From an uncultured Methanosarcinales archaeon (lineage in GTDB: Archaea > Nanobdellota > Nanobdellia > Woesearchaeales > CAYVYK01), in the NCBI GenBank assembly GCA_964455675.1, contig CAYVYK010000007.1, forward strand, positions 40,166 through 104,165: a stretch of 64,000 nt of DNA. Reading direction: 5' to 3'. The notes beneath the pieces are model-generated. The model saw only the letters and a list, made by a program, of their open reading frames with translations, had not been told where the DNA came from and did no database searches. Below, piece by piece: positions 1-64,000 of this stretch. Every line of letters begins with the position of its first letter. Positions within the stretch are counted from its first letter, which is position 1. The translations under genes were made by a program, and so were the position numbers.

Positions 1-91
1 AATGACCTTCTTCATGGCATACACAAGTTCCTGGTCGCCATAAATATCTTTCGCCACAACACATAAAAACATCGAGTCATTCAGTTGGTGT

Positions 92-820
92 ATGCGCACT
101 GTGGCAATCATTCCTGCATATAATGAAGAACGACGGATAGAGGAAGTGATCAAGGGAGCCCGCAAACACGTTGACAAGGTTGTCGTCGTCGATGATGGAA
201 GCAGTGATGGAACTGCACGCCTCGCAGAGAAACTCTGCATGGTCATCCAACATCCACGCAATAAGGGCAAGGGCGTGGCCATACGGACAGGCATATCTTA
301 CGCATGCCGCAAGTTTGACGCGATCATACTGATCGATGCTGATGGAGAACACGATCCTTCGGATATCCCGGCACTCCTTCGCGCACTTTCGAATCATGAT
401 CTGGTTGTTGGACGACGAGGGCAGTACCGCAGCCCGGCGCGAGCACTCCTCAATAGGTTCGGAGACCTCTGGTTTGGCATCCTCCTCCCCAAACACATCG
501 ATGTCCATTCAGGATTTCGAGCTATGCGCTCTGGCCTAGCTCGAACCATGCACCTCTCAAGCAGAGGATTTGAAGTTGAGGTAGACATGCTCCTTGAAGC
601 ACGATACCATGACGCACGCATGGCCAGCGTCCCCATTAGTACCAAGCGCGCAAACAAAAGTGGAGTGAAGTTTAAGGATTATGTGAAGATCAACAATTTC
701 TTCGACCGGTGGATACTTCAAAAGGGAAAATCTTTAAATATCAACCCGGCAAAAAAAACAATGCTCATCATCGGAGCAGGTCTCGGATTGTTTTTTGGTT
801 CAATCCTTGAGAGAGTATAA
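92..820 (+). CDS. family 2 glycosyltransferase (GT-A fold), C-terminal TM helix
   Basis: ATG ORF of 242 aa. Motifs IIPAYNEE, VVVDDGSSDGT and DADGEHD are typical of GT2 enzymes. Hydrophobic C-terminus. Confidence 0.8.
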   Translation: MRTVAIIPAYNEERRIEEVIKGARKHVDKVVVVDDGSSDGTARLAEKLCMVIQHPRNKGKGVAIRTGISYACRKFDAIILIDADGEHDPSDIPALLRALSNHDLVVGRRGQYRSPARALLNRFGDLWFGILLPKHIDVHSGFRAMRSGLARTMHLSSRGFEVEVDMLLEARYHDARMASVPISTKRANKSGVKFKDYVKINNFFDRWILQKGKSLNINPAKKTMLIIGAGLGLFFGSILERV

Positions 821-1313
821 GAGAGTATACTTATGGGAATCATCACGGATCACGCACTCGCGTTCACACATCTCGCATATGTATTTCTATTAATCATACT
901 CCTCATCTTTGCGCGCAACACGTATCGCACACTAAGGCAGATCAATGAGAGGTTATAACCTTGGGCACAACAGCACTTGCCATCTATCTTACACAAATTC
1001 CGATTGGTATCGGCATATTCATCGGCGCATATTATTTGCATCGATGCAGAAAGGAACTTGTGGAGATACTGCAGAAGCTTGGGAGATTAAAATAGTCCAG
1101 AATACTACCAAGCTATTGCTCACTTAAGTTGCTCAAGAACTGCCGCTTTCGAGGGAAATTTCTTCTGACAGGAACTGCAGACATAACGCTTCTTGTATTG
1201 ATGGTCCTTAATCACAGTTCCCACTACCTTTTTCAGGAATGTCTCAGCAATCTTTTCCCGGCAGATATCGCACTTCATATAAGAATGGAGTAAGTAGGCG
1301 TTTATATCCTTTG

Positions 1314-2111
1314 CTACTTGCCTAGCATTGCAGGGTAATAGCGCTTGACGAAATCAACGCACGCAATGCCTGTGCAATTCATCCTCGTGATCATTCCCTC
1401 GAGAATCTTCCAGGCATTCTCACCAGTGTTTCTCCGAGAGAGATTATCAACAACAAAACCCGCATGATCGGGAACATTATTTCCCAAGAATTCATGAGGA
1501 TGCATGTTGAACACGGCGAGACGACCAACCTTGCCAAATGGGTACATTGGATGGAAGGCACGCATGAACGAAAGGCCGAAGGGGATCTTGAACATTGAGT
1601 AACTGGTGATCGGGATTTCCAAGAAGTAGTTACCTTGTTCCTTAAGCGACGCGACAGAGCAGAGGTATGGCCGGTTTGGAATGTCCCGGTTATTATATCT
1701 GCCAGGGAAGTATGCTCGCGCAAGGCTGGCGTCATAGACATAGCCAGCCTTCTTCAAACCTATCACATCAGCAGGATCAATCATGTTGTAGGGTGCTCGA
1801 AAACCATGCACAGGAATCCTTAGTTCCTCAATAGCCTCCTTTGATGCTACAAGCTCCTTCATGACTTCAGCTTTCGTGAGCCTTGTCATATCACGATGCG
1901 AAAAACTATGCGAGGCCACCTCGTGCTTCCTTGATATCTCAAGCAGTTCATCCTCAAAAGAGTGTACAATGCTTGCCTGAACAAAAAACGTGCAGCGAAT
2001 GTGATGATTGTCAAGGAAATCCAGAATTTTCGGGAGCACCTCTTCAAGAGCTTGCGTATCCTGGGTTTCCCAATCAGGTTCCAAATCGCAGGTAAAAATG
2101 ATCGTTCGCAT
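1314..2111 (-). CDS. polysaccharide deacetylase family protein (CE4-like)
   Basis: 265 aa ORF. Motifs TCDLEPDW and HSFSHRD resemble the NodB/polysaccharide-deacetylase metal site. A TATA-like element lies about 20 nt upstream on the minus strand. Confidence 0.7.
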   Translation of the reverse strand: MRTIIFTCDLEPDWETQDTQALEEVLPKILDFLDNHHIRCTFFVQASIVHSFEDELLEISRKHEVASHSFSHRDMTRLTKAEVMKELVASKEAIEELRIPVHGFRAPYNMIDPADVIGLKKAGYVYDASLARAYFPGRYNNRDIPNRPYLCSVASLKEQGNYFLEIPITSYSMFKIPFGLSFMRAFHPMYPFGKVGRLAVFNMHPHEFLGNNVPDHAGFVVDNLSRRNTGENAWKILEGMITRMNCTGIACVDFVKRYYPAMLGK

Positions 2112-2235
2112 GACACTGCAAAGGAGCGTGTTCTATAAATACTTACTGCTAGAATTTTTCTATCACCCGGTGGTTGCTTTTGGTTGTGATCCTGATGACA
2201 ATTTTTTTAAAGGCGAGGCAAGTCTTCATATATAT

Positions 2236-2310
2236 ACGCCCCTGTAGCATACACAGCAACACACTGCTGGTCGCTACATGTGCTCCGCTTCGCTACGCCC
2301 CTGTAGCATA
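2236..2310 (+). repeat. 16-17 nt direct repeat acgcccctgtagcata (2236-2251 and 2295-2310) flanking an imperfect hairpin (2244-2277)
   Basis: Exact repeat read in the sequence; the second copy forms the 5' end of the tRNA-like element. A TATA-like atatatata sits at 2227-2235. Confidence 0.6.
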
Positions 2311-2369
2311 GTAGCTATTGCGTCTGCCTCGTAAGCAGAAGGTCGAGGGTGCAAGTCTCTCCAGGGGCT
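2297..2369 (+). tRNA. tRNA-Thr(CGU)-like element with degenerate D and T loops (possible pseudo-tRNA or att-site tRNA)
   Basis: 7-bp acceptor GCCCCTG/CAGGGGC, TA at positions 8-9, anticodon arm TCTGC-CTCGTAA-GCAGA (anticodon CGT), variable AGGTC, T arm GAGGG-TGCAAGT-CTCTC. D loop lacks GG and T loop lacks TTC. 73 nt. Confidence 0.35.
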
Positions 2370-2617
2370 TATTTCTTTTTTATCCGCCGCAGGACATATC
2401 TACCAACAAAGAGCACAAGAATACCGAGGCATGAGATCCACAAACCAAAAATGATGGAATCAAGGTAGAGATACCGGCAAATATACGGTGCCGACTTTGC
2501 AGCAAACGGCCCACTGATACCACAGATGACCACTTTCGTACGCAGAAAGTACCATACCGAGGATGCGATCAGCAACACAAAAAAAAGAATCAGCGCAGTC
2601 AATGTGAATCGTTTCAT
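2369..2617 (-). CDS. small two-TM membrane protein, hypothetical
   Basis: 82 aa ATG ORF with two hydrophobic helices. Minus-strand TATA-like ttttatat about 25 nt upstream. Confidence 0.35.
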   Translation of the reverse strand: MKRFTLTALILFFVLLIASSVWYFLRTKVVICGISGPFAAKSAPYICRYLYLDSIIFGLWISCLGILVLFVGRYVLRRIKKK

Positions 2618-3401
2618 GCATTCAAGATTATCACTAGAGGATATAAAATTTGTGCGGTGACTGCGCCTACCTATAACCGCTAATTCACGCTAAAACCACC
2701 CCCGGCGTACACCGAAGAGGATCATAGCACAGCATCTTCCCCTTGTTCTCGCCATCGATGATCTAGCGCGGTCTGAACCGGCAAGTTCACCAAACGCATA
2801 CTCCCACCTCCCATGTAAAAAGTAAGCACACGATTATAATACCCTTATCAACATGGAATCTGTACATCAGATGCATAAGGGTTTTAACGGGTACAACGGG
2901 CAGGCGGAGTACATTACCAATGTGTTCTCTGTGCTTTACGTCGGTGATTTAAGGATAGTATCCGCGCTGATGTGTATCATTTATAAATAAATAAAGAGTT
3001 ATATCTACTAGCAAGTAGTGTATTAATACAAACAAAGGCATCACTAGTGGTGTTCATAATCACCACATTTGATTAAATCGTTTTGAAGACTATCAATACC
3101 ATACTACATAACAACCAGCCACACCACGAATCTTTACGCGTGCTCAACCATTGAGCCAAAAACCTTTGGCGGGTCATGCGCAAGGATCAACCCTTCGCCA
3201 TCATCGCACGGCATCTGTGGACTATCACATGACGATGTGCGGGATGAGAAACACTATGGAGGAGCCGGAATACGGGAACAAACGCGTATTTCGATGGTGA
3301 AACGGACACCATAAGACGTAGCGAAAGCTCTTTCTTGGAAATTTCCCTCGTTGGGAACAAATATTCTCACTATTCGGCGCGGCCGAGAAAGGTAGGATTC
3401 C

Positions 3402-4517
3402 ATGGCACGAAAAGCAGTAGCAGACAGAAGCGATGTACGTGAAGTCGTGTTCTGCTTCGACACGACTGGATCAATGTATCCTTGCATCGCACAGGTGAAG
3501 CGCAAGGTTGAGAGGATGGTTCGCCACCTGATGCAGGAAGTTCCCGGCATCCGAATCGGGTGCATGTGGCACGGCGACTACATCGACATGCCGAACATGT
3601 TCGGTAAGCTCGAGCTCACGACGGACATCGAGAAGATCTGCGCGTTCATCCGGAACGCACCCCAGACGGACGGAGGCGACACGGCCGAATGCTACGAGCG
3701 GATGCTCCATGAGGGCCTCGGTTTTCGGTGGACACCCGGCGCTCGACGAGTGTTCGTCCTGATCGGCGACGATGTCCCACACGAGCCCTCGTATCCGCAG
3801 AACAAGCAACGCCTCAACTGGCGCGATGAGCTCGATCGGTACACGGAAGCAGGCACGCAGGTGTATGGCGTGCAGTGCCTCGGACGGCATCACGCGGATC
3901 CGTTCTACATGGAAATCGCACGGCGCACGGGTGGCGTTCGCATCCAGCTCAGTCAGTTCCACCTCGTGGAAGACCTGATCTTCGCGATCTGCATGAAGCA
4001 GATTGGCGACGATCGCGTGGCGATATTCGAGCAGGACCTCATCCGCGAGGGCAGAATGAGCCGCGCCGCCGAAACGATCTTCGACGGGCTGCTCGGTCGC
4101 ACCGCACGGAAGTCGCGCTGGGGAGAGGCAGGCCTTGAAGCGGTCGACCCTGCGCGGTTCCAAGTGCTCAGTGTTGACAGCGACCAGGCCATCCGCGAAT
4201 TCGTCCAGAACAACGGTCTGCGCTTCAAGACGGGACGCGGATTCTACGAGTGGACGAAGCGGGAGACGGTGCAGGAGAAGAAGGAGGTCGTTCTCGTCGA
4301 CCGCAACACGGGAGACATGTTCACGGGCGGGCACGCGCGCGAGCTGATCGGCCTACCCTACGGCAACCGCGCGGACATCAACCCGAACGATCTTCCGGCC
4401 GAGCTGCGCAATCGGTTCAAGTTCTTCATCCAGAGCACGAGCTACAACCGCAAGCTCAAAGCTGGCACGCAGTTCCTGTACGAGGTCGAGGACTGGGATC
4501 GCGCTGACGCAGCGTAA
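3402..4517 (+). CDS. cytoplasmic von Willebrand factor A (vWA, MIDAS) domain protein with about 170-aa C-terminal domain of unknown function
   Basis: 371 aa. MIDAS-like DTTGS (VVFCFDTTGSM), later TDGGDT and GDDVPH. Very GC-rich (about 65-70%). SD gaaaggtagg upstream. No signal peptide. Confidence 0.75.
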   Translation: MARKAVADRSDVREVVFCFDTTGSMYPCIAQVKRKVERMVRHLMQEVPGIRIGCMWHGDYIDMPNMFGKLELTTDIEKICAFIRNAPQTDGGDTAECYERMLHEGLGFRWTPGARRVFVLIGDDVPHEPSYPQNKQRLNWRDELDRYTEAGTQVYGVQCLGRHHADPFYMEIARRTGGVRIQLSQFHLVEDLIFAICMKQIGDDRVAIFEQDLIREGRMSRAAETIFDGLLGRTARKSRWGEAGLEAVDPARFQVLSVDSDQAIREFVQNNGLRFKTGRGFYEWTKRETVQEKKEVVLVDRNTGDMFTGGHARELIGLPYGNRADINPNDLPAELRNRFKFFIQSTSYNRKLKAGTQFLYEVEDWDRADAA

Positions 4518-4539
4518 ATCTGCGCGGCAATCATCCTTC

Positions 4540-4573
4540 CGAGGAGGCGCAAAGCCATTGCTTTGCGCCTCCT
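4540..4573 (+). promoter_or_regulatory. perfect 14-bp stem hairpin (gaggaggcgcaaag-ccattg-ctttgcgcctcctc) between vWA gene and downstream gene
   Basis: Inverted repeat read directly. No trailing T-run. Abuts the ATG at 4575. Confidence 0.5.
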
Positions 4574-4574
4574 C

Positions 4575-5093
4575 ATGGAGGAATTCATGACAAGAATTAA
4601 GACGTACGTGTTCAACGCTGCCGTCGCAACATGGACAGGCATTCCCCTCGGCGTGCTGCTCGGCATCGCACACATGCACATGAAACTTGTTGACGACGAC
4701 GAGTGGCTGTCGCTAGCTACGTTTGCGACGATTGCGGTTGCGATTCTCTGCACCGTCGTTCTCCACGAGGCAGTGCACAGTATCGTTGCCCGGTCATACG
4801 GACTTCGCGCGAAGTACGGCGTCAAGTACATCTTCGCATACGTCACATTCACCGAGAAGATGCCACGCAATACGTTCCTTGTGATCGCACTTGCGCCACT
4901 CATCATCCTAAGCCCAGGGCTATTCCTCCTCTACTATCTCGACGTGCTCCGCGTGTTCAGCTGGTTCTGCTTCGTCACGAACACGTTCGGAGCGATCGGT
5001 GATATCTGGATGGCAGCGAACGCACTGCGGCACCCACGAAAATGCATAATACAAGACACGGGGGTTGGCTTTGAAATCTGGGAAGGAGAATAA
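4575..5093 (+). CDS. polytopic membrane protein with HExxH motif (putative zincin-like metallopeptidase, DUF3267-like)
   Basis: Longest ORF starts at TTG 4563. In-frame ATGs at 4575 and 4587, with GGAGG before 4587. Motif LHEAVHSIV lies between hydrophobic helices. About 170 aa. Confidence 0.5.
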   Translation: MEEFMTRIKTYVFNAAVATWTGIPLGVLLGIAHMHMKLVDDDEWLSLATFATIAVAILCTVVLHEAVHSIVARSYGLRAKYGVKYIFAYVTFTEKMPRNTFLVIALAPLIILSPGLFLLYYLDVLRVFSWFCFVTNTFGAIGDIWMAANALRHPRKCIIQDTGVGFEIWEGE

Positions 5094-5098
5094 CTGCC

Positions 5099-6166
5099 AT
5101 GCCCAAGATGGAGATCACATCACTCCTTGACGCGTGCATCAGGATGGACGCGTCAGACATCCACATCTCACCCGGGAAAGCACCGTGCCTTCGTCTGCAC
5201 GGCGAGATCACACCCCTCGAAACGATACCTGTCACAGAGGAGATCGCCGTCCAGCTCATGAAGGCGATTACGCCGGAGCGACATCAACAAGAGCTCATGG
5301 AAGAGGGGACAACTGAGTTCGGTTTCGACTATACTGAGGCAGCGCGCAGATTTCGCTGCTCGATTTACAAGACACGTCAGGGAACGTGCATGGTCCTGCG
5401 CCTCGTGCCAAAGGACATCCTCACATGCCAGGAACTTGGGCTTCCGCCCAAGGTTTCTGAGATCGTACTCAGCAAGGCGCGAGGCATCTTCTTTGTCACC
5501 GGACCCACGGGCTCGGGCAAGTCCACGACGCTTGCGGCGCTCATCCACCTAATCAATTCCACGCAAGCGTGCAAGATTGTGACGTTCGAGGATCCGATCG
5601 AATACGTGCACACACACCGCAGGGCGATCATCGAGCAGCGAGAAGTGGGAACACACCTAGTCGGGTACATCGACGGCATCCATAGGGTGCTGCGACAGGA
5701 TCCGAACGTCATCCTTCTCGGAGAACTGCGCAACCTCGATACGATGGAGGCTGCACTGCGCGCTGCCGAGACAGGCCACCTCGTGTTCGCGACGCTGCAT
5801 ACGAGGGGTTGTTCGAGCGCGATCAACAGAGTCATCGATGCGTTCCCAGAGATCCAGCAGAACCAAATCAAGACGCAACTCGCCATGTCGCTCCTTGGCG
5901 TGCTCAGCCAGATCCTCGTCCCCCGAAAAGGGCCAGGACGCGTCGCCGCGTTCGAATTCATGTACACGGACAACGGCATCCGAAGCATGATCATGCAGGA
6001 CAAGCCCGTGCAGATCGACAGCCACATCCGCACGCACACAGGTAAGGGCATGATGCTCATGGATGATCATCTCTTCCGGATGGTTGAGGCGAAAGTCATC
6101 ACGAGGGAAACCGCGATCGAATACGCGCGGAACACTGCCGAAATGGAGGAACGGCTCAGTCGGTAG
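5099..6166 (+). CDS. pilT: PilT/PilU-family type IV pilus retraction-type ATPase
   Basis: 355 aa. Walker A GPTGSGKST, Walker B ILLGEL, His box FATLHT, and C-terminal GIRSMIMQDKPVQIDS resembling the PilT AIRNLIRE motif. SD ggaaggaga 9 nt upstream. GC about 58%. Confidence 0.85.
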   Translation: MPKMEITSLLDACIRMDASDIHISPGKAPCLRLHGEITPLETIPVTEEIAVQLMKAITPERHQQELMEEGTTEFGFDYTEAARRFRCSIYKTRQGTCMVLRLVPKDILTCQELGLPPKVSEIVLSKARGIFFVTGPTGSGKSTTLAALIHLINSTQACKIVTFEDPIEYVHTHRRAIIEQREVGTHLVGYIDGIHRVLRQDPNVILLGELRNLDTMEAALRAAETGHLVFATLHTRGCSSAINRVIDAFPEIQQNQIKTQLAMSLLGVLSQILVPRKGPGRVAAFEFMYTDNGIRSMIMQDKPVQIDSHIRTHTGKGMMLMDDHLFRMVEAKVITRETAIEYARNTAEMEERLSR

Positions 6167-6201
6167 CGCGTGTGTGCACGTCTGGACAGCACGTTCTCCA
6201 G

Positions 6202-6232
6202 GGTACGACGACTGTTGTCGTACCCTTTTTTT
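6202..6232 (+). terminator. intrinsic-type terminator hairpin (ggtacgacgactgttgtcgtacc) followed by a T7 run
   Basis: Read directly, 36 nt after the pilT stop. Confidence 0.6.
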
Positions 6233-6344
6233 ATCTTATATCATTACCATATAGTAAATATATTTGAGAAAATACCAATGACTTAAGGTGACGCATAAAG
6301 ATAAAAAAAAATCAGAAAATCAAGAGTGAAGCAGTAGAAAAGGA

Positions 6345-6410
6345 TTACTTCTTCTTCGTGGGCTTCTTCTTCATGGAAGCACAGGAACCGCCACAGCAGC
6401 AACCAGCCAT
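6345..6410 (-). CDS. 21-aa Cys-rich, Lys-tailed micro-ORF (MAGCCCGGSCASMKKKPTKKK)
   Basis: Strong SD GGAGGTGA 5 nt upstream of the ATG. Located 68 nt downstream of the last ABC permease gene. Followed on the minus strand by a T9 run (plus-strand 6305-6313) that would end the operon. Confidence 0.35.
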   Translation of the reverse strand: MAGCCCGGSCASMKKKPTKKK

Positions 6411-6478
6411 TCAATCACCTCCATAAACTGATGACACGCTTCTCTTTTTAACCTCTTCGTTTAACAGAATCCCTAGCG

Positions 6479-7690
6479 TTATTCCCAGCGCAGTGCATCG
6501 ACGGGATTGAGCTTTGCCGCCTGCCACGCTGGCCAGGAGCCAGACGCCGCACCCATGATAAACGCGAACGCTAGTGTTCCTGCGACCAGCCACCAGGGGA
6601 AGTGAGGAACAATGATTGTGTAGCCGGCAACCGCCGCACCCTTGGACAATCCGACAGAGATTGAATACCCGAGAAGCACGCCAAGAATTCCTCCCACAAG
6701 TCCCAAGAATCCGGATTCGATCAGGAATATCCCAAAGATATCACCGTTCTTGGCGCCAATTGCTTTCATGACACCAATTTCCTTTGTGCGTTCCAGAACA
6801 GCAGTGTACATGGTGTTCAGAATTCCGATTGCACCAACAATCAAGGAGATACATGCGATCATGAAAAGTATTCCCTGCATGACGAGCAGCACAACAGTAA
6901 ACTGCTGGATAAGTTCCTCAAGTGTCTGGACAAAAAATGTCTCCTTTCCCTTCTCCTCACCTCGATGACGACGGAGCTTTTCAGCAACGACGTCCGCCAT
7001 CTCAGAGGGGTTCTGATCAGGAGCAACGCGGGCATAGAGCATATAATACGTTTTTGATTCTCCAAAAATCTCCTCATACCCCTCCTCTGAAATGTACACC
7101 TGCGCGTCGTCATTTGGATTCCCGATCTGCTTGTATATACCAACAACATCCGCGCGATTGTCATTGATAAGCACGTGGTCACCAACTTTGACGGGCCGAG
7201 TAAATATCTTATTTGGCTGACCATAATTATATCCAAGAATCACCTTCATCTTGTCGCCCTGCCGCAGCTCGCGACCCTCGATGATCTCGAGCTGGAATGA
7301 CTCTCTCACGAAGAAACGCTCTTGGCCCGTAGGCATTGCAAGCACAAAGACATACTTGAACTGATCATCCTTTTCTATCTTAACAGAATTGAAGCGAAAA
7401 CCAACTGCCTCAGAAATCCCATTGATCCGACGCACAAAGCTCACATCACTATCCGAAAGATTGAAAGGCAGCGATGTTCCAGGAGCCGCAAATCCACGCC
7501 CTTGAATCATGAGCTTATCTCCCCCCATCTTCTCGAATTGCTTGTTTAATTCCGTGCTGAGTCCTTGTCCCAGACTCACGAGCGCAACAACGGCAGCAAC
7601 TCCAATAGTTATCCCAAGGACAGTAAGCCAAGAGCGCAGCCTCCGATGTAGCAAATTTCCAATTGCGTACGTAAAATAGTCAGTGATCAT
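6479..7690 (-). CDS. ABC transporter permease, FtsX/MacB-like (4 TM plus large extracytoplasmic domain)
   Basis: 403 aa. N-terminal MITDYFTYAIGNLLHRRLRSWLTVLGITIGVAAV TM1, large extracellular domain, C-terminal FtsX TM bundle. ATGA overlap with the upstream paralog. Confidence 0.8.
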   Translation of the reverse strand: MITDYFTYAIGNLLHRRLRSWLTVLGITIGVAAVVALVSLGQGLSTELNKQFEKMGGDKLMIQGRGFAAPGTSLPFNLSDSDVSFVRRINGISEAVGFRFNSVKIEKDDQFKYVFVLAMPTGQERFFVRESFQLEIIEGRELRQGDKMKVILGYNYGQPNKIFTRPVKVGDHVLINDNRADVVGIYKQIGNPNDDAQVYISEEGYEEIFGESKTYYMLYARVAPDQNPSEMADVVAEKLRRHRGEEKGKETFFVQTLEELIQQFTVVLLVMQGILFMIACISLIVGAIGILNTMYTAVLERTKEIGVMKAIGAKNGDIFGIFLIESGFLGLVGGILGVLLGYSISVGLSKGAAVAGYTIIVPHFPWWLVAGTLAFAFIMGAASGSWPAWQAAKLNPVDALRWE

Positions 7691-8910
7691 TTGATTGCCC
7701 TCAACGCGTCAACGGGTTTTAGTTTGGACGCCTGATATGCGGGAAGAGCACCGGAAGCGAGTCCAACTAAGAAGGAGAATAGAAGAGCACCTGGAACAAG
7801 GTACCAAGCGATATTAGCGCGCACCAAATCCGAGGCAAGGTATGCAGCACCAGCGAAGGCCAAACCTTTTGCGAGTGAAACACCAATCCCAACACCGATG
7901 AGGCCTCCAAGCATGCCAAAAAAACCAGACTCGATTGCGAATAGCAGAAATATGGTTCCATTCGTTGCACCGAGAGACTTCATGATGCCAATCTCCTTCG
8001 TACGCTCAAGAACAGAGGTGTACATCGTATTCATGATACCAATGCCACCAACCATGAGCGAGATGAATGCGATGAATACAAAGAAAACTTGAACCGCGAG
8101 AAGAACAGTATTCAGCTGGCGTAGAGCGGCCTCAGGTGTCTGCACCGTAAAATCTTCCTCACCTTCCTTCACGTCCCGCTCCTTTCGCAGCACGCGCTCC
8201 ACTTCCGCTTCGACAGAGTTGAGATTGTCAACATTCGCGACTTCTACAACGATGGAATCATACCGGTCAGGAATGCCATATAGATCTCTCATGTCCTCCT
8301 CGTTCATACTGACAATATCGTCAACGATAAATGATCCTTTACGTTCCAGAATCCCAATAACCTGAAATTCTCTGTCATTAACGAGGATTCGATCGCCTGT
8401 CGATACAGCGCGTCCGTACTCATTGTCTGCCTTAGCGAAGTTCGCGCCAACAATCACCTTGCTTCTATCGCCATCACGAAGAAATCTTCCCTGCATGATC
8501 TCAAGATTATCGGAACCTTGTATCAACCTACGTTCCTCACCGTCAGGCAGGCTGGCCACATACGTGTAGGACAGTTTGTTGTTAAATTCTGTCTTTGATA
8601 AGGTAATTATCCTTCCAGCAACGCCGGAGACACCTCTCACTGATGAAATCTTATTCACATAACTTTTATCCAAAGGAACGACCGCACCTGCTCCGGGCGG
8701 ACCTTGACCGGTACCTGACGCTTGCACAGTAAGTTTATCCGCATCGAGAAGAGCAAACTGCGAGGTAATAGCATTCCTCATTCCATCCCCAAGCGCGATG
8801 AGACTTACAACAGCTGCTATACCTATGAATATCCCGATAAGAGTAAACCAGGAGCGAACCTGACGCTTCCGGATACTTGCCCAAGCATACTGGAAATAGT
8901 CCGTGATCAT
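7687..8910 (-). CDS. ABC transporter permease, FtsX/MacB-like (paralog)
   Basis: 407 aa, same architecture and about 40% identical to the downstream permease. 4-nt overlaps on both sides. Confidence 0.8.
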   Translation of the reverse strand: MITDYFQYAWASIRKRQVRSWFTLIGIFIGIAAVVSLIALGDGMRNAITSQFALLDADKLTVQASGTGQGPPGAGAVVPLDKSYVNKISSVRGVSGVAGRIITLSKTEFNNKLSYTYVASLPDGEERRLIQGSDNLEIMQGRFLRDGDRSKVIVGANFAKADNEYGRAVSTGDRILVNDREFQVIGILERKGSFIVDDIVSMNEEDMRDLYGIPDRYDSIVVEVANVDNLNSVEAEVERVLRKERDVKEGEEDFTVQTPEAALRQLNTVLLAVQVFFVFIAFISLMVGGIGIMNTMYTSVLERTKEIGIMKSLGATNGTIFLLFAIESGFFGMLGGLIGVGIGVSLAKGLAFAGAAYLASDLVRANIAWYLVPGALLFSFLVGLASGALPAYQASKLKPVDALRAIK

Positions 8911-10184
8911 CGTGACTTTTCGCTACGCTTTTTGCGAACTGCGCGGAAGATGAGGAAGCCGATCACGACAATCACCACGACAATAATGACGCCAATCCAG
9001 GGATTGGTCTTACCATTATTGTATTGCTTTGCCTTCAACGCAGAGATTATAGGGACTTTCACCGAGGAAGTCATTGTATACTGCTTGTTCGTGGAGTCAC
9101 TGTACGTCATCTGTACCGGAATCGAAAGTTCCTCAGTAGCCGAAGGATGGACAAAGATCTCCAGATCGGCAGTCTGATAGTCATCAGAGTCAATCTCACC
9201 GATATAATTTTCTGCTGGCGAGAGTATATCATATTGCACAGTATTCCCGATTGTAGTGTACAAGAATTTGACACCCGTCGGTCCCTTGTTGATGTAGCGC
9301 AAACTCAGTTTCGCTTTCTGACCGGGCGTAATCATTCCGTCAGGCTCAGCAGTAACGATGAGATCGGGAGTTCCTCCTACAATGAGCGATGTGAGTACCT
9401 CTTTTGTATAGTTGCTCTCCAGGGAATCAATATACTCTATAGAGATTGGTACACGATAAATCTTAGCGATAGCGTCACTTTCTGCTATCAGATGAAATTG
9501 TACTTGCATCGTCTGCCCAGGATCAAGGAACTGTATTGTTTTTTCGTTAATAGAATCAACTGGCGCGAAAGGAGTCGTGTCTGAGAGATCCAAGCGAACA
9601 CGTACGTCCCTCACATAGGTACCTGCTTGGTTATTCACCTCAAGCGTGAGGAAGGTCTCGCCCCCGGGTTGCACCCGAGAGGGATCGGACTTTACGCCAC
9701 TGATCTCAACATTCGCTCTGCTTACCTGAACAACAACATAGAACGGCGTCAGATCAGCCCATGTATTGCCACCATCCTTAGAATAGCGCAAATCCAAACG
9801 GTGGTTTCCCTGAGGAGCGTTCTTATCGACTTGCAAACGATAACGTATGATGTACGCATCCCGCCCTGTATTCAAATTGTCCACAGTTCCAAGGCGTACC
9901 TCTGCAGGTGTTGAGGGATCAATAGTAAAAGGATACTCAGGATCAAGAGCGACAACGAGATTGCTGATTTCACCACTCAAGACCTGCACCTTGAAACGCA
10001 CATCGACAAAGGCACCAGGACGCACAGGATCAGGATCCTGATTTACAAAGTATGTCGGCAGATCCCCAGTGTTATAATTGGAATCATGACGAATGTCAAC
10101 ATACCCTGACGCTTCGGCAAGCACAACCGGCGCTAGTATGAGCATAACACTGATTATTCCAATGGATGACAGTACATTTTTCAT
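8907..10184 (-). CDS. secreted surface protein with cleavable signal peptide and C-terminal TM anchor (ABC-transporter-associated)
   Basis: 425 aa. N-terminal signal ...VVLA/EASG. C-terminal hydrophobic helix IGVIIVVVIVVIGFLIF followed by RAVRKKRSEKSR. Embedded in the ABC operon. Confidence 0.5.
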   Translation of the reverse strand: MKNVLSSIGIISVMLILAPVVLAEASGYVDIRHDSNYNTGDLPTYFVNQDPDPVRPGAFVDVRFKVQVLSGEISNLVVALDPEYPFTIDPSTPAEVRLGTVDNLNTGRDAYIIRYRLQVDKNAPQGNHRLDLRYSKDGGNTWADLTPFYVVVQVSRANVEISGVKSDPSRVQPGGETFLTLEVNNQAGTYVRDVRVRLDLSDTTPFAPVDSINEKTIQFLDPGQTMQVQFHLIAESDAIAKIYRVPISIEYIDSLESNYTKEVLTSLIVGGTPDLIVTAEPDGMITPGQKAKLSLRYINKGPTGVKFLYTTIGNTVQYDILSPAENYIGEIDSDDYQTADLEIFVHPSATEELSIPVQMTYSDSTNKQYTMTSSVKVPIISALKAKQYNNGKTNPWIGVIIVVVIVVIGFLIFRAVRKKRSEKSR

Positions 10185-10200
10185 AGATATCCCTCCAGGT

Positions 10201-10899
10201 TCATGATTTCACCATGACTGATCTCTCAATCTGACCATCCTTCAAATATTCGATACGATGCGCAAAGTGGGCAACGTTATCATCATGCGTCACGAGAATA
10301 ATTGTTTTTCCCTCTTCCAAATGCAGTTTCTTAAGGAAATCCATCACGATCTTCCCTGTTTTTGAATCAAGATTTCCTGTTGGCTCGTCCGCGAGGATCA
10401 CTTCAGGATCGTTCGAAAGCGCCCGTGCGATCGCCACACGCTGCTGCTGACCACCTGACAACTCCGTAGGACGGTGATGCATCCGATCCTGAAGTTCCAC
10501 AAGCTTGAGAAGCGCGGTCGCCTTTTTAATCCGCTCATCCCTTGGCACACCCTGAAATGTCATGGGCAGCATCACATTCTCAAGAGCTGAAAGCGTAGGA
10601 ATGAGATTAAAACTCTGGAAGATAAAACCGATCATCCTCCCCCTAATCTGAGCAAGGTCTGACTCATGCAGCTGGGAGATGTCCTTGCCATCCAAAAAGA
10701 TCCTACCCTTTGTTGGAACATCAAGACAGCCAACCATATTCACTGCGGTGGACTTGCCACTTCCTGAAGGGCCCATGATGCTGATGAAGTCACCCCGCGT
10801 TACTTCAAGGTTCAAGCCTTGCAGGGCAGCTACCTCAACAGCGCCCATTGTATAAATCTTCCACACATTCTCAAGCTTGATGACTACATCTTTCTTCAT
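10201..10899 (-). CDS. ABC transporter ATP-binding protein (MacB/LolD-type)
   Basis: Walker A GPSGSGKST, signature LSGGQQQRVAIARAL, Walker B ILADEPTGNLD, H-loop VTHD. Likely start at MKKDVVIKLENVWKIY (ATG 10899) rather than the track start at 10935. Confidence 0.85.
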   Translation of the reverse strand: MKKDVVIKLENVWKIYTMGAVEVAALQGLNLEVTRGDFISIMGPSGSGKSTAVNMVGCLDVPTKGRIFLDGKDISQLHESDLAQIRGRMIGFIFQSFNLIPTLSALENVMLPMTFQGVPRDERIKKATALLKLVELQDRMHHRPTELSGGQQQRVAIARALSNDPEVILADEPTGNLDSKTGKIVMDFLKKLHLEEGKTIILVTHDDNVAHFAHRIEYLKDGQIERSVMVKS

Positions 10900-11062
10900 A
10901 GCAGCAACCACTCTCACGTATTCTATATGCATCACAATTCCTTACTTATAAAGATTTGGTCATAGATTCAAGATATGTATGAGAAAATACGTTCTCGGTA
11001 CAAGAAGAGTCGATTCTTCTCACGAGTTTTTCCGACGGCTCGGGGAAGCTTTGACACAAGAT

Positions 11063-11069
11063 TTATAAG
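11063..11069 (+). promoter_or_regulatory. TATA box (tttataa) 23 nt upstream of cdc48 ATG
   Basis: Read directly. Same TATA-to-start spacing recurs at 13637, 35215 and 39204. Confidence 0.45.
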
Positions 11070-11092
11070 GGAAGTTTCATCCCCCAGGAGGC

Positions 11093-13600
11093 ATGACAGA
11101 CAAGCAAATAAAGCTCAAAGTGGCAGAAGCAGTACAGGACGATGTCAATAAAGGCATTGCTAGGATAGACAACACCTATCTTCGCGAAATTGGTGTCAAG
11201 GCAGGAGAAATTGTCGAGATTGAAGGCGACCGTAAGACTGTCGTCATCGCAGACAGAGCATACCCAGGCGACATCGGGCTGAACATTATCAGAATGGATG
11301 GTATTTCCCGTAGAAACGCAAAGGCAGGAATAGGAGACCTGATCACCATACGGAAAGTTGAAGTTAAGGAAGGTAAAAAAATTGTCATTGCCCCTGTGAG
11401 AAAGGGGATCATCGTCAAAGCAAACCCACTCATATTCAAACATGGCCTCCTCGGAAGAGCCCTTGTCAAAGGAGACATCGTCGCGCTTGGGGGAACGTCA
11501 CGGCGCAGAACAGCTATGTCAGCATCACCATACTTTCCTGAACTCTTCGACATCCTTGAGGACGACACCCTCGGGATGGGATTTGGTTTTGGAGATCTCA
11601 AATTTGTCGTTATCGATGCGCAACCCGCAAAGACTCCAGTGTTTGTCAGTGAGGGCACGGAAATTGAGCTCAGCCCAGAAGCTGCGGAAGTCAAGGACGA
11701 AAAAACATTTGCAGAAGTCAGCTATGAGGACATCGGCGGTCTTTCTGAGGAGATTAAAAAAGTCCGCGAGATGGTCGAGCTACCGCTCAAGCATCCTGAG
11801 ATATTCGAACGGCTTGGCATCGACCCACCAAAAGGAGTACTACTCCACGGCCCACCAGGAACAGGAAAGACACTCCTTGCGAAAGCTGTCGCAAATGAGA
11901 CGAATTCGCATTTCATTCTCATCAATGGCCCCGAGATCATGAGCAAGTTCTACGGACAGAGCGAAGAGAACATCCGCAAGAAGTTTGAGGAAGCGGAAAA
12001 AAGCGCCCCAAGCATCATATTCATCGACGAAATCGACGCGATCAGCTCGAAGCGCGAAGAGACTCACGGTGAAGTGGAACGACGCGTCGTTGCACAACTC
12101 CTCGCACTCATGGACGGCCTTCAGAGCAGAGGCAAGGTCGTTGTAATCGCGGCAACGAACATTCCAAACTCGCTTGATCCAGCGCTTCGAAGGCCAGGAC
12201 GGTTCGACCGCGAGATTGAGATAGGCGTGCCCGACAAGATCGGCAGGCACAACATCCTCAAGATCCACACGAGAAACATGCCACTCGCTGATGATATTTC
12301 CGTACTCCGCGACAAAAAAGACGTCGACAAAGAATATCGCGACGCCCTCGCTGACCTTTTCCAATATAGCAAAGGGAAAAATCTCAAGGGAATGGAAAAG
12401 CGCATCAGTGCGTACCTAGCTGATAATCCTGGAAAATCAGAAATGTTCACAAAACTCGACGCAAAGAAACTTAAGAAAATCTATGAAGAAGTTGTCAGCG
12501 ATCCAAAATCAGTGAACATGCATGAAGTTGCCAGCATCACGCACGGATTCGTCGGAGCAGATCTCTCTGCACTGAGCAAGGAAGCCGCGATGATCGTGCT
12601 GCGTAAGGTCCTGCCGGACCTCGTGCTCAAGGAAGAGGAATCGATCCCGCAAGAACTCCTCGACAAACTCCTCATTACCATGGATGACTTTAAGGAAGCA
12701 CTCAAAGTCGTTCGGCCGAGCGCTCTTCGCGAGGTACTGATCGAGATGCCGAGCATCAAATGGGAACAAGTTGGGGGACTAGCCGAAGCAAAACGCGAAC
12801 TCAAGGAAGCAGTAGAGTGGCCCCTCCAAAATCCAGTCATGTTCACACGGCTTGGGGTACGTCCGCCAAAAGGGATTCTGCTTTATGGACCGCCGGGAAC
12901 AGGAAAGACACTCCTTGCGAAAGCTGTTGCGACAGAAAGCCAGGCAAATTTTATTTCGGTCAAGGGTCCGGAACTTCTCAGCAAATGGGTCGGAGAGAGC
13001 GAAAAAGCAGTGCGAGAAGTATTCAAGAAAGCCAGGCAGGCAAGTCCAAGCATCATATTCTTCGACGAATTTGACAGCATTGCACCACGGAGAGGAGCAC
13101 ACCAGGACTCAGCCGCGACGGAACGCGTCGTGAACCAACTGCTCACTGAGATCGATGGTATCATTGACATGGAAGATGTGGTCATTATTGCCGCCACGAA
13201 TAGACCAGATATGATCGATCCAGGATTACTGCGACCAGGACGGTTCGACAGGATCATATTTATTGGCATGCCAAACGAAGAGGCACGCAGAGCAATCTTT
13301 GATGTCCATAGCTCAAAAATGAAGCTTGGAAAAGACGTCGACCTGAAATCTCTTGCAGAACGAACAAGCGGTTATGCGGGAAGCGATATTGAAGCTGTGT
13401 GCAGAGAGGCAGCGATGATGGCATTACGCGAAAACCTCAATGCTAGCGCAGTCATGATGAAGCATTTTGAGGAAGCGATGGGAAAAGTCCCTCCATCACT
13501 CAACGAGGATATCGAGAAGCAGTACTCCGAACTCAAGGATAAACTCACATCGGCGCGAGCACGACAAATGAAGGAAGAAAAGCCTAGCTATTTTGGCTAA
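11093..13600 (+). CDS. cdc48: Cdc48/VAT-type AAA+ ATPase with two AAA domains and a lineage-specific insertion of about 70 aa in D1
   Basis: 835 aa. Two Walker A motifs [15 protein letters not shown], two DEID/DEFD Walker B motifs, N-domain double-psi barrel region. Extra segment between MPLADDISV and [17 protein letters not shown]. Confidence 0.9.
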
Positions 13601-13636
13601 CTGTTGTCACTATTTAGTGGTTATTTTCCGAAAGGT

Positions 13637-13644
13637 TTATAAAG
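13637..13644 (+). promoter_or_regulatory. TATA box (tttataaa) 23 nt upstream of ATG 13667
   Basis: Read directly. Confidence 0.45.
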
Positions 13645-13666
13645 GAGTACTACCATTTACTTTACA

Positions 13667-14671
13667 ATGGGCAAGCGTTATCGCATCGGTGTCGTTGCAG
13701 ATATCCATGAGCATCCTGAATACTTAGCTCCAATTCTCTCGAAAATGAAAGCAGCAGGAATAGACGCACTCATCGGCAACGGAGACCTAGGGCAGGGCGC
13801 AGAGATGATCACCGATACCGTTCGGCAACTCGGTGAAACCGGGAAGCAGCTAAACATTCCCGTGCGATGGCACGAGGGAAGCCACGAATCAATTCTCGAC
13901 CACCTGCGCGTTCGCGGCGCACTAGGCGAGGCTTATGAACAGATGAAACATAGTATGGAAGCCCCACTCATTTCATTCGGCGATGAATTCCAGGTTCTCA
14001 CGATACCAGGATCAGACATTCTCTCAGGAAGCGGACAGTTTAAGCTGGATAATAGACTTGCAACAGGACTCTACGAAACAACACAGGGAGAACCGCAACG
14101 CATCGCACCTGAGCAACTTCAACTCATGCTCCAGAACGGATACGGACAGTACCTCATGCAAGTCTACAACATCAACGACGTCGACCAGGTTCTTGCGGGA
14201 AGCAACATCCCGTCGCGCAACACGCTCGCAGTATGTCACGTCCCTGCAGCATTTGAAGACCTAGAACATGGAGTTGACAGGGCATATTACTCAACATTCA
14301 ACACGGCACAAGGAAGAAGCCTTCGACCTGCAGACGCGGTGGAAGCACTCGTCGTGGAACTGTGGGGAGACCTTGGAAGCCTGGACTATCGAGCATATGA
14401 GACAGGCCACAGCCTTGAACACGGAAATGTCGGAAACAAAGCGCTCCGAAGATCCCTCAAAAAGAATAGAGTGCCATCCGCAGTGAACTCCCACATCCAC
14501 GAGAGCGGATGGAACGCACACACTGCTGATGGAACACGTGCGAATGAACGCACAGCATACAAAACACTTTTCCACAATACCGGAAGCGTCGATCAAGGAA
14601 AAGCCGCGATCTATACGGCAGAGGTCACCGACAGAGGAGTCACATTCTCATACGAGAACATCCAAGTTTAG
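13667..14671 (+). CDS. metallophosphoesterase (calcineurin-like phosphoesterase) family protein
   Basis: 334 aa. Motifs GVVADIHEH and GNGDLG match the MPE signatures D-x-H and GD-x-x-D. Confidence 0.7.
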   Translation: MGKRYRIGVVADIHEHPEYLAPILSKMKAAGIDALIGNGDLGQGAEMITDTVRQLGETGKQLNIPVRWHEGSHESILDHLRVRGALGEAYEQMKHSMEAPLISFGDEFQVLTIPGSDILSGSGQFKLDNRLATGLYETTQGEPQRIAPEQLQLMLQNGYGQYLMQVYNINDVDQVLAGSNIPSRNTLAVCHVPAAFEDLEHGVDRAYYSTFNTAQGRSLRPADAVEALVVELWGDLGSLDYRAYETGHSLEHGNVGNKALRRSLKKNRVPSAVNSHIHESGWNAHTADGTRANERTAYKTLFHNTGSVDQGKAAIYTAEVTDRGVTFSYENIQV

Positions 14672-14849
14672 AAGTGACAGAATATCGTACTCGCAGGTTT
14701 TATAAAACACAGGATACTCAAACAGCGCATGAAGCGAATGCTCCAGCAGACAATCACCCTCAATGCACACTGTGCAATATCAAGTGGCACACGACAGTCA
14801 CATCAAGGTCCCTATCTTACACCTTGGACCGCTAAAAAAGAGGAGACCA

Positions 14850-15566
14850 ATGGCACGACATGAAATCTCCGTCATATTCCCAACATACAACGAAAGGGGA
14901 AACATCAAGGAGCTACTGGCGGAAACAAAAGCAGCGCTCACCAAGATTGGAACAACGTACGAAATCCTTGTCGTTGATGACAACAGCCCGGACGGAACAA
15001 GTGATGCAGTGCGAACAATTATGAAGAAGGAGAAGCATGTCCACCTACTGCATCGGAAAAACAAACGAGGACTAGCAACCGCGATCAGGGATGGCATCGA
15101 ACGAACGGATGGCAACACCATCATTATATTTGACACCGATCTCTCGCAGCACCCAAGATACATCCCATCACTCTACCGAAAGATGCAGCAGACGAACGCA
15201 GACATGGTTGTCGCATCCCGATACCTGCCTAAAGGAGACATGGAAGGGAACGCATACCGACATACCCTCAGCGCCATGCTCAATCGGGCACTCCGCATGA
15301 TCCTAGGCATCAAACTGACTGACCTTACGGGCGGCTTTTTCATCATCAAGCGCGACTCCCTCTCGGCAATCGATCTGCAAACATCGTTCGTCGGGTATGG
15401 TGACTACTTCTTTACCATGACATACAATCTCAAAAAAGCAGGCAGGGACAACTTCCAGGAGATACCGTATGTATATGAACCTAGAAAGTATGGACAAAGC
15501 AAGACAAAAGTGCTGCGTGTTGGAATAGCATATCTCACAACAGCCTTACGAATTCGGTTTACCTAA
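14850..15566 (+). CDS. GT2 dolichol-phosphate mannosyl/glucosyltransferase-like protein (Dpm1/AglJ-like)
   Basis: Longest ORF begins at 14763. The start is likely ATG 14850 (MARHEISVIFPTYNE) with aggaga SD. Motifs VVDDNSPDGT and FDTDLSQHP. Confidence 0.75.
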   Translation: MARHEISVIFPTYNERGNIKELLAETKAALTKIGTTYEILVVDDNSPDGTSDAVRTIMKKEKHVHLLHRKNKRGLATAIRDGIERTDGNTIIIFDTDLSQHPRYIPSLYRKMQQTNADMVVASRYLPKGDMEGNAYRHTLSAMLNRALRMILGIKLTDLTGGFFIIKRDSLSAIDLQTSFVGYGDYFFTMTYNLKKAGRDNFQEIPYVYEPRKYGQSKTKVLRVGIAYLTTALRIRFT

Positions 15567-16307
15567 AGACCTCGAGCTCCAGCGATCCATGAACGCAGGG
15601 ACAAGGTTGTTCAGTTGAGCAAGACGCTTGACAGAAAATAAAGGATCATTCTCCTCATCGCGCTTCTGCACGGGCGGGTGTTCATAATCGACGCTCACAG
15701 ACACGACGCGCCTCCCATCGATGATGGCGTCCAACACAGGCACATGCAGTGAGTCCCAGAGATCACCGTATTTTCCGTCGTATTCCAGAAAGTATCTTGA
15801 TGATTCACGACTCCATGTGCGCGGCCCAAACCACATGTCGAGAGGAACTCCCGTGATCTGATGCCATACTAGGTTACCGAGAAGCTCAGCATACGCTTGA
15901 GCAGTGGGATACGACTGCAGAGATACCCTCGCAGGAACGACAAGGTCTGCGCGACCCTGCACTATGGGAGAAGCAGTACTGGGCAGAAAAGGAACGTATG
16001 AGAATTTCTCTGGTTCTGCCCATGCGATAACTGACCTATGTGTATCATACGCGGCGCGAATACCCTGACGCCGGCCAGCACCCATTCCTTTGTCTTGCTC
16101 CTCAAATACCCGCGCGCCTGCCAAGGAGAAATGGTGCCTTGTATTATCATCTGATGCATCGATCACCACGCACTCAATACCTGATGCCACCGCAGACTGC
16201 ACTGTTTGAATGGCGCACTGATACCTATTCAGGTCAATACTTGCAGAAGAGTATTTTGTGGCAGTTACCAGAACGATTCTCTCTCCGATCGAATCTGCTG
16301 ATTGCAT
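15546..16307 (-). CDS. hypothetical protein, possible nucleotide-sugar transferase-like fold
   Basis: 253 aa ORF. Motif CVVIDASDDNT is weakly GT-A-like. Convergent 21-nt overlap with the Dpm1-like gene. Confidence 0.3.
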   Translation of the reverse strand: MQSADSIGERIVLVTATKYSSASIDLNRYQCAIQTVQSAVASGIECVVIDASDDNTRHHFSLAGARVFEEQDKGMGAGRRQGIRAAYDTHRSVIAWAEPEKFSYVPFLPSTASPIVQGRADLVVPARVSLQSYPTAQAYAELLGNLVWHQITGVPLDMWFGPRTWSRESSRYFLEYDGKYGDLWDSLHVPVLDAIIDGRRVVSVSVDYEHPPVQKRDEENDPLFSVKRLAQLNNLVPAFMDRWSSRSLGKPNS

Positions 16308-16472
16308 TTACCCATAGGGGGAACAAGGGAGATATAAAGTTAACCTTTTTTTCATCATCTGTTAGTAGTAATCCCCCGAACCCGTAATTTTTTAGTCCTG
16401 ATCCTATTCGTAGGATTATGCTCTATAAGGTTTTAATAGTACCATACCACAACCACAGAAAGGTGATTATGC

Positions 16473-17573
16473 TTGATACACATCCCCGTGCTTGAACCAG
16501 ACATTGGCAAAGATGAACAAGAAGAACTCATGGACGTCATACGGACACGGTGGGTCACTGAGGGGCCTAAGACCAAGCTCATGGAGCAGAAGTTTTCGGA
16601 GATGGTTGGAGTCACTCATGCCATTGCGTACGCGAACGGAACACTCGCGCTCTATGCACTCCTCAAAGCGCATGGCATCAAGGAGGGCGATGAAGTCATC
16701 GTGCCGGATCTCACATTCATCGCAACAGCAAATGCAGTCATTCTCGCAGGAGCAACACCAGTCTTTGTGGATGTTCATCCCTACACATATTGTATCATGC
16801 CAGAAGCAATCGAGCGCGCAATCACAGCACGAACGAAAGCGATCATGCCCGTGCACCTCTACATCCAAATGGCAGACATGCCACGAATCATGGACATCGC
16901 GAAGAAGCATGCGCTCATCGTCATCGAAGACGCCGCCCAGGCAATCGGCATGAAGATTGCGGGAAAACATGCTGGAAGCTTCGGGCATTCAGGAATGATC
17001 AGTTTCTATGGCAATAAAACAATAACCACAGGAGAAGGAGGAATCGTCCTCACGAACGATGACGAGATCGCACGATCATGCTATCGCCTCAAAAACCATG
17101 GAAGGGACAGAAAGGGAATTTTTGTCCATGAACATATCGGGTACAATTTTAGCTTTACCGATCTCCAGGCAGCGGTCGCACTTGGCCAGCTCAAAAAGCT
17201 ACCTCAAGAACTTGAACGAAAAAACCAGATACGAGCGTACTATGAACGTAAGCTCCATGGCATCGTCAAATTCGCATCGGTCGATCCACAATGTACACCT
17301 GTGCACTGGCTAACAAACGTACTCGTCGATGACCCAGGAGCACTCGCGCAGCACCTCGAAACCCTTGGAATCCAAACGCGAAGATTCTTCCTCCCACTTC
17401 ATCAGCAGCCATGCTACAAGCATCTGAAGATCAAAAACAAATTTCCAAACGCAGATGCGGCATACGATCACTGTCTCTCGCTCCCTTCGGGAACAAGACT
17501 AAGCCAAAAGGAACTGGACGAAGTGTGCACGGCAATACAAAAGTTCTATGCACGAACCGCCACCAAGAGATGA
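16473..17573 (+). CDS. DegT/DnrJ/EryC1/StrS-family PLP-dependent sugar aminotransferase
   Basis: 366 aa. TTG start with SD aaaggtga. Conserved PLP lysine in SFYGNKTITTGEGG. N-terminal IPVLEPDIGKDEQEEL is typical. Confidence 0.8.
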   Translation: MIHIPVLEPDIGKDEQEELMDVIRTRWVTEGPKTKLMEQKFSEMVGVTHAIAYANGTLALYALLKAHGIKEGDEVIVPDLTFIATANAVILAGATPVFVDVHPYTYCIMPEAIERAITARTKAIMPVHLYIQMADMPRIMDIAKKHALIVIEDAAQAIGMKIAGKHAGSFGHSGMISFYGNKTITTGEGGIVLTNDDEIARSCYRLKNHGRDRKGIFVHEHIGYNFSFTDLQAAVALGQLKKLPQELERKNQIRAYYERKLHGIVKFASVDPQCTPVHWLTNVLVDDPGALAQHLETLGIQTRRFFLPLHQQPCYKHLKIKNKFPNADAAYDHCLSLPSGTRLSQKELDEVCTAIQKFYARTATKR

Positions 17574-19444
17574 TCCTTGGAATATACAATCCTCCAATTG
17601 GGAGAATCTCGTACTTCACTGCGCAAATCCTCAAGGGGCCTACGTACAACGCTCTCTTGATGGGCACTCTCTATAAAACCCAAGAAACGATCATTCCGAA
17701 TAATTTTCCCAATACCATGAGAGACACTCGCGAGAAAGCGGGATCTCTCGTCACTTGACTCAAGAATTATGACGGTGTTTACGTCCTGCGCTTCAAGTAC
17801 ATCTTGATGCTGTGAAAAATTATTTCTCATTGCGAGATACAGGTTATGCAGCTCCAGCCACTTCGTATCAAGCTCAATCGTATGGCCGACACTTTCTGCG
17901 TAGAGTACGTTATGAGCTGCAATCAAGGGCACAAGCCGTCCATCAGGGTACACAAGATCATAACCACGAGAAGGAACATTGTCCCTAACCCAACGCAAGG
18001 CCTCATAGTCATTGTAGGACAAGGAAAAATATTTCTCAGAGTAAGAGAAAAGGAAGAGACTCAGGAAGACACCATACACGACAAGCAGGATGATCAAATG
18101 GAGTCTCCAATGTCGTGCCTCGAGAAACATCCGCGCAGCAAGCACGGATATTACTGGCGAGAGAAGCATGAGATAGTAACTCCCTATCAAAGGGTAGATC
18201 ACAATGTAATCGATACCCATGCCGATTGAAAGCAGAGCGGCTGCAATACATACCAGAACGACCGGCATCATAAAATCAGCGTCCTTTCGAATCCGTGGGA
18301 TACATACTAAGAGGAGAGCAGGAATCAACAATAGGCCATACCTGATAAGATTACGCTCAATCCCACCACCCTCATTCCACTGGTCAACATCGAGCGACAA
18401 AGAACCCTGGTCGTGAGAGACTATGGCCATATAGTTATCACCGTTTTTTACGAGGAATGGAACAAGAAGAATCAGAACACCAAGCAGGACAGCAGCGCCG
18501 TATTGGATAACCTTCCTACTCGCCAATGCTCTCATGCCCACTCCATTTCTCACCCACATCCCAAGATAAGCCATGATCAAGCACACCACCGCGACAGTCG
18601 CCATATAATCATGAATCGCTATCATCGCACTCACTAGTAAACCGACGAAAAACGCAGACGCCCGATCGAACGGGTCATGCATCAGATACACACACGCAAA
18701 GAAAAGCAGGATAACAACAAGGCGCATGCCGTTCGAGTAGAGAAGTATCGTCTCTGTAACACTGAGGAACGCAACAAACCCCGCGCTCCAAAGGGCCCAT
18801 GTCACATTTCGTGACCAGACCAATACCATGCAATACATCACGAGAGGCAGGAGTGCTGCGAGGCAATGTATCAGAACACCAAAAACGAGTTCTGGAGGAA
18901 GATGAAAACCAATAGCAGGGAACGCTGCAAGGTAGCTCATGCCAGGGGGTATGACCTGCGGCCTCTCAATTGAGAAGCCAAGGGATGAAGTGATGGTTCC
19001 ATCGTTGACGAGCCCTGCCATGACGAGCTGCGAAAAGCTCATGTCGCCGGACGATACTGGCGTGCGAACATAGCTTGCCGCATGAAGCAGGAAACCTCCC
19101 AGAACAAGCAGAGCAATCCATTTCAATCCTTGCGGCCTCCTCAGCGTCCTTAACTCCAAAGAGTACTTCCAGAGACAGAACAATGACAAGAGGATCAGAA
19201 TCAGGTACAGAAGCAGAATGATCGGCTGACGAAACGATGCTGCGAGATCAAGCATCAATCCAAGGAAGATGAACAAAGGCAAAGGGAGCACGGCAGCAAG
19301 GAGAAGAACTCTTTCCCAGTGCTTCTGAACGAATCGTTTCCTTACCAGGGGAAGAAGAAACGGAATGAACAGGATGTAGTGAGCAAGCAACACAACCAAT
19401 ATAAGAATACACTGAAGGACCACGCCTACTGCAAAGTTTGTCAT
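17546..19444 (-). CDS. large polytopic membrane protein (more than 12 TM), putative GT-C-type glycosyltransferase or glycan polymerase
   Basis: 632 aa, almost entirely hydrophobic helices. Located in a glycosylation cluster. No recognisable WWDYG motif. Confidence 0.4.
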   Translation of the reverse strand: MTNFAVGVVLQCILILVVLLAHYILFIPFLLPLVRKRFVQKHWERVLLLAAVLPLPLFIFLGLMLDLAASFRQPIILLLYLILILLSLFCLWKYSLELRTLRRPQGLKWIALLVLGGFLLHAASYVRTPVSSGDMSFSQLVMAGLVNDGTITSSLGFSIERPQVIPPGMSYLAAFPAIGFHLPPELVFGVLIHCLAALLPLVMYCMVLVWSRNVTWALWSAGFVAFLSVTETILLYSNGMRLVVILLFFACVYLMHDPFDRASAFFVGLLVSAMIAIHDYMATVAVVCLIMAYLGMWVRNGVGMRALASRKVIQYGAAVLLGVLILLVPFLVKNGDNYMAIVSHDQGSLSLDVDQWNEGGGIERNLIRYGLLLIPALLLVCIPRIRKDADFMMPVVLVCIAAALLSIGMGIDYIVIYPLIGSYYLMLLSPVISVLAARMFLEARHWRLHLIILLVVYGVFLSLFLFSYSEKYFSLSYNDYEALRWVRDNVPSRGYDLVYPDGRLVPLIAAHNVLYAESVGHTIELDTKWLELHNLYLAMRNNFSQHQDVLEAQDVNTVIILESSDERSRFLASVSHGIGKIIRNDRFLGFIESAHQESVVRRPLEDLRSEVRDSPNWRIVYSKDHLLVAVRA

Positions 19445-19477
19445 GCACCAAGGGTTCAGGATTCACTATAAAATCCT

Positions 19478-20662
19478 TTAGGATGAAATGCCCAGCAAAG
19501 CAGATTTTATAGTGGAAAGATCTTCTTTTGACATCTCCGGATTATTCCCGCAATAGAACCCGCAAGCATGAACCACCGAGGCATTGGGCAAAGAACTCCT
19601 ATCCTTCACGTACTTTCGATAGAATGGGTGACTTGCAATGTTTCCGGCAATCACAGGACGAATCTCGACATCCCTTGACTGGAAAGATTCCTTCAAACGC
19701 CTAAATGAAGCATCCGACTTGCATACAAAGGGGTATGCAAAGTTGGATATAATATCCATACGATCGTTCTTCAACGGAAAGATATCCCGATCAGTGCAAC
19801 ACTTCCTGATATACATGAAGTTATCGTGCCGTTTCTTCACGATCTCATCCCAATACGGGAGCTGCACATTACCAATGAAACCGTTGATTTCCGTCGGACG
19901 AGCGTTATACGCAAGATCATAGAAGGTGTACAGAGCGAAGAAGTCATCAATCTTATGTTTGCTCCGAATCCTTTGCTGCGACTCACGACTCAGGTTACGA
20001 TCCCAGCCATGAGCGCGGACGATCACGAGCATTTCGGCGAGGTCTTCATCATCTGTGCACACCATCCCTCCCTCAATCGTTGAGAGATGATGCCCCACAA
20101 AAAAGGAGAACGTTGACGCAACACCAAAATTTCCAAGCAGAGTCCCCTTATATTTCGAACCAAGAGATTCACAGTTGTCCTCGAGCAGAATAATCCCTTG
20201 GTCTTTGCAATACAAAGCAATCTTGTCAATGTCAGAACACAAGCCAAGAACATTAGTCAGGAACAAGGCCTTCAATCCCTTGCCAGCAGATTTTAATGTT
20301 GCACTACTGACATTCAAAGTATCCAATTCGCAGTCGATAAGAACAGGATCCAGGCCGAGCTGAATGACTGGCATTACATTTGTCGCCCAGGTGACACTTG
20401 ATACTCCCACGCGGTCTCCCTTCTTCAGACGACCTAAGTTAAGCAATGCCTGCAGAAGAACAAGGTTTGCCGAACTACCGCTCGATACAAAGACAGAGTA
20501 TTTACGCTGCTGCTTTTGCGCAAACGCTGCTTCAAACTTTTTACACTCGGCGCCCATGCTCAGCTGACCAGCCTTCCTGATGAAGTCACACAAGAGATTC
20601 TTTGTCTCGGATTCATGATAAAATGTAGACTTGATGAGTTTGACTACCATGGGATTCACCAC
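19478..20662 (-). CDS. DegT-family enzyme with His replacing the PLP lysine (ColD/E1-like sugar 3-dehydratase candidate)
   Basis: 394 aa. SSGSSANLVLLQAL, and FFVGHHLSTIEGGMVCTDD where the canonical K is replaced by H, as in ColD and E1. Adjacent to gmd. Confidence 0.65.
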   Translation of the reverse strand: MVNPMVVKLIKSTFYHESETKNLLCDFIRKAGQLSMGAECKKFEAAFAQKQQRKYSVFVSSGSSANLVLLQALLNLGRLKKGDRVGVSSVTWATNVMPVIQLGLDPVLIDCELDTLNVSSATLKSAGKGLKALFLTNVLGLCSDIDKIALYCKDQGIILLEDNCESLGSKYKGTLLGNFGVASTFSFFVGHHLSTIEGGMVCTDDEDLAEMLVIVRAHGWDRNLSRESQQRIRSKHKIDDFFALYTFYDLAYNARPTEINGFIGNVQLPYWDEIVKKRHDNFMYIRKCCTDRDIFPLKNDRMDIISNFAYPFVCKSDASFRRLKESFQSRDVEIRPVIAGNIASHPFYRKYVKDRSSLPNASVVHACGFYCGNNPEMSKEDLSTIKSALLGISS

Positions 20663-20815
20663 GGTTCTCTAGCTTGGATTCGATATTTAATGGTTATGCT
20701 AGAGTAAGGCTGCAGAAAAAGAGAAGGACTCTTGGCATATCAGAGCGGAATCCATAAACCTTATAAAGAGCCCTGCGCTCCTTGAGGCTATTGCTACTAC
20801 TGTAGGATAGGTAAA

Positions 20816-21868
20816 ATGAAGAAGCGTGCGTTAATCACGGGGATTACAGGGCAAGACGGTCCATACCTCGCCCAGCTGCTGCTTTCAAAAGGGTACACAG
20901 TCTATGGCACCTACCGACGCAATTCAACCCCTAATTTCTGGAGACTGCAAAGTCTCAAACTCATGGACAAGATCATCCTCATTCCAGCAGATCTTGCAGA
21001 CATGAGTTCGCTCCTAGAAGCCGTGACAATCGCAGATCCTCACGAGATCTACAATCTTGCCGCACAAAGCTTCGTTGAAGCATCTTTTGACCAACCGCTC
21101 CTAACAACAGAAATTGACGGCGCAAGCCCACTCAAATTCCTTGAGATCATCAGGCATCTCAACAAGAACATCAAGTTCTACCAGGCATCAACAAGCGAGC
21201 TGTACGGAACAACACCACAGATGCCACAAAATGAGAAGACCCCATTCAATCCTAATTCCCCATACGCTGCGGCAAAGCTTTACGCATTCCATCAAGTCAG
21301 GATCTACAGGGAATCGTATGGCATTTTCGCAACAAACGGAATCCTATTCAACCATGAGTCACCCTTGCGAGGACTTGACTTCGTCACACGAAAGATCACG
21401 AACTCAGTCGCACGGATCAAGCTCGGACTGCAAAAAGACCTGAACCTTGGAAACCTGCAGGCAAAACGAGACTGGGGGTTTGCACCTGAGTACGTTGAGG
21501 CGATGTGGAGAATCCTTCAGCATAATCGCCCGGACGATTTTGTAATTGCCACAGGAGAAACACATACAGTTCAGGAGTTTGCAGAACAGGCATTTGCTGA
21601 AGTAGGACTCAACTGGAAAGACCATGTCAAATTCGACCAGAACCTCTGCAGGCCGCTTGACGTACCAGTCCTTTGCGGGGACCCAAGCAAAGCACAACGC
21701 GTACTTGGGTGGAAACCAAAAGTTACGTTCAAAAAACTCGTGGCAGTCATGGTAAACGCAGACCTTGACCGGTGGCAACGTTATCTCAATGGTGAATCCG
21801 TAACATGGGATGCCCCAACACACCCCCATGAGATGTATATCCGCAGAAGAAGCGGAAAACGCAAGTAG
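20816..21868 (+). CDS. gmd: GDP-mannose 4,6-dehydratase
   Basis: 350 aa. N-terminal ALITGITGQDGPYLAQLLLSKGY Rossmann motif. SDR extended-family catalytic region with STSELYG. Confidence 0.85.
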   Translation: MKKRALITGITGQDGPYLAQLLLSKGYTVYGTYRRNSTPNFWRLQSLKLMDKIILIPADLADMSSLLEAVTIADPHEIYNLAAQSFVEASFDQPLLTTEIDGASPLKFLEIIRHLNKNIKFYQASTSELYGTTPQMPQNEKTPFNPNSPYAAAKLYAFHQVRIYRESYGIFATNGILFNHESPLRGLDFVTRKITNSVARIKLGLQKDLNLGNLQAKRDWGFAPEYVEAMWRILQHNRPDDFVIATGETHTVQEFAEQAFAEVGLNWKDHVKFDQNLCRPLDVPVLCGDPSKAQRVLGWKPKVTFKKLVAVMVNADLDRWQRYLNGESVTWDAPTHPHEMYIRRRSGKRK

Positions 21869-21923
21869 GAGGCCCTTTTGCCTGCCATAAGGTTTTTATA
21901 CACTCTTCCATGCATGAAGACTC

Positions 21924-22535
21924 ATGGTAAAAAAGTTCTCACTTACGGCGGAATGGATTGTACTTCTCCTCGCATCCGCAGTAATCCTTGCCGGACTCCT
22001 CTGGAGCATTGGTATCTATAACAGCCTCATCTCGCTCCAATCCAATATTGAAGGCCAATGGACCCAAGTTGAAGCGGAATACCAGCACCGGGCAGACCTC
22101 ATCCCAAATCTCGTCAGTACAATCCAAGGTTTTACGGATCAGGAGAGAGTAATCATACGTGATGCCAACACTCTCCGCGCGCAATGGGAGACGGCGAGAA
22201 CACGCGAGGAGAAAATTCGAGCGGCAGAACGAATCGATCAAGAGCTTGACGGCAGGAACGGAGAGAGCATTTTGGGCAAAATCATCTCCGTCGCCGACAA
22301 TTATCCCCAACTCAAGAACGGGGAAAACTTCCTCGCGCTGCAAGCAGAGCTATTCAACACAGTCAACAAAGTCGCAGAAGAGCGCAGGATCTATAACGAC
22401 GCAGTCATCCAATACAATACGAAGATTAGCACGTTTCCCTCAAACATTATTGCAATACTTTTTGGATTTAAGGATCAGGCAAGCTTTGCCAATGGTATTA
22501 TACCAGGAACAACACCGCAGGATATTCCCCCATAG
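21924..22535 (+). CDS. lemA: LemA family protein
   Basis: 203 aa. N-terminal TM then conserved LemA region (YNSLISLQSNIEGQWTQVEAEYQHRADLIPNLV). Confidence 0.8.
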   Translation: MVKKFSLTAEWIVLLLASAVILAGLLWSIGIYNSLISLQSNIEGQWTQVEAEYQHRADLIPNLVSTIQGFTDQERVIIRDANTLRAQWETARTREEKIRAAERIDQELDGRNGESILGKIISVADNYPQLKNGENFLALQAELFNTVNKVAEERRIYNDAVIQYNTKISTFPSNIIAILFGFKDQASFANGIIPGTTPQDIPP

Positions 22536-22538
22536 GAA

Positions 22539-23840
22539 ATGATCATGGACCTCACTACACCACGTACGGGAGACAGAGTAGCAATAACCACCTTTGATGA
22601 AAGACTTGAGGGTATGCTCATGCCACGACCAGAACTCCTCCCAACAGGGTTTACCGTTCTCAAACTCGACAACGGATACAATATCGGAATCCAGGATTCC
22701 AAGATACGGAACGTGGAGATTATCCGAAAGAGAGTAGTTGCAACTCCGCGAATCCACACATCAGAACACAACCCAAAACTGCCCACCGTCGCGATGTTTA
22801 GTACAGGAGGTACAATCGCCTCGCGCATCGATTATGCTACAGGAGGGGTCGCAGCTGACTACTCAAGTGAAGAACTCCTCGACCTCGTACCGGGCCTTCG
22901 AAAAATTGCTAACATTCAGACAACAAGCATCATGAACGCCATGAGCGAGGATATGACACCAGAGCACTGGAAACAGATTGCACAATCAATCTTACCAGCG
23001 CTCAAGAATCCCAAGATCAGCGGAATTGTGATCACACACGGAACGGATACCATGCATTACACAAGCGCCGCGCTCTCATTCTTCATCAAGAACCTTAACA
23101 AACCAGTGATAATAACAGGATCACAACGCAGCATCGACCGCGGAAGCAGCGATGCATTCCTCAACGTCTATTGCAGTGTGACAGCCGCTGCACAATGGGA
23201 CGGAGCTGAAGTCGCCATCTGCATGCATACGAACATCAACGACAACACTTGCGACCTCCACCGCGGGACCAAGGTTAGGAAAATGCATACCTCACGCAGG
23301 GACGCGTTTAAAACAGTCAATGATACCCCGCTCGCACGTATTGATGACGCTGGAGAGATAAAAGTACTCAATCAAGAGTATTCCAGAAGACGGGAACTGT
23401 CGCCAGAACTTCTTGCCGCATTCGAAGAGAAGACAGCGCTCCTCCAAGTGTATCCAGGCATGGACCCTCTCCTCATAACTACACTTGCTGACCATGGATA
23501 TCGAGGGATAGTACTCTCAGCAACAGCTTTGGGCCACATCTGCACCAGCGGAAAGACAAACCTCCTTCCCGCCATCGAGCACGCCCAGAAGAAAGGAGCG
23601 CATATCATTATTGCTTCACAAACACTGTATGGCAGAACGCATCCTTACGTTTATACTAACCTACGTAAACTGTCCATCGGGCGAGGCTGCCTATTCGCGG
23701 ATGACATGCTCCCGGAAGTCGCATACGTGAAACTTGGTTGGCTGCTTGGAAGGAAGCTTACCCGAGAAGAAGTAAGTTTGCAGCTCACCACAAATATTGC
23801 GCATGAGATCAACCACCGACATCAGCCATGCATGTTCTAA
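22539..23840 (+). CDS. gatD: Glu-tRNA(Gln) amidotransferase subunit D
   Basis: 433 aa. N-terminal GatD domain plus asparaginase-like domain (FSTGGTIAS, HGTDTM). Followed by gatE. Confidence 0.85.
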   Translation: MIMDLTTPRTGDRVAITTFDERLEGMLMPRPELLPTGFTVLKLDNGYNIGIQDSKIRNVEIIRKRVVATPRIHTSEHNPKLPTVAMFSTGGTIASRIDYATGGVAADYSSEELLDLVPGLRKIANIQTTSIMNAMSEDMTPEHWKQIAQSILPALKNPKISGIVITHGTDTMHYTSAALSFFIKNLNKPVIITGSQRSIDRGSSDAFLNVYCSVTAAAQWDGAEVAICMHTNINDNTCDLHRGTKVRKMHTSRRDAFKTVNDTPLARIDDAGEIKVLNQEYSRRRELSPELLAAFEEKTALLQVYPGMDPLLITTLADHGYRGIVLSATALGHICTSGKTNLLPAIEHAQKKGAHIIIASQTLYGRTHPYVYTNLRKLSIGRGCLFADDMLPEVAYVKLGWLLGRKLTREEVSLQLTTNIAHEINHRHQPCMF

Positions 23841-23857
23841 ATACCGAATACGAGAAA

Positions 23858-24670
23858 CTAATTCCTCACATTCTCAAAGGGAGGAGTACCAAGATATTGC
23901 CGGACTCTCTCTTCGGTGCGCTTCGCAAAGATGTTGTCCTTCCGATTAAGTCCAGTGCCCTTCAATGGAAGCTTATCCGCGTGATAGAATTCAATCCCCT
24001 TGCGGTGCAACTCAAACCGATACGTTGCCAAGTCATCAAAAGAGGAGAAATAAACTTGCGAAAAATCATCGTGATAGTGCGGATTTGACCGGATCACAAG
24101 ACTATCTTTCTCCTTTAAGAAAAAATATCGCGCACCTCTTCGGAGCTGGAGCATGAGGTTATCGGCGGGAACCCTTGTCCTTAGCTCATGATCAACAAGC
24201 TCACCGAGAACAAGAGGGCAGTTGCCAAAATTATATATCGAATGCGCAAAGCCGCCAGGCACGACCATCTTGTCCCCAGCTTTTGCGATAATCAATTGAC
24301 ACTTCTTGTCTCCTTGAATGAGCATCCCGCACAATCCATAATACACTTGGTATATCTCGGGAAAATTCTGGAAATGCCCTAAAGTCTTGTTAAACTCGGA
24401 ACCGAGAAGCCGCTTATCAAACACAAAAACATTGTGATAGATTGTAGACTCGGTATCCTTCCTTTGTACGAGATCCTGATAGCATACATACGGAACAGCT
24501 GGAGCACATACCCCTCGATCGGCAAGCACATACCGCATGTCCAAGATGTCCCTCCGCAGCTCAGCACGCCACTTCCACAATCCATTATCAAGAACAAGAG
24601 AATCCTCCTCCAGCTCCAAGGGAATACCAGAGTATTTCTGCAGAGAAACCATACTCCCAAGAGAGCCCAT
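23858..24670 (-). CDS. cupin-fold protein of unknown function
   Basis: 270 aa ORF on the opposite strand between gatD and gatE. Motif KMVVPGGFAHSIYNFG is cupin-like. Confidence 0.4.
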   Translation of the reverse strand: MGSLGSMVSLQKYSGIPLELEEDSLVLDNGLWKWRAELRRDILDMRYVLADRGVCAPAVPYVCYQDLVQRKDTESTIYHNVFVFDKRLLGSEFNKTLGHFQNFPEIYQVYYGLCGMLIQGDKKCQLIIAKAGDKMVVPGGFAHSIYNFGNCPLVLGELVDHELRTRVPADNLMLQLRRGARYFFLKEKDSLVIRSNPHYHDDFSQVYFSSFDDLATYRFELHRKGIEFYHADKLPLKGTGLNRKDNIFAKRTEERVRQYLGTPPFENVRN

Positions 24671-24725
24671 ATTTTATTTAAAGGTTGCCGAAAGCTTATT
24701 AAGCAGAGATTTCATTCTCGACTCA

Positions 24726-26147
24726 GTGGTATTTGACTATAAAGAACTGGGATTCAAGTGCGGACTTGAAATTCATCAACAGCTCGAGGGTCTAAAACTA
24801 TTCTGCAACTGCAAGACACTCAATTCGGCTGAGGGAACAGAGAACAAAGCACAACGAAGACTCCAAGCAGTAGCGGGAGAGATGGGGGACATTGATATTG
24901 CAGTAAGCCATGAGTTATCCAAAGAGCGCAAATTCTTCTACGAGAGCTCATCTGCGGACACCTGCATCATGGAATACGATGAGGAACCGCCACACTCCAT
25001 GAATAGAGAAGCGGTGAAGACATGCCTACAACTTTGCAAGCTCATGAACTGCACAATCGTGGACGAGATCCACACAATGAGAAAGGCAGTTATTGATGGG
25101 AGCAACGTGACAGGATTTCAGAGAACCGCGCTCGTCGGAAGGAACGGATGGATCGAGACAAGCCAGGGGCGCGTCGGCATCGCCACCGTACTCCTTGAAG
25201 AAGAGGCAGCACAAAAAATCAAGCAAGCAAAAAAATATACCAAGTACCGGCTTGACCGCCTCGGGATGGGCATGATCGAAATCGCAACGCAAGCAGAGAT
25301 CAAAGATCCTGATCATGCAAAAGAGACAGCAGAAAGAATTGGGCTGATGTGCAGAAGCCTTCCAAGCGTGAAGCGAGGCATCGGAACCATCCGGCAGGAT
25401 GTCAATGTCTCGATCAGCAAGGGAGCGCGCGTCGAAATCAAGGGATTCCAGGATCTACGGAGCATACCAAAGGTAATCGACAACGAAATAGCCCGACAGC
25501 TTGACCTCATCACGAAAGGCAAAGCAGTACCAAAAGAAGTACGAAAGGCAGAGTCCGATTTCTCAACAAGTTTCCTTCGCCCCATGCCAGGAGCTGCACG
25601 ACTTTATCCCGAAACTGACGTGCTCCCCTTCGTCCCCCAAAAGGAAAGCATTGAGGTGCCCGAGACCATTGAAGATGCAGGAAAGCGCATCAAAGCACGC
25701 GGCATAGATCAAGAGCTTGCCAAACAGATAGCAAAAAAAGGTCGCACTGACTTCTTCGAGAAGGTCATTACCGACCACCCAACACTCAATCCTGCCTTCG
25801 TCGCAGAAACCATCATCTCACTTCCGAAGGAAATACGCCGCAAACACAATGTGGATGTTGAGACCCTTAGCGAGGAGCAATGGATGACAATCTTTAGGCA
25901 CCTTGCCAGTGGAACACTTTCAAAAACAGTATTGTCCGATGCGCTTGTTGACCTTTGCAAGGGAACTTTTGACATAAAGAAATACCAGAGCGTGAGCGAT
26001 GAAGATATTGAACGAGAAATAAAAAAGAGTATTGCGGAAAACCCGACTATCACAGATGGCGCTCTCATGGGCAGAATCATGGGCGCATTTAAAGGAAGAG
26101 CTGATGGAAAGAGAGTAAATGAGCTCGTAAGGAAACTGAAGAGTTAG
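24726..26147 (+). CDS. gatE: Glu-tRNA(Gln) amidotransferase subunit E (short form)
   Basis: Track ORF starts at 24537 but would overlap the divergent cupin gene by 134 nt. GTG 24726 gives the typical N-terminus VVFDYKELGFKCGLEIHQQL. C-terminal YqeY/GatB-like tail. About 473 aa, versus about 620 aa for a typical GatE. Confidence 0.8.
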   Translation: MVFDYKELGFKCGLEIHQQLEGLKLFCNCKTLNSAEGTENKAQRRLQAVAGEMGDIDIAVSHELSKERKFFYESSSADTCIMEYDEEPPHSMNREAVKTCLQLCKLMNCTIVDEIHTMRKAVIDGSNVTGFQRTALVGRNGWIETSQGRVGIATVLLEEEAAQKIKQAKKYTKYRLDRLGMGMIEIATQAEIKDPDHAKETAERIGLMCRSLPSVKRGIGTIRQDVNVSISKGARVEIKGFQDLRSIPKVIDNEIARQLDLITKGKAVPKEVRKAESDFSTSFLRPMPGAARLYPETDVLPFVPQKESIEVPETIEDAGKRIKARGIDQELAKQIAKKGRTDFFEKVITDHPTLNPAFVAETIISLPKEIRRKHNVDVETLSEEQWMTIFRHLASGTLSKTVLSDALVDLCKGTFDIKKYQSVSDEDIEREIKKSIAENPTITDGALMGRIMGAFKGRADGKRVNELVRKLKS

Positions 26148-26851
26148 CGAACCGGAACATACTCTTGCTTTCTTGGCCAAAAAAAACCAGAAAATGTCTG
26201 CCAGACAAAGCGCAAGAAACCATGCTGACGCTGCCTTCTCATGGACGTACGGATAAAAGAACTTGAGATATACTTAAGCCGCCCCCTCTTCCTCAAAGCC
26301 AAGAGAAAGTATGTATCCTCCGCGATATCCTTGGATTCGTCATATGGAATGAAGAAGTTCTTCCGGCAAAAACAGAACCCGCTCGCAGCGGGAAAAAAAG
26401 CACGGCCAATGTTTCCTAAAAACCACATGAGAGAAGTCGGAAGAGAGGAGTCATCGCCACGAGTCCTCGTGTAGCCACCGACAGCCCCACGCGAAACAGC
26501 GAGCACAACTTCCCCCAGCAGATCAGGCGACAATTCACTATCAGCATCGAGAAAACAGAGTATCTCTCCTTTTGCCGCACGAGCCCCGATATTGCGAGCG
26601 CGCGAAACCCCGCGTTTTTTCGTCGAGATGGCGTGACAACCAAGCTTCCTAGAAACAAGCAAGGTATCATCCTTGCAATCGTTACAGACAACGATCACTT
26701 CAACGTTCTTCCAGGAAGATTTTTTCACAGACACAACTGCCCGTGCCACGTACTTTTCCTCATTATGCGCTGGTATGATTACTGAAATGAGAGGACAAAA
26801 ATCCCTTGATGACATCGAAAACCTCCTCCGGCTTCTTAAACACGCCCTCAT
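26144..26851 (-). CDS. family 2 glycosyltransferase
   Basis: LISVIIPAHNEEKYV, VVCNDCKDDT and FLDADS motifs. True start probably the internal ATG (MSSRDF, about 26815). Confidence 0.75.
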   Translation of the reverse strand: MRACLRSRRRFSMSSRDFCPLISVIIPAHNEEKYVARAVVSVKKSSWKNVEVIVVCNDCKDDTLLVSRKLGCHAISTKKRGVSRARNIGARAAKGEILCFLDADSELSPDLLGEVVLAVSRGAVGGYTRTRGDDSSLPTSLMWFLGNIGRAFFPAASGFCFCRKNFFIPYDESKDIAEDTYFLLALRKRGRLKYISSSFIRTSMRRQRQHGFLRFVWQTFSGFFWPRKQEYVPVR

Positions 26852-27620
26852 GATTCATCTCACCAATGCGAACAAGCTTGGATTTAGGAATCAACCTAGC
26901 CATCTCTAGCGACGCACTTGGATTCAGAACCCAGTCTCTACCTCCAGTAATGAGGAGCACTGGCATCTCCAAAGAATCAAGCATACCTGTCACGTCATAA
27001 TCAAACAACGAAATCGTGTGGTAAGCGTAGGAATCAAGCCCGGCGTTCTGAAGATCATAAAAGAACAAGAAGAGTTCAGGAGTCTTTTCATGCTTTGCAT
27101 AATCAACATACCGAGAAAGAACTCGATGGAATGGTTTTCCGACGATTGCACAGAATCCTAGCAGCGACTCTGCGATCAATCGAGGAGCTCGCGGTATCAC
27201 AAAGTGATTCAACGGCGACGTGTGGCTCGAACTTACGAGCACCATCCCGAGCGGCTTTTTTCTCGAGTGCAACGCATGACCAAGAGCGATCATACCACCT
27301 GATGAAAGTCCACAGACAATGAATTTTGAAACTCGCTCCTTTGCCAGAACCGCATCAACATCCTCATAGTAGCGCTCCATCGAAAATGAACGCTGAGCCT
27401 GAACAGTGCGGGATCTGCCATGACCCCTCGCATCAATGAGCAAAGAGCGATAACCCATGGCGGCGCAACGCTTCGCAACCGGGACCCAAGATGTCATGTT
27501 ACCACCGAGGCCATGAAGGAACACAAGCCATGGCTTACTGGAATATTTTTCAGGCAGGAGCTTCTCGTAATATATCGAAGAAAGATCCTTACTTGTCACG
27601 AATTCCTGCCTTCTCTCCAT
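26763..27620 (-). CDS. alpha/beta hydrolase fold protein
   Basis: About 285 aa. LVFLHGLGGN oxyanion region, GLSSGG nucleophile elbow (GxSxG), HxG near the C-terminus. Confidence 0.7.
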   Translation of the reverse strand: MERRQEFVTSKDLSSIYYEKLLPEKYSSKPWLVFLHGLGGNMTSWVPVAKRCAAMGYRSLLIDARGHGRSRTVQAQRSFSMERYYEDVDAVLAKERVSKFIVCGLSSGGMIALGHALHSRKKPLGMVLVSSSHTSPLNHFVIPRAPRLIAESLLGFCAIVGKPFHRVLSRYVDYAKHEKTPELFLFFYDLQNAGLDSYAYHTISLFDYDVTGMLDSLEMPVLLITGGRDWVLNPSASLEMARLIPKSKLVRIGEMNHEGVFKKPEEVFDVIKGFLSSHFSNHTSA

Positions 27621-27724
27621 GATGATCACAAAAAAAAGCGCACCTGGGGGGATTTTCGTAACTTTTCGAACCCCCGACCTACAGCTTAGGAGGCTGCCGC
27701 GCTATTTGCCCTGCCCGAAAGCAT
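27619..27724 (-). tRNA. tRNA-Arg(CCU) candidate with two putative non-canonical introns (D-loop about 19 nt, T-loop about 12 nt)
   Basis: On the minus strand: acceptor GCACCTG/CAGGTGC (7/7 pairs), TA, D stem GCGC..GCGC, anticodon arm GCAGC-CTCCTAA-GCTGT, variable AGGTC, T arm GGGGG-TTCGAA..-CCCCC, discriminator G, then a T8 run. Mature length 75 nt after removing the two insertions. Confidence 0.5.
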
Positions 27725-27814
27725 CCAGGCTGCGCTACAGGTGCACTCTTCCCATGAATTCTTGGAGCTTTTATAAAGTTTGATGTTTTACGAATGAGAT
27801 TGATGAGGGTACTC

Positions 27815-30058
27815 TCAGAATCCAGAAATGTTACCCGTCTGGCTTAAAATTGTTCCGGCAATCAGATTGAACAGTATCATGATCACCCCGGTCGTAATCA
27901 CATAAAAGACCGTACAACGGATCAAGTTTTTTCCTAGCAAATAGCGCTCGCTGATGCGGTCAGGACCGTTATCAATCCCATTCATCAGGATAGTGAGAAT
28001 GTACACGATCTGCACAACATAAATTCCGACAACAATCTGAAAGAAAAATGTGGGAATACCATCACCACCACCAATAAGAGAAGCACTCGCAAACCCCCCA
28101 AAACCTGCGGACGAACCAGAATCGCCGCCAATCTGGCTTATCATCTTTGCCTGATTTGACAAGAGCCCAAGGATGTTTGTGATCATAGACGTGATACCAA
28201 CTACAACTCCAGAGATGATTGGCGTGAGGAAATTAATTTGCGACTGCATGGAGCTCACAACATCCTCAAGAATGTCCTTTAAACGCTCATTCACAAGGTG
28301 GATCTCCTTGATGTAGCGAGAGACATTCATCACAGCCTGCGCAGCAATCGCTGGACCTTTCTTCACACCCTGGACGAGCACCTCCATGGAGCTCTCAATT
28401 AGGTTTGAAGGGAAATACGCAAGCGCACCATTCCTTGAACTGAAGATCGCCTCATGGACACTAAGACCCAGGCGGCGGATATTATTGTCCACAATCGCGA
28501 AGAATCTTCCCGATTCCGTGCCCTGCATGACATCTGATACTCGCCCAAAGGCAATCTCCGCAGGTATGCGGTCACCAAGACGGTTACCGAGCTGGAATAG
28601 GGCGGAGGCAAACTCCTGCTCAAGTTTCTTCGTTTTCTCACGAATATCGATCACGTTCTCCGAACGCATCTTGTAGTACACACCTAAACCCAAGCCAAAC
28701 GCCAGTGTCACGCATAAGCTTAAAAGAGCAGCACCGAGGCCAAACGGACCAACCTTATCGTCACGAGTGGTCTCCTCAAGACCTGCACGGTATTCCAGCA
28801 GGCAGAACTGCTGCTTGCACGCACTGATCTTCTCAAACGCCTGAGCGTTTGCCGCAGAAAATGTGATACCAAAATCAAAATCAGGAGCAACAAGATGGAT
28901 CAGCAAAGGAGAGAGACCAAGCAAGAGCAATATGACGAATACAGCCCAACCAACAGAGGCAGGTGACATCGTCCTCTTCTTCCCAAAAAAGTTGAACTTG
29001 TACTCGCGCTCTTTTACGACAGCAGAGCTCTCCGAGATATCCGTGCTGCCATACCCTGTTGGCCTTGTCGCAAGAATATTCTTTCCCATGTAGAACACAA
29101 CGAGTGGAAGCAGAACGTTATAGAGCATGGCAATATGATACCAGCGAATGCCACCCATAAAACTCACCATGAGCGGAAGCATGACAAGACCAAGGATTGG
29201 CAGTACGACTCCAAGCATGTTCAAGGTGGAAATCGGGGACTTGAGATTATGCGCAAAATGCAGCATCTTCTCGTATGTTTCCTCAAGAATTATCTCAAGA
29301 GACTTGTCAAGCAACGCAAGCCTTCGCTCCTCAGCAGACTCATAGAGCGATGAAATAATGAGATGGAATGACTCTAAAAACTCTGGATTGTCCTTGCGCC
29401 ACGTCTCAAGATAGGTATCAATCGCGTCCTTTACCGTATCATACTTTTGCGCCTCAACGTCCCAGAGAATCTTACGAAAGTCAAGACTTAAGGGCGGAGC
29501 CATGTGTTGAGAGGCAAACTCAATCGCGAGCTCAAGGTTTGAGGTGTGCCGCATATACGTGACAAGATAAAAAATGCAAACAACCATCTGATTGGAAGCC
29601 TTCATCCGCCAACCATTCGCCATATACTCAGGAAGCTTTTGCAGAGGGTAGAGTAGGATTACCGCGAAAAGAAGCGCAAACATGCTAAAGAAGAGCGTCG
29701 TCTTATCTAGGATAAGGGCCGGAATCAAGTATCCGAGAAGCCCTCCGAAGAACGCGATCATGATCGGCGCAAGATACGCAAAACTTATCGCGCCAGAGGG
29801 AGTGATGTCGAGATGACAAATATTGATATTCTCCTGCAATCGCTCCGCCTGCTTTGGATCTGGCTTAATCCCGGCGATCTTCTCGCTCCATGCGCAAAGC
29901 TTCTCATAGATGGAGAGATTCTTTGGCATGAACTCCCGCTTGAAAATCTGATACTCAGAACTGTACACCGGCCTAACCGTCTCCTTCTCACCCGAAAGGT
30001 CCTTCTTTAGCTGAGACTTATACTTTCGAGCAATCTCCTCATACGATGCGTTTGCCAT
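27815..30058 (-). CDS. FlaJ/TadC/PilC-like polytopic membrane platform protein (enlarged)
   Basis: 747 aa. Alternating cytoplasmic helical domains and TM clusters. Immediately downstream of (2-nt gap) the secretion ATPase. Confidence 0.55.
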   Translation of the reverse strand: MANASYEEIARKYKSQLKKDLSGEKETVRPVYSSEYQIFKREFMPKNLSIYEKLCAWSEKIAGIKPDPKQAERLQENINICHLDITPSGAISFAYLAPIMIAFFGGLLGYLIPALILDKTTLFFSMFALLFAVILLYPLQKLPEYMANGWRMKASNQMVVCIFYLVTYMRHTSNLELAIEFASQHMAPPLSLDFRKILWDVEAQKYDTVKDAIDTYLETWRKDNPEFLESFHLIISSLYESAEERRLALLDKSLEIILEETYEKMLHFAHNLKSPISTLNMLGVVLPILGLVMLPLMVSFMGGIRWYHIAMLYNVLLPLVVFYMGKNILATRPTGYGSTDISESSAVVKEREYKFNFFGKKRTMSPASVGWAVFVILLLLGLSPLLIHLVAPDFDFGITFSAANAQAFEKISACKQQFCLLEYRAGLEETTRDDKVGPFGLGAALLSLCVTLAFGLGLGVYYKMRSENVIDIREKTKKLEQEFASALFQLGNRLGDRIPAEIAFGRVSDVMQGTESGRFFAIVDNNIRRLGLSVHEAIFSSRNGALAYFPSNLIESSMEVLVQGVKKGPAIAAQAVMNVSRYIKEIHLVNERLKDILEDVVSSMQSQINFLTPIISGVVVGITSMITNILGLLSNQAKMISQIGGDSGSSAGFGGFASASLIGGGDGIPTFFFQIVVGIYVVQIVYILTILMNGIDNGPDRISERYLLGKNLIRCTVFYVITTGVIMILFNLIAGTILSQTGNISGF

Positions 30059-30060
30059 AT

Positions 30061-32343
30061 CTATTGTGACTCAGTCATCCGAATCTTCTTAACCTGGCGC
30101 GAAAACCAAGAGTCCCACTCTTCATAGATGCGACGGGAGTCAAGAGCGCCAACCTCCTCCCTCACTTGGTCCGAGATGCGGTGGAACTGATCATTTGCCT
30201 GCACGATAAACGCGGCCTCCATTAACTCAGGCATGTTCGTTGAATCTGCAACTTCCACTATCCGCTGCTTCATGTTCGCGCGAAGCATGATATTATCCCA
30301 CACCGCATCCCACTTCCCTGCCCATTCCCGAACGTTACCCGCGATCGACTTGAGGATGTCACTTTCGCCCTGGATGAAATCCTTCGTAGGCTCAAGCTTG
30401 TCAATCAGGGGATTGTACTTCATAAGGTCACCAAAGCCACCCTCACGAAGAGGATCATCCACCCAGAACTTTCGCACCTCGGTAACCTGCGTGACCCGAC
30501 GGAAACGATGCATGCCATCGGCACTCTTGATCGGATTTGCGACAATGATAATATCAGTCGCCTTGAAACTCGTGCGGGGAACCTTAAGATCATTCACAAC
30601 ACGATCGAATACACCATAGGGCGAATCACCGTGGATCGTACCCGCAACAACGTTCGCAAGCGCGCCAACACGCATCGCTTCATAGAGAGCAGTAGCCTCT
30701 TTGCTGCGAACCTCGCCAACGATAAGGCAAGAATCACCAAGGCGCAAGGTCGTGCGAATCCCGGTCTCGGCGTCAACCTCAGACGTTGCAGCACCGATAG
30801 CGGAACTCACCTTCATGGGCTGAATGTTATAGCCGAGCGCGCGCATCGAGCCAACAGGAAGCTCAAGCGTGTCCTCAATCGTGATGATACGATACTTGCG
30901 CATAATCTCAATCAAGAGCGCGCTCAATAAAGAGCTCTTACCCGCAGAGCGAGTACCTGCAACAAGCATCGTCCTTGAGCCGTCAATAAGGAAACTCATC
31001 AGCCCTGCGGAAAGTGGGGAGATCATTCCCTGCTTGATGAACAAAGGAAGCGTCCAAGGACGGTCACGATGACGCCTGAAAGCATACGCTAGACCTGAGG
31101 GGTTGAGCGGGGGAGAGATGACTGCGATACGCGCCTTTGATCCAGGAAGCTCAAGTTCAGTGTCAAGAATGGGATTTGCCTCATCCAAGGGGCGGCCAGA
31201 GATCAAACGCAGCTTTGTCGCCCATGAATCGGACTCGTTTGGCGTCGGATAAATGTTGGTGCGACAATCCTCAAAATCCTGATGAACGATAAATATGGGA
31301 ATCTGGCCCATGGGAGAATTAATCGTAATATCCTGAACCTTTTCGTCCTGTAGTAGTACCTCAACAAGCCCAAAACCAATCGTGTACCGTACAAGAATCT
31401 GCGTCAACTCATCCCAATCCTTTTCCTTTAGATGCACGCCCTTGAAGTCAGATAGCTCGCCAAGAAGGTCACGACCAACATTTGAGAACACCTGACGCAT
31501 ACGTTCAGGATCGATAAATTCGGCTCGCTTTGGCTTATGATCGGCAAGGATGTTTCGTGCCATATCAAGAAGCTCATACTTATCTTCACTTAAGCGAAAC
31601 TCTGGAGGCATCATGTGATAGAGGTACTGTACCGTCTCTGGAATACTGAAGATGGTCACTTCAGTCGAACCAACCTCATAGCTCTCAAGCTCCTCACCGT
31701 CAGATGGATAGTTCGCCATGAGCTTTGTGTACATGAAGTCAGGCTTAATCGTCGGCGCAAACAATTTCCGATAGATCTCGCGATCCCCGATGTGATAGTC
31801 AGAGAGATACGGCTTAGCCATAATGACAAGCTTTGTCTTGTCCAGCATGAGAAGAATGTAATTCAGCAGTTTCACCCAACGCTCCAAATGCTCCTTTCGC
31901 GATTTTTGCTCCTCGACCTCATAGTTGATCTTCACATGACGGTAGATCCGCTTGAGCTCGACGTACGCAGAAATCGGATCTCCCTTCAACCTACTGAACA
32001 CGATGTGCTGCAGCTGAGTGTATGTGGAGCTATCCTTTGATAGCCCCCGCATCTGGAATGAGAGAAGCCGCTGCCTCACAATATTTGCGTAGATACGCGC
32101 GATCTCAGCGACCATCTGCGTCTGATCATAATCATACTCAAAGTCTCGCTTCTGAGCAAACACGATTTTTGTCGCGGCACCAGCCTCCGCGAGAATCTCC
32201 ACCGTCTTTGACATACATAAGGAGTCGTCCTCAAGCGATGGAGTCTTCGTGTACGCCTCAAGGTCGATGCGAAGAATGATCTCCTGCCCTTCGCGGACCA
32301 CTTCATACTCAAAAGGCTTCTTACTTGACGTGGTCCCTGCCAT
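30061..32343 (-). CDS. type II/IV secretion-system ATPase (FlaI/TadA/VirB11/GspE family), enlarged N-terminal region
   Basis: 760 aa. Walker A LVAGTRSAGKSSLLSAL at about aa 450, Asp box, Walker B IIVGEVR, His-box-like region. Confidence 0.85.
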   Translation of the reverse strand: MAGTTSSKKPFEYEVVREGQEIILRIDLEAYTKTPSLEDDSLCMSKTVEILAEAGAATKIVFAQKRDFEYDYDQTQMVAEIARIYANIVRQRLLSFQMRGLSKDSSTYTQLQHIVFSRLKGDPISAYVELKRIYRHVKINYEVEEQKSRKEHLERWVKLLNYILLMLDKTKLVIMAKPYLSDYHIGDREIYRKLFAPTIKPDFMYTKLMANYPSDGEELESYEVGSTEVTIFSIPETVQYLYHMMPPEFRLSEDKYELLDMARNILADHKPKRAEFIDPERMRQVFSNVGRDLLGELSDFKGVHLKEKDWDELTQILVRYTIGFGLVEVLLQDEKVQDITINSPMGQIPIFIVHQDFEDCRTNIYPTPNESDSWATKLRLISGRPLDEANPILDTELELPGSKARIAVISPPLNPSGLAYAFRRHRDRPWTLPLFIKQGMISPLSAGLMSFLIDGSRTMLVAGTRSAGKSSLLSALLIEIMRKYRIITIEDTLELPVGSMRALGYNIQPMKVSSAIGAATSEVDAETGIRTTLRLGDSCLIVGEVRSKEATALYEAMRVGALANVVAGTIHGDSPYGVFDRVVNDLKVPRTSFKATDIIIVANPIKSADGMHRFRRVTQVTEVRKFWVDDPLREGGFGDLMKYNPLIDKLEPTKDFIQGESDILKSIAGNVREWAGKWDAVWDNIMLRANMKQRIVEVADSTNMPELMEAAFIVQANDQFHRISDQVREEVGALDSRRIYEEWDSWFSRQVKKIRMTESQ

Positions 32344-32497
32344 GCTTCACCTCTTTTCTTCGCTGTTCCCTGTACTGCTCAAGGGCCACTTCAATCAAGT
32401 GCGACTTATTCCGAAATTCCCGAGAATTCTTAGCGCTCTCCTCAATCCAACGGACAAGGCCTTCATCAATCGTCGCGGAAATAACCTTCTTGGGCAT
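32321..32497 (-). CDS. ribbon-helix-helix (CopG/Arc/MetJ-like) DNA-binding protein
   Basis: 58 aa (MPKKVISATIDEGLVRWIEESAKNSREFRNKSHLIEVALEQYREQRRKEVKHGRDHVK); beta-strand then two helices. Overlaps the ATPase start by 23 nt. Below the 60-aa track cut-off. Confidence 0.6.
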   Translation of the reverse strand: MPKKVISATIDEGLVRWIEESAKNSREFRNKSHLIEVALEQYREQRRKEVKHGRDHVK

Positions 32498-32520
32498 CCC
32501 GCTTCTCCACAGTGCAGTGG

Positions 32521-32530
32521 ATTTATAATA
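32521..32530 (-). promoter_or_regulatory. TATA box (minus-strand tattataaat) 24 nt upstream of the RHH gene, within a 140-bp AT-rich repeat-rich intergenic region
   Basis: Read directly. Region 32521-32637 is about 80% AT with tatat/attgta repeats. Confidence 0.4.
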
Positions 32531-32637
32531 GTTTCTATTAGTAAATATTATATACTATATTTTATATTGTATTGTATATCTTATAATAGTCTCATTTGGA
32601 TAGTGAGTTTATAGGCATACCATTGGATGGAATTATA

Positions 32638-33462
32638 TTAGATGGAACCATAATACTGCTGCATAAGCAACGCGTCCCCTTCAATACTCGGGGACTCGGA
32701 AATAACGATGCCTTTCACACGATAGGTTCTCAGAACGCGCAACAGATCCTTCCATTCCAAGTCACTTTCTTCTAGGTTCAGATGATAGCGCTCACCTTTC
32801 TCAGAGTACTCAATACCGGAAACGTGGATGTGCATATTGTCTAGCCCGCCACGACCAAGGTAGCGCTCAATCGTCTCCAGAACCACGCAAAACTCCTTTT
32901 CAGAATTATATTTCCCCTCACGCGCATGAATATGCGAAAAATCAACGCAGGGCATCACCTGCTCCACTTCAGAACTCAAACGGCACAGCTCGATAAACGA
33001 CCCAAACTGAGATGCCTTGCCCGTCGTCTCAGGCCGCACCATTATGGGAATCGAACGATCACGAAGTATGCCCACGATGGAACGCAGACGCTGCTTGACT
33101 GCATCATACACGAGCGCTGGATCACGCTTTTGGTAAAACGCAGCGTGAAAACACATACTCACTGCGCCACACTCATATGCCCGAGCGGCGGCATCAACCA
33201 CCCTTTGCATGCTCGCAGAAGTGATTTTCGGATCAAGAGAAAAAAGATTGATAAAATACTGGCCGTGACACGTGAGCATCAAGTCATGCTGGCGCGCTAG
33301 AGTACACACGAGCGGAGCTTTGCTCGCGGAAATATTGATTGACCGCACAAACTCCAATTCCATTCCGCCAAGCCCAAGTTCAGATAGGCGCGCAAACGCA
33401 TTCTCAAGCGAGCGCGGAACTGTGGATAGCGGAGCACCAGCAGTACCAAAGCGTAGCATCAT
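32638..33462 (-). CDS. nfo: endonuclease IV (AP endonuclease family 2)
   Basis: 274 aa. TIM-barrel AP-endonuclease-2 signatures (CFHAAFY, HIHAREG and DNMHIHVSGIEYSEKGE metal-binding His/Glu clusters). Confidence 0.8.
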   Translation of the reverse strand: MMLRFGTAGAPLSTVPRSLENAFARLSELGLGGMELEFVRSINISASKAPLVCTLARQHDLMLTCHGQYFINLFSLDPKITSASMQRVVDAAARAYECGAVSMCFHAAFYQKRDPALVYDAVKQRLRSIVGILRDRSIPIMVRPETTGKASQFGSFIELCRLSSEVEQVMPCVDFSHIHAREGKYNSEKEFCVVLETIERYLGRGGLDNMHIHVSGIEYSEKGERYHLNLEESDLEWKDLLRVLRTYRVKGIVISESPSIEGDALLMQQYYGSI

Positions 33463-33471
33463 GCAACGAAT

Positions 33472-35124
33472 CTAGCTGATCACAATCTCTGGAGGCAGAT
33501 TATTGCTATCCTCCGCTGTTGGCTCCACCGTAGGAGCGGGCGTCACAACCGGGGTTACCGAAGGTGCTTGACCAGCTGGGGCCTCTTCTGCCAAGAGAGT
33601 GTCCAGAATCAGCTCAAATTCTGCCTTCTCCTTGCCGAGGTCGTCCTCCTGCTCATAACCTGTGCCAACGCGCACATACCTGCAACCGAAGATGAATGTC
33701 GGGATTGATCCATCGGGATTGTATTTCTGGTACACTGCCATTTCCGCATCAGGCACAGTTCCTTCTTGACCAGTCACCAATTCTTTCCCGGTATCAACCT
33801 CCCAATGGTATGCTGTAATCAAATCACGGTCTGCGTAGTCCTTGAGAACCGCGTCAACTGTGTCCTTTATCCACTGGCAATGCGGGCACCAGCTTGTCGT
33901 AAACACACGCGCAATTGGCTTACCCTCTGCATCACGGCAGATCGGATCGCTATTCATCATGAATGTCAGATCACCGACGGGAGCCGACTCCACAACAGAG
34001 GGTGTTGGCGTCGCAACCATCGATTGCGAGAAGACAATCTTTGCTGTGGATCTCAATTCAGAGATGTAATCATCGATCGCCTGGCGCTGCCCCGCAATCG
34101 CAAGTACGCGCTCAGAAGGATCTGAGATGTCGGTCAGGAGCTTCTGCTCTGCCTCTAGGTGGCTTGAGACTTTGATGATGTGAAAACCAAATTGGGTCTG
34201 TACAACATCAGATACCTGACCTTCCTGTAGAGCAAACGCAGCATTCTCAAACTCTGGAACCATCTGACCTCGCACGAAATAGCCAAGGTCACCAGCAGTC
34301 TCTTTCGTAGCATCCATGTTATACTGAGATGCCAAAGCTTCAAAGCTTGTGCCCGATTTCAACTGCTGCAAGAGATCAGCGGCAATGGTCTCATTTCGCA
34401 CGTATATATGGCTTGCCCGGATACGTTCAGGAAGCTCAACAGGCTTTACCTTAAAGACCGTCTCATTAATCAGGATTGCAAGCCTATTCGTGTCCTGGTA
34501 AAACGTAATAAAATCTGTCCTAGATATGTTCCTGCTCGAGAGCTCCATCTCAATCTGCGAGAACGGAATCGGGGAAGCATTGAACAGACGGCTCACAAAC
34601 GCCTCAGCGTCCGCGTAACTGTAGTCAACACCCTGCTTTTCCGCCTCCTCTGACAGAAGCTTTTGCACCACAAGGTATTCCGACAAAAATTGTGATTTTG
34701 GCAGCATATCCTTCTGGGAATCCGGAATACCCGACAGGAAGAAATAAAGTTCATATTGCTTGTTCAATTCCTCCTCTGTTATCGGCTGACCATTCACTGT
34801 CGCTGCAATACCAGCTTTCAGGTCACCAACGTCTGATCCTGGTGGTTCGGCCGTTTGAGGAGTGAGCAACCTTGGAAATACAACCATGACAAGTACTGCC
34901 ACGACAATCAATACTGCAACAAGAATAGTGATAATAATCCAAGCGGGAGTCTTTTTCTCATGCTGATGGTGGGAGTGGTTCTTCTTTACCTCAGCATCCT
35001 TTGATCCGTTATGCTTGTGACCCTCATGATGCTTGAAAGACGCACTTTCCTTACGATCGTCCAGCGGCATGTCATCATTATCCTCATCCATCTCTTCAGT
35101 TTCTGTAGGATCCTTTTCATTCAT
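33472..35124 (-). CDS. membrane-anchored fusion of PpiC/parvulin PPIase domain and thioredoxin-like CxxC domain, with His-rich cytoplasmic N-terminus
   Basis: Start likely ATG 35124 (MNEKDPTE), not track 35244. N-terminal HHEGHKHNGS...NHSHHQHEKK, one TM helix, then parvulin core SHIYVRNE...GDLGYFVRGQMVPEFENAAF...GFHIIKV. C-terminal WCPHCQ thioredoxin motif. Confidence 0.7.
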   Translation of the reverse strand: MNEKDPTETEEMDEDNDDMPLDDRKESASFKHHEGHKHNGSKDAEVKKNHSHHQHEKKTPAWIIITILVAVLIVVAVLVMVVFPRLLTPQTAEPPGSDVGDLKAGIAATVNGQPITEEELNKQYELYFFLSGIPDSQKDMLPKSQFLSEYLVVQKLLSEEAEKQGVDYSYADAEAFVSRLFNASPIPFSQIEMELSSRNISRTDFITFYQDTNRLAILINETVFKVKPVELPERIRASHIYVRNETIAADLLQQLKSGTSFEALASQYNMDATKETAGDLGYFVRGQMVPEFENAAFALQEGQVSDVVQTQFGFHIIKVSSHLEAEQKLLTDISDPSERVLAIAGQRQAIDDYISELRSTAKIVFSQSMVATPTPSVVESAPVGDLTFMMNSDPICRDAEGKPIARVFTTSWCPHCQWIKDTVDAVLKDYADRDLITAYHWEVDTGKELVTGQEGTVPDAEMAVYQKYNPDGSIPTFIFGCRYVRVGTGYEQEDDLGKEKAEFELILDTLLAEEAPAGQAPSVTPVVTPAPTVEPTAEDSNNLPPEIVIS

Positions 35125-35214
35125 GAATAATCCCCCCTTGTGATACCCCCGTGGAGTCCTTCCACGATTAATAAACTTTGTGCATTTTTCCCACCGAGAG
35201 AGATTACCGATAAG

Positions 35215-35222
35215 TATAAATA
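35215..35222 (+). promoter_or_regulatory. TATA box (tataaata) 23 nt upstream of ATG 35245
   Basis: Read directly. Confidence 0.45.
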
Positions 35223-35244
35223 GAAAGCAACCGGCCTTTCTCAT

Positions 35245-36570
35245 ATGTATGAGATTGTTGTGGGGCGGAGCGATAGCGATAAAAAACAGTACGGAATGGC
35301 CGGCACGATACTTCTAGGTAAACATTATGTCAAGATGGGCCAGACAACATCACTCTCAAACGAAGTCTACATGGATGTAACGAGAAGCCATATTGTCTTT
35401 GTCTGCGGAAAACGCGGCGGGGGAAAGAGCTACACCATGGGAGTGATTGCAGAAGGCATGTCAAACCTCCCTGACAGCATCTCCCACAACATTGCCATCG
35501 TCATGCTTGACACGATGGGAATCTACTGGACAATGAAATTCCCGAACATGCGGGATGAAGAACTCCTTAAAGAGTGGGGGCTCAAACCCCAAGCCCTTGG
35601 CATCAACATATATACACCGGCAGGATACTACTCGATCTACAAAAAGAAGGGCATTCCAACCGACAAACCATTCTCGATCATACCATCAGAACTCTCGCCG
35701 ATGGAGTGGATGATGACATTCAATGTTGACATATCGACACCCCTCGGTGTTGCTATAGAGAAAGTTGTCATGAAACTCAAGGATGAGCGCGAAAAGTTCT
35801 CCATCAAGGATATCATCATGGAACTGCGCAAAGATGAGGAGATCGATGCGGCAACAAAGCTATCCGCAATCAACCGATTTAAAAGTGCGGAGCGATGGGG
35901 GCTATTCTCAGATGAAGGAACACCACTAGCCGACCTCGTGCGCGGAGGCCAGGTCACAGTACTTGATGTCAGCTGCTATGCAACAATACCTGGCACTGAA
36001 GGTATTAAGGCACTCGTCATCGGGCTCGTCGCACAAAAACTATTCATCCAGCGCATGATAGCGCGAAAGAACGAAGAATTCCAACAAATCCATCAATCCA
36101 TGAACTTCCTCTCTGAGGACGCTGACAGCACGAAAGAAATACCTCTCGTCTGGCTAATCATCGATGAGGCACACGAGTTCCTACCAAGGGAAGGCAAGAA
36201 CGCGTCAACTGACCCACTTATCACCATACTGCGGGAAGGTCGACAGCCAGGAATATCACTCATATTAGCCACACAGCAACCTGCAAAAATCCACACCGAT
36301 GTTATGACCCAGAGCGACATCGTCATCAGCCACAGGCTCACAGCAAAAGTTGACACGGACAGTCTTGGGCTTCTCATGCAAAGCTACATGCGCGAAGGCC
36401 TTGACACTCAGCTGTCAAATCTTCCAAGCTCCAGCGGATCGGCGCTCATATTTGACGACAACAATGAGCGAGTGTACCCCATGCGGATCAGACCAAGATT
36501 CACGTGGCACGGAGGATCAGCACCAACAGCGATCCCAGAGAAGAAAGAGATTTTCGAAAACCAAATCTAG
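35245..36570 (+). CDS. HerA-like (DUF87) P-loop ATPase, orphan (no NurA/Mre11/Rad50 nearby)
   Basis: 441 aa. N-terminal HAS-barrel-like region, Walker A VCGKRGGGKSYTMG, Walker B LIIDEAHEFLP (DEAH), LILATQQPAKI...SHRLTAKVD matching the HerA/FtsK C-terminal motifs. Confidence 0.7.
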   Translation: MYEIVVGRSDSDKKQYGMAGTILLGKHYVKMGQTTSLSNEVYMDVTRSHIVFVCGKRGGGKSYTMGVIAEGMSNLPDSISHNIAIVMLDTMGIYWTMKFPNMRDEELLKEWGLKPQALGINIYTPAGYYSIYKKKGIPTDKPFSIIPSELSPMEWMMTFNVDISTPLGVAIEKVVMKLKDEREKFSIKDIIMELRKDEEIDAATKLSAINRFKSAERWGLFSDEGTPLADLVRGGQVTVLDVSCYATIPGTEGIKALVIGLVAQKLFIQRMIARKNEEFQQIHQSMNFLSEDADSTKEIPLVWLIIDEAHEFLPREGKNASTDPLITILREGRQPGISLILATQQPAKIHTDVMTQSDIVISHRLTAKVDTDSLGLLMQSYMREGLDTQLSNLPSSSGSALIFDDNNERVYPMRIRPRFTWHGGSAPTAIPEKKEIFENQI

Positions 36571-36579
36571 AATGATCAT

Positions 36580-38037
36580 ATGACAAAGACATTCAGCCCC
36601 CGAACGGTCTACGCGCTCGTATTCCTGAGCCATTTTACCATGATTACGCTCGAGATCGCAGGATTTCGGCTGCTTGGCCACACGTTCGGCGTCTCACTCT
36701 ACTCGTGGGGCGCCATGATCGGGATTATCATGGTCGCGATGGGCATTGGAAGCCTCCTTGGGGGGTGGCTTGCAGACCGGAACAATGGCAGAGAATGGCT
36801 TGCAACACTTAGCCTCCTATCGGGAATTCTCCTCTCCTTTACCGTGATCGGCCATGACTATATCCTCGCTGTGGTCTCAAACCTAGCGACTATCGAGGGA
36901 GTGCTCTTATCCAGCCTCATTTTATTCTTCCCTCCAGTCGTACCGCTCGCGATGATTCCACCGCTCGTGATCAAACGACAAGCAAAGAGCGCACAACTTG
37001 GCTACAGCGCGGGCAGCGTATGGAGCCTTGCAACATGCGGCGATCTCTTTGGCATCCTCATCTCGGTATTATACCTCATCCCACACTTTGGAAGCCGCGC
37101 AGTGCTATATCTCTGCTTTGTCATCATCCTCGCATTTGGCGTTGTGGGCATGATGAAATCACACAAGGCGTACATCATCGCGCTTCTGCTCCTCCTCCTT
37201 CCACTTATCTTCACAACACCATCACTTCCGGGGATCGTCTACGAGAATGAATCGTTTTACAATTACATCTATGTGCAGAATGTCAACGGATATCTCCATC
37301 TCAAACTTAACCAAGCAGACCTCGTGCACTCAAGGCTGCCAACTCCTGCAACAGAATACATGGCAGGTGGATACACGGACCATGTACTCGTCAGCAGGTA
37401 TTACCATAACAGACCAAGCAATGTTCTGTTCCTCGGATCTGGAGCAGGCAATATGATCATCCAGTGGCAGCATTACTTCCCGGACGACCGGATCACTGGT
37501 GTGGAAATCGATCCAAAAGTCGTGCACGTTGCGCGGTCGATCTTCAACGTAACGGAGAATGAGAAAACCATCATGGTGGTTGATGATGGGAGGCCATTCC
37601 TCCATCGCTCGAATGAGGTTTACGACATTATCATCATTGACGTCTATCAAGGCAGCGCGTATGCCCCATTCTACATGATGACCAAGGAATTCTTCGCAGA
37701 TGTCTCGCGGCATCTCACGTCTGACGGCGTCCTCGTCATCAACGTCTTTGACTTGGGCGAAGGGGAACTTGCTGACGCAGTCGCAAACAGCGTTCAGCCA
37801 TCATTTGCATCAGTCCACATCGTGCAGGCAGGTAACCGGATCCTCTTTGCGACAAAACTACCCTCAGAACCACAAGACATTGGGGAATCAATACCGCCCG
37901 ATTATCCGATCGACACCAATTACGCGCAGATGTATACATTCTCGGCGAGCCCGTCCATTCCCACATTCACGGATGACGACTCCAACATTGAAGCGTTGAC
38001 GTACCGAATGCTCAAGAAGTACCGCAATGCCAGGTAG
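36580..38037 (+). CDS. spermidine synthase-like (aminopropyltransferase fold) protein fused to N-terminal 7-8 TM domain
   Basis: 485 aa. C-terminal VLFLGSGAGNM...GVEIDPKVV...IIIDVY Rossmann-type methyltransferase/PABS motifs after a polytopic N-terminus. Confidence 0.75.
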   Translation: MTKTFSPRTVYALVFLSHFTMITLEIAGFRLLGHTFGVSLYSWGAMIGIIMVAMGIGSLLGGWLADRNNGREWLATLSLLSGILLSFTVIGHDYILAVVSNLATIEGVLLSSLILFFPPVVPLAMIPPLVIKRQAKSAQLGYSAGSVWSLATCGDLFGILISVLYLIPHFGSRAVLYLCFVIILAFGVVGMMKSHKAYIIALLLLLLPLIFTTPSLPGIVYENESFYNYIYVQNVNGYLHLKLNQADLVHSRLPTPATEYMAGGYTDHVLVSRYYHNRPSNVLFLGSGAGNMIIQWQHYFPDDRITGVEIDPKVVHVARSIFNVTENEKTIMVVDDGRPFLHRSNEVYDIIIIDVYQGSAYAPFYMMTKEFFADVSRHLTSDGVLVINVFDLGEGELADAVANSVQPSFASVHIVQAGNRILFATKLPSEPQDIGESIPPDYPIDTNYAQMYTFSASPSIPTFTDDDSNIEALTYRMLKKYRNAR

Positions 38038-38049
38038 CACAGTCAGTTG

Positions 38050-38703
38050 TCAAGACTTTCTTAAAGATCTCCACGCATTAATCGTGGCATCAACCATCAC
38101 GTCCATCGTATCCATTCCTTTGAAGGAGGACTTTCGCGCAATGCATGATAATTCAGTACACGCAATAAGCACCTCGTCAACAGGATATTTACGGCTTATT
38201 TTCCGAAGCGTTGAACCCATCGATGGCGAGTATGCCCCATTGTTGTACACCAATATGATATCATCAATCTCCTGTGCATCCCTCTTTGAAAGAGCAACTT
38301 TTCTGATGTCCTCATAGTTGAATAGCAACCGTTCGGTTTTCATAGATCCAAGAACGATGAAAGATTTTACTTTCTTTTTCAACAGACGGACATGAACCTC
38401 CTTCTCAATATCGAGCAATGGAATGCTTACATACTTGCTCAATTCGTCCAAATACGCGTGAGCAGTATTACAGACAATCACAATAAAAGAGCACCCGACC
38501 TTGTCCAAGTCCCTCAACCCAGCAACATACATGGAGAGATCGGGATTATGCACGACAACTGGCTCAGCCGGGATACTATTGATGACCAGATGAGGATAAT
38601 CCTGATTAGCCCGAATCATTCCTCGAGACTGAACCTCCCGGATCATTCGGGCATAGAAATCAACAGATGACTCAGGACCAAGCCCACCAAGCACGCCTAT
38701 CTT
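38050..38703 (-). CDS. Asp/Glu/hydantoin racemase family protein (aspartate racemase-like)
   Basis: Track start 38757 is a TTG overlapping the SET gene. GTG 38703 yields the typical N-terminus VKIGVLGGLGPESSVDFY. CNTAHAY cysteine motif. Confidence 0.75.
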   Translation of the reverse strand, partial: KIGVLGGLGPESSVDFYARMIREVQSRGMIRANQDYPHLVINSIPAEPVVVHNPDLSMYVAGLRDLDKVGCSFIVIVCNTAHAYLDELSKYVSIPLLDIEKEVHVRLLKKKVKSFIVLGSMKTERLLFNYEDIRKVALSKRDAQEIDDIILVYNNGAYSPSMGSTLRKISRKYPVDEVLIACTELSCIARKSSFKGMDTMDVMVDATINAWRSLRKS

Positions 38704-38711
38704 CACGTCCT

Positions 38712-39086
38712 TTACTCGATCCTGTGAAATTTTTTCCTGCACCTTAGACTTCCGCAATTGCAGTTCACCTCCGACTCGCTCATCTCCGTACGATCATAAT
38801 CACAGGTGATCTCCTCTCCAGCAAAAATATTTCTCAGCGCGACAAGCCGAGGCTGCTCATGCGCAATGTCAAACAAAGCGTTTGGATCACAAGAGTGGTT
38901 AATCCAGTTCAAAACTTTCGGATCATTCAACCAACGCTCATTACCAATAAAAGCACATCTGCGTTTTGGAGCGGGGAGAATCGAATCCATTGGGGCTTTG
39001 TACAATACCTCACCTTTGAGAATATTACTTGCGGCAAATATACCAAACCCATGAATGGCACTATGCTTCCTAATAAGATTGGCCAT
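38712..39086 (-). CDS. SET-domain protein (lysine methyltransferase-like)
   Basis: 124 aa. GFGIFA, NHSCDPN, EEITCDY and post-SET CNCGSLRCR motifs. Confidence 0.8.
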   Translation of the reverse strand: MANLIRKHSAIHGFGIFAASNILKGEVLYKAPMDSILPAPKRRCAFIGNERWLNDPKVLNWINHSCDPNALFDIAHEQPRLVALRNIFAGEEITCDYDRTEMSESEVNCNCGSLRCRKKFHRIE

Positions 39087-39129
39087 ACGACGACACTAAA
39101 CAGATGAAGATATTAAAACTATCTACTTG

Positions 39130-39165
39130 ATATCGTCATATCGTTGATATCATCATTATATCGTT
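39130..39165 (+). repeat. three direct copies of ATATCGT in the SET/thyX divergent promoter region
   Basis: Copies at 39130-39136, 39138-39144 and 39158-39164. TATA atataaat at 39204-39211. Confidence 0.4.
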
Positions 39166-39233
39166 AAGAATCATTCCACCGAATACGAAGTCACCCATAA
39201 GGCATATAAATCGGATGCACTTCCCATTGCACC

Positions 39234-40841
39234 ATGGGGGATGAATTTTCTTTAGAGGAACAGGAACTTCTCAAACCGTTCGTGAGCAATATTGACAGTC
39301 CCATATTTGTGCTTCGAAATCTTCCTGAAGTCATCAAGGGAGCGCTTTTTTCAAGATACAGCAGAAGCACGAAAGGCCTTCGCAGACTGCTGCTTGATGA
39401 ATTCATCCAGGGAACAGAAAGCGGATTTAACGCACGAGCAACGGATACGGAAGACCTCCTTGATATCCAGAGAGCGCAAGCATTCTATGACAGAATTCTC
39501 GATGGATACGGCGACGACTCTATTGGAGAACTTGGGGGAGCACACTTGGCGCTCGAAAACGTGAGCATCCTTGCCACCAAGAACCTGGAAAATCCACGCA
39601 TCGGAGGAAGCCCCCTTGAGAAATCAACAAGATATGTCTATTTCGACCAGCAAGTCCATGGGGACTATCTGTACTACAAGGAACCAAGAATCATGGATTC
39701 AAGATTTGCTGACGACTATGTCCGCATCAACCGGCTCCTCTTTAGCACGTACAGCAGACTCATCCCTGACATGATGAAATTCCTTGAAACAACATATCCA
39801 AAAGACGCCAATATCCCGGAGAGCGCATACAGGTTCACGCTCCGCGCAAAAGCATGCGATGCACTGCGCGCGCTCCTACCGGCCTCAACGCTCACCAATA
39901 TGGGAATCTTCGGAAACGGAAGGTTCTTTGAGTCGCTGATCGTCCAGATGGAATGCAATGAGCTGACAGAGATGAGGAACATCGCAACAGACATGCGCCA
40001 AGAACTCGGAAAGGTCATACCCTCATTCATCAGAAGATCTGACCCCCAGCATATGTTTTTCGAGCCATTCCAGCGGTTCATCGGGCAAACACGAGAAGAT
40101 GTACGCGACCTTTCAAGAGAGATCACAAGCACTGAACAATCACGGCCAGCAGATGAAGTCAGACTCCTCCACTTTGATACGGATGCAGAAGAGCGCGTCC
40201 TTATGGCAATCATCTATCCACACTGCACGCTTGACCGAAGCCACTTAAAAAAGGTAATTGCACGACTGACACCAATCAAGCGGCAGGAGATCATCGACGC
40301 ATACTGCAGACAGCGCACCAACAGACGGCACAAGCCAGGACGCGCTTTCGAGAACGCAGTCTACAGTTTCGACCTTCAGGCGGATTATGGAGTGTACCGT
40401 GACCTTCACAGGCACCGGATGCTCACCCAGGAAAGACAGGAACTTGGAGTCCAGCACGGGTACATCATTCCTCCAGAAATAATCGCTGCCGGAATGGAAA
40501 AAGATTTTGTCCACTGCATGGATGAAGCTGCACACGTATACCAGAAGATCTATGAACAATTCCCTCGAGAAGCGCAATACGTCGTGCCGCTCGCATACAA
40601 GATCAGGTGGTATGTCACGCTCAACCTTCGGGAACTCTACTGGCTGTGCGAACTTCGTACTGTGCCGCAAGGACATCCCAACTACCGGAGAGTCGTGCAG
40701 AACATGTTCAAGCAGGTCCAGAGCGTTCATCCGAACCTTGTGAAAAACATGACATACGTCGATATGAATGATTATTCGCTAGGCCGGCTGAAATCTGAAA
40801 TCGAGAAAGAACAGCGCAAGATGGACCTACAACACCAGTAA
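39234..40841 (+). CDS. thyX: flavin-dependent thymidylate synthase (ThyX)-like protein, double-length (tandem-domain) form
   Basis: 535 aa. N-terminal GALFSRYSRS (ThyX R-x-x-Y-S-like). C-terminal-half YRDLHRHRMLTQERQ matches the ThyX RHR motif. Length about twice a canonical ThyX. Confidence 0.5.
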   Translation: MGDEFSLEEQELLKPFVSNIDSPIFVLRNLPEVIKGALFSRYSRSTKGLRRLLLDEFIQGTESGFNARATDTEDLLDIQRAQAFYDRILDGYGDDSIGELGGAHLALENVSILATKNLENPRIGGSPLEKSTRYVYFDQQVHGDYLYYKEPRIMDSRFADDYVRINRLLFSTYSRLIPDMMKFLETTYPKDANIPESAYRFTLRAKACDALRALLPASTLTNMGIFGNGRFFESLIVQMECNELTEMRNIATDMRQELGKVIPSFIRRSDPQHMFFEPFQRFIGQTREDVRDLSREITSTEQSRPADEVRLLHFDTDAEERVLMAIIYPHCTLDRSHLKKVIARLTPIKRQEIIDAYCRQRTNRRHKPGRAFENAVYSFDLQADYGVYRDLHRHRMLTQERQELGVQHGYIIPPEIIAAGMEKDFVHCMDEAAHVYQKIYEQFPREAQYVVPLAYKIRWYVTLNLRELYWLCELRTVPQGHPNYRRVVQNMFKQVQSVHPNLVKNMTYVDMNDYSLGRLKSEIEKEQRKMDLQHQ

Positions 40842-40884
40842 GCGACAGTAAAAATTAATAAAGAGAGAGCACAACAACAGAAGG

Positions 40885-41337
40885 ATGCAGCGCACCGGCA
40901 TTCTCGTGGCACTTCTCGGCGTCCTCTTCATAGGCCTTCTCATGATCGGACGAGGAATCACAGGGATGGTCATCTCGGGACAAGAAGTCAGCAGTGACTG
41001 CAGTAGCAGCATCGAATGCGGAAGCGGACAGGTATGCTGCAAATTCTACGGAAAAGAGTTTGGCGTCTGCCACCTGCAAAGCCAGTGCCTCAAGATCACC
41101 GAGATAACGCGAGAAGAACAGGAGAATTACGCAGACTTTCTCAACATCATAAACACGGAAGGTATAACCGTCGAGGAGCCGGCACAACTCTATGTTCACA
41201 CCATCGTTCGGGATCCAGAGGAGACACCACACCTCACACTTACTGAAGGAATGCTCGGGCTCATCATCGCGATGCTCGCATTCATCGGGCTGTACCTCTT
41301 TCTCCACTACGATCAACATCTCATGAAGACACATTGA
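40885..41337 (+). CDS. small membrane protein with extracytoplasmic Cys-rich segment (two terminal TM helices)
   Basis: 150 aa. SD agaagg. DCSSSIECGSGQVCCKFYGKEFGVCHLQSQC between N- and C-terminal helices. Confidence 0.4.
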   Translation: MQRTGILVALLGVLFIGLLMIGRGITGMVISGQEVSSDCSSSIECGSGQVCCKFYGKEFGVCHLQSQCLKITEITREEQENYADFLNIINTEGITVEEPAQLYVHTIVRDPEETPHLTLTEGMLGLIIAMLAFIGLYLFLHYDQHLMKTH

Positions 41338-41426
41338 TAATACTCATTCTAAGCGACGAAGAATGCAGAGCACTAGGAAAAAGATAATTGGAGAATACAA
41401 GATAGAAAATAAAGAGAAAAAGGAAG

Positions 41427-42245
41427 CTACTTCTTCACAACTTCCTTAGATACTCTCATCGCCTTCCAGGCAAGCTCGAAGAGCTCTTCTACTGCGCTTG
41501 CAAAGAATGGAGTATTCACCCAGATTCCAATATCATATGTCGGATGAACCTCAGTATCATCGAGCACCATGAAGATAATCTCCTTGCCATCAACAACGAT
41601 AAAGCGAGCACGGCTGTCCGAATGGCGCACTTCCGCAACATCACCCAAGTCCTTCACGGCATTGTGAGTTTCTTTTGTGAGCGGAGCTGCGATGCGGATC
41701 TTGACACCGCGTTTCTTGAGTTTCTCAAAAACGGGTTTTAAACCCTCGATCTTTCGCATCAGACCTTGGGATGTCGTCATTATGGTCACCGTCTCCTCGG
41801 CATTCCTGATGGTGAGCTCAATATGATTGTAGAGATTATGCCTCCCACGCAGGCTTCCGGAAATATCGGCTGGTTCCACGAGTTCGACACCTTGAGTGTG
41901 GAGAGAGTTCAACTCGCCAAGCACATCAGTACTCTTCAAGTCCTCGAGGCGCTTGACTTTCTCGTCAGCTTCCGACTTCATATTCTTCTTCACGCGTTCA
42001 ACAACTTCATTTGGCGGAACCGCAATGTACTTGATCGGCTTACCAAGCTTCATAATCACAAATCCTTTTTTTTCGAGGCTTTCGAGCACATCATAACTGC
42101 GTGAGCGGGGAACATTCGCAATATCGCTTAATTCACCAGCAGTAGAAACCCCACGGGACAATAACGCAGCCCATATCTTCACCTCATAAAGGTTCAACGA
42201 GAAATACCGTCTCAATTTGCTTAAAAACTCCTCCTTAACAATCAT
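41427..42245 (-). CDS. TrmB-family transcriptional regulator
   Basis: 272 aa. N-terminal wHTH LNLYEVKIWAALLSRGVSTAGELSDIANVPRSRSYDVLESLEKKGFV plus TrmB C-terminal domain. Confidence 0.8.
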   Translation of the reverse strand: MIVKEEFLSKLRRYFSLNLYEVKIWAALLSRGVSTAGELSDIANVPRSRSYDVLESLEKKGFVIMKLGKPIKYIAVPPNEVVERVKKNMKSEADEKVKRLEDLKSTDVLGELNSLHTQGVELVEPADISGSLRGRHNLYNHIELTIRNAEETVTIMTTSQGLMRKIEGLKPVFEKLKKRGVKIRIAAPLTKETHNAVKDLGDVAEVRHSDSRARFIVVDGKEIIFMVLDDTEVHPTYDIGIWVNTPFFASAVEELFELAWKAMRVSKEVVKK

Positions 42246-42278
42246 CGTTCCATCCCCCTCTTTTTTTAACCAAAATGA

Positions 42279-42297
42279 GTAGTTTCGAACGAACTAC
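42279..42297 (+). promoter_or_regulatory. inverted repeat GTAGTT-N7-AACTAC immediately upstream of trmB (candidate operator)
   Basis: Read directly, 34 nt upstream of the trmB start on the minus strand. Confidence 0.35.
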
Positions 42298-42669
42298 ATC
42301 CCCCGACCCAGGTTAATCAACATGGTACTACTATTAAAACATTACGGTTTATTACTCCACTCCAGTACTTCCAAAACTGATCCCTTGGTAAGTACTAGCA
42401 GGTGATTAACCCCACTCTCTGGTAACACCTTCACAAATGCAGACTATATAAATTTTGTCATTTGGGCGCAATAGTAACGACTTCCCTATGTGTGTTCCCA
42501 TGCCGCACATTTTCTGTTCAAGTATATGTTCTGTTGTTCACTATAATGTACAATATCATTTTCTAGTAAATAAACCCTGTTTTTTCCCCAATAATTATAA
42601 ATACGTGAAGATTGTTTGTTCAATTTTATATACAATTGTATTAATAAATAATATGCAGGCTAGAACACC

Positions 42670-43185
42670 GTGCTTGTCGAATCAAACATCTGGAGAATCC
42701 TGGAATTATTCTTTGAAAACCCCGCACGAGAGTTCTACCTGCGGGAAATATCGCGTATTACGCGCATTCCCGCAGCGAGCGTGCACGTCACGATGAAAAA
42801 ACTTGAGAAGATAAACCTCGTGACACGTGAAAAAACTCCGGCCGTTGACAAGTTCAAAGCACGAATTGATGAGCGGAGATTCATCGCACTCAAGCGGGCC
42901 CACAATCTTCACAAGATCCTTCAGAGCGAGGGTCTCGCACAGCTCATCACGTATGCAGATCCAAAAGCAGTCTGGATGACCGGGCCATATTCACAGGGAA
43001 GAAATGAGACGACCGATAACCTCACGATCTATTGCATGGATAGCAAAAAAGAAAGTTTCCAGCAAAAAAATTGGGAGAAGGAGATTGGCACCGCAATCAC
43101 CATCACGCATATCCCGAAACGAAGAATTCTCGCTTATGCGAATATCCTTATGGAGGGGGCACTAGTCTATGGACATGTCGACTAA
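42670..43185 (+). CDS. putative wHTH DNA-binding protein, hypothetical
   Basis: 171 aa. GTG start. N-terminal WRILELFFENPAREFYLREISRITRIPAASVHVTMKKLEKINLV resembles a MarR/ArsR-like winged helix. First gene of a 3-gene overlapping operon. Confidence 0.4.
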   Translation: MLVESNIWRILELFFENPAREFYLREISRITRIPAASVHVTMKKLEKINLVTREKTPAVDKFKARIDERRFIALKRAHNLHKILQSEGLAQLITYADPKAVWMTGPYSQGRNETTDNLTIYCMDSKKESFQQKNWEKEIGTAITITHIPKRRILAYANILMEGALVYGHVD

Positions 43186-43954
43186 ACGAGCAGCTATCAT
43201 CGGAATTCTAGTTGCAATCGCAAGCTCAATGCATGCATACGCCTTTGGCATAGACTCATTTCGAAACGGACTTTCAAAGATCGGAGAATCCGCGCATGCC
43301 GTCGTGAGTGATGATTATGCAGCACTTGCGATCGTCGTTATCCTTGGTATACTCCTTGAGATCGCAGCGATCAATTCTGCGATAAAAAAAGTAAAGATCT
43401 TCGAAGGGCAGGGAGGAGCTGGCGTTAGCAACGGAGGAAAAGTCATCTCGATCGTGCTTTCAGTCTTCACATGGGTTGCGATACTACGATTCACCAATGT
43501 AGGAATCATCATCGGAGCGGTGCAAAGCATCCTTGGAAAATTCGGAATCATCGTTGGCATCATCATCGGTGTAGTGAGCTACCTCGCATGGCGAAAAGCA
43601 TTCCCAAAACATCCATACTTTGGATTCATGATCATTGGACTACTGGAGACACTCCTTGGGATCTTCCTCATCGAAAGCCCAATCATCGCGCTTCTTGGCA
43701 TCGCAAGCATAATCCTTGGACTCCTCCTCATGTTCCGCGCACGCCGCAGCGGGCAAACAGGAAGAGATACCACAGAGCTAGGGCGCACTGTTGACCGAGG
43801 AAGAGATAGAGCAGCACGTGATTCTGCACGCGATGAACAAAGCAGACGGGAAGCTTCGCGAGCGCGGCAGCAGGAACAGCAAGCAGGCCTTGCCGAGGAA
43901 TCAGCCGCACAGGATGGCAACACCATTGCACGAATTCTGAGGGAGCAACGATGA
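43169..43954 (+). CDS. polytopic membrane protein with Gly-rich TM repeats and Arg/Asp/Glu-rich C-terminal tail, hypothetical
   Basis: 261 aa. About 6 TM. Tail RDTTELGRTVDRGRDRAARDSARDEQSRREASRARQQEQQ. 17-nt overlap upstream and ATGA overlap downstream. Confidence 0.45.
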   Translation: MDMSTKRAAIIGILVAIASSMHAYAFGIDSFRNGLSKIGESAHAVVSDDYAALAIVVILGILLEIAAINSAIKKVKIFEGQGGAGVSNGGKVISIVLSVFTWVAILRFTNVGIIIGAVQSILGKFGIIVGIIIGVVSYLAWRKAFPKHPYFGFMIIGLLETLLGIFLIESPIIALLGIASIILGLLLMFRARRSGQTGRDTTELGRTVDRGRDRAARDSARDEQSRREASRARQQEQQAGLAEESAAQDGNTIARILREQR

Positions 43955-44559
43955 CTAACTACAGAGCACTCCGGACGGCGCTGCAATCACAGCTCGAAAA
44001 GCTCGAATTCAGCATCCATGGCATGGATAATTCACGCATCATCGACCAACGAGTCGCGCTAAGAGAACGATCGATCGAAGGCGATGATGACCGTCAGGCA
44101 GCGCAGGAAACCGGATGGATGTACCGCGTTCGACGAGATATCAACAAGGGATGGGCTGCGGTAACATGGCAGGTCCTCCTTGATCGTATCAGTGACGCAG
44201 AACGACTGCGAAAAAAGATCCATGACGCACGCACAAACATCCAAGCCACGGAACGAGATCTTGCAAGCTTGCGAGACGAGAAGTATAAGATTCTTGAGCG
44301 CATTGCTCTCAAGACTCAGGAACAACTCAGACTCTGCGACGCAGGGGAAGAGACAAGATCCCCTGTGTATATCCAGAAGATGCTCAAGCTCGAAATGGAA
44401 AAAAGAAACCTCTTCGTGCTTTCAGCGCAACTCAACATCCAAATCAGATCAGTTGAAGAAATCATCGCACGAAGCATGCAGAGTATCAGAATTTCTGAAC
44501 AGGAGCTTTTGAACAAGCTCAGCCAAGTATCCCGCGACAAGAACAGATGGGGGCTGTAA
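43951..44559 (+). CDS. coiled-coil protein, hypothetical
   Basis: 202 aa, heptad-rich, charged. Confidence 0.4.
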   Translation: MTNYRALRTALQSQLEKLEFSIHGMDNSRIIDQRVALRERSIEGDDDRQAAQETGWMYRVRRDINKGWAAVTWQVLLDRISDAERLRKKIHDARTNIQATERDLASLRDEKYKILERIALKTQEQLRLCDAGEETRSPVYIQKMLKLEMEKRNLFVLSAQLNIQIRSVEEIIARSMQSIRISEQELLNKLSQVSRDKNRWGL

Positions 44560-44653
44560 GAACCGATTTTCTTCAGATAATCACAAGAGAATATTAACAA
44601 GAGCGTTCACAAAGCCCGCGGCAGCCATTGCGCATTACAAAAGAAGGCAACAG

Positions 44654-45706
44654 TCAGTTCATTCGAAATCTCAGAAAGGCAGCAATCCCAGAAATTCCAT
44701 CAAGACGCTTCCCACCATCGTGGTCAGAAGAAACCATATGAACCGTTCCCTTCTTTATCTCAACGCCACGAAGCAAGGACTCAAGCTTCGCATAGGAACC
44801 AAGCTCACGCTGTTCCTTGATAAAATTCGTGGAGATGAGCAAGGTCTCGACAGCGGACGCTGCATCCGCAGCCACCACATCAGAAAAACCATACGCAACA
44901 GCCTTGTTCTTCGCAATGGACGCGAGGAGTTCCTCCACAAGAAATGATTCCTGACTCACACGGCTTTGCTTCAATGCTTTTCGAACCTCGGGACGCTTCA
45001 AGAGCTCATTAAAGGAGGAAGGAGTCACATCACTCACGGAAGCAAGAATCCATCTCTTCTTTATCTCAGGATTCTGAACACGCTTGAGCAGCTCCTCTTT
45101 CCAAAAAGACGGAGAAGCCACAACAACCGCCGATGGTACCAGACGCTGCTGGTATTCATCAATTACTTGCACTATTCGCGCAAAGAAATCTTTTGTCATG
45201 GCATTGTCAAACCCCTTCTTTTGCACAAGCCCCTCCTCGTGAACGAGAACTTCATAGCCCGAGCGCTTGAGCTTTGCCACATAGAGTTCCTCGCGATCGA
45301 ATATGACGAGCAGAATAGGGCTGGTAATCTCTGATGTAGCTTCCAGAAGGCGATCCTTCTGCACCTTCAGCCATGATTCCTTATTTAGGGTGAAGGTGGA
45401 ATTGGGCTCGAGCGCGAACGTGTGGTGCGCGCCATGAGGAATATCCTCAGGACCTTGAGTGATCGTGCCGTTCACGCGAATGCTTATGGCATCAGGACTC
45501 CACTCAACTTTTTCCACGCGGATCTCAAGGAAGATGGACTTACGAACACCAGACTCACCTTCCCTTCCCGTGGTCATTTTCCGGAATGTCTTACCCTTGA
45601 TAAGGTCACCTTTGTCAATCATCTGCGACAAGTACCAGAGATCATCAAGGTTTTCAGCCTTGAGCGTAACCTCTCCCTTCTTGAAATTCTCGGAAATCAG
45701 CTGCAT
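44654..45706 (-). CDS. pelA: Pelota/Dom34 ribosome-rescue factor
   Basis: Track ORF extends to 45913. Homology begins at MQLISENFKKGEVTLKAENLDDLWYLSQMIDKGDL (ATG 45706). About 351 aa with an eRF1-like domain arrangement. Confidence 0.85.
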   Translation of the reverse strand: MQLISENFKKGEVTLKAENLDDLWYLSQMIDKGDLIKGKTFRKMTTGREGESGVRKSIFLEIRVEKVEWSPDAISIRVNGTITQGPEDIPHGAHHTFALEPNSTFTLNKESWLKVQKDRLLEATSEITSPILLVIFDREELYVAKLKRSGYEVLVHEEGLVQKKGFDNAMTKDFFARIVQVIDEYQQRLVPSAVVVASPSFWKEELLKRVQNPEIKKRWILASVSDVTPSSFNELLKRPEVRKALKQSRVSQESFLVEELLASIAKNKAVAYGFSDVVAADAASAVETLLISTNFIKEQRELGSYAKLESLLRGVEIKKGTVHMVSSDHDGGKRLDGISGIAAFLRFRMN

Positions 45707-45848
45707 AGCCAGGCTGTAATGCGAGGTCTCTAATAAATTACTCGAAAAAAACCTCACGGGCACATCAGGTACAAGAACTTTGCAACAGCAACATTTATAT
45801 ATACTAGGAGCCAAGAAATGCCCATAGATTTTTGTAACAGGTGACAAG

Positions 45849-47123
45849 GTGTTCCGAGGAAGACGAGGCCAGGAAGGAACCAGTGGAAAGACAGCCAGCC
45901 TCATCGCCATCATACTCGCGTGTATTATCCTCTACATTCTCTTCCTTCCGCCGGACGAAAGGGAGGAGCTTCTCAAGGAGAACACGACGGATAGTGATGA
46001 TGACGATGACATTAGGTACAAGAGCGAGCAGATACTCCTGCGCGAATACATTGGATCTCTAGAATACTTCAACCAGAGGGTGTGCGACTATGATGACACA
46101 AATAGGTATTGCGAGCATCCCGTTCCGAATATCAATCTGTTTGAGACCAGGTCAGCAATCGAGCTAGGAAAAATGAACGCTGTTTATGTGAAAAGCGGAA
46201 CATTCGAGAAAGAACACAAAACCATGACATTTGCCATCGAGGACCTTGAGAAGACAAGCAACGTCCAACTCAGCTTTGTTGCAGAACAGCGGGAAGGCCG
46301 ACTCGTCATCAAGCTCAACGAAGAGGTAATATTCGAGAATGAGATTGACAAAAGCAATCCAGAACCTATTGCGCTACCGGATGACTTGCTCCAGACCACG
46401 AACAAGCTCGAATTTGCAGTATCAGGAGTTGGAGGAGCCTTCTGGGACACGAACGAATACCTGCTATCCAATCTCAAGGTCATAGGAGAAGTGCAAAACA
46501 ACGACCGCCAAACAGGAACGTACTCATTCTCCATAAATCCAACTGAAAATGAAAACCTCGAGCGTGCATGGCTTGAGTTCTACCCTGTCTGCAATCCACG
46601 AAACGTTGGAGTGCTCTACGGCTATGTGAATGGCAATCGCGTGTTTAGCGCAGTACCAGAGTGCGAAGTACGCAACAAGCAGGAGATCAGGATCGGATAC
46701 CTTGACTCAGGAAGCAACGACATCAGTTTCACGACAGAAAAAGGATCATACCTCATTGAAAAGATACAAGTCCTGACGGAGATTAAGGAAGTAGACAAGG
46801 CAACGTTCTACTTCGAACTAAACTCAACGGAATATGACAATGTACTCGACGGAGAGCGACAGGTCAATATCACATTCTTTTTTGTTCATGACGATGACTA
46901 TGTTGATGATATCGAATTCAAGCTCAACGTGAACGGCCACCTCGCATACATCGACAACAGGTATCTTGAAGGCCGCAGCCGAAACGGAGAGAGGATAACA
47001 CGAGGGTATTACTCACGAATCATCGATGAATGGGTAGAAGAAGGAAACAACTACATCCAAATCGAACCCAAAAGCACACTCGAGATCAAAGAAATGCGAG
47101 TCTCTATCTATGATGTCGATTAA
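45849..47123 (+). CDS. N-terminally membrane-anchored extracellular protein, hypothetical (operon gene 1)
   Basis: 424 aa. GTG start with SD aggtga. TM helix ASLIAIILACIILYILF, then acidic DSDDDDD linker and an about 380-aa extracellular domain. TATA tttatata at 45795-45802. Confidence 0.5.
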   Translation: MFRGRRGQEGTSGKTASLIAIILACIILYILFLPPDEREELLKENTTDSDDDDDIRYKSEQILLREYIGSLEYFNQRVCDYDDTNRYCEHPVPNINLFETRSAIELGKMNAVYVKSGTFEKEHKTMTFAIEDLEKTSNVQLSFVAEQREGRLVIKLNEEVIFENEIDKSNPEPIALPDDLLQTTNKLEFAVSGVGGAFWDTNEYLLSNLKVIGEVQNNDRQTGTYSFSINPTENENLERAWLEFYPVCNPRNVGVLYGYVNGNRVFSAVPECEVRNKQEIRIGYLDSGSNDISFTTEKGSYLIEKIQVLTEIKEVDKATFYFELNSTEYDNVLDGERQVNITFFFVHDDDYVDDIEFKLNVNGHLAYIDNRYLEGRSRNGERITRGYYSRIIDEWVEEGNNYIQIEPKSTLEIKEMRVSIYDVD

Positions 47124-47125
47124 CC

Positions 47126-49108
47126 ATGGCACGGGACAGCAGCGCGATTACGCCAAGACTCAGAAAAGAAGTAGATGAAAGACTTAGCAGAGCTCTTGGC
47201 AGACCAGCCCGTGAGGAAATAAACGTTGAAGTGCAGAGCCCAAAACCAGACCCGCGCGACGATGAATTACGGCGACGAGAAGCAGAAATCGCCAGACGAG
47301 AACAACAAATTCTTGATGAACAACGGAGGGTTCGGGACGACATCCGTGAAAGGGATATCGAAGCCAAGAGAACCCTCGATACGGCAGGCGATGCCCCACC
47401 AAAGAGAGGATTTTTAAGCAGAATTGGAGGCGCAGCAAATTGGACGGGAGGAGCGGCAAAGACCACCCTTCGAACAACCGTGAATGTCGCGCAAGGAACC
47501 ACGCAGGTCCTTTCTAAAAATTACACCGCACTCTTCATCGCGGCAATGCTTATCAACTTTGTCGACGGCCTCATGAACTATGGACGGCCGTACTGGAGAT
47601 TTTCCATGTACCTCCTCCTTGCCGTGCTCAGCTGGGCGTTTGTCATCAGGCATCCAGGGGACAATTTCAAGGGCCATCTCTTCACATTTGGTGAATCGCT
47701 TGTCATGGCAGCAGCAGCGTTCTTCTGGCCCCTCTTCTGGTTCCGGGTTGCAGGGTACACACCAATCGACATAGAAGTATTCCGCATACTCGTCAATATC
47801 TTCCCGTTCTATCTCATCTATATCTTCATGTCAAATGACCCGGATTGCAGAAAAAGCACATTCATCCGGATATTCAAATGGGTCTACTTCATCACAATCA
47901 TCCTCCTTATCGTCTCATTCTTCCCAGCACTCGCGGAAGCACGAACACTCCAAAACATCCCATTCCTCCATCCAGCCGAGAATGCTGATGTGTACGGCAC
48001 ATACTCACGATACATCAGCCTCGTCTCCAACGGATGGAACTGGATCAAGGGGACAACCAAAACAACCATCTCAGATATCGACAAGTTCTGGGAGTTACAG
48101 CAAAAAGCGGCACTTGGAGACCTCTATATAGGTGATGTTGACAATGAAGCTGACAAACCGCTGGGCGTCGTACTCAGGGATGTCAAGATGAGCCAGAAGA
48201 TATACACCACATTTGATGACGTGGAGATCCAAGGCCAAATAGACTCAATCAGCCTTGACAGAGATGTCGCGGTAATCATTGGCTGCATTGCAGACAAAGG
48301 CAGCAAGACGCCGATCGAAGCAGTAAGCTACCCCGCAGGAAAGGAACTCGAACTATCAAGAAGCGAAAGCGCAAGTGTCAACTGCATATTCCCCGCAGGA
48401 ACGCTCCCCAGCGGATCGCACAGACTCGCGATGACAAGCAGATTCGGATTCACAACATCAGCGTACATGCCAGCATACTTCATCGATAAAAACCGGGCAG
48501 ACGCCCTGCGCGAGGAAGGAGACAACATCTACAAGCAGCTTCGCATCACAGAACCACTTTCCGACAACAAGATATCAAACGGAGAGCCAAAAACCGTCAC
48601 TACGAGCGGACCTGTCAATATTGGCATGGGAATACCAAACGTGCTTACTGAAGTTGATATCCAGAAAGACCAGAAAGTGTTCAACCTCAAGATCACATTC
48701 ACCAACTCCTGGGGCGGAGGAGAATTCCCTGGAAAGATCAAGAATGTCCGAGAATGGTACATCCAAGTACCAAAGGAAATGGAGATCGCGGCGGACACGA
48801 CAGGAAACACGAAATGTTCGGGCAAGAAATTCATCGCCACAAGATGTCCATCGGGTGATAAGAGATGTGACGATGTGAATTACAAGACCTATAAGCTTGA
48901 CCCAAGTGTCAAACTCACAGAAATCGACTTTCTTGATAGTATTGCATGCACGATCGTCATTCATGGCAACAGCTTCAATGATCTTCTCGGCACAGGACCC
49001 CTCGCCGCAAAGCAGTTCCGCACATGGATGACGTACGATTATGAATACGAGCGCGGCAACCTGAACATCAACATCAAAAAGGAGGAAACAAACGATGCCG
49101 TCACGTAA
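47126..49108 (+). CDS. membrane protein with charged coiled-coil cytoplasmic N-terminus, about 5 TM helices and about 380-aa extracellular domain, hypothetical (operon gene 2)
   Basis: 660 aa. ATG 2 nt after the upstream stop. RRREAEIARREQQILDEQRRVRDDIRERD, then a hydrophobic cluster at aa 170-330. Confidence 0.5.
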   Translation: MARDSSAITPRLRKEVDERLSRALGRPAREEINVEVQSPKPDPRDDELRRREAEIARREQQILDEQRRVRDDIRERDIEAKRTLDTAGDAPPKRGFLSRIGGAANWTGGAAKTTLRTTVNVAQGTTQVLSKNYTALFIAAMLINFVDGLMNYGRPYWRFSMYLLLAVLSWAFVIRHPGDNFKGHLFTFGESLVMAAAAFFWPLFWFRVAGYTPIDIEVFRILVNIFPFYLIYIFMSNDPDCRKSTFIRIFKWVYFITIILLIVSFFPALAEARTLQNIPFLHPAENADVYGTYSRYISLVSNGWNWIKGTTKTTISDIDKFWELQQKAALGDLYIGDVDNEADKPLGVVLRDVKMSQKIYTTFDDVEIQGQIDSISLDRDVAVIIGCIADKGSKTPIEAVSYPAGKELELSRSESASVNCIFPAGTLPSGSHRLAMTSRFGFTTSAYMPAYFIDKNRADALREEGDNIYKQLRITEPLSDNKISNGEPKTVTTSGPVNIGMGIPNVLTEVDIQKDQKVFNLKITFTNSWGGGEFPGKIKNVREWYIQVPKEMEIAADTTGNTKCSGKKFIATRCPSGDKRCDDVNYKTYKLDPSVKLTEIDFLDSIACTIVIHGNSFNDLLGTGPLAAKQFRTWMTYDYEYERGNLNINIKKEETNDAVT

Positions 49109-50195
49109 CACCCAGCTTATCTTCCTCGTAGTACTCACAATTCTCAGCGGGTGCGGATCAACAACCCGCACCGTCTATGACGAGAGTGTCCATACGGGAA
49201 CGAAGGGGCTCGAGATGACGTTCCTTAAGAACTATCCAGCAAACAGAATCGATGAACAAAGCGTTTTTGACATCGCATTTGAAATGGAAAATGCAGGAGC
49301 GAGCGACATCGAGGATGGCATGATTCAAATCATCGTTGACCCTCCGCTCTCATTCATCGGATGGGATTGGGGATCACTCACGACACAAGGACAGGACCCC
49401 TCAACACCGTTCTATCTTGAAGGACGATCAAAAAGCAACCTTGTCGGGGACAGGGGAATCGTCACCGCTCGCCTTCGATCAGCCGCGCTACCGCTGAATA
49501 CACAAATCATGCACCCAAAAATATTCATCAATACATGCTACGCATACGAAAGCATATTCAGCAAAGAAGTCTGCATTGACCCAAATCCCCTCCCAGGATC
49601 GATCGGAGAGGAGACATGCACGGTAAAAGATGTAACCAGTTCAGGACAGGGAGGGCCTGTAGGCGTGAGCAAGGTTGAAGTCCTCCTCTTTGATCCGAAC
49701 AACGGCGACCGGTTTTTAGGATACAGTGGTGAAAGCGACAGGTATACTGACGTCGGAACAGAGCTCGTACAGCCAGAGTTTAGGATCTACATCAAGAACT
49801 TCGATGACGGTAACGTCATCAACGCACAGCATGTAAGCCTTGCATGCGGCGAAGGAAGCGAAGGAATCGAGTTCAACAAGGTTGACGTTCAAGCATTCAT
49901 CTTTGACAATGAACTAGAATGCAGCGAGCCAACCGTCTACCTCTCGCGCGACGACAACAGCTATCTCTCATGCTGGCCGCGCGATGGCGTCAGGAGAAAA
50001 CAAAGCAGTTACTACGCCCCCCTCGTCGTCAAGATGCAGTATGGATACGTTGACTACATCTCAAAAAGCGTTGATGTACACAGAAAGTTCTACGAAGATG
50101 AAGATGATGAACCAATACGGCCAGTCGGTGAAGCAGACTACCATCCAGAGCCAACCATAAATGATCCAACATGGAATGTGGACAGCAACATTTAA
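49095..50195 (+). CDS. putative lipoprotein, paralog A (operon gene 3)
   Basis: 366 aa. SD aggagg. Signal plus lipobox-like LSGC. Shared motifs with the next two genes (GTKGLEMTFLKNYPA, CYAYESIFSKEVCIDPNPLPG, PLVVKMQYGYVDYISKSV). Confidence 0.55.
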   Translation: MPSRNTQLIFLVVLTILSGCGSTTRTVYDESVHTGTKGLEMTFLKNYPANRIDEQSVFDIAFEMENAGASDIEDGMIQIIVDPPLSFIGWDWGSLTTQGQDPSTPFYLEGRSKSNLVGDRGIVTARLRSAALPLNTQIMHPKIFINTCYAYESIFSKEVCIDPNPLPGSIGEETCTVKDVTSSGQGGPVGVSKVEVLLFDPNNGDRFLGYSGESDRYTDVGTELVQPEFRIYIKNFDDGNVINAQHVSLACGEGSEGIEFNKVDVQAFIFDNELECSEPTVYLSRDDNSYLSCWPRDGVRRKQSSYYAPLVVKMQYGYVDYISKSVDVHRKFYEDEDDEPIRPVGEADYHPEPTINDPTWNVDSNI

Positions 50196-50220
50196 TAACT
50201 TTGAAACGAAGGTGAAAACC

Positions 50221-51219
50221 ATGAAGCCAAAACTTACGGTGGTATTCATTCTTATGCTTCTTGGCATAATGGCCTGTACCTCGACAACGAGACCAACACA
50301 GGACCAGGAACGCTTTCGGATCGGAACTGAAGGACTTCATATCGAATTCCTCCAGAACACTCCTGCCGCAAAAATATATGACGACCAGGAACTGAATGTC
50401 CTCATCCAGATACAGAACAAAGGAGCATCAGATCTCGACGGGACTGCGAACAGGATATACCTCGACGGATTCAGCACTGACGTCATCACGGGAACCCCGA
50501 TCAGCGGCAAGCAGATCGGACGACTCGAAGGAAAAGACAGGTACAACCTCGATGGAGATCTCACAATCATTGATTTTCAAGGAAATATCCGCAACCTTGG
50601 CTCACGAGGAATTGACAGGCTCCCGCAAACGATTAAAGCGACTGTCTGCTATGGGTATGAGACCATCGCAAGTATCCCAGTCTGCATCGATCCTAACCCC
50701 TTCTCAACACGCAGCGAAGAAATCGTATGTACGGGAGGAAGAGGAACGTTCTCCTCAGGAACCGGCGCTGGCATCGGGAGCACGAATCTTGCCGGAGGGC
50801 AGGGAGCGCCTGTTGCAGTAACAGACGTACAGACAGAATCTCTCCCTGGACGAACAAAGTTCCGCATCACAATCAAAAATACCGGAGGACAGAACGGCAA
50901 GGGCGTTGCATTTCGCGATGGATTCGCGTACCTTGACCGATGCAATCCTTACGACCCGACCGGCCTCGATGCATTCAGAGACGCGGGATACGTATACCTT
51001 GAAGATGTTGACATCGATGGCATGTCCATTGCGGGAAGCTGCACACCTATGAAGCCAGATGGCCACATCCAGCTTTTCAGCAACCAAGCGATTATCTTCT
51101 GTGAGTACAGCAACATGCCACAATCAAACCCGTATGTCACACCACTCACGATCAAGCTTCGGTACGGATACCGAGACTCCATTGTGAAGCAAGTCACGCT
51201 CCTCTCCCTACCTGACTAG
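50221..51219 (+). CDS. putative lipoprotein, paralog B (operon gene 4)
   Basis: Start at ATG 50221 (MKPKLTVVFILMLLGIMAC) with SD aaggtga; the track start 50161 overlaps the upstream gene. Motifs GTEGLHIEFLQNTPA, CYGYETIASIPVCIDPNPFS, PLTIKLRYGYRDSIVKQV. Confidence 0.55.
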   Translation: MKPKLTVVFILMLLGIMACTSTTRPTQDQERFRIGTEGLHIEFLQNTPAAKIYDDQELNVLIQIQNKGASDLDGTANRIYLDGFSTDVITGTPISGKQIGRLEGKDRYNLDGDLTIIDFQGNIRNLGSRGIDRLPQTIKATVCYGYETIASIPVCIDPNPFSTRSEEIVCTGGRGTFSSGTGAGIGSTNLAGGQGAPVAVTDVQTESLPGRTKFRITIKNTGGQNGKGVAFRDGFAYLDRCNPYDPTGLDAFRDAGYVYLEDVDIDGMSIAGSCTPMKPDGHIQLFSNQAIIFCEYSNMPQSNPYVTPLTIKLRYGYRDSIVKQVTLLSLPD

Positions 51220-51354
51220 GAATACGGCCTAGAAGACTTGTATTCTCACCAACAAATGGCATGAAGCACGCCTCATTTCCAAAAAGTTTAAATAAGTAGC
51301 CTACTCGGGGGTGAGGTATATCAGTATATATATTCATTGCACGGAGGAATCATC

Positions 51355-52281
51355 ATGAAGAGGATTGCATTGCTCTTATTACTCGTTCTTATGGCAGCGT
51401 GCGCTGGCGAACAGCAGACACCCATCGGAGCGAACCCCTACGTTGGAGGCGATATCGGCATCGAGGCAGAGTTTGAGCCATTCGGTGTCAGAGACCAAGA
51501 CAGCAGCCTCTATGAAATTTTTGAAGGAGAGGCGTTCCCCATTGAAATCACCCTTAAGAACAAGGGAGAATTCAAGATAGAACCGGGTATGGTAACTGCC
51601 ACGCTCAAAGGAATCAATATTCAGGACTTTGCAAATATTGCGCAGGACGGCATCCTCCAGAACACCGAAAGCATTGATGAAGTCACGGAACACAACCTTG
51701 ATGGAGGAGAATCAACCCTTGATTTCACGTCAGCAGCAGAAGACGCAAAATATCTCATTCCAATCAGCGGAAGCTCAATGGACGTCAGTGTGTATGGTGA
51801 AGTGGTATTTGAATACAAGACATACGCCATCGTCCCACAAGTCTGCTACAAGCAGGATCTCAAGGATGAACGAATCTGCGACCCTGAAGAAACAAAGACC
51901 GTGTACTCCTCATCAGGACCAATCCAAGTACGTGTCGCAGAAGAAAAACTTGCAGGGCATAACAAAATTGCTATGGAATTCCAAATTGAAGATATGCATC
52001 ACAAGGATGATTACACGACTGTCGCAAAACCCACCGAGGAGTTTGATAGCCGGTTTGACCAGCTCTCATTCACCGTGGAGCCAGCCGCGGACTGGGAATG
52101 CAAGAGCAGCGGAAAAGTTAACGAAGCAAGGCTTGACGATTCCGGAAAGGCAACCATCAGATGCGTCCTCAAGAACGAACTCGAGGATGGAACACTCTTC
52201 ACACGACAGATGGACCTTATCCTGCACTACAAATACCGTGACTTGATCAAAGAAGTGGTGCGCATCAACTCAGAGGATTAG
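51355..52281 (+). CDS. putative lipoprotein, paralog C (operon gene 5)
   Basis: Start ATG 51355 (MKRIALLLLLVLMAAC) with SD ggagga. Motifs VCYKQDLKDERICDPEE and LILHYKYRDLIKEVVRIN parallel paralogs A and B. Confidence 0.5.
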   Translation: MKRIALLLLLVLMAACAGEQQTPIGANPYVGGDIGIEAEFEPFGVRDQDSSLYEIFEGEAFPIEITLKNKGEFKIEPGMVTATLKGINIQDFANIAQDGILQNTESIDEVTEHNLDGGESTLDFTSAAEDAKYLIPISGSSMDVSVYGEVVFEYKTYAIVPQVCYKQDLKDERICDPEETKTVYSSSGPIQVRVAEEKLAGHNKIAMEFQIEDMHHKDDYTTVAKPTEEFDSRFDQLSFTVEPAADWECKSSGKVNEARLDDSGKATIRCVLKNELEDGTLFTRQMDLILHYKYRDLIKEVVRINSED

Positions 52282-52304
52282 CGCTTCTAATATTTTTCTC
52301 TTTT

Positions 52305-53267
52305 TTACTTTTCGTGAGCAGCTAGAACTACGCTTGCGAGTAGGGTCTCAAGCTGAAGGTACTCGTCGCTCCCTTCCGTCATGCGAAACTCTATCTCACC
52401 GCAGCGCTCGATGAGCTGCATCTTCTTCCGGTTATCGATCTCAAGATTTAGGATCTCACGGTATAACTGCTTGATCATGTCAAGACCCGAAAGACCATTA
52501 TTCAGCATAACCTCAAGGAGCTTCTTCCTTGCGTCCACAAACTTACCCTTAACACACAACGCCAAGATATCAGCAACCTCCTTGGGCTTTGCAAAAGAGA
52601 TTGTGGAAAAGACTTCCTTCTCAGAAATCTTGCCATTCGCCGTCGAAGCAACAGACTGGAGCACGTTTTCCATGCGCCGCACGTCACCACCAGAGACTTC
52701 AAAGAGCGCGTCCCTTGCGGCTCCGTCAAGATGAAGACCCTCATCCTTCGCGATACGGTCTACGAGCACAAGCATATCATCCTTTTGCAGAGGCTTGAAA
52801 TGAAAGATGGCGCACCTTGACTGAATAGGATCAATGATCTTTGATGAATAATTGCAGCTTAGAATGAAGCGGCATGATGTAGCATAATTCTCCATTGTGC
52901 GACGCAAGGCCTGCTGGGCTTCCCTCGTCAGTGCATCGCACTCATCAAGGTAGATAATCTTGAATGGCACATCACCCATTGCCATGGTCCTTGCAAAATC
53001 CTTGACCTTCACTCGAACAACATCAATACCTCGTTCATCACTTGCGTTCAGCTCAAGAAAATTCTGCCGCCAGGATTCGCCAAACAACTGCTTTGCAACA
53101 ACAAGAGCAAGAGTAGTCTTACCAATACCAGCGGGACCTGCAAAGAGAAGGTGAGGGATATTCTTTTTTTCCACAAAAGATTTTACCCGATCAACAATGT
53201 CCTTCTGACCGGCCACATCCGAAAACGTTTTCGGACGGTATTTTTCAGTCCAGATCTCGCTCGTCAT
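52305..53267 (-). CDS. rfcS: replication factor C small subunit
   Basis: 320 aa. WTEKYRP, Walker A GPAGIGKTT, DEADAL-type Walker B (LDECDAL), SRC motif (SRCAIF). No intein. Confidence 0.9.
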   Translation of the reverse strand: MTSEIWTEKYRPKTFSDVAGQKDIVDRVKSFVEKKNIPHLLFAGPAGIGKTTLALVVAKQLFGESWRQNFLELNASDERGIDVVRVKVKDFARTMAMGDVPFKIIYLDECDALTREAQQALRRTMENYATSCRFILSCNYSSKIIDPIQSRCAIFHFKPLQKDDMLVLVDRIAKDEGLHLDGAARDALFEVSGGDVRRMENVLQSVASTANGKISEKEVFSTISFAKPKEVADILALCVKGKFVDARKKLLEVMLNNGLSGLDMIKQLYREILNLEIDNRKKMQLIERCGEIEFRMTEGSDEYLQLETLLASVVLAAHEK

Positions 53268-53334
53268 GATTCCTGTGGGGTGCTGGACAGTATAAATTAC
53301 TTACGATTCAGACGCAGAGAATACACAATCGTTC

Positions 53335-53598
53335 TCAGATGATGTCTTCTTCACTAATGACAACGAAGTCGCCAACAGCCATCACAGCGCTGAATGGCAC
53401 GAGCAAGCGGCCTTCCTTGTTCTTCTCAAGCTCAAGCTTGTCTGTGTACACGGTCGGATTATGAAGCACAATATGGATGAGCTCGCCACTGCGCGTCTCA
53501 AACACAATGTCACCAACCTCACCGAAGCGCTTGCCGCTCTTAGAAACAACTGTCTTACCGATGATCTGCTTGGAAAACTTTTTTTCATCTTCGGGCAT
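53335..53598 (-). CDS. PRC-barrel domain protein
   Basis: 87 aa. Typical archaeal stand-alone PRC barrel (GKTVVSKSGKRFGEVGDIVFE...GDFVVISEE). Confidence 0.6.
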   Translation of the reverse strand: MPEDEKKFSKQIIGKTVVSKSGKRFGEVGDIVFETRSGELIHIVLHNPTVYTDKLELEKNKEGRLLVPFSAVMAVGDFVVISEEDII

Positions 53599-53774
53599 GA
53601 TTTCCCCCCTTCGTGAGCAACTGATAAGGCTAAATTATAACTCTTCTTGAGTAAACACAGTGGATCACCAAAATGGCCATGAGTATTTAAAGTTTTCTCC
53701 CTGCGAAATTTACGAAGTAGAAGCCTGCAAAAGCTCAAAAACCTTTTATACTAGCAATTTCAAAGGAAACACAG

Positions 53775-54551
53775 GTGAACTCTATGACCTATCTCGAAAA
53801 AGCAGTCCAGCCAAAGCATGTTGCCAACCTCAAACTCATCCCCACTGGAATTCCGGGGCTTGACGAAATATTCAACGGAGGCATAAGGGAGCGAAGCAAA
53901 GTCCTTGTCACAGGAGGCCCAGGAAGCGGAAAAACGGTCCTTTGCATCCAATTCCTCTATGAGGGGGCAAAACGAGGAGAAGCTGGAGTGTACATCACGG
54001 TCGAAGAGGATCCGGACCAGCTTCGCTTGAACGCTCGAGAGCTCGGCATGGACATCGAGAAATTCGAAAAGAATGGCCTCATCACCATCATAAAACAGAA
54101 TATCACCGGAAGAAAGCTCATCGCCATTGGAGCACCAATGGGCCTTATCCGGAAAAATAATGTAAAACGAGTCGTCCTTGACAGCCTCACGCTCTTTAAG
54201 TATATGCTGTTCAATTCCGAGACTGACTTTAGGAGAGAACTCATCGGATTCCTTGACAGCCTGAAAGACATAACGGTGCTCGCAACCTCGGAACGATCCC
54301 TGCCAAGCCTTGACAACATCAACTGGATGGCAGAAGACTTCCTGTTTGAGGGAGTGGTCATCCTTACCAAGATTCGCAAAGAACAGAACTATGAACGTAC
54401 CATCGTGATCTCCAAAATGCGCGGGCAGGACCACAAGCTTGACGTATTCCCATTCACGATCGAAAATGGAGGCATCAAAGTCTTCAGCAAGGAGGTACCA
54501 TTCTCACTCATTGAACAGGACATACGAGCACAACGCCGAGGAGGATCATGA
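53775..54551 (+). CDS. KaiC-like/RecA-superfamily single-domain ATPase
   Basis: 258 aa. GTG start 23 nt after TATA ttttatac (53745-53752); alternative ATG at 53784. GIPGLDEIFNGGI, Walker A TGGPGSGKT, Walker B VVLDSLT. Confidence 0.8.
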   Translation: MNSMTYLEKAVQPKHVANLKLIPTGIPGLDEIFNGGIRERSKVLVTGGPGSGKTVLCIQFLYEGAKRGEAGVYITVEEDPDQLRLNARELGMDIEKFEKNGLITIIKQNITGRKLIAIGAPMGLIRKNNVKRVVLDSLTLFKYMLFNSETDFRRELIGFLDSLKDITVLATSERSLPSLDNINWMAEDFLFEGVVILTKIRKEQNYERTIVISKMRGQDHKLDVFPFTIENGGIKVFSKEVPFSLIEQDIRAQRRGGS

Positions 54552-55237
54552 GTCGAGTAAAGACAGGCATCAACAATCTCGACCCTCTCGTGAGCGGGGG
54601 GTTCAAGAAAAACAGCGTGAACCTCATTGTTGGGATGCCCGGCTCAGGAAAGAGTATATTCGCCGCGCAGTTCGCGTGGGAAGGTATCCAAAGCGGCGAG
54701 GGGGCTATCTTCATCTCCTTTGAGGAGAAGAAAAAGAAGTTCTACGATGACATGAACTCATTCGGCTGGGACTTTGAGGAGGCTGAGAAAAAGAAGAAGT
54801 TCACGATGCTCGAATACACTCCAGAACAGGTGAAGAAGATGCTTACAGAAGGAGGAGGCATCGTTGAATCAATCATCGAAAAAACAAAAGCGAAACGCGT
54901 AATCATCGACAGCATCACCTCGTTCACCTTACTTTATGAGGACGAACTTACGCGAAGGGAAGCGAGCCTTGCGCTCTTTGAGCTCATCGATAGCTGGGAC
55001 ACAACTGCACTACTGACTAGCCAGGGAGCGGGGGAATCATCAGATATCGTGGAGGCAGCGATGGAGTTTGAAGCAGACAGCATCATCTTCCTTCACCACG
55101 TACGAAGAAAATCAGAACGAGTGAGAGCACTCGAAATTCTCAAAATGCGCGGCACGGAAATACCGGAGAAAGTCTTTGATCTCAAGATCGACAAGCACGG
55201 GATTACGGTCGATCCCCACAAGTTCGTAGAGCTCTAA
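54548..55237 (+). CDS. KaiC-like/RecA-superfamily single-domain ATPase (second paralog)
   Basis: 229 aa. ATGA overlap with the upstream gene. INNLDPLVSGGF, Walker A GMPGSGKS, Walker B VIIDSIT. Internal EEKKKKF repeats. Confidence 0.8.
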   Translation: MSRVKTGINNLDPLVSGGFKKNSVNLIVGMPGSGKSIFAAQFAWEGIQSGEGAIFISFEEKKKKFYDDMNSFGWDFEEAEKKKKFTMLEYTPEQVKKMLTEGGGIVESIIEKTKAKRVIIDSITSFTLLYEDELTRREASLALFELIDSWDTTALLTSQGAGESSDIVEAAMEFEADSIIFLHHVRRKSERVRALEILKMRGTEIPEKVFDLKIDKHGITVDPHKFVEL

Positions 55238-55312
55238 CGTCTCCACACCTGATTCTCAGTATCAAAGCCAGGAAGTTTTAAATAGCGTTTTACCTGATTT
55301 TATCGAAAAGAG

Positions 55313-58300
55313 GTGCAGGATTTGCGACAATCACAGATCAGTATATTCTTACTTGTTGTCATCGTCGTCATGATCGGAGCAGGAATCCTGTATGTCGAAG
55401 TCATCAGGAATGCAGACCAGCCGATCACAACAATCCAGAGCAGTAAGGACGTCCTCACAAATCTCAAGGGATATGTCGAATCTTGCATCGAAGCGGAAGG
55501 TATCCCGCTCATCCACGCAATGGCTCTTGGGGGAGGGAGAGTGTCTATTCCAGCAAACACGAGCGTCCTCTATCGCGGCCAAACATACCATGTCATCTGC
55601 ACACCAACAGAATCAAAACGATGCGCCCCAACACTGTGGCTTAGACAAGATGCGGAAGATGACATCAGCAGACAGCTCGAAACAAGAATCGATTCCTGCC
55701 TCAACCTCAGCTACCTTGCCAGCATCTACGACGTAACCAAAGGAACACCACACGTGCAGACAAAGATAGGAAGGGAAGATATCGTTTTTGAGCTCACATA
55801 CCCAATCACGATCAGCGGAGAAGGAAAAACACAGCAGGCTGAGACGTATGAGAAGAGAATCGCCATCCCTGTGGGGAGAGCGTATGAAGTCGCACATGAA
55901 ATACTCGAGCACGAGACAACCCAAGGATTATTCGAACAAGATCTGTGGATGCAAACGCATGAGGGATGGATGATCACAAAACATAAACCGTTTCCTTACA
56001 TCGTCTATAATGTCACCTTTATAGAACCAGAGCGAACCATTACCTGGCTCTTTGCCCTTCAAGAACAGGACAGCGCAGGAGATATACGGTTTCACACATT
56101 ACCAGAGATGGCACACCCATGCTGCATGAATCACTATGACAAACTCGTCTATGCAAACACACCGTACGACCTCTGCATCATGAAGGGAGGCACTCCAAGC
56201 AGCTCGTGCACGATGGAGCTAGTACCAAATATTCAACAACAGTTCTGTAATGGGCTACCATGCAAACCTTGCGAACATACATATGAATACAAAACAGGAC
56301 GCTCCAGCGGAGAATCACGAATGCACGGCGAATCATGGTGCGCATACGACAGCGTCGTAAAAAGCAAAATCGGCGAAGGAGGATACAGCTACGTTGGCAG
56401 CAGGCACTACAAGCATTACTGCCTCGATGGGAAAGAATACATCGAGGAATGCGCTGACTACCGAGAGGAATTGTGCACAGAACAAGAATATCCGAGCGGG
56501 ATGACCCATGCCGTCTGCAGAGACAACCGTTGGAGGGACTGCTCCCAATGTGAAACACAGGAATGCTGCGAGAATGCAGAGTATCGCGACTGCAGCTGGA
56601 GTCCCTGGACACTTGCAGAACACAAGTGCGTCCCTCAAGTTCCACCAGGACTACGATTCTGGATGGGAGATGGCCTTGGCGTGTGCAATCTCGCGAATGA
56701 GTACCAAGAATGCGAAGGATTCAGCTGCCCGTACCGATATGTGCAAGGAACAGCGGCAAGCTGCTATCGGCACGGGGACTGTGGCAACTACCGAAATATG
56801 GACGACAAACTCACCATGGAAGGATACTTTGAAAGCGACTTCAAAGACCAAGTGAAAGAGATCACGTACCAGCAGGAAGGCCTTAACAAAAACCCGACGG
56901 AAATCGGACGCGACGGACTGCACGCCCCACTGTACGGCCTTGACACTCAGCAGCTCGCACAAGGGGAGATGCCTGACACGTTCAGCGCGTTTTACCAATA
57001 CCTCATATTACTTGGAACAAACCTCGATCGGCTATCGGGAATCTCGGTTACTGATTTCCTGCCGTGGAACAAGAGACCTGCCATCACTATGAATACGATG
57101 AGCTACTGTGGGCTCTGGCAACCCCCAACAGGAGGAGATCGATGCCACATCTGCGGCGAAGGAAGAATCTGTACAGAATACCGCTGCAAGAGCCTTGGAA
57201 CACTCTGCACGTATGAAGAACGAAACGGATACGGAATCTGCACTGCAAGCGTTCCGAAAGGAGAAGTCATCATCGATCTTGACAAAGCAGCCATAAGCCG
57301 TGGGTACACTGCGGAAAAAGCTGCGCTTGTCCTGAACGGAAAGGAATTCAAAGGATATCGCATCACTCCTGCACTCGAACCATACCGACTCTTTCGCCTT
57401 GGGATTATCAGCAATCAGGACGTACGATGCAAGATGAGCTATCTACCCGAAGGAAAGTTCAGCACACTCATCCCTATGTTCGAAGAGCGGGGGTATCAGC
57501 GCGCACACAACTACAGCATCCGAGTGCCAGAAGCACTACAAGTGCCTTCAAACATCAAAGACTCACTTGACGTTGAACACCTAGAGGAGGTTATGGACTG
57601 GGCAGAGCACCCCATCGTCAAATATGATGAGCTCAAAGCACAGCATCAGACGATAATGGCGCTGTACGACGCGTTCACCGGAAAAAATTCGCAACAGGAG
57701 TCTGACACCTTCTTCTATACAACATTTGTCCCGCTCCTTACGGGGTACAAGACAATGTACCCCTACTCGTTTGCTGCAATGCGGCACATCCTTCGAGGAC
57801 TTGAGGAACACAGGTACTACATCTTCTTCGCGTGCCAAGACAAAGCAGGAAATCAGAACAAGGACTACATGTTCGTCGAACTCTCCATCGGGCCACGCAA
57901 TGAGAGTCGAGAACCCGAGCTCCTCGGGTATGACCCATCAACAGAAGTCTCTGCACAACTCACAAGACTACCAGTCACACTCTATTTTGACCAACCAGTG
58001 CTGTGCAACTATGACCAGGAAGAGACGATGTATCAGAATATGAAGGCAAAGTTCGCATGCCAGACAAACAAATACAGCCTCACCCCAAAGTATGGAGGAA
58101 GTTACACGTGCACAGCACCCATTGACATGCCTGGACACGACATAGGATTACATGTGACATGCATCCCGTACTATAGCTCGCGAAAGGTGATAACCCTCAA
58201 CATCAATCCGGGAACGGAGACGAGCATTAGCGGAACGAGCAGCCCCTGGATCATCAACGCAACAAGAAATGGAGTGAGGCTCCATTTTGAGCGATATTTG

Positions 58301-58858
58301 AGCGAGAACATGATCCGAAATATAAGCATCGATGGAGCGTTCCTCAACCTCAGCATGGGCATGGAGCAGTATCCCCAATGCAGCATCGCGGTTGGCGGAG
58401 GTGATGAGCAAGCGATGGTCAATTGCTACAAGTCCCCAGACCTCTCATACGGAGTATACACCTGCCAGGAACTTATCGGAATCAGCGGAGAAACCGAGAT
58501 CCACATCATCTGCGGAGAGAAGCCAATAGCTTCGCAGCAGTATCATTATACCATCAATTTCAGCAAAACACGAACGCTACCTCCACACACTCTGCCAGTA
58601 CAAGAAGCGCACGCGGGAACCCCATTTAATGTCAGCATCATATTCACAGGGCGCGCTCCCGAAAGCCTCGTGTGCTCTTACAGCATCAGCCTGAATGAGG
58701 GATTCGTCGTCATGAAGCGGGAAGAGAAGGAAACAAGCACGATATTCTCTGCACAATACACGCAAGAAACACCAGGAATATTCAATGCCGCAATCCAGTG
58801 CACCGACGCGCACGGCAATTATCTTTTTGAGCGAAGCCAGGCTATCATCGAGAACTAA
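55313..58858 (+). CDS. giant extracellular protein with N-terminal signal-anchor and extremely Cys-rich region, hypothetical
   Basis: 1181 aa. GTG start. TM ISIFLLVVIVVMIGAGILYV. More than 60 Cys, concentrated in aa 250-620 (e.g. CSQCETQECCENAEYRDCSWSPW). Confidence 0.55.
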   Translation: MQDLRQSQISIFLLVVIVVMIGAGILYVEVIRNADQPITTIQSSKDVLTNLKGYVESCIEAEGIPLIHAMALGGGRVSIPANTSVLYRGQTYHVICTPTESKRCAPTLWLRQDAEDDISRQLETRIDSCLNLSYLASIYDVTKGTPHVQTKIGREDIVFELTYPITISGEGKTQQAETYEKRIAIPVGRAYEVAHEILEHETTQGLFEQDLWMQTHEGWMITKHKPFPYIVYNVTFIEPERTITWLFALQEQDSAGDIRFHTLPEMAHPCCMNHYDKLVYANTPYDLCIMKGGTPSSSCTMELVPNIQQQFCNGLPCKPCEHTYEYKTGRSSGESRMHGESWCAYDSVVKSKIGEGGYSYVGSRHYKHYCLDGKEYIEECADYREELCTEQEYPSGMTHAVCRDNRWRDCSQCETQECCENAEYRDCSWSPWTLAEHKCVPQVPPGLRFWMGDGLGVCNLANEYQECEGFSCPYRYVQGTAASCYRHGDCGNYRNMDDKLTMEGYFESDFKDQVKEITYQQEGLNKNPTEIGRDGLHAPLYGLDTQQLAQGEMPDTFSAFYQYLILLGTNLDRLSGISVTDFLPWNKRPAITMNTMSYCGLWQPPTGGDRCHICGEGRICTEYRCKSLGTLCTYEERNGYGICTASVPKGEVIIDLDKAAISRGYTAEKAALVLNGKEFKGYRITPALEPYRLFRLGIISNQDVRCKMSYLPEGKFSTLIPMFEERGYQRAHNYSIRVPEALQVPSNIKDSLDVEHLEEVMDWAEHPIVKYDELKAQHQTIMALYDAFTGKNSQQESDTFFYTTFVPLLTGYKTMYPYSFAAMRHILRGLEEHRYYIFFACQDKAGNQNKDYMFVELSIGPRNESREPELLGYDPSTEVSAQLTRLPVTLYFDQPVLCNYDQEETMYQNMKAKFACQTNKYSLTPKYGGSYTCTAPIDMPGHDIGLHVTCIPYYSSRKVITLNINPGTETSISGTSSPWIINATRNGVRLHFERYLSENMIRNISIDGAFLNLSMGMEQYPQCSIAVGGGDEQAMVNCYKSPDLSYGVYTCQELIGISGETEIHIICGEKPIASQQYHYTINFSKTRTLPPHTLPVQEAHAGTPFNVSIIFTGRAPESLVCSYSISLNEGFVVMKREEKETSTIFSAQYTQETPGIFNAAIQCTDAHGNYLFERSQAIIEN

Positions 58859-59049
58859 GCTTCAATATTCTCGTCATCAGTCTCGTTGTCTTCTTCACAA
58901 TCCTCAGAATCACAGGAATCACACTCACAGCACGCGTCACAATCCTCACAGTCACTACAGCCAGTCGTGGAAAGCAATGTCGTGGCGACCATCGTAACAA
59001 ACAAGACGAGAACAATCAGCGCAATCACTCGATGGGTCCTTTCCTGCAT
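58855..59049 (-). CDS. small membrane protein with Cys/Asp/Glu-rich C-terminal tail
   Basis: Start at the internal ATG 59049 (MQERTHRVIALIVLVLFVTMVATTLL), then STTGCSDCEDCDACCECDSCDSEDCEEDNETDDENIEA. Convergent 4-nt overlap with the giant gene. Confidence 0.35.
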   Translation of the reverse strand: MQERTHRVIALIVLVLFVTMVATTLLSTTGCSDCEDCDACCECDSCDSEDCEEDNETDDENIEA

Positions 59050-59089
59050 ACAAGTGCTAAGCAGAGATTGGTATATAAAGGTTTTGTGG

Positions 59090-59812
59090 CTACTTCTTCG
59101 CCTTCCGCCACGTATATTCAAAATATGTACGATAAGAATCGGCGATAGTCTTATTCTGGATAAGGATAGCAAACGGTGAATCAGTCCAAAGGACAATCAC
59201 CACTTTATTCCCATAGATGTTGACAGCCATGGGGTTTTGGAAATCCTCTGGTAGAAAGCGGATGTCAGCCAATGGAATCTTTCTCAAATATGGATTCTTA
59301 CGAGCAGAATCATCAAATAACATCCGGATCGGAATCCTCTTCTCGGATCTTGCACGGTCGAATCGCTCAAAATAGAATCTCACAATATCAGAAGCGTTCA
59401 CTGAAGCATTGATCACAAGGATTGGCTTAGCGTCTGCAACCTGGTCATCAAACACAGCTTTGAGCGCTTTCGCACCACGAAAATATGATACTTCCTGCTC
59501 TTCACGATGCGCTGAAAACAATGAGAGCATGCTGGGCAGAGATTGGCTCAGTGCTTCCTTCTTCTCATCTAGCAGATTTATCAAACGCTGTGGCGATGAG
59601 GGGGAGAAGACTGTCCTATTGTTCTGGCGGATTGTCGACACGAGACCCTTCTGCATGAGCCGCTCAAGCGCATCATACACAGATCTTCGATGAACACCTG
59701 AATGCCTTGTGAGAATGCCAGCGTGCGATGGGCCTAGCTGCAATAATGAGCTGTACACCTTGGCTTCCAAGGGGGTTAAACCCGCCTCCTCCAGTGTTGC
59801 GGTATTCATCAT
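59090..59812 (-). CDS. TrmB-family transcriptional regulator
   Basis: Start probably ATG 59812 (MMNTATLEEAGLTPLEAKVYSSLLQLGPSHAGILTRHSGVHRRSVYDALERLMQKGLV). wHTH plus TrmB C-terminal domain. Confidence 0.75.
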   Translation of the reverse strand: MMNTATLEEAGLTPLEAKVYSSLLQLGPSHAGILTRHSGVHRRSVYDALERLMQKGLVSTIRQNNRTVFSPSSPQRLINLLDEKKEALSQSLPSMLSLFSAHREEQEVSYFRGAKALKAVFDDQVADAKPILVINASVNASDIVRFYFERFDRARSEKRIPIRMLFDDSARKNPYLRKIPLADIRFLPEDFQNPMAVNIYGNKVVIVLWTDSPFAILIQNKTIADSYRTYFEYTWRKAKK

Positions 59813-59908
59813 ATTACTATTATGGAGGATCTTAATAAAGGTTATGGTGATTGATATCACCACAAATATTTAGGTAGTTCTTGTGATTACCACTCCATAC
59901 AACGGAGG

Positions 59909-60865
59909 ATGATACCTATGGTTACCACATTCAAAGTAGCAGTCATCGATCAGGATGAAACACTCGAAGAACTTACTGCACGAAACGCGCACGTATTTCT
60001 CACAGCGCAGCAATACACATTACCCGTGTACGACCTTGTACGAGAGGAATTCGAGGCAGCACTGAAAGCAAAAGCGCCAATCGACAGACGCAAGAAAACA
60101 CAGGAAAAAAAAATAATGAGCGGAGACGTGGAATTCACTCTCAAGACAAACCGAAGCGAACGAACTGCATACCAAGCTGCAGGACAAGCGCTGCAGGTAT
60201 TCCTTGCAGACCTTGCCACTGCATATGATGCGGGAAAACGCCCACAGGGGATACTCACAATCAATGATGCCCCTTACATCAAAGCAAGTGATGTCCAAGA
60301 AAAAATCTTACGGACCGAGAGGGAAAACACCGGCTTTACGTTCACCACAACAATAGAATATGACGAAGAGGATGCCGTAACCATCTCGGATGACCAGACA
60401 CTCGCGCTTCGACCAGGAGAGTACCATGATCTTACCACAGAAAACGCGCGCGACTATATCGCCGTAAGGTCACAGCAAAGCATCGTCAAGAAGAACGTGA
60501 TTGACGCGTTCAAGGATGCGGTAAAGACTCGCACGGGATACTCACGCGACAATGTGCCAGAAAAAACAGTTGTTGCACTCTACGAAGTCGGAGACACCAT
60601 CTGCAGCGTCGTCGTCTCACCGCGGGACGATATCAAGTACAAGAACGCATTCGAGGACTTTGCGCGCATGGTAGCAGGGAGCATACAAGCCGCAGACAAG
60701 ACAACCGTTGAAGACGTTGCCGTGCGCAACGGAGAAGCATACATATCACTGCGCGGACTCATCAAAACGTACGAACAATTGCTCGATCGATACAAAGGAA
60801 AGACGGTCCAGCAAGACGTGAGCATCATACCAACCCCACGATGGGATCACGTCGTTGCAGAGTGA
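59909..60865 (+). CDS. hypothetical cytoplasmic protein
   Basis: 318 aa ORF with no recognisable motif. Divergent from trmB. Confidence 0.4.
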   Translation: MIPMVTTFKVAVIDQDETLEELTARNAHVFLTAQQYTLPVYDLVREEFEAALKAKAPIDRRKKTQEKKIMSGDVEFTLKTNRSERTAYQAAGQALQVFLADLATAYDAGKRPQGILTINDAPYIKASDVQEKILRTERENTGFTFTTTIEYDEEDAVTISDDQTLALRPGEYHDLTTENARDYIAVRSQQSIVKKNVIDAFKDAVKTRTGYSRDNVPEKTVVALYEVGDTICSVVVSPRDDIKYKNAFEDFARMVAGSIQAADKTTVEDVAVRNGEAYISLRGLIKTYEQLLDRYKGKTVQQDVSIIPTPRWDHVVAE

Positions 60866-62142
60866 GCAGAAAGCAGACTTGTCCTTGACAGCATTACGCC
60901 CAGGTTCACAACATAGGCAATGATCGTCGCAACAACGCAGCCGGGAAGCCCCCAGAGAGGAAGCAAAACCACGTTCAGGACAACATTTGTTACTCCTGAG
61001 GCTGTAAGCGCAACGATATTGACGACCATCCCATCACGGCCTTGCGAACCCAGAAGGCGACCGAGCGCGACTGAAAGAAAGGAAAGTACGCCAACAATCG
61101 CGAAGAGCACAAGCAGCAAGAGGTCCTTTGGATACTCGGATCCATATACCGACAGGAAGACATACTGAACAATGAATAAACCTGGAATCCCAATGAGGAA
61201 TGATAGTGGAAAGAGCTTTAACACCCTTGCAAGGATAGGTAGCTTATTCTTATAGGATGATGACGTAGGAAAAAAGACTGTGCTAAAGATGCCTGCGGCA
61301 ACTAGCGTCATGGTAATCGAGCACGTTGCGTATGCCTGATATATGCCAGCATCCTTGGCAGTCAGAAAAGCATTCACCATAATCGCGTTGATATTCTTGA
61401 GGAGTATGCCTGCAATCCCCGTAAAAACGTTCAATGCAGAGAATACCAGGAATGCCTTCATGAGGGATGATGGCAATCCTGCAGGAGCGCCAAGTCTATA
61501 GAAGATGAAGATCGCGCCACAGAGAGCGAAAACCCCATATCCGATCATAAAAGGATAGACGAGGGACTGGAAGCTCCTGCTCTTTGCCACAATCACAATA
61601 AACGGAATGATGACAGCAATTGCATAAACAACCTCCAACACTGACAGGGAGGAGAACCACTGCAAACCGGAGAGTGCACCCTTCACATACAAATATACCG
61701 AAATACCTACACCAAAGATAATCGCGAAGAGGAACAGTTCGTCAGCCATCTTCAAGTACTGCGCAATAGGATGGCGAATGAGGAACAATAGCAAGGAGAA
61801 TACAGCAAGAGTGAACACGAAGAGGAGCGTACCAAGCGAGAGCAATGACAACTTATCGTTCTCCTTCGCAAGATAGTGAGCAATTGAGGCATGCACGCCA
61901 AATAGCATCGGAATCGCAATAAAGTAGGCAGTCGACTGGACGACAGCAAAGTAACCATACTGTTCTGGACCAAGCCAGCGGCCGCCAAGAACATTAAGCG
62001 CAAATAGAATCAGGCTTGATATTGCTGTTCCGATAAATGTAAAACTGAGATTACGAACAAAACGCTTCGCGTCAGCCGTGAGAGGCATTTTAAAATACCA
62101 TACATAGATACGCTCAAACATACTCTCTAGCGAGTTTCTCAT
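60847..62142 (-). CDS. Wzx/RfbX-like oligosaccharide flippase (MOP superfamily)
   Basis: 431 aa. About 12-14 TM with a polysaccharide-biosynthesis-protein-like N-terminus. Confidence 0.7.
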   Translation of the reverse strand: MRNSLESMFERIYVWYFKMPLTADAKRFVRNLSFTFIGTAISSLILFALNVLGGRWLGPEQYGYFAVVQSTAYFIAIPMLFGVHASIAHYLAKENDKLSLLSLGTLLFVFTLAVFSLLLFLIRHPIAQYLKMADELFLFAIIFGVGISVYLYVKGALSGLQWFSSLSVLEVVYAIAVIIPFIVIVAKSRSFQSLVYPFMIGYGVFALCGAIFIFYRLGAPAGLPSSLMKAFLVFSALNVFTGIAGILLKNINAIMVNAFLTAKDAGIYQAYATCSITMTLVAAGIFSTVFFPTSSSYKNKLPILARVLKLFPLSFLIGIPGLFIVQYVFLSVYGSEYPKDLLLLVLFAIVGVLSFLSVALGRLLGSQGRDGMVVNIVALTASGVTNVVLNVVLLPLWGLPGCVVATIIAYVVNLGVMLSRTSLLSAHSATT

Positions 62143-62182
62143 GTAATTATCAACGTCGATGCGTGTTTATAAAACTTGTCAA

Positions 62183-63037
62183 CTATCGCACGAGCATCGA
62201 TATCTCCTTTGCATACCGCACAATCTGCAAGAATGTATCTCGCTCGCGACCAGCCTTCGCTGTCCTTGATATGTTATCTACCATCTTGTCATACTCATGC
62301 CATAGCGGCAAGGCCTTCTCATAGCTCCCATTCAGAAAATATTCAACTGACCGTCTATAGTAATCCCTGGCGGCCTGCAAAGAGATTGTATCAACACGGT
62401 CCATTCCGCAGAGCAACTCTCCTATGCGCTGAATTTTCTCTGCGACCATACGCATATCCATCGCCAGAATGAGAGGAATTTGGTTTGCTTTTGTATACTT
62501 ACCCTCCGAAAGAAAACGACGGATCTGCATCACAACCATGTAATAGAAACGAGTCATTGTATCACGAAGCTCCTGCATTTTCTCCTTGTCTCTGATCTCA
62601 TCCATCATATTGAGCGAGAGAAAGAACATCCTTCCCACACACTCGGACATGGAGAGCTCCTCGATCCGAAAGCATTTGATAACAATTCTCTCTCTAGTTT
62701 CCTCAATAATCTGAGTGTTCATAAATCGCCTAATGAATATATAGAGACCCTTCTTTTCCGCGGGCTTCATACCGTCGATCCTCACCGTGATCTTCTCATT
62801 CTCATCAAAGTATTCACGGAAGAACCTTCGCTGGAAATGCTCATCGTAACGAATGGTTACCTCTTTTTGCTTTTTTTTCTCAACAAATTCCGGCGCGATC
62901 GAGAGGGAACCCTGCTCGCCAATCATTACTTGCACCTTCATCCCTTTTTCCACACCAAGAGATGTTGTCCACTCCTTGGGCAATGAGATCAGTAAGGATT
63001 TCCCAATCTCCTGAACCTTACGTTCTGAGATCTTCAT
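62183..63037 (-). CDS. AbrB/SpoVT-like swapped-hairpin domain fused to PhoU-like helical domain (phosphate-uptake-regulator-like)
   Basis: 284 aa. N-terminal KVQEIGKSLLISLPKEWTTSLGVEKGMKVQV matches the AbrB/MazE fold; the remainder is helical and PhoU-like. Confidence 0.5.
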   Translation of the reverse strand: MKISERKVQEIGKSLLISLPKEWTTSLGVEKGMKVQVMIGEQGSLSIAPEFVEKKKQKEVTIRYDEHFQRRFFREYFDENEKITVRIDGMKPAEKKGLYIFIRRFMNTQIIEETRERIVIKCFRIEELSMSECVGRMFFLSLNMMDEIRDKEKMQELRDTMTRFYYMVVMQIRRFLSEGKYTKANQIPLILAMDMRMVAEKIQRIGELLCGMDRVDTISLQAARDYYRRSVEYFLNGSYEKALPLWHEYDKMVDNISRTAKAGRERDTFLQIVRYAKEISMLVR

Positions 63038-63194
63038 GACAAATTGGAGAAGCTTAGCGTATATAAAATTATCCTAATTTAAATCGATTTATAGATTTAT
63101 AGTAATAGTTTATATCTCAAAAAAGCTCTATCTCTACTGATTAAAAAGGCATTTTGGTCGACGGAATGTACTCATTAGGTAAAGAGGCTAAAGA

Positions 63195-64000
63195 ATGAAA
63201 AAAATCGACATCCACTGCCACACCACGAACCGGGCGCTCACTGACATCGCACACCATAGAGCAGACATCCCCACCATCCGAGGACTGATGAGCAAACATG
63301 AAATTGAGACAACAGTCCTCCTTGCCACATATTTTCCACACCGAGGAACTGGGATCACCAACTTCCGACTCTTGCACTGGATACAAGGATTTCCCGAACT
63401 TGTGATGTTCGGAAGCCTGGACTTCGAGCATTATTTCTTCCAGGGAATGAATGAACTTACTGAACTTTCTCACAACGGATACATCAAGGGCATCAAAGTA
63501 TACACAGGATACCAGCACGTCGATCAGAAGAAACTGCAAGAGGTTGCGCAACTCGCTCAACGAGAAAACCTCCCAGTCATGTTCCATACTGGTTATTGTT
63601 ATTCGACTCTCCGCAGTGGAACTAGCAACACCAATATTGTCAGAGCTAGCGACCTTATACGTATCGCGAAGGAGTATGGAATCCACGTCATAGCGAGCCA
63701 CTTGAACAAGCCATTTCTCGACGACCTCATCAGATCCGTCAAGCAATGCCCAACTATGCAGGCAGACATGAGCGGCCTCCTTGATTCCGCATGGAATGCC
63801 ACGGAAAAAACTATGGATACCGAGGCGGTCCGCACGTATGTTGGAGAATGCGGACCTGCGCGCCTCCTCTTTGGGACAGACTTTCCGGTCCAAACACACG
63901 AAGACTCGATCGATTTCATTGAGAGAGCGATGCATGACTATTCTGAATCAGACAGGAGAATGGTATACTACGAGAACGCACAACGAATACTTACGAGGTG
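63195..64000 (+). CDS. amidohydrolase-superfamily (TIM-barrel metal-dependent hydrolase) protein, 3'-partial at window end
   Basis: ATG 63195 with SD gagg. MKKIDIHCHTT (HxH metal motif); frame open to the window end. Not in the ORF track because there is no stop. The antisense 63141-63935 track ORF is probably spurious. Confidence 0.6.
   Translation, partial: MKKIDIHCHTTNRALTDIAHHRADIPTIRGLMSKHEIETTVLLATYFPHRGTGITNFRLLHWIQGFPELVMFGSLDFEHYFFQGMNELTELSHNGYIKGIKVYTGYQHVDQKKLQEVAQLAQRENLPVMFHTGYCYSTLRSGTSNTNIVRASDLIRIAKEYGIHVIASHLNKPFLDDLIRSVKQCPTMQADMSGLLDSAWNATEKTMDTEAVRTYVGECGPARLLFGTDFPVQTHEDSIDFIERAMHDYSESDRRMVYYENAQRILTR

What the first reader, a model, noticed from the sequence alone, without database searches (positions are those of the whole stretch)
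33472..35124. Membrane-anchored parvulin(PpiC)-thioredoxin fusion with His-rich cytoplasmic N-terminus
One TM helix places a parvulin PPIase domain followed by a thioredoxin-like WCPHCQ domain outside the cell. That would make a combined prolyl-isomerase/thiol-disulfide oxidoreductase foldase. The cytoplasmic side carries a His-rich stretch (HHEGHKHNGS...NHSHHQHEKK) suggestive of metal binding. Together with the extremely Cys-rich 1181-aa surface protein and other Cys-rich secreted proteins in this window, this suggests a dedicated extracytoplasmic oxidative-folding pathway.
Basis: partly seen in the sequence, partly recalled or inferred. Interest (0 to 1): 0.5.

Follow-up and report, generated by a model that had tools for sequence, protein, structure and literature searches.

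The report
Membrane-anchored PrsA-like chaperone fused to thioredoxin
A DPANN archaeon encodes a surface-exposed, membrane-anchored folding helper that joins a PrsA-type chaperone and prolyl isomerase to a DsbA-like (CPHC) thioredoxin domain; the parts are ordinary, but the fusion defines an undescribed, fairly widespread protein family.

Summary
Window 33472-35124 (-) encodes a 550-aa protein.

An outside location is supported by three things: the positive-inside flanks, homology to extracytoplasmic PrsA/SurA, and a second Cys pair (C396/C481). That pair is present or lost only together: 96 C/C, 18 neither and 0 mixed in standalone relatives, and 68 versus 2 in fusions.

The Trx domain belongs to a membrane-anchored family seen mainly in CPR bacteria and DPANN archaea. 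Its CPHC motif is near-invariant, and DsbA is its best structural match, but it lacks DsbA's helical insert.

The fusion is not unique. At least 70 clusters (50% identity) share it, and 30 more lack the parvulin. About 15% have lost CxxC.

The His-rich tail is not conserved, so metal binding is unsupported. No VKOR or DsbB lies in the window. The link to Cys-rich surface proteins is plausible, since extracytoplasmic Cys counts are even, but it is unproven.

Verdict: a new variant of known kinds, of moderate interest.

The parts
33472..35124 (-). Complete CDS (550 aa + stop) of the membrane-anchored PrsA-like/parvulin-thioredoxin fusion
   Evidence: ORF. The full-length AF2 model has mean pLDDT 82.8.
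34945..35124 (-). Cytoplasmic N-terminal tail (res 1-60): an acidic first half, then a K/H-rich juxtamembrane stretch (8 His)
   Evidence: pLDDT is below 50 for residues 1-55. The 15 residues before the TM have 3 K/R and 4 H, against 1 K/R after it. The tail is not conserved in length or His content among 70 homologues.
34879..34944 (-). Single transmembrane helix (res 61-82), a type II signal-anchor
   Evidence: Hydropathy peak of 3.58 at 63-81. The AF2 model has a helix at 61-82. All full-length homologues have a TM-like segment here.
34453..34836 (-). SurA_N/PrsA-like helical chaperone domain (res 97-224)
   Evidence: Pfam SurA_N_3 scores 28.3 bits against a cut-off of 27.2. Foldseek's best matches are Bacillus PrsA 6vj6 (E 1.5e-13), 4wo7 and SurA 1m5y.
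34141..34440 (-). Parvulin (PpiC-type) PPIase domain (res 229-328) with H239, D271, T310 and H315
   Evidence: Rotamase_3 E 1.4e-24. It is 46-48% identical to Bacillus PrsA PPIase fragments, with target-normalised TM 0.90-0.93, and phmmer gives E 2.3e-22 to 6xd8. In 55 fusions the catalytic positions are conserved: H239 in 53, D271 in 41, T/S310 in 55, H315 in 52.
34015..34119 (-). C-terminal return helix of the PrsA-type chaperone module (res 336-370)
   Evidence: AF2 helix at 336-360 plus a short strand and helix, pLDDT about 90. It is aligned within the PrsA/SurA structural matches.
33967..34014 (-). Flexible Pro/Thr/Ser-rich linker between the chaperone and Trx modules (res 371-386)
   Evidence: pLDDT is below 50 for residues 374-382. 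Length varies across the alignment.
33583..33966 (-). Thioredoxin-fold domain (res 387-514) of the CPR/DPANN 'WCPHC' family
33877..33891 (-). Active-site motif W412-C413-P414-H415-C416
   Evidence: Translation checked. CPHC occurs in 115 of 117 standalone relatives and in about 40 of 70 fusions. It sits at the N-terminus of helix 414-432.
33682..33939 (-). Span bounded by C396 (33937-33939) and C481 (33682-33684), an inferred structural disulfide
   Evidence: Both end codons were checked. Co-occurrence is 96 C/C, 18 neither and 0 mixed in the standalone family, and 68 C/C against 2 L/G in fusions.
33475..33582 (-). Pro/Thr/Ala/Val-rich C-terminal tail (res 515-550), present only in this protein and P0002
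   Evidence: Alignment. pLDDT is below 50 for residues 519-550.
35245..36570 (+). Divergently transcribed DUF87/HerA-like ATPase (441 aa), a conserved neighbour whose functional link is unproven
   Evidence: Pfam DUF87. It lies upstream on the opposite strand in 5 of 5 fusion loci; in P0002 two small ORFs intervene. It is 60-65% identical across loci where the fusion is only 33% identical.

Best explanation
The gene encodes an extracytoplasmic, membrane-tethered bifunctional foldase of a DPANN (Nanoarchaeota/Woesearchaeota-like) archaeon. A signal-anchor helix holds the protein at the outer face of the cytoplasmic membrane, N-in and C-out.

A PrsA/SurA-type chaperone module sits there: a helical N-domain plus return helix, with an inserted, catalytically competent Par10/PrsA-type parvulin. 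It is placed to capture unfolded polypeptides leaving the Sec translocon and to isomerise their prolyl bonds. A flexible linker of about 16 residues carries a compact thioredoxin-fold domain. Its WCPHC active site has the DsbA/MdbA dipeptide, and its cis-Pro loop is intact. This domain most likely introduces disulfide bonds into the same clients, and perhaps also reshuffles them. The domain is itself stabilised by a structural disulfide, C396-C481.

Shown here: the domain identities, the folds, the conservation of catalytic residues, the family distribution and the Cys-pair co-variation. Inferred: the topology, the oxidase direction of the redox reaction, the clients (Cys-rich surface proteins) and the re-oxidant, which is unknown. 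No VKOR or DsbB is nearby.
For: - **Domains:** searches give PrsA as the best sequence and structure match. The parvulin is 46-48% identical to the Bacillus PrsA PPIase.
- **Catalytic parvulin residues:** H239, D271, T310 and H315 are conserved in the family.
- **Active site:** CPHC occurs in 115 of 117 standalone relatives, and the cis-Pro is invariant. From my own knowledge, E. coli DsbA and actinobacterial MdbA use CPHC and thioredoxin uses CGPC.
- **Outside location:** the K/R/H-rich N-flank against the C-flank; 109 of 114 standalone relatives carry an N-terminal TM; the C396/C481 pair is present or absent only together, with several different replacement pairs (L/G, L/A, I/G, E/G, F/G and others), implying repeated joint loss.
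- **Family:** 70 fusion clusters share the same domain order.
- **Exported proteins in the window:** they have even extracytoplasmic Cys counts of 46, 6, 6, 4 and 4.
- **Literature:** a CPR-enriched membrane thiol-disulfide oxidoreductase family has been proposed to fold pilins and is sometimes adjacent to VKOR (PMC6744442).
- **A possible partner exists in relatives:** one Woesearchaeota locus has a VKOR 7 kb from a standalone member of this Trx family.
Against: - No redox partner (VKOR, DsbB, CcdA/DsbD or MauE-like) is in the 64-kb window or next to any of the five fusion loci.
- The Trx domain does not reach any Pfam or NCBIfam cut-off and lacks DsbA's helical insertion.
- About 11 of 70 fusions have no CxxC at all, and 2 keep a single Cys. 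So redox chemistry is not essential to the family's function.
- The direction of electron flow cannot be read from sequence.
- From my own knowledge, many DPANN archaea lack quinones and respiratory chains, which makes a classical DsbB/VKOR cycle questionable.
- The topology is predicted, not measured.
Confidence: 0.65

Rival explanations
1. The architecture and location are the same, but the Trx domain works as a reductase or isomerase, like ResA/CcmG/TlpA or DsbC. It would keep client cysteines reduced or reshuffle wrong disulfides, and would be fed with electrons from the cytoplasm through a CcdA/DsbD-type protein.
Against: CPHC, the DsbA/MdbA oxidase dipeptide, is near-invariant in the standalone family (115 of 117) and is the commonest motif in fusions. 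DsbAs are the top structural matches. No CcdA/DsbD-like gene is in the window or in the flanks examined. Most fusions have Val before the cis-Pro, as DsbA does.
Confidence: 0.15
2. The Trx domain is mainly a redox-independent substrate-binding or chaperone domain, comparable to the b/b' domains of PDI. It would extend the client-binding surface of the PrsA-like chaperone, and the CxxC would be dispensable or vestigial.
For: About 11 of 70 fusion clusters have replaced both active-site Cys (DPHS, DYHS, DSHS, SAHS, STHG, QDAS and others). They still keep the structural Cys pair, the cis-Pro and the rest of the fold. Thirty further clusters keep chaperone + Trx but drop the parvulin. This shows the chaperone-Trx pair is the persistent unit.
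Against: In this protein and its closest relative the full WCPHC is intact. It is near-invariant in the standalone family, which argues for selection on redox chemistry.
Confidence: 0.12
3. One reading: the His-rich cytoplasmic tail is a metal-binding or sensing element that couples metal status to extracytoplasmic folding.
For: The tail has 8 His in 62 residues here and 7 in 56 in the closest homologue P0002. A few other fusions also have His-rich tails (P0254 10 of 46, P0263 9, P0283 7).
Against: Most of the 70 homologues have 0-2 His in the tail. Tail length ranges from 3 to 157 aa, and the common feature is K/R richness, consistent with the positive-inside rule. The tail is predicted disordered. 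There is no conserved His motif in the alignment.
Confidence: 0.05
4. Both catalytic domains face the cytoplasm, and the protein is a membrane-tethered cytoplasmic folding or redox factor.
For: The topology was only predicted, with a simple hydropathy and charge calculation.
Against: All structural relatives of the chaperone module (PrsA, SurA, PEB4, HP0175) are extracytoplasmic (own knowledge). The strictly co-varying non-catalytic Cys pair implies a stable disulfide, which is not expected in a reducing cytoplasm. The basic and His-rich flank is on the N side.
Confidence: 0.03

Closest known systems
PrsA foldase of Bacillota (B. subtilis, B. anthracis, Listeria; PDB 4wo7, 6vj4, 6vj6, 5htf)
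   Same: Both are extracytoplasmic post-translocation chaperones built from a helical N-domain plus a C-terminal return helix, with an inserted Par10-type parvulin. PrsA is the best sequence and structure match, and the parvulin is 46-48% identical.
   Different: PrsA is a lipoprotein with a lipobox Cys, whereas this protein is anchored by an N-terminal TM helix. PrsA has no thioredoxin domain. No NCBIfam PrsA model comes near its cut-off (88 bits against 343). This protein is also archaeal.
PpiD (and SurA) of Gram-negative bacteria
   Same: PpiD has an N-terminal TM anchor followed by a SurA_N-like chaperone domain with an inserted parvulin. It sits at the Sec translocon (own knowledge). Many database hits of the query are annotated PpiD or SurA.
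   Different: From my own knowledge, PpiD's parvulin is catalytically inactive and its C-terminal region is a further chaperone domain, not a thioredoxin. The parvulin here keeps the catalytic residues.
DsbA / MdbA thiol-disulfide oxidases
   Different: This domain has no alpha-helical insertion domain: only a loop of about 16 residues lies between beta2 and alpha2, and the whole domain is 128 aa. It gives no significant Pfam DSBA hit. It has Trx-like W before the first Cys and I-P-T at the cis-Pro. No DsbB or VKOR partner was identified here.
Standalone membrane-anchored 'thioredoxin family proteins' found mainly in CPR bacteria and DPANN archaea (e.g. Buchananbacteria P0156, Woesearchaeota L006)
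   Same: It is the same domain family, at 43-58% identity over the whole 128 aa for all but one of the hits. WCPHC, the cis-Pro and the extra Cys pair are shared, and so is an N-terminal TM anchor.
   Different: These are proteins of 160-220 aa with no chaperone or PPIase module.
Eukaryotic ER folding assemblies (PDI with cyclophilin B / FKBPs)
   Same: Functionally analogous: disulfide catalysis and prolyl isomerisation are brought together on the same clients. Redox-dead Trx domains are used for binding, as in some family members here (own knowledge).
   Different: Those are non-covalent complexes of unrelated PPIase families, not a single polypeptide, and there is no evolutionary relationship beyond the Trx fold.

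Membership tests
Parvulin / PpiC-type PPIase (Pfam PF00639, PF13616) | HMM match above the gathering score | tested here: met
   Rotamase_3 scores 87.3 bits against a cut-off of 22.5, and Rotamase 76.1 against 21.7.
Parvulin / PpiC-type PPIase (Pfam PF00639, PF13616) | Catalytic dual-His motif plus the Asp/Cys and Thr/Ser positions (Pin1 H59, C113, S154-region, H157) | tested here: met
   H239, D271, T310 and H315 are present and conserved in 55 fusions. The local sequence GDLGYF..GQMVPEFE..TQFGFHII is of the Par10/PrsA type.
Parvulin / PpiC-type PPIase (Pfam PF00639, PF13616) | Measured cis/trans isomerase activity | not testable with these tools
   This needs a protease-coupled or NMR exchange assay.
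PrsA/SurA/PpiD-type chaperones | SurA_N-like helical N-domain completed by a C-terminal helix, with the parvulin inserted between them | tested here: met
   SurA_N_3 scores 28.3 bits against 27.2, which is marginal. The AF2 model has helices at 117-224 and 336-360 around the parvulin. Foldseek matches PrsA 6vj6 at E 1.5e-13 and SurA 1m5y at E 3.5e-12.
PrsA (NCBIfam equivalogs NF002827, NF002846) | Full-length equivalog score and lipoprotein (lipobox) anchoring | tested here: not met
   The score is 88 bits against cut-offs of 343-361, and only the parvulin is matched. The N-terminus is a 60-aa tail plus a TM helix with no lipobox Cys; the four Cys are at 396, 413, 416 and 481.
Thioredoxin-fold oxidoreductases | beta-alpha-beta ... 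beta-beta-alpha fold with CxxC at the N-terminus of helix 1 and a cis-Pro loop before beta3 | tested here: met
Thioredoxin-fold oxidoreductases | Pfam or NCBIfam model above its curated cut-off | tested here: not met
   Thioredoxin_2 scores 24.5 against 27, and Thioredoxin 17.0 against 23.5. There is no NCBIfam hit for the isolated domain.
DsbA family (PF01323) | CPHC-type active site | tested here: met
   WCPHC is at 412-416, and CPHC occurs in 115 of 117 relatives.
DsbA family (PF01323) | Alpha-helical domain of about 65 residues inserted into the Trx fold | tested here: not met
   Only a 16-residue loop lies between strand 58-63 and helix 80-89 of the model. There is no significant DSBA Pfam hit for this protein.
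DsbA family (PF01323) | Re-oxidation by a membrane partner (DsbB or VKOR) encoded in the genome | tested here: inconclusive
   None was found in the 64-kb window by Pfam on membrane proteins, a scan for CxxC or CxC motifs in multi-TM ORFs, and tblastn with a Woesearchaeota VKOR. None was found beside the other fusion loci. The rest of the genome was not available. A VKOR does exist 7 kb from a standalone relative in L024.
TlpA/ResA/CcmG-type extracytoplasmic reductases | Reducing redox potential and dependence on CcdA/DsbD | not testable with these tools
   The redox potential needs measurement. No CcdA/DsbD-like gene was seen in the window.

The most novel reading that the evidence does not exclude
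The chaperone-(parvulin)-Trx proteins could be the main, self-contained oxidative-folding machine of DPANN archaea with reduced genomes: a prokaryotic 'PDI-like' scaffold. In this reading it works without a classical quinone-linked DsbB/VKOR partner and is re-oxidised by oxygen, small-molecule disulfides or host-derived oxidants. It would be required to build the Cys-rich surface proteins that mediate attachment to hosts. Redox-dead family members would act as b'-like client-binding variants. The strictly conserved divergent pairing with a HerA-like ATPase might reflect co-regulation, or even a functional link to the variable cytoplasmic tail.
Probability: 0.12. Interest if true: 0.7.

Novelty: new variant of a known kind. 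Interest (0 to 1): 0.4.

Why it matters
Prolyl isomerisation and disulfide formation are the two slow steps in folding exported proteins. In the textbook bacterial and archaeal systems they are handled by separate proteins. Here they are joined in one membrane-tethered polypeptide, in a lineage with minimal genomes and large Cys-rich surface proteins.

At least about 100 sequence clusters share the chaperone-Trx core, yet none of the Pfam or NCBIfam models tested recognises the Trx domain above its cut-off, and no paper in the searched library describes the fusion.

The family offers three things. It is a compact candidate foldase for biotechnology. It is a natural experiment on redox-active versus redox-dead Trx domains attached to a chaperone. 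And it gives a handle on how DPANN archaea and CPR bacteria form extracellular disulfides, possibly without quinone-dependent re-oxidation.

It does not overturn any concept. Each domain behaves as its family would predict.

Tried and rejected
1. **Source genome or a fusion among GTDB representatives.** Only domain-level hits came back and no full-length fusion locus.
2. **Exact look-up of the protein's contig and cluster names.** There was no record and no names. Taxonomy was therefore inferred from RFC small-subunit neighbours.
3. **Word-indexed homology search.** It suggested the fusion was almost unique, with 7 proteins. The exhaustive profile search overturned this with 70 clusters.
5. 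**Search for a redox partner.** I ran Pfam on all sizeable membrane proteins of the window, a scan for CxxC or CxC motifs in multi-TM ORFs, and tblastn with a Woesearchaeota VKOR. Nothing was found. Multi-TM CxxC ORFs near CPR relatives turned out to be prepilin peptidases. The Lit-family membrane protein overlapping one standalone Trx gene has no conserved redox Cys, so I rejected it as a partner.
6. **'Rosetta-stone' adjacency of separate PrsA-like and Trx genes in fetched loci.** None was found.
8. **Literature searches for a parvulin/PrsA-thioredoxin fusion or DPANN oxidative folding.** There was no relevant description. Only Meheust et al. 2019 (PMC6744442) covers a CPR thiol-disulfide oxidoreductase family, and I did not verify that it is the same family.
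Full report
**1. The observation**

Window 33472-35244 (-) is a 590-aa ORF.
- The longer start would abut the divergent gene that begins at 35245.
- A TATA-like TTTATTAA (35168-35175) and a GGGGGA (35131-35136) precede the 35124 ATG (read by eye).
- An identical 550-aa protein from an NCBI record on a 109.6-kb contig is in the protein collection (P0001).

Pfam finds PpiC-type rotamase models far above threshold (Rotamase_3 E 1.4e-24, residues 245-320). It also finds a SurA-like N-terminal domain just above threshold (SurA_N_3, 28.3 against 27.2 bits). Thioredoxin models fall just below threshold (Thioredoxin_2, 24.5 against 27).

There is one strongly hydrophobic segment, 63-81. WCPHC is at residues 412-416, nt 33877-33891. 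The protein has four Cys in all: 396, 413, 416 and 481.

**2. Organism and surroundings**

The window is archaeal. Its RFC small subunit (52305-53267) is 66-72% identical to its nearest relatives. Where those carry an organism name, it is Nanoarchaeota, Woesearchaeota or 'Nanoarchaeia'. So this is a DPANN archaeon.

The neighbours on the fusion's strand are unrelated to protein folding:
- an AP-endonuclease-2/xylose-isomerase-like TIM barrel protein, immediately downstream;
- a T2SSE ATPase plus a polytopic membrane protein.

On the opposite strand lie a DUF87/HerA-like ATPase, a membrane spermine-synthase-like protein and a long ThyX.

None of the sizeable membrane proteins of the window is VKOR, DsbB, CcdA/DsbD or MauE/DoxX-like. 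No multi-TM ORF carries a CxxC motif, and only one 105-codon ORF carries a CxC. A Woesearchaeota VKOR finds nothing by tblastn. The fusion is the only parvulin and the only member of this Trx family in the 64 kb.

**3. Anatomy**

A full-length AlphaFold2 model built on 55 homologues has mean pLDDT 82.8. It gives these segments:

| Residues | Element |
|---|---|
| 1-55 | disordered tail |
| 61-82 | TM helix |
| 87-95 | short disordered stalk |
| 97-224 | helical domain |
| 229-328 | parvulin |
| 336-360 | return helix |
| 374-382 | disordered linker |
| 388-513 | Trx domain |
| 519-550 | disordered Pro/Thr-rich tail |

Foldseek against the PDB returns Bacillus PrsA first (6vj6 E 1.5e-13, then 6vj4 and 4wo7). 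After that come SurA, PEB4/Cj1289, Listeria and pneumococcal PrsA, and HP0175. By sequence the parvulin is closest to Bacillus PrsA (E 2.3e-22), and the Foldseek alignments to PrsA PPIase fragments are 46-48% identical.

The parvulin catalytic positions are present and conserved among 55 fusions: H239 in 53 of 55, D271 in 41 (with C in 3), T or S at 310 in all 55, and H315 in 52. From my own knowledge of the Pin1, Par10 and PrsA motifs, the sequence GDLGYF..GQMVPEFE..TQFGFHIIK is of the non-phospho-specific Par10/PrsA type.

**4. The thioredoxin domain**

Modelled on 118 sequences, it has pLDDT 95.3 and pTM 0.90. The fold is a minimal Trx fold: an N-terminal hairpin, then beta-alpha(CPHC)-beta, a 16-residue loop, then alpha, cis-Pro-beta-beta, alpha.

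The domain lacks the DsbA helical insertion and matches no Pfam or NCBIfam model above its cut-off. It is therefore DsbA-like in its active site but is not a DsbA family member.

**5. Family context**

The isolated domain retrieves 117 proteins of mostly 160-220 aa at 37-58% identity. Some are annotated 'thioredoxin family protein' in Buchananbacteria, Dojkabacteria, Parcubacteria and other CPR bacteria. DNA-level hits lie in WWE3, Buchananbacteria, Aenigmatarchaeota, Woesearchaeota and Nanoarchaeota MAGs.

In this standalone set:
- CPHC occurs in 115 of 117 sequences.
- The cis-Pro is invariant.
- 109 of 114 have an N-terminal TM-like segment.
- The two non-catalytic Cys co-occur perfectly: 96 C/C, 18 with neither, and none with only one.

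The 18 double losses use several different residue pairs, which implies repeated joint loss. I read this as a structural disulfide, C396-C481, and hence as evidence for an oxidising, extracytoplasmic location. The charge distribution agrees: the 15 residues before the TM have 3 K/R and 4 H, and the 15 after it have 1 K/R.

**6. How common is the fusion?**

The word-indexed search found only six other full-length fusions, P0002 to P0007. An exhaustive profile search of 1.84 billion cluster representatives changed the picture. Among the best 150 hits, local HMMs for the three modules identify two groups:
- 70 clusters with parvulin + Trx, nearly all with the SurA_N-like domain and an upstream TM;
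- 30 clusters with SurA_N-like + Trx but no parvulin, for example P0287.

Among the 70 fusions, 68 keep the structural Cys pair and 2 have L/G. About 57 keep CxxC, of which about 40 have CPHC. About 11 have lost both active-site Cys (DPHS, DYHS, SAHS and others), and 2 keep one. The cis-Pro is invariant.

Nearest-neighbour analysis shows that Trx domains of the parvulin-containing and parvulin-less forms intermix. This suggests repeated gain or loss of the parvulin.

An independent analogue also exists. P0010 joins a PrsA-like module to a GILT-like thiol reductase domain.

The fusion is therefore a real, recurrent architecture. I found no curated model for it and no description in the searched literature.

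**7. The His-rich tail**

The tail has 8 His in 62 residues here and 7 in 56 in P0002. Across the family it varies from 3 to 157 aa and is K/R-rich. It usually has 0-2 His, is predicted disordered and has no conserved motif.

The simplest reading is a positively charged signal-anchor flank preceded by an acidic, low-complexity stretch. Metal binding is not supported as a family feature.

**8. Link to Cys-rich surface proteins and a redox partner**

Every predicted exported or anchored protein with Cys in the window has an even number of extracytoplasmic Cys:
- 46 in the 1181-aa protein;
- 6, 6 and 4 in three tandem lipobox-like paralogues, after their signal-peptide Cys;
- 4 in the protein at 45849-47123, after its TM Cys.

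This is the pattern expected when exported Cys are paired. The criterion is that of Dutton et al. 2008, cited from memory. It rests on only five proteins.

In relatives:
- Two standalone Trx genes sit next to a Cys-rich secreted papain-like protease in a WWE3 bacterium.
- One sits next to subtilases.
- One lies 7 kb from a VKOR in a Woesearchaeota MAG.
- Several Buchananbacteria and other Patescibacteria loci have a prepilin peptidase 7-8 kb away.

Meheust et al. 2019 proposed that a CPR-enriched, membrane-anchored thiol-disulfide oxidoreductase family folds pilins. That family was adjacent to VKOR in 88 of 750 genomes (PMC6744442). A 2026 preprint adds MauE as another possible re-oxidant class.

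None of the five fusion loci shows such a partner nearby. The pathway idea is plausible but not demonstrated, and the re-oxidant remains unknown.

**9. Mechanism proposed**

The signal-anchor places the PrsA-like chaperone next to the translocon exit. The chaperone binds unfolded clients, and the parvulin accelerates Xaa-Pro isomerisation. The tethered CPHC Trx domain, on a flexible linker, oxidises or reshuffles client cysteines.

The domains, folds, conservation and Cys co-variation are shown. The topology, the oxidase direction, the clients and the recycling route are inferred.

The rivals are a reductase or isomerase role, a mainly redox-independent binding role, a metal-sensing tail and a cytoplasmic orientation. 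I weigh each in the rival-explanations section, and none is preferred.

**10. Verdict**

Both modules are members of well-known superfamilies and behave as those families predict. What is new is the covalent combination, together with the existence of a sizeable, uncurated chaperone-(parvulin)-Trx family seen so far in DPANN-like contigs.

I rate it a new variant of a known kind, of moderate interest (0.4). Interest would rise if it proved to be a quinone-independent oxidative-folding machine.

A side observation may be worth following. A highly conserved DUF87/HerA-like ATPase lies upstream on the opposite strand in all five fusion loci examined; in four the two genes are directly adjacent, and in P0002 two small ORFs intervene.

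Noticed in passing
window 35245-36570 (+); also L081 6941-8266, L082 6977-9586, L088 2135-3454: A 441-aa DUF87/HerA-like ATPase lies upstream of the fusion gene on the opposite strand in 5 of 5 contexts; in four it is directly adjacent, and in P0002 two small ORFs intervene. It is 60-65% identical across loci where the fusion is only about 33% identical. In L082 it carries an intein (LAGLIDADG). No NurA partner was seen. The best NCBIfam similarities are HerA and CedD/CedB-type translocating ATPases, far below their cut-offs.
   Followed up: partly
window 49095-50195, 50161-51219, 51337-52281 (+): These are three tandem paralogous exported proteins with lipobox-like signal peptides (LSGC, IMAC, MAAC). 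They have no Pfam family apart from a weak CARDB hint. Their Cys spacing is conserved, with an even number (6, 6, 4) of mature-part Cys.
   Followed up: partly
window 55313-58858 (+): This 1181-aa protein has an N-terminal anchor and 46 Cys, all after the anchor and densest at residues 270-650. It has no Pfam hit at E<=0.01. It is a likely large disulfide-rich surface protein of unknown fold.
   Followed up: partly
P0010 (550 aa, from an 80-kb NCBI contig): This is an independent fusion of a TM-anchored PrsA-like chaperone/parvulin with a C-terminal GILT-like (gamma-interferon-inducible thiol reductase) domain in place of the WCPHC Trx domain.
   Followed up: partly
P0287 and 29 other clusters: In these proteins the SurA_N-like chaperone domain is joined to the same Trx domain without any parvulin (350-430 aa). 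Their Trx domains intermix with those of parvulin-containing fusions.
   Followed up: partly
L024 10639-11088 (+) and 3396-3773: This Woesearchaeota MAG contig carries a 149-aa VKOR (PF07884, 56 bits, CIYC) about 7 kb from a standalone member of the Trx family. It shows that at least some DPANN archaea encode a VKOR.
   Followed up: partly
L002 2075-2788, L007 2352-3134, L013 1092-1874, L014 895-1677, L021 2408-3166: In several Buchananbacteria and other Patescibacteria loci, a type IV prepilin peptidase (A24) with two CxxC motifs (CPHC or CPRC, plus CRYC) lies 7-8 kb upstream of the standalone Trx gene. Pfam confirmed A24 for three of the five (L002, L007, L021). This fits the published idea that these oxidoreductases serve pilus biogenesis.
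   Followed up: partly
L001 1935-5618: This WWE3 bacterium has two tandem Trx-family genes next to a Cys-rich secreted papain-like (C1) protease. One Trx copy carries the same Cys-rich C-terminal repeat region as the protease.
   Followed up: no
L084 6001-7135 and L085 1176-2310: The standalone Trx gene overlaps by 20 nt the start of a Lit-family (PF07314, lipoprotein intramolecular transacylase) membrane protein. A similar unannotated 212-aa ORF follows P0124 in a contig that also encodes a TonB-dependent receptor.
   Followed up: partly
window 39234-40841 (+): This ThyX-like protein is 535 aa long. Its best Thy1 match covers only residues 356-501 (Pfam reports two matched stretches), so it has a long uncharacterised N-terminal extension. 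The same long form is syntenic in the P0002 contig (536 aa).
   Followed up: no
window 36580-38037 (+): A spermine/spermidine-synthase-like methyltransferase domain (275-387) is fused to an N-terminal block of about six TM helices. It is conserved next to the DUF87 gene in the P0002 contig.
   Followed up: no
window 27815-32343 (-): A 760-aa T2SSE-family ATPase and a 747-aa polytopic membrane protein with no Pfam hit lie about 1 kb downstream of the fusion. They form a likely pilus or archaellum-type assembly pair.
   Followed up: no

What the first reader, a model, noticed from the sequence alone, without database searches (positions are those of the whole stretch)
53745..59049. Paired KaiC-like ATPases followed by a 1181-aa hyper-Cys-rich surface protein and a convergent small membrane peptide with a Cys/Asp/Glu tail
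Two single-domain KaiC/RecA-like ATPases overlap by ATGA; such pairs in archaea are proposed signal-transduction modules, and FlaH-type KaiC homologs work with surface filaments. Immediately downstream lies a signal-anchored giant protein with more than 60 cysteines packed into CxxC/CC clusters, unusual for archaeal surface proteins. Its stop overlaps, convergently, a 64-aa membrane peptide ending in CSDCEDCDACCECDSCDSEDCEED, a likely metal-binding tail. Together with the parvulin-thioredoxin foldase and the Cys micro-ORF, the window is enriched in extracytoplasmic cysteine chemistry.
Basis: partly seen in the sequence, partly recalled or inferred. Interest (0 to 1): 0.6.

Follow-up and report, generated by a model that had tools for sequence, protein, structure and literature searches.

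The report
Giant pilin-like adhesin, KaiC pair, lipopeptide
A tiny symbiotic-type archaeon (Woesearchaeota) carries, side by side, two KaiC-type ATPases that normally sit in pilus-assembly loci, a 1,178-residue disulfide-rich surface protein with a pilin-type leader and a core fold not matched in the PDB, and a 64-residue lipid-anchored cysteine/acid peptide; the three look like separate genes with a shared cell-surface theme, not one operon.

Summary
All three features are real, but they were partly misdescribed. The two single-domain KaiC ATPases overlap by ATGA. The giant ORF has 46 cysteines, not more than 60, and only 3 CxxC and 2 CC motifs. The 64-aa convergent ORF exists and its stop overlaps the giant's stop.

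The giant belongs to an uncharacterised family found almost only in Woesearchaeota: 78 protein clusters, and at least 119 matches in a one-genome-per-species collection (some genomes have two). It has a class III (prepilin-type) leader, an N-terminal half with no strong PDB neighbour, cysteines that are gained and lost in pairs (disulfides), and an Ig-like C-terminal half. I read it as a modular "mega-pilin" adhesin.

KaiC2 orthologues lie next to a pilus ATPase plus two platform genes in 10 of 11 well-flanked loci. They never lie next to a giant homologue (0 of 80, and 0 of 79 in the reverse test). Each of the three units has its own TATA-like box.

The small ORF is a predicted lipoprotein. 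It has three remote homologues of the same size. Similar small Cys-rich lipoproteins are about ten times enriched beside giant homologues, and they often abut a bacterial-type Lgt gene.

Verdict: a new variant of a known kind, with function inferred rather than shown.

The parts
53744..53751 (+). TATA-like box (TTTTATAC), starting 31 nt upstream of the KaiC1 GTG
   Evidence: Only 40 such motifs occur in 128 kb counted over both strands. Inference: this is the promoter of the KaiC1-KaiC2 unit.
53775..54551 (+). KaiC1, a single-domain KaiC/RecA-like ATPase (258 aa)
   Evidence: Pfam PF06745, E 6.9e-55. Walker A GGPGSGKT, Walker B VVLDS and a VEE motif are present. It is 50% identical to the gene directly upstream of KaiC2 in L084.
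54548..55237 (+). KaiC2, a single-domain KaiC/RecA-like ATPase (229 aa); its start overlaps the KaiC1 stop (ATGA)
   Evidence: Pfam PF06745, E 2.3e-56. Walker A GMPGSGKS, Walker B VIIDS and FEE are present. There are 807 homologues at E<=1e-20, the best listed being 57-78% identical and the named ones from Woesearchaeota/Nanoarchaeota.
55277..55284 (+). TATA-like box (TTTAAATA) in the KaiC2-giant spacer
   Evidence: It starts 45 nt before the TTG start at 55322. Inference: the giant gene has its own promoter.
55310..55315 (+). Shine-Dalgarno-like GAGGTG, 6 nt before TTG 55322
   Evidence: read directly from the sequence.
55322..58858 (+). Giant pilin-like surface protein (1178 aa from TTG; 1181 aa if GTG 55313 is used)
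   Evidence: The family comprises 78 protein clusters and at least 119 matches in a one-genome-per-species collection, nearly all labelled Woesearchaeota, Nanoarchaeota or Nanobdellota (many others carry a 'Methanosarcinales' label that is probably wrong). There is no Pfam, NCBIfam or PDB sequence match.
55322..55414 (+). Class III (prepilin-type) leader and hydrophobic helix: M-R-Q-S | Q-I-S-I-F-L-L-V-V...
   Evidence: Family N-termini read [KR][GAS]Q[IV][ST]xF[IV][IL]xG. My motif scan flagged the giant's N-terminus in 67 loci. The model shows a helix at residues 3-34.
55442..56092 (+). N-terminal alpha/beta module (residues 44-260)
56093..56842 (+). Cys-rich core (residues 261-510) with invariant motifs HGESWC, VGSRHY, NRW.DC, VPPGLRFW, GDCGNYRN
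57107..57247 (+). Small seven-Cys module (residues 599-645; C..WxxPxGGDxCxxCG....CTEYRCKSLG..C)
   Evidence: All seven Cys are invariant in 54 sequences. The module is also present in P0059 and P0076.
57272..58855 (+). C-terminal half: a beta-sandwich, a helical insert (residues 746-831) and about four Ig-like domains
58855..59049 (-). 64-aa predicted lipoprotein precursor: signal peptide, lipobox T-T-G-C, then CSDCEDCDACCECDSCDSEDCEEDNETDDENIEA
   Evidence: It was called as a gene in an independent assembly, with no nucleotide differences. Three homologues of 62-67 aa share the architecture, E 1e-4 to 1e-3 among 1.84 billion proteins. This class of ORF is enriched beside giant homologues.
59072..59079 (-). 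TATA-like box (TTTATATA), starting 30 nt upstream of the small ORF's ATG
   Evidence: Inference: the small ORF has its own promoter, probably giving a leaderless mRNA.

Best explanation
The region holds three separately transcribed genes or gene pairs of a Woesearchaeota (DPANN) archaeon. They share a cell-surface theme but are not one conserved module.

(1) KaiC1-KaiC2 is a conserved pair of active-looking single-domain KaiC ATPases. In most relatives it belongs to a type-IV-filament locus made of a secretion ATPase and two platform genes. By analogy with ArlH, I infer that it partners or regulates that ATPase.

(2) The giant is a modular 'mega-pilin'. A prepilin-type leader would be cut by a class III signal peptidase. 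The N-terminal helix would then either anchor the protein in the membrane or insert it into, or at the tip of, a pilus. This would display a disulfide-locked core with no strong PDB neighbour on a stalk of Ig-like domains. The most likely role is adhesion to a host cell or surface.

(3) The 64-aa ORF is a lipobox lipoprotein. Its mature 34 residues are a lipid-anchored (CxxC)n/acidic tail, most plausibly a thiol- or metal-binding surface peptide. It belongs to a fast-evolving class that recurs next to giant homologues and next to Lgt.

Shown: domain identities, the conserved leader motif, disulfide-type covariation, and the neighbourhood statistics. Inferred: leader cleavage, pilus incorporation, adhesion, lipidation, and thiol or metal chemistry.
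For: KaiC:
- Pfam E about 1e-55, with Walker A, Walker B and EE motifs present.
- KaiC2 orthologues lie within 8 kb of T2SSE plus T2SSF genes in 10 of 11 loci that have at least 7 kb on both sides, and in 21 of 30 loci with at least 4 kb upstream. KaiC1 lies directly upstream in 34 of 54.
- The literature already links KaiC families to archaeal type IV pilus loci (PMC4858521). The 'ATPase plus two platform genes' layout is TFF system 1, reported in DPANN (bioRxiv 10.64898/2026.04.22.720090).

Giant:
- The leader [KR][GAS]Q[IV][ST]xF is conserved and was flagged in 67 loci.
- The models are confident: pLDDT 84.4 for the full length and 91.6 for residues 43-655.
- The C-terminal half is Ig-like.
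- Weak pilin and pseudopilin neighbours match the N-terminal module.
- Five Cys pairs are co-present or co-absent in 54 of 54 sequences.
- Between two assemblies, 4 of 5 nucleotide differences fall at third codon positions.
- Further class III-leader proteins and small pilin-like genes lie beside homologues.

Small ORF:
- A TATA-like box starts 30 nt upstream and a lipobox is present.
- It has three homologues.
- Small lipobox ORFs with at least 4 further Cys number 19 within 800 nt of giant homologues (17 of 80 loci, 108 kb), against 14 in the remaining 809 kb. The expected number is 1.9; Poisson P = 2e-13.
- Such ORFs abut Lgt in L002, L010, L012/L013, L024, L031, L037 and L171/L172.

Separate units: TATA-like boxes are rare (40 in 128 kb) and start 30-45 nt before each of the three start codons.
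Against: - No prepilin peptidase, T2SSF platform gene or Lgt was found in the 64-kb window. Processing and lipidation therefore rest on genes assumed to lie elsewhere in the genome.
- The window's own leader has Q at position -2, not K or R.
- Giant homologues are not usually next to pilus machinery. Only L001/L005 have the T2SSE-760 pair within 10 kb.
- The small-lipoprotein enrichment relies on my own regular-expression filter, and only about 21% of loci show it.
- There are no expression, localisation or binding data.
Confidence: 0.55

Rival explanations
1. The KaiC pair, the giant and the small peptide form one functional module, in which the KaiC ATPases sense or regulate display of the giant adhesin.
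For: The genes are adjacent and on the same strand, with a 75-84 nt gap. The closest relative, with KaiC2 78% identical, also has a same-strand gene starting 56 nt after KaiC2 that is cut off by the contig end. KaiC families are associated with type IV pilus systems in archaea (PMC4858521).
Against: No KaiC lies within 10 kb of a giant homologue in 79 other loci. No giant homologue lies near KaiC2 in 80 metagenome loci, including 0 of the 26 that have at least 3.6 kb downstream. A TATA-like box lies between KaiC2 and the giant. KaiC2 is 57-78% conserved among its best listed homologues, against 23-35% for the giant, so the two evolve very differently.
Confidence: 0.1
2. The giant is not a filament subunit. 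It is a membrane-anchored envelope protein (S-layer-like or a bindosome-like spike) that merely uses a class III leader, as the sugar-binding proteins of Sulfolobus do.
For: The family is widespread in Woesearchaeota. Most loci lack adjacent pilus genes. The protein has a large Ig-like stalk and many disulfides. Its neighbours are often envelope genes: Lgt, lipoproteins, glycosyltransferases and a parvulin-thioredoxin fusion. That class III leaders occur on non-pilin archaeal proteins is from my own knowledge.
Against: Some genomes carry two copies, and further proteins with the same leader and, by eye, a similar N-terminal sequence. This is more typical of pilin sets. Pilin-like genes of about 160 aa lie 5-35 nt downstream in the distant subfamily. 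Weak structural matches to minor pilins exist.
Confidence: 0.3
3. The 64-aa ORF is a chance reading frame, or a DNA-level TCACA repeat, lying in the 231-nt spacer between two convergent genes.
For: The tail is encoded by short imperfect direct repeats. The word-index search of 5.8 billion proteins found no homologue. A 64-codon open frame in a short spacer is not very improbable.
Against: A TATA-like box starts 30 nt upstream. The ORF has a canonical n-h-lipobox signal. The exhaustive phmmer search found three proteins of the same length and architecture. One of these sits 1 nt upstream of Lgt. The ORF class is enriched beside giant homologues, P = 2e-13. The ORF has no nucleotide differences between the two assemblies.
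Confidence: 0.1
4. The small peptide is a precursor of a ribosomally made, post-translationally modified Cys-rich peptide (SCIFF/ranthipeptide-like) and not a lipoprotein.
For: It is a short peptide with a Cys-dense C-terminal core after an N-terminal 'leader'. The comparison with SCIFF peptides is from my own knowledge.
Against: The N-terminus is a hydrophobic secretion signal with a lipobox, not a RiPP leader. No radical-SAM or other maturase was found among the annotated neighbours. The recurrent partner gene is Lgt.
Confidence: 0.05

Closest known systems
Modular (multi-domain) type IV pilins and pseudopilins, e.g. Streptococcus sanguinis PilB/PilC and GspK of the type II secretion pseudopilus tip
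   Different: The giant is about three times larger (1178 aa). It is archaeal, with the leader [KR][GAS]Q and no Glu5 signature examined. Its extra modules are a disulfide-rich core without a strong PDB neighbour plus Ig-like domains. The structural similarity is weak, and incorporation into a pilus is untested.
ArlH (FlaH), the KaiC-like ATP-binding partner of the archaellum ATPase ArlI
   Same: A single-domain KaiC/RecA fold of about 230 aa. Orthologues are encoded directly beside a secretion ATPase and platform genes.
   Different: The NCBIfam ArlH model scores 33 and 61 bits against a cut-off of 215. The proteins come as a KaiC1-KaiC2 pair, often with a third degenerate KaiC-like DUF7504 gene. 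In this window no pilus ATPase or platform gene is adjacent.
Archaeal KaiC-like signal-transduction ATPases (Makarova et al.; association with type IV pilus loci described in PMC4858521)
   Same: Single-domain KaiC homologues in archaea, encoded next to type IV pilus machinery.
   Different: arCOG membership could not be assigned with these tools. No KaiB-like or other output partner was identified here.
Bacterial-type lipoproteins processed by Lgt, and small Cys-rich metal-binding peptides such as metallothioneins
   Same: The signal peptide carries a lipobox that fits the [LIVMFWSTAG]2-[LIVMFYSTAGCQ]-[AGS]-C rule. The mature part is dominated by CxxC repeats. Relatives abut an Lgt gene.
   Different: It is archaeal, extracytoplasmic and extremely acidic, with only 34 mature residues. 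There is no sequence homology to metallothioneins, no Lgt in this window, and no test of lipidation or metal binding.

Membership tests
KaiC/RecA-superfamily single-domain ATPase (Pfam PF06745) | Match to the family model above the curated threshold | tested here: met
   186.4 and 191.2 bits against a cut-off of 26.6.
KaiC/RecA-superfamily single-domain ATPase (Pfam PF06745) | Walker A, Walker B and the catalytic Glu-Glu motif | tested here: met
   KaiC1: GGPGSGKT, VVLDS, VEE. KaiC2: GMPGSGKS, VIIDS, FEE.
Circadian-clock KaiC (double-domain) | Two tandem KaiC domains of about 500 aa in total, with an equivalog-level score | tested here: not met
   The proteins are 258 and 229 aa. NF006799 scores 144.7 and 143.3 against a cut-off of 408.
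ArlH/FlaH archaellum protein | Equivalog-level match to the ArlH model | tested here: not met
   NF052589 scores 33.2 and 61.5 bits against a cut-off of 215.
ArlH/FlaH archaellum protein | Encoded beside the secretion ATPase and platform protein | tested here: inconclusive
   Not so in this window: there is no T2SSF gene at all, and the T2SSE genes lie more than 20 kb away. It is so for orthologues: 10 of 11 well-flanked loci.
Archaeal type IV pilin-like protein (class III signal peptide substrate) | N-terminal charged residue, then G/A/S, then the cleavage site, then a hydrophobic helix of about 20 aa | tested here: met
   The family consensus is [KR][GAS]Q[IV][ST]xF..., flagged in 67 loci. 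The window protein reads M-R-Q-S|Q-I-S-I-F, with the charge at position -3 and not at -2.
Archaeal type IV pilin-like protein (class III signal peptide substrate) | Pilin fold: an N-terminal helix packed on an antiparallel sheet | tested here: inconclusive
Archaeal type IV pilin-like protein (class III signal peptide substrate) | A class III signal peptidase and assembly machinery present in the genome; leader cleavage and incorporation into a filament | not testable with these tools
   Pfam scans of the window found no peptidase A24. A T2SSE of 760 aa plus an 8-TM protein of 747 aa lie at 27815-32343. The rest of the genome was not available.
Lipobox lipoprotein (Lgt substrate) | An n-region with positive charge, a hydrophobic h-region and the lipobox [..][..][AGS]C | tested here: met
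   The signal is MQERTHR-VIALIVLVLFVTMVATTLLS-TTG-C. All three homologues have L/I-S/T-G-C.
Lipobox lipoprotein (Lgt substrate) | A lipidating enzyme encoded in the genome, and a lipid on Cys+1 | not testable with these tools
   No Lgt-like ORF is present in the window. Lgt (PF01790, E 1e-31 to 1e-44) is present in related loci, directly downstream of analogous small lipoproteins.
Metal-binding Cys-rich peptide (metallothionein-like) | Stoichiometric metal binding through thiolates | not testable with these tools
   Only composition is available: 8 Cys in 34 mature residues, mostly with CxxC spacing, and 17 Asp/Glu.
Ig-like / Big domain surface protein | Tandem beta-sandwich domains | tested here: met

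The most novel reading that the evidence does not exclude
In Woesearchaeota the giant class-III-leader protein, the small lipid-anchored Cys/acid-rich lipoproteins and a bacterial-type Lgt together form a recurrent surface module that has not been described. In it, the lipopeptide acts as a membrane-proximal thiol- or metal-based partner of the disulfide-rich mega-pilin, serving as an anchor, a redox helper or a metal store. The core of the giant would be a new fold used for host attachment by these episymbionts. As a by-product, these archaea would carry genuine Lgt homologues, which a 2025 study reported as not having been identified in archaea (PMC12462473).
Probability: 0.2. Interest if true: 0.75.

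Novelty: new variant of a known kind. Interest (0 to 1): 0.55.

Why it matters
DPANN archaea such as Woesearchaeota are thought to live attached to other cells, yet the molecules that mediate attachment are almost unknown. This work points to three testable leads.

- **A candidate attachment protein.** The family is conserved, lineage-wide and about 1,200 residues long. It has a pilin-type leader, a confidently modelled disulfide-locked core with no strong PDB neighbour, and an Ig-like stalk. This makes it a concrete candidate for structural and localisation studies.
- **An ArlH-like partner for non-archaellum pili.** The tight linkage of a KaiC pair to the pilus ATPase and platform genes suggests such a role.
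- **Lipoprotein biogenesis in archaea.** Small Cys-rich lipoproteins recur next to the giant and next to a bacterial-type Lgt. How lipoproteins are made and used in these archaea has only recently become experimentally tractable.

None of this is shown functionally here.

Tried and rejected
- **Sequence searches on the giant.** Pfam and NCBIfam gave no hit. Pfam on 35 family members gave only a weak Big_13 match. A profile search against PDB sequences gave nothing.
- **Small peptide.** The word-index homologue search found nothing, and BLASTP against the neighbours of giant homologues found nothing. Only the exhaustive phmmer search and a composition/lipobox filter revealed relatives.
- **Homologue contexts.** Two of the three homologues lie on contigs of about 0.5 kb, which give almost no context.
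- **RNA families.** Rfam gave no hit over 52000-60500.
- **Promoter and terminator scan.** The sigma-70 and terminator scan was not above shuffled controls and does not suit an archaeon.
- **Pilin-type leaders in the window.** A strict scan found only the giant.
- **Window machinery.** I looked for a prepilin peptidase, T2SSF genes and Lgt in the window and found none.
- **Literature.** Full-text searches found no description of this protein family.


Full report
**1. What is in the sequence**

The region holds four ORFs.
- KaiC1: 53775..54551 (+), 258 aa, GTG start.
- KaiC2: 54548..55237 (+), 229 aa. Its ATG overlaps the KaiC1 stop, forming ATGA.
- The giant ORF: 55313..58858 (+).
- A convergent 64-aa ORF: 58855..59049 (-).

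Both ATPases match Pfam KaiC (PF06745) at E about 1e-55. They are 32% identical to each other, and both carry Walker A, Walker B and the Glu-Glu motif. They are single-domain proteins and fall far below the NCBIfam cut-offs for circadian KaiC and for ArlH.

The best start for the giant is TTG 55322. It lies six nucleotides after GAGGTG. It gives 1178 aa, the length of the gene called in an independent assembly, and a family-typical N-terminus, MRQSQISIF.

There are 46 Cys (3.9%), with three CxxC and two CC motifs. That is still 3.6 times the 1.08% found in the other ORFs of the window.

The small ORF is exactly as quoted. Its TAG stop (58855-58857) overlaps the giant's TAA stop (58856-58858).

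An independent assembly (L004, run SRR12133404) differs from the window at six positions. Five lie in the giant. Four of those are at third codon positions, and the two protein translations differ at a single residue. None lies in the small ORF. The giant ORF is therefore not an assembly artefact and appears to be under purifying selection.

**2. Organism and context**

Homologues of the giant and of KaiC2 that carry a name come almost only from Woesearchaeota, Nanoarchaeota or Nanobdellota metagenome-assembled genomes. Many other genome records are labelled 'Methanosarcinales', which is probably a mislabel. The neighbours are archaeal housekeeping genes: RFC small subunit, a PRC-barrel protein, pelota/eRF1-like, GatD/GatE and Cdc48.

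The window also encodes:
- a 760-aa T2SSE-type ATPase followed by an 8-TM protein of 747 aa, at 27815-32343;
- a 355-aa T2SSE at 5099-6166;
- a parvulin-thioredoxin fusion at 33472-35244;
- a cluster of five unannotated envelope genes just upstream of RFC, three of them lipobox proteins.

No T2SSF platform gene, prepilin peptidase or Lgt was found in the 64 kb.

**3. The giant protein**

It belongs to an uncharacterised family. The family comprises 78 clusters at 90% identity in 5.8 billion proteins. It also has at least 119 matches in a collection of one genome per species, and some genomes have two copies. There is no Pfam, NCBIfam or PDB sequence match, apart from a weak Big_13 hit in 6 of 35 members.

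The N-termini of 54 members read [KR][GAS]Q[IV][ST]xF[IV][IL]xG followed by a hydrophobic helix. This is the archaeal class III (prepilin-type) signal pattern. My motif scan flagged the giant's N-terminus in 67 loci. The window protein has the charged residue at position -3 where most members have it at -2.

AlphaFold2 with the family alignment gives confident models: pLDDT 84.4 and pTM 0.79 for the full length, and pLDDT 91.6 and pTM 0.90 for residues 43-655. The predicted architecture is:
- a helix at residues 3-34;
- an alpha/beta module at 44-260;
- a Cys-rich core at 261-510, with invariant motifs HGESWC, VGSRHY, NRW.DC, VPPGLRFW and GDCGNYRN;
- a seven-Cys module at 599-645;
- a beta-sandwich, a helical insert, and about four Ig-like domains.

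In the 54-sequence alignment, 39 of the 46 Cys are conserved in at least 80% of sequences. Five pairs (96-104, 312-317, 380-402, 413-418, 467-472) are either both present or both absent in all 54 sequences. They are replaced by other residues, not by gaps. That is the signature of disulfide partners and not of metal ligands.

A second DPANN family (P0059-P0078; the named members are from Pacearchaeota and Diapherotrites) shares the core, the seven-Cys module and the Ig-like domains. Other proteins of 250-750 aa with the same kind of leader lie near homologues. By eye, several of them also share the N-terminal '..YVE.C..' sequence. In the distant subfamily, pilin-like genes of about 160 aa lie 5-35 nt downstream.

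I conclude that the giant is a modular pilin-type surface protein, most likely an adhesin. Whether it rides on a filament or simply stays anchored by its N-terminal helix is open.

**4. The KaiC pair and its relation to the giant**

KaiC2 is highly conserved. There are 807 homologues at E<=1e-20, and the best 119 listed are 57-78% identical.

In five long contigs from other Woesearchaeota, the pair (or KaiC2 alone) lies within 3 kb of a T2SSE ATPase and two T2SSF platform genes. In four of the five, a divergent DUF7504 (KaiC-like) gene and a gene of about 145 aa lie between them.

A scan of metagenome contigs gave 80 further loci.
- Pilus genes lie within 8 kb in 10 of the 11 loci with at least 7 kb on both sides.
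- Pilus genes are present in 21 of the 30 loci with at least 4 kb upstream.
- KaiC1 lies directly upstream of KaiC2 in 34 of 54.

The layout of one ATPase plus two platform genes matches archaeal TFF system 1, which has been reported in DPANN. An association of KaiC families with archaeal type IV pilus loci has also been described (PMC4858521).

The specific pairing with the giant is not supported.
- No KaiC lies within 10 kb of a giant homologue in 79 loci.
- No giant homologue lies near KaiC2 in 80 loci.
- The best-matching giant loci have unrelated neighbours.
- The closest relative (KaiC2 78% identical) keeps the order RFC, PRC-barrel, KaiC1, KaiC2 and has a same-strand gene starting 56 nt after KaiC2. 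That gene is cut by the contig end, and no DNA was available, so its identity is unknown.

TATA-like boxes are rare in the window (40 in 128 kb counted over both strands). They start 31 nt before KaiC1, 45 nt before the giant's TTG and 30 nt before the small ORF's ATG. This points to three separate transcription units, and it is an inference from sequence only.

**5. The small ORF**

Its sequence reads MQERTHR, then a 20-residue hydrophobic stretch, then T-T-G-C. That is a Sec signal with a lipobox. The mature part would be 34 residues, with 8 Cys (mostly CxxC-spaced) and 17 Asp/Glu.

The word-index search found no homologue. The exhaustive phmmer search of 1.84 billion representatives found three, at E 1e-4 to 1e-3. 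They are 62-67 aa long, all with L/I-S/T-G-C followed by CxxC repeats and an acidic tail.

One of them (P0201) lies 1 nt upstream of a gene matching Pfam LGT, prolipoprotein diacylglyceryl transferase. In the two other cases the contigs are only about 0.5 kb. There the next ORF resembles an Lgt N-terminus only weakly: E 0.045 for one, no hit for the other.

I then scanned the loci around giant homologues with my own filter: at most 170 aa, a lipobox, and at least 4 further Cys. Such ORFs are strongly enriched within 800 nt of the giant gene. There are 19 in 108 kb (17 of 80 loci), against 14 in the remaining 809 kb. The expected number is 1.9, and Poisson P = 2e-13. Most lie on the opposite strand, either convergent downstream as in the window (L046, L053, L040, L047, L062) or divergent upstream (L009, L012, L024, L037).

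In L002, L010, L012/L013, L024, L031 and L037 the small lipoprotein directly abuts Lgt on the same strand. Pfam confirms Lgt at E 1e-31 to 1e-44. Lgt-like ORFs lie within 10 kb of the giant homologue in about 15 of about 77 non-redundant loci.

The small ORF is therefore very probably a real gene. It belongs to a fast-evolving class that travels with the giant and with Lgt. Its chemistry is not established: it could bind metals, take part in thiol-disulfide exchange, or simply act as a charged tether.

**6. Most likely mechanism and rivals**

Best reading (confidence about 0.55): there are three separate units with a common envelope theme.
- The KaiC pair is an ArlH-like partner or regulator of a system-1-type pilus ATPase that is encoded elsewhere in this genome.
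- The giant is a class-III-leader mega-pilin adhesin. Its disulfide-locked head is held away from the membrane, or from a filament, by Ig-like domains.
- The small lipoprotein is a lipid-anchored Cys/acid peptide that may assist or partner the giant.

Rivals, each given in the Rival explanations section with its own refutation test:
- one KaiC-giant module (0.1);
- the giant as a non-filament envelope or S-layer-like protein (0.3);
- the small ORF as spurious (0.1);
- the small ORF as a RiPP precursor (0.05).

**7. Novelty and score**

KaiC pairs beside pilus loci are a known theme. Large proteins with pilin leaders, and adhesins built on Ig-like stalks, are known kinds. Three things appear to be new. 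Full-text searches found no description of them.
- This Woesearchaeota-wide family, with a high-confidence core that has no strong PDB neighbour.
- Its recurrent neighbourhood with small Cys-rich lipoproteins and Lgt.
- The near-constant placement of a KaiC1-KaiC2 pair in DPANN pilus loci.

I rate this 'new variant of a known kind', with interest 0.55. Even so, the family is a concrete and tractable candidate for DPANN host attachment.

Noticed in passing
L002:5638-6417(-), L010:2606-3376(-), L012:170-1012(-), L024:643-1446(-), L031:7033-8031(-), L037:4706-5554(-), L053:3669-4532(-), L171:4070-4813(+): Woesearchaeota and related archaeal contigs encode clear bacterial-type Lgt homologues: Pfam PF01790 at E 1e-31 to 1e-44 against a cut-off of 24.9 bits. 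A 2025 paper on archaeal lipoproteins states that no archaeal homologues of Lgt had previously been identified (PMC12462473). In most of these loci a small Cys-rich lipobox ORF directly abuts Lgt on the same strand. In L053, two small lipoprotein ORFs lie about 140-350 nt downstream of Lgt. The window itself has no Lgt.
   Followed up: partly
window 45849-52281 (+): A five-gene same-strand cluster with no significant Pfam or NCBIfam match (weak sub-threshold hits only, e.g. CARDB): a 424-aa single-TM protein, a 660-aa protein with a charged coiled N-terminus and 2 or more TM segments, and three lipobox lipoproteins of 366, 352 and 314 aa (LSGC, IMAC, MAAC). Two of the three hit the same L050 ORF. 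TATA-like boxes precede 45849 and 51337. A homologue of the second lipoprotein lies at the edge of L050, about 10 kb from that genome's giant homologue.
   Followed up: partly
window 27815-32343 (-): A 760-aa T2SSE-type ATPase, matching Pfam only over residues 419-600, is followed by a 747-aa protein with about 8 TM segments and no Pfam match; it may be a fused platform protein. The same pair (63% and 53% identical) lies about 4-6 kb downstream of the giant homologue in L001/L005, but in no other giant locus.
   Followed up: partly
window 33472-35244 (-): A 590-aa fusion of SurA-N, parvulin PPIase and a thioredoxin-like domain, which may be an extracytoplasmic folding and disulfide catalyst. 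Homologues lie within 10 kb of giant homologues in L050, L033, L025 and L018.
   Followed up: partly
L084:4575-5135(-), L086:3976-4548(-), L087:5600-6163(-), L088:5572-6141(-): Many KaiC1-KaiC2 loci carry, divergently, a third and degenerate KaiC-like gene (DUF7504, about 188 aa) and a gene of about 145 aa with no Pfam match, placed between the T2SSF genes and KaiC1. A second locus type has KaiC2 alone, directly after the second T2SSF gene. The window has neither DUF7504 nor T2SSF genes.
   Followed up: partly
L006:5231-6049(-): Convergent with that genome's giant homologue is a lipoprotein of about 267 aa. Its lipobox is followed by a Cys/acid-rich linker (CSEMDKESGCGGCLDGCCDESKEDE) and then a sequence that looks like a transglutaminase-like core (judged by eye only). 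Transglut_core proteins of 657-689 aa also lie near the giant in L001 and near the KaiC loci in L087 and L088.
   Followed up: no
window 40885-41337 (+): A 150-aa ORF with an N-terminal TM segment, a short Cys-rich stretch (SSDCSSSIECGSGQVCCKFYGKEFGVCHLQSQC) and a C-terminal TM segment; it has no Pfam match.
   Followed up: no
window 16470-16988 (-): An ORF with a very Cys-rich stretch (KDWCCSCENDCICCCDECEIRHDD) lies antisense to a strongly supported DegT aminotransferase gene (16473-17573, E 1.5e-116). It is therefore most likely not a gene.
   Followed up: partly
L028:3806-4240(+), L034:3204-4118(-): Genes with an archaellin-like N-terminus (MKKGEMGVGTLIIFIAMLLVAAVAAGVLI) lie 345-606 nt downstream of the giant homologues in these two loci.
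   Followed up: no
window 56425, 56428, 56431, 56506, 58841, 59126: These are the six differences between the window and the independent assembly L004. Three are spaced exactly 3 nt apart at third codon positions of the giant, which suggests strain-level variation under purifying selection.
   Followed up: yes
window 39234-40841 (+) and 38712-39086 (-): A 535-aa protein carries two ThyX (Thy1) matches, about twice the usual length, next to a 124-aa SET-domain protein.
   Followed up: no
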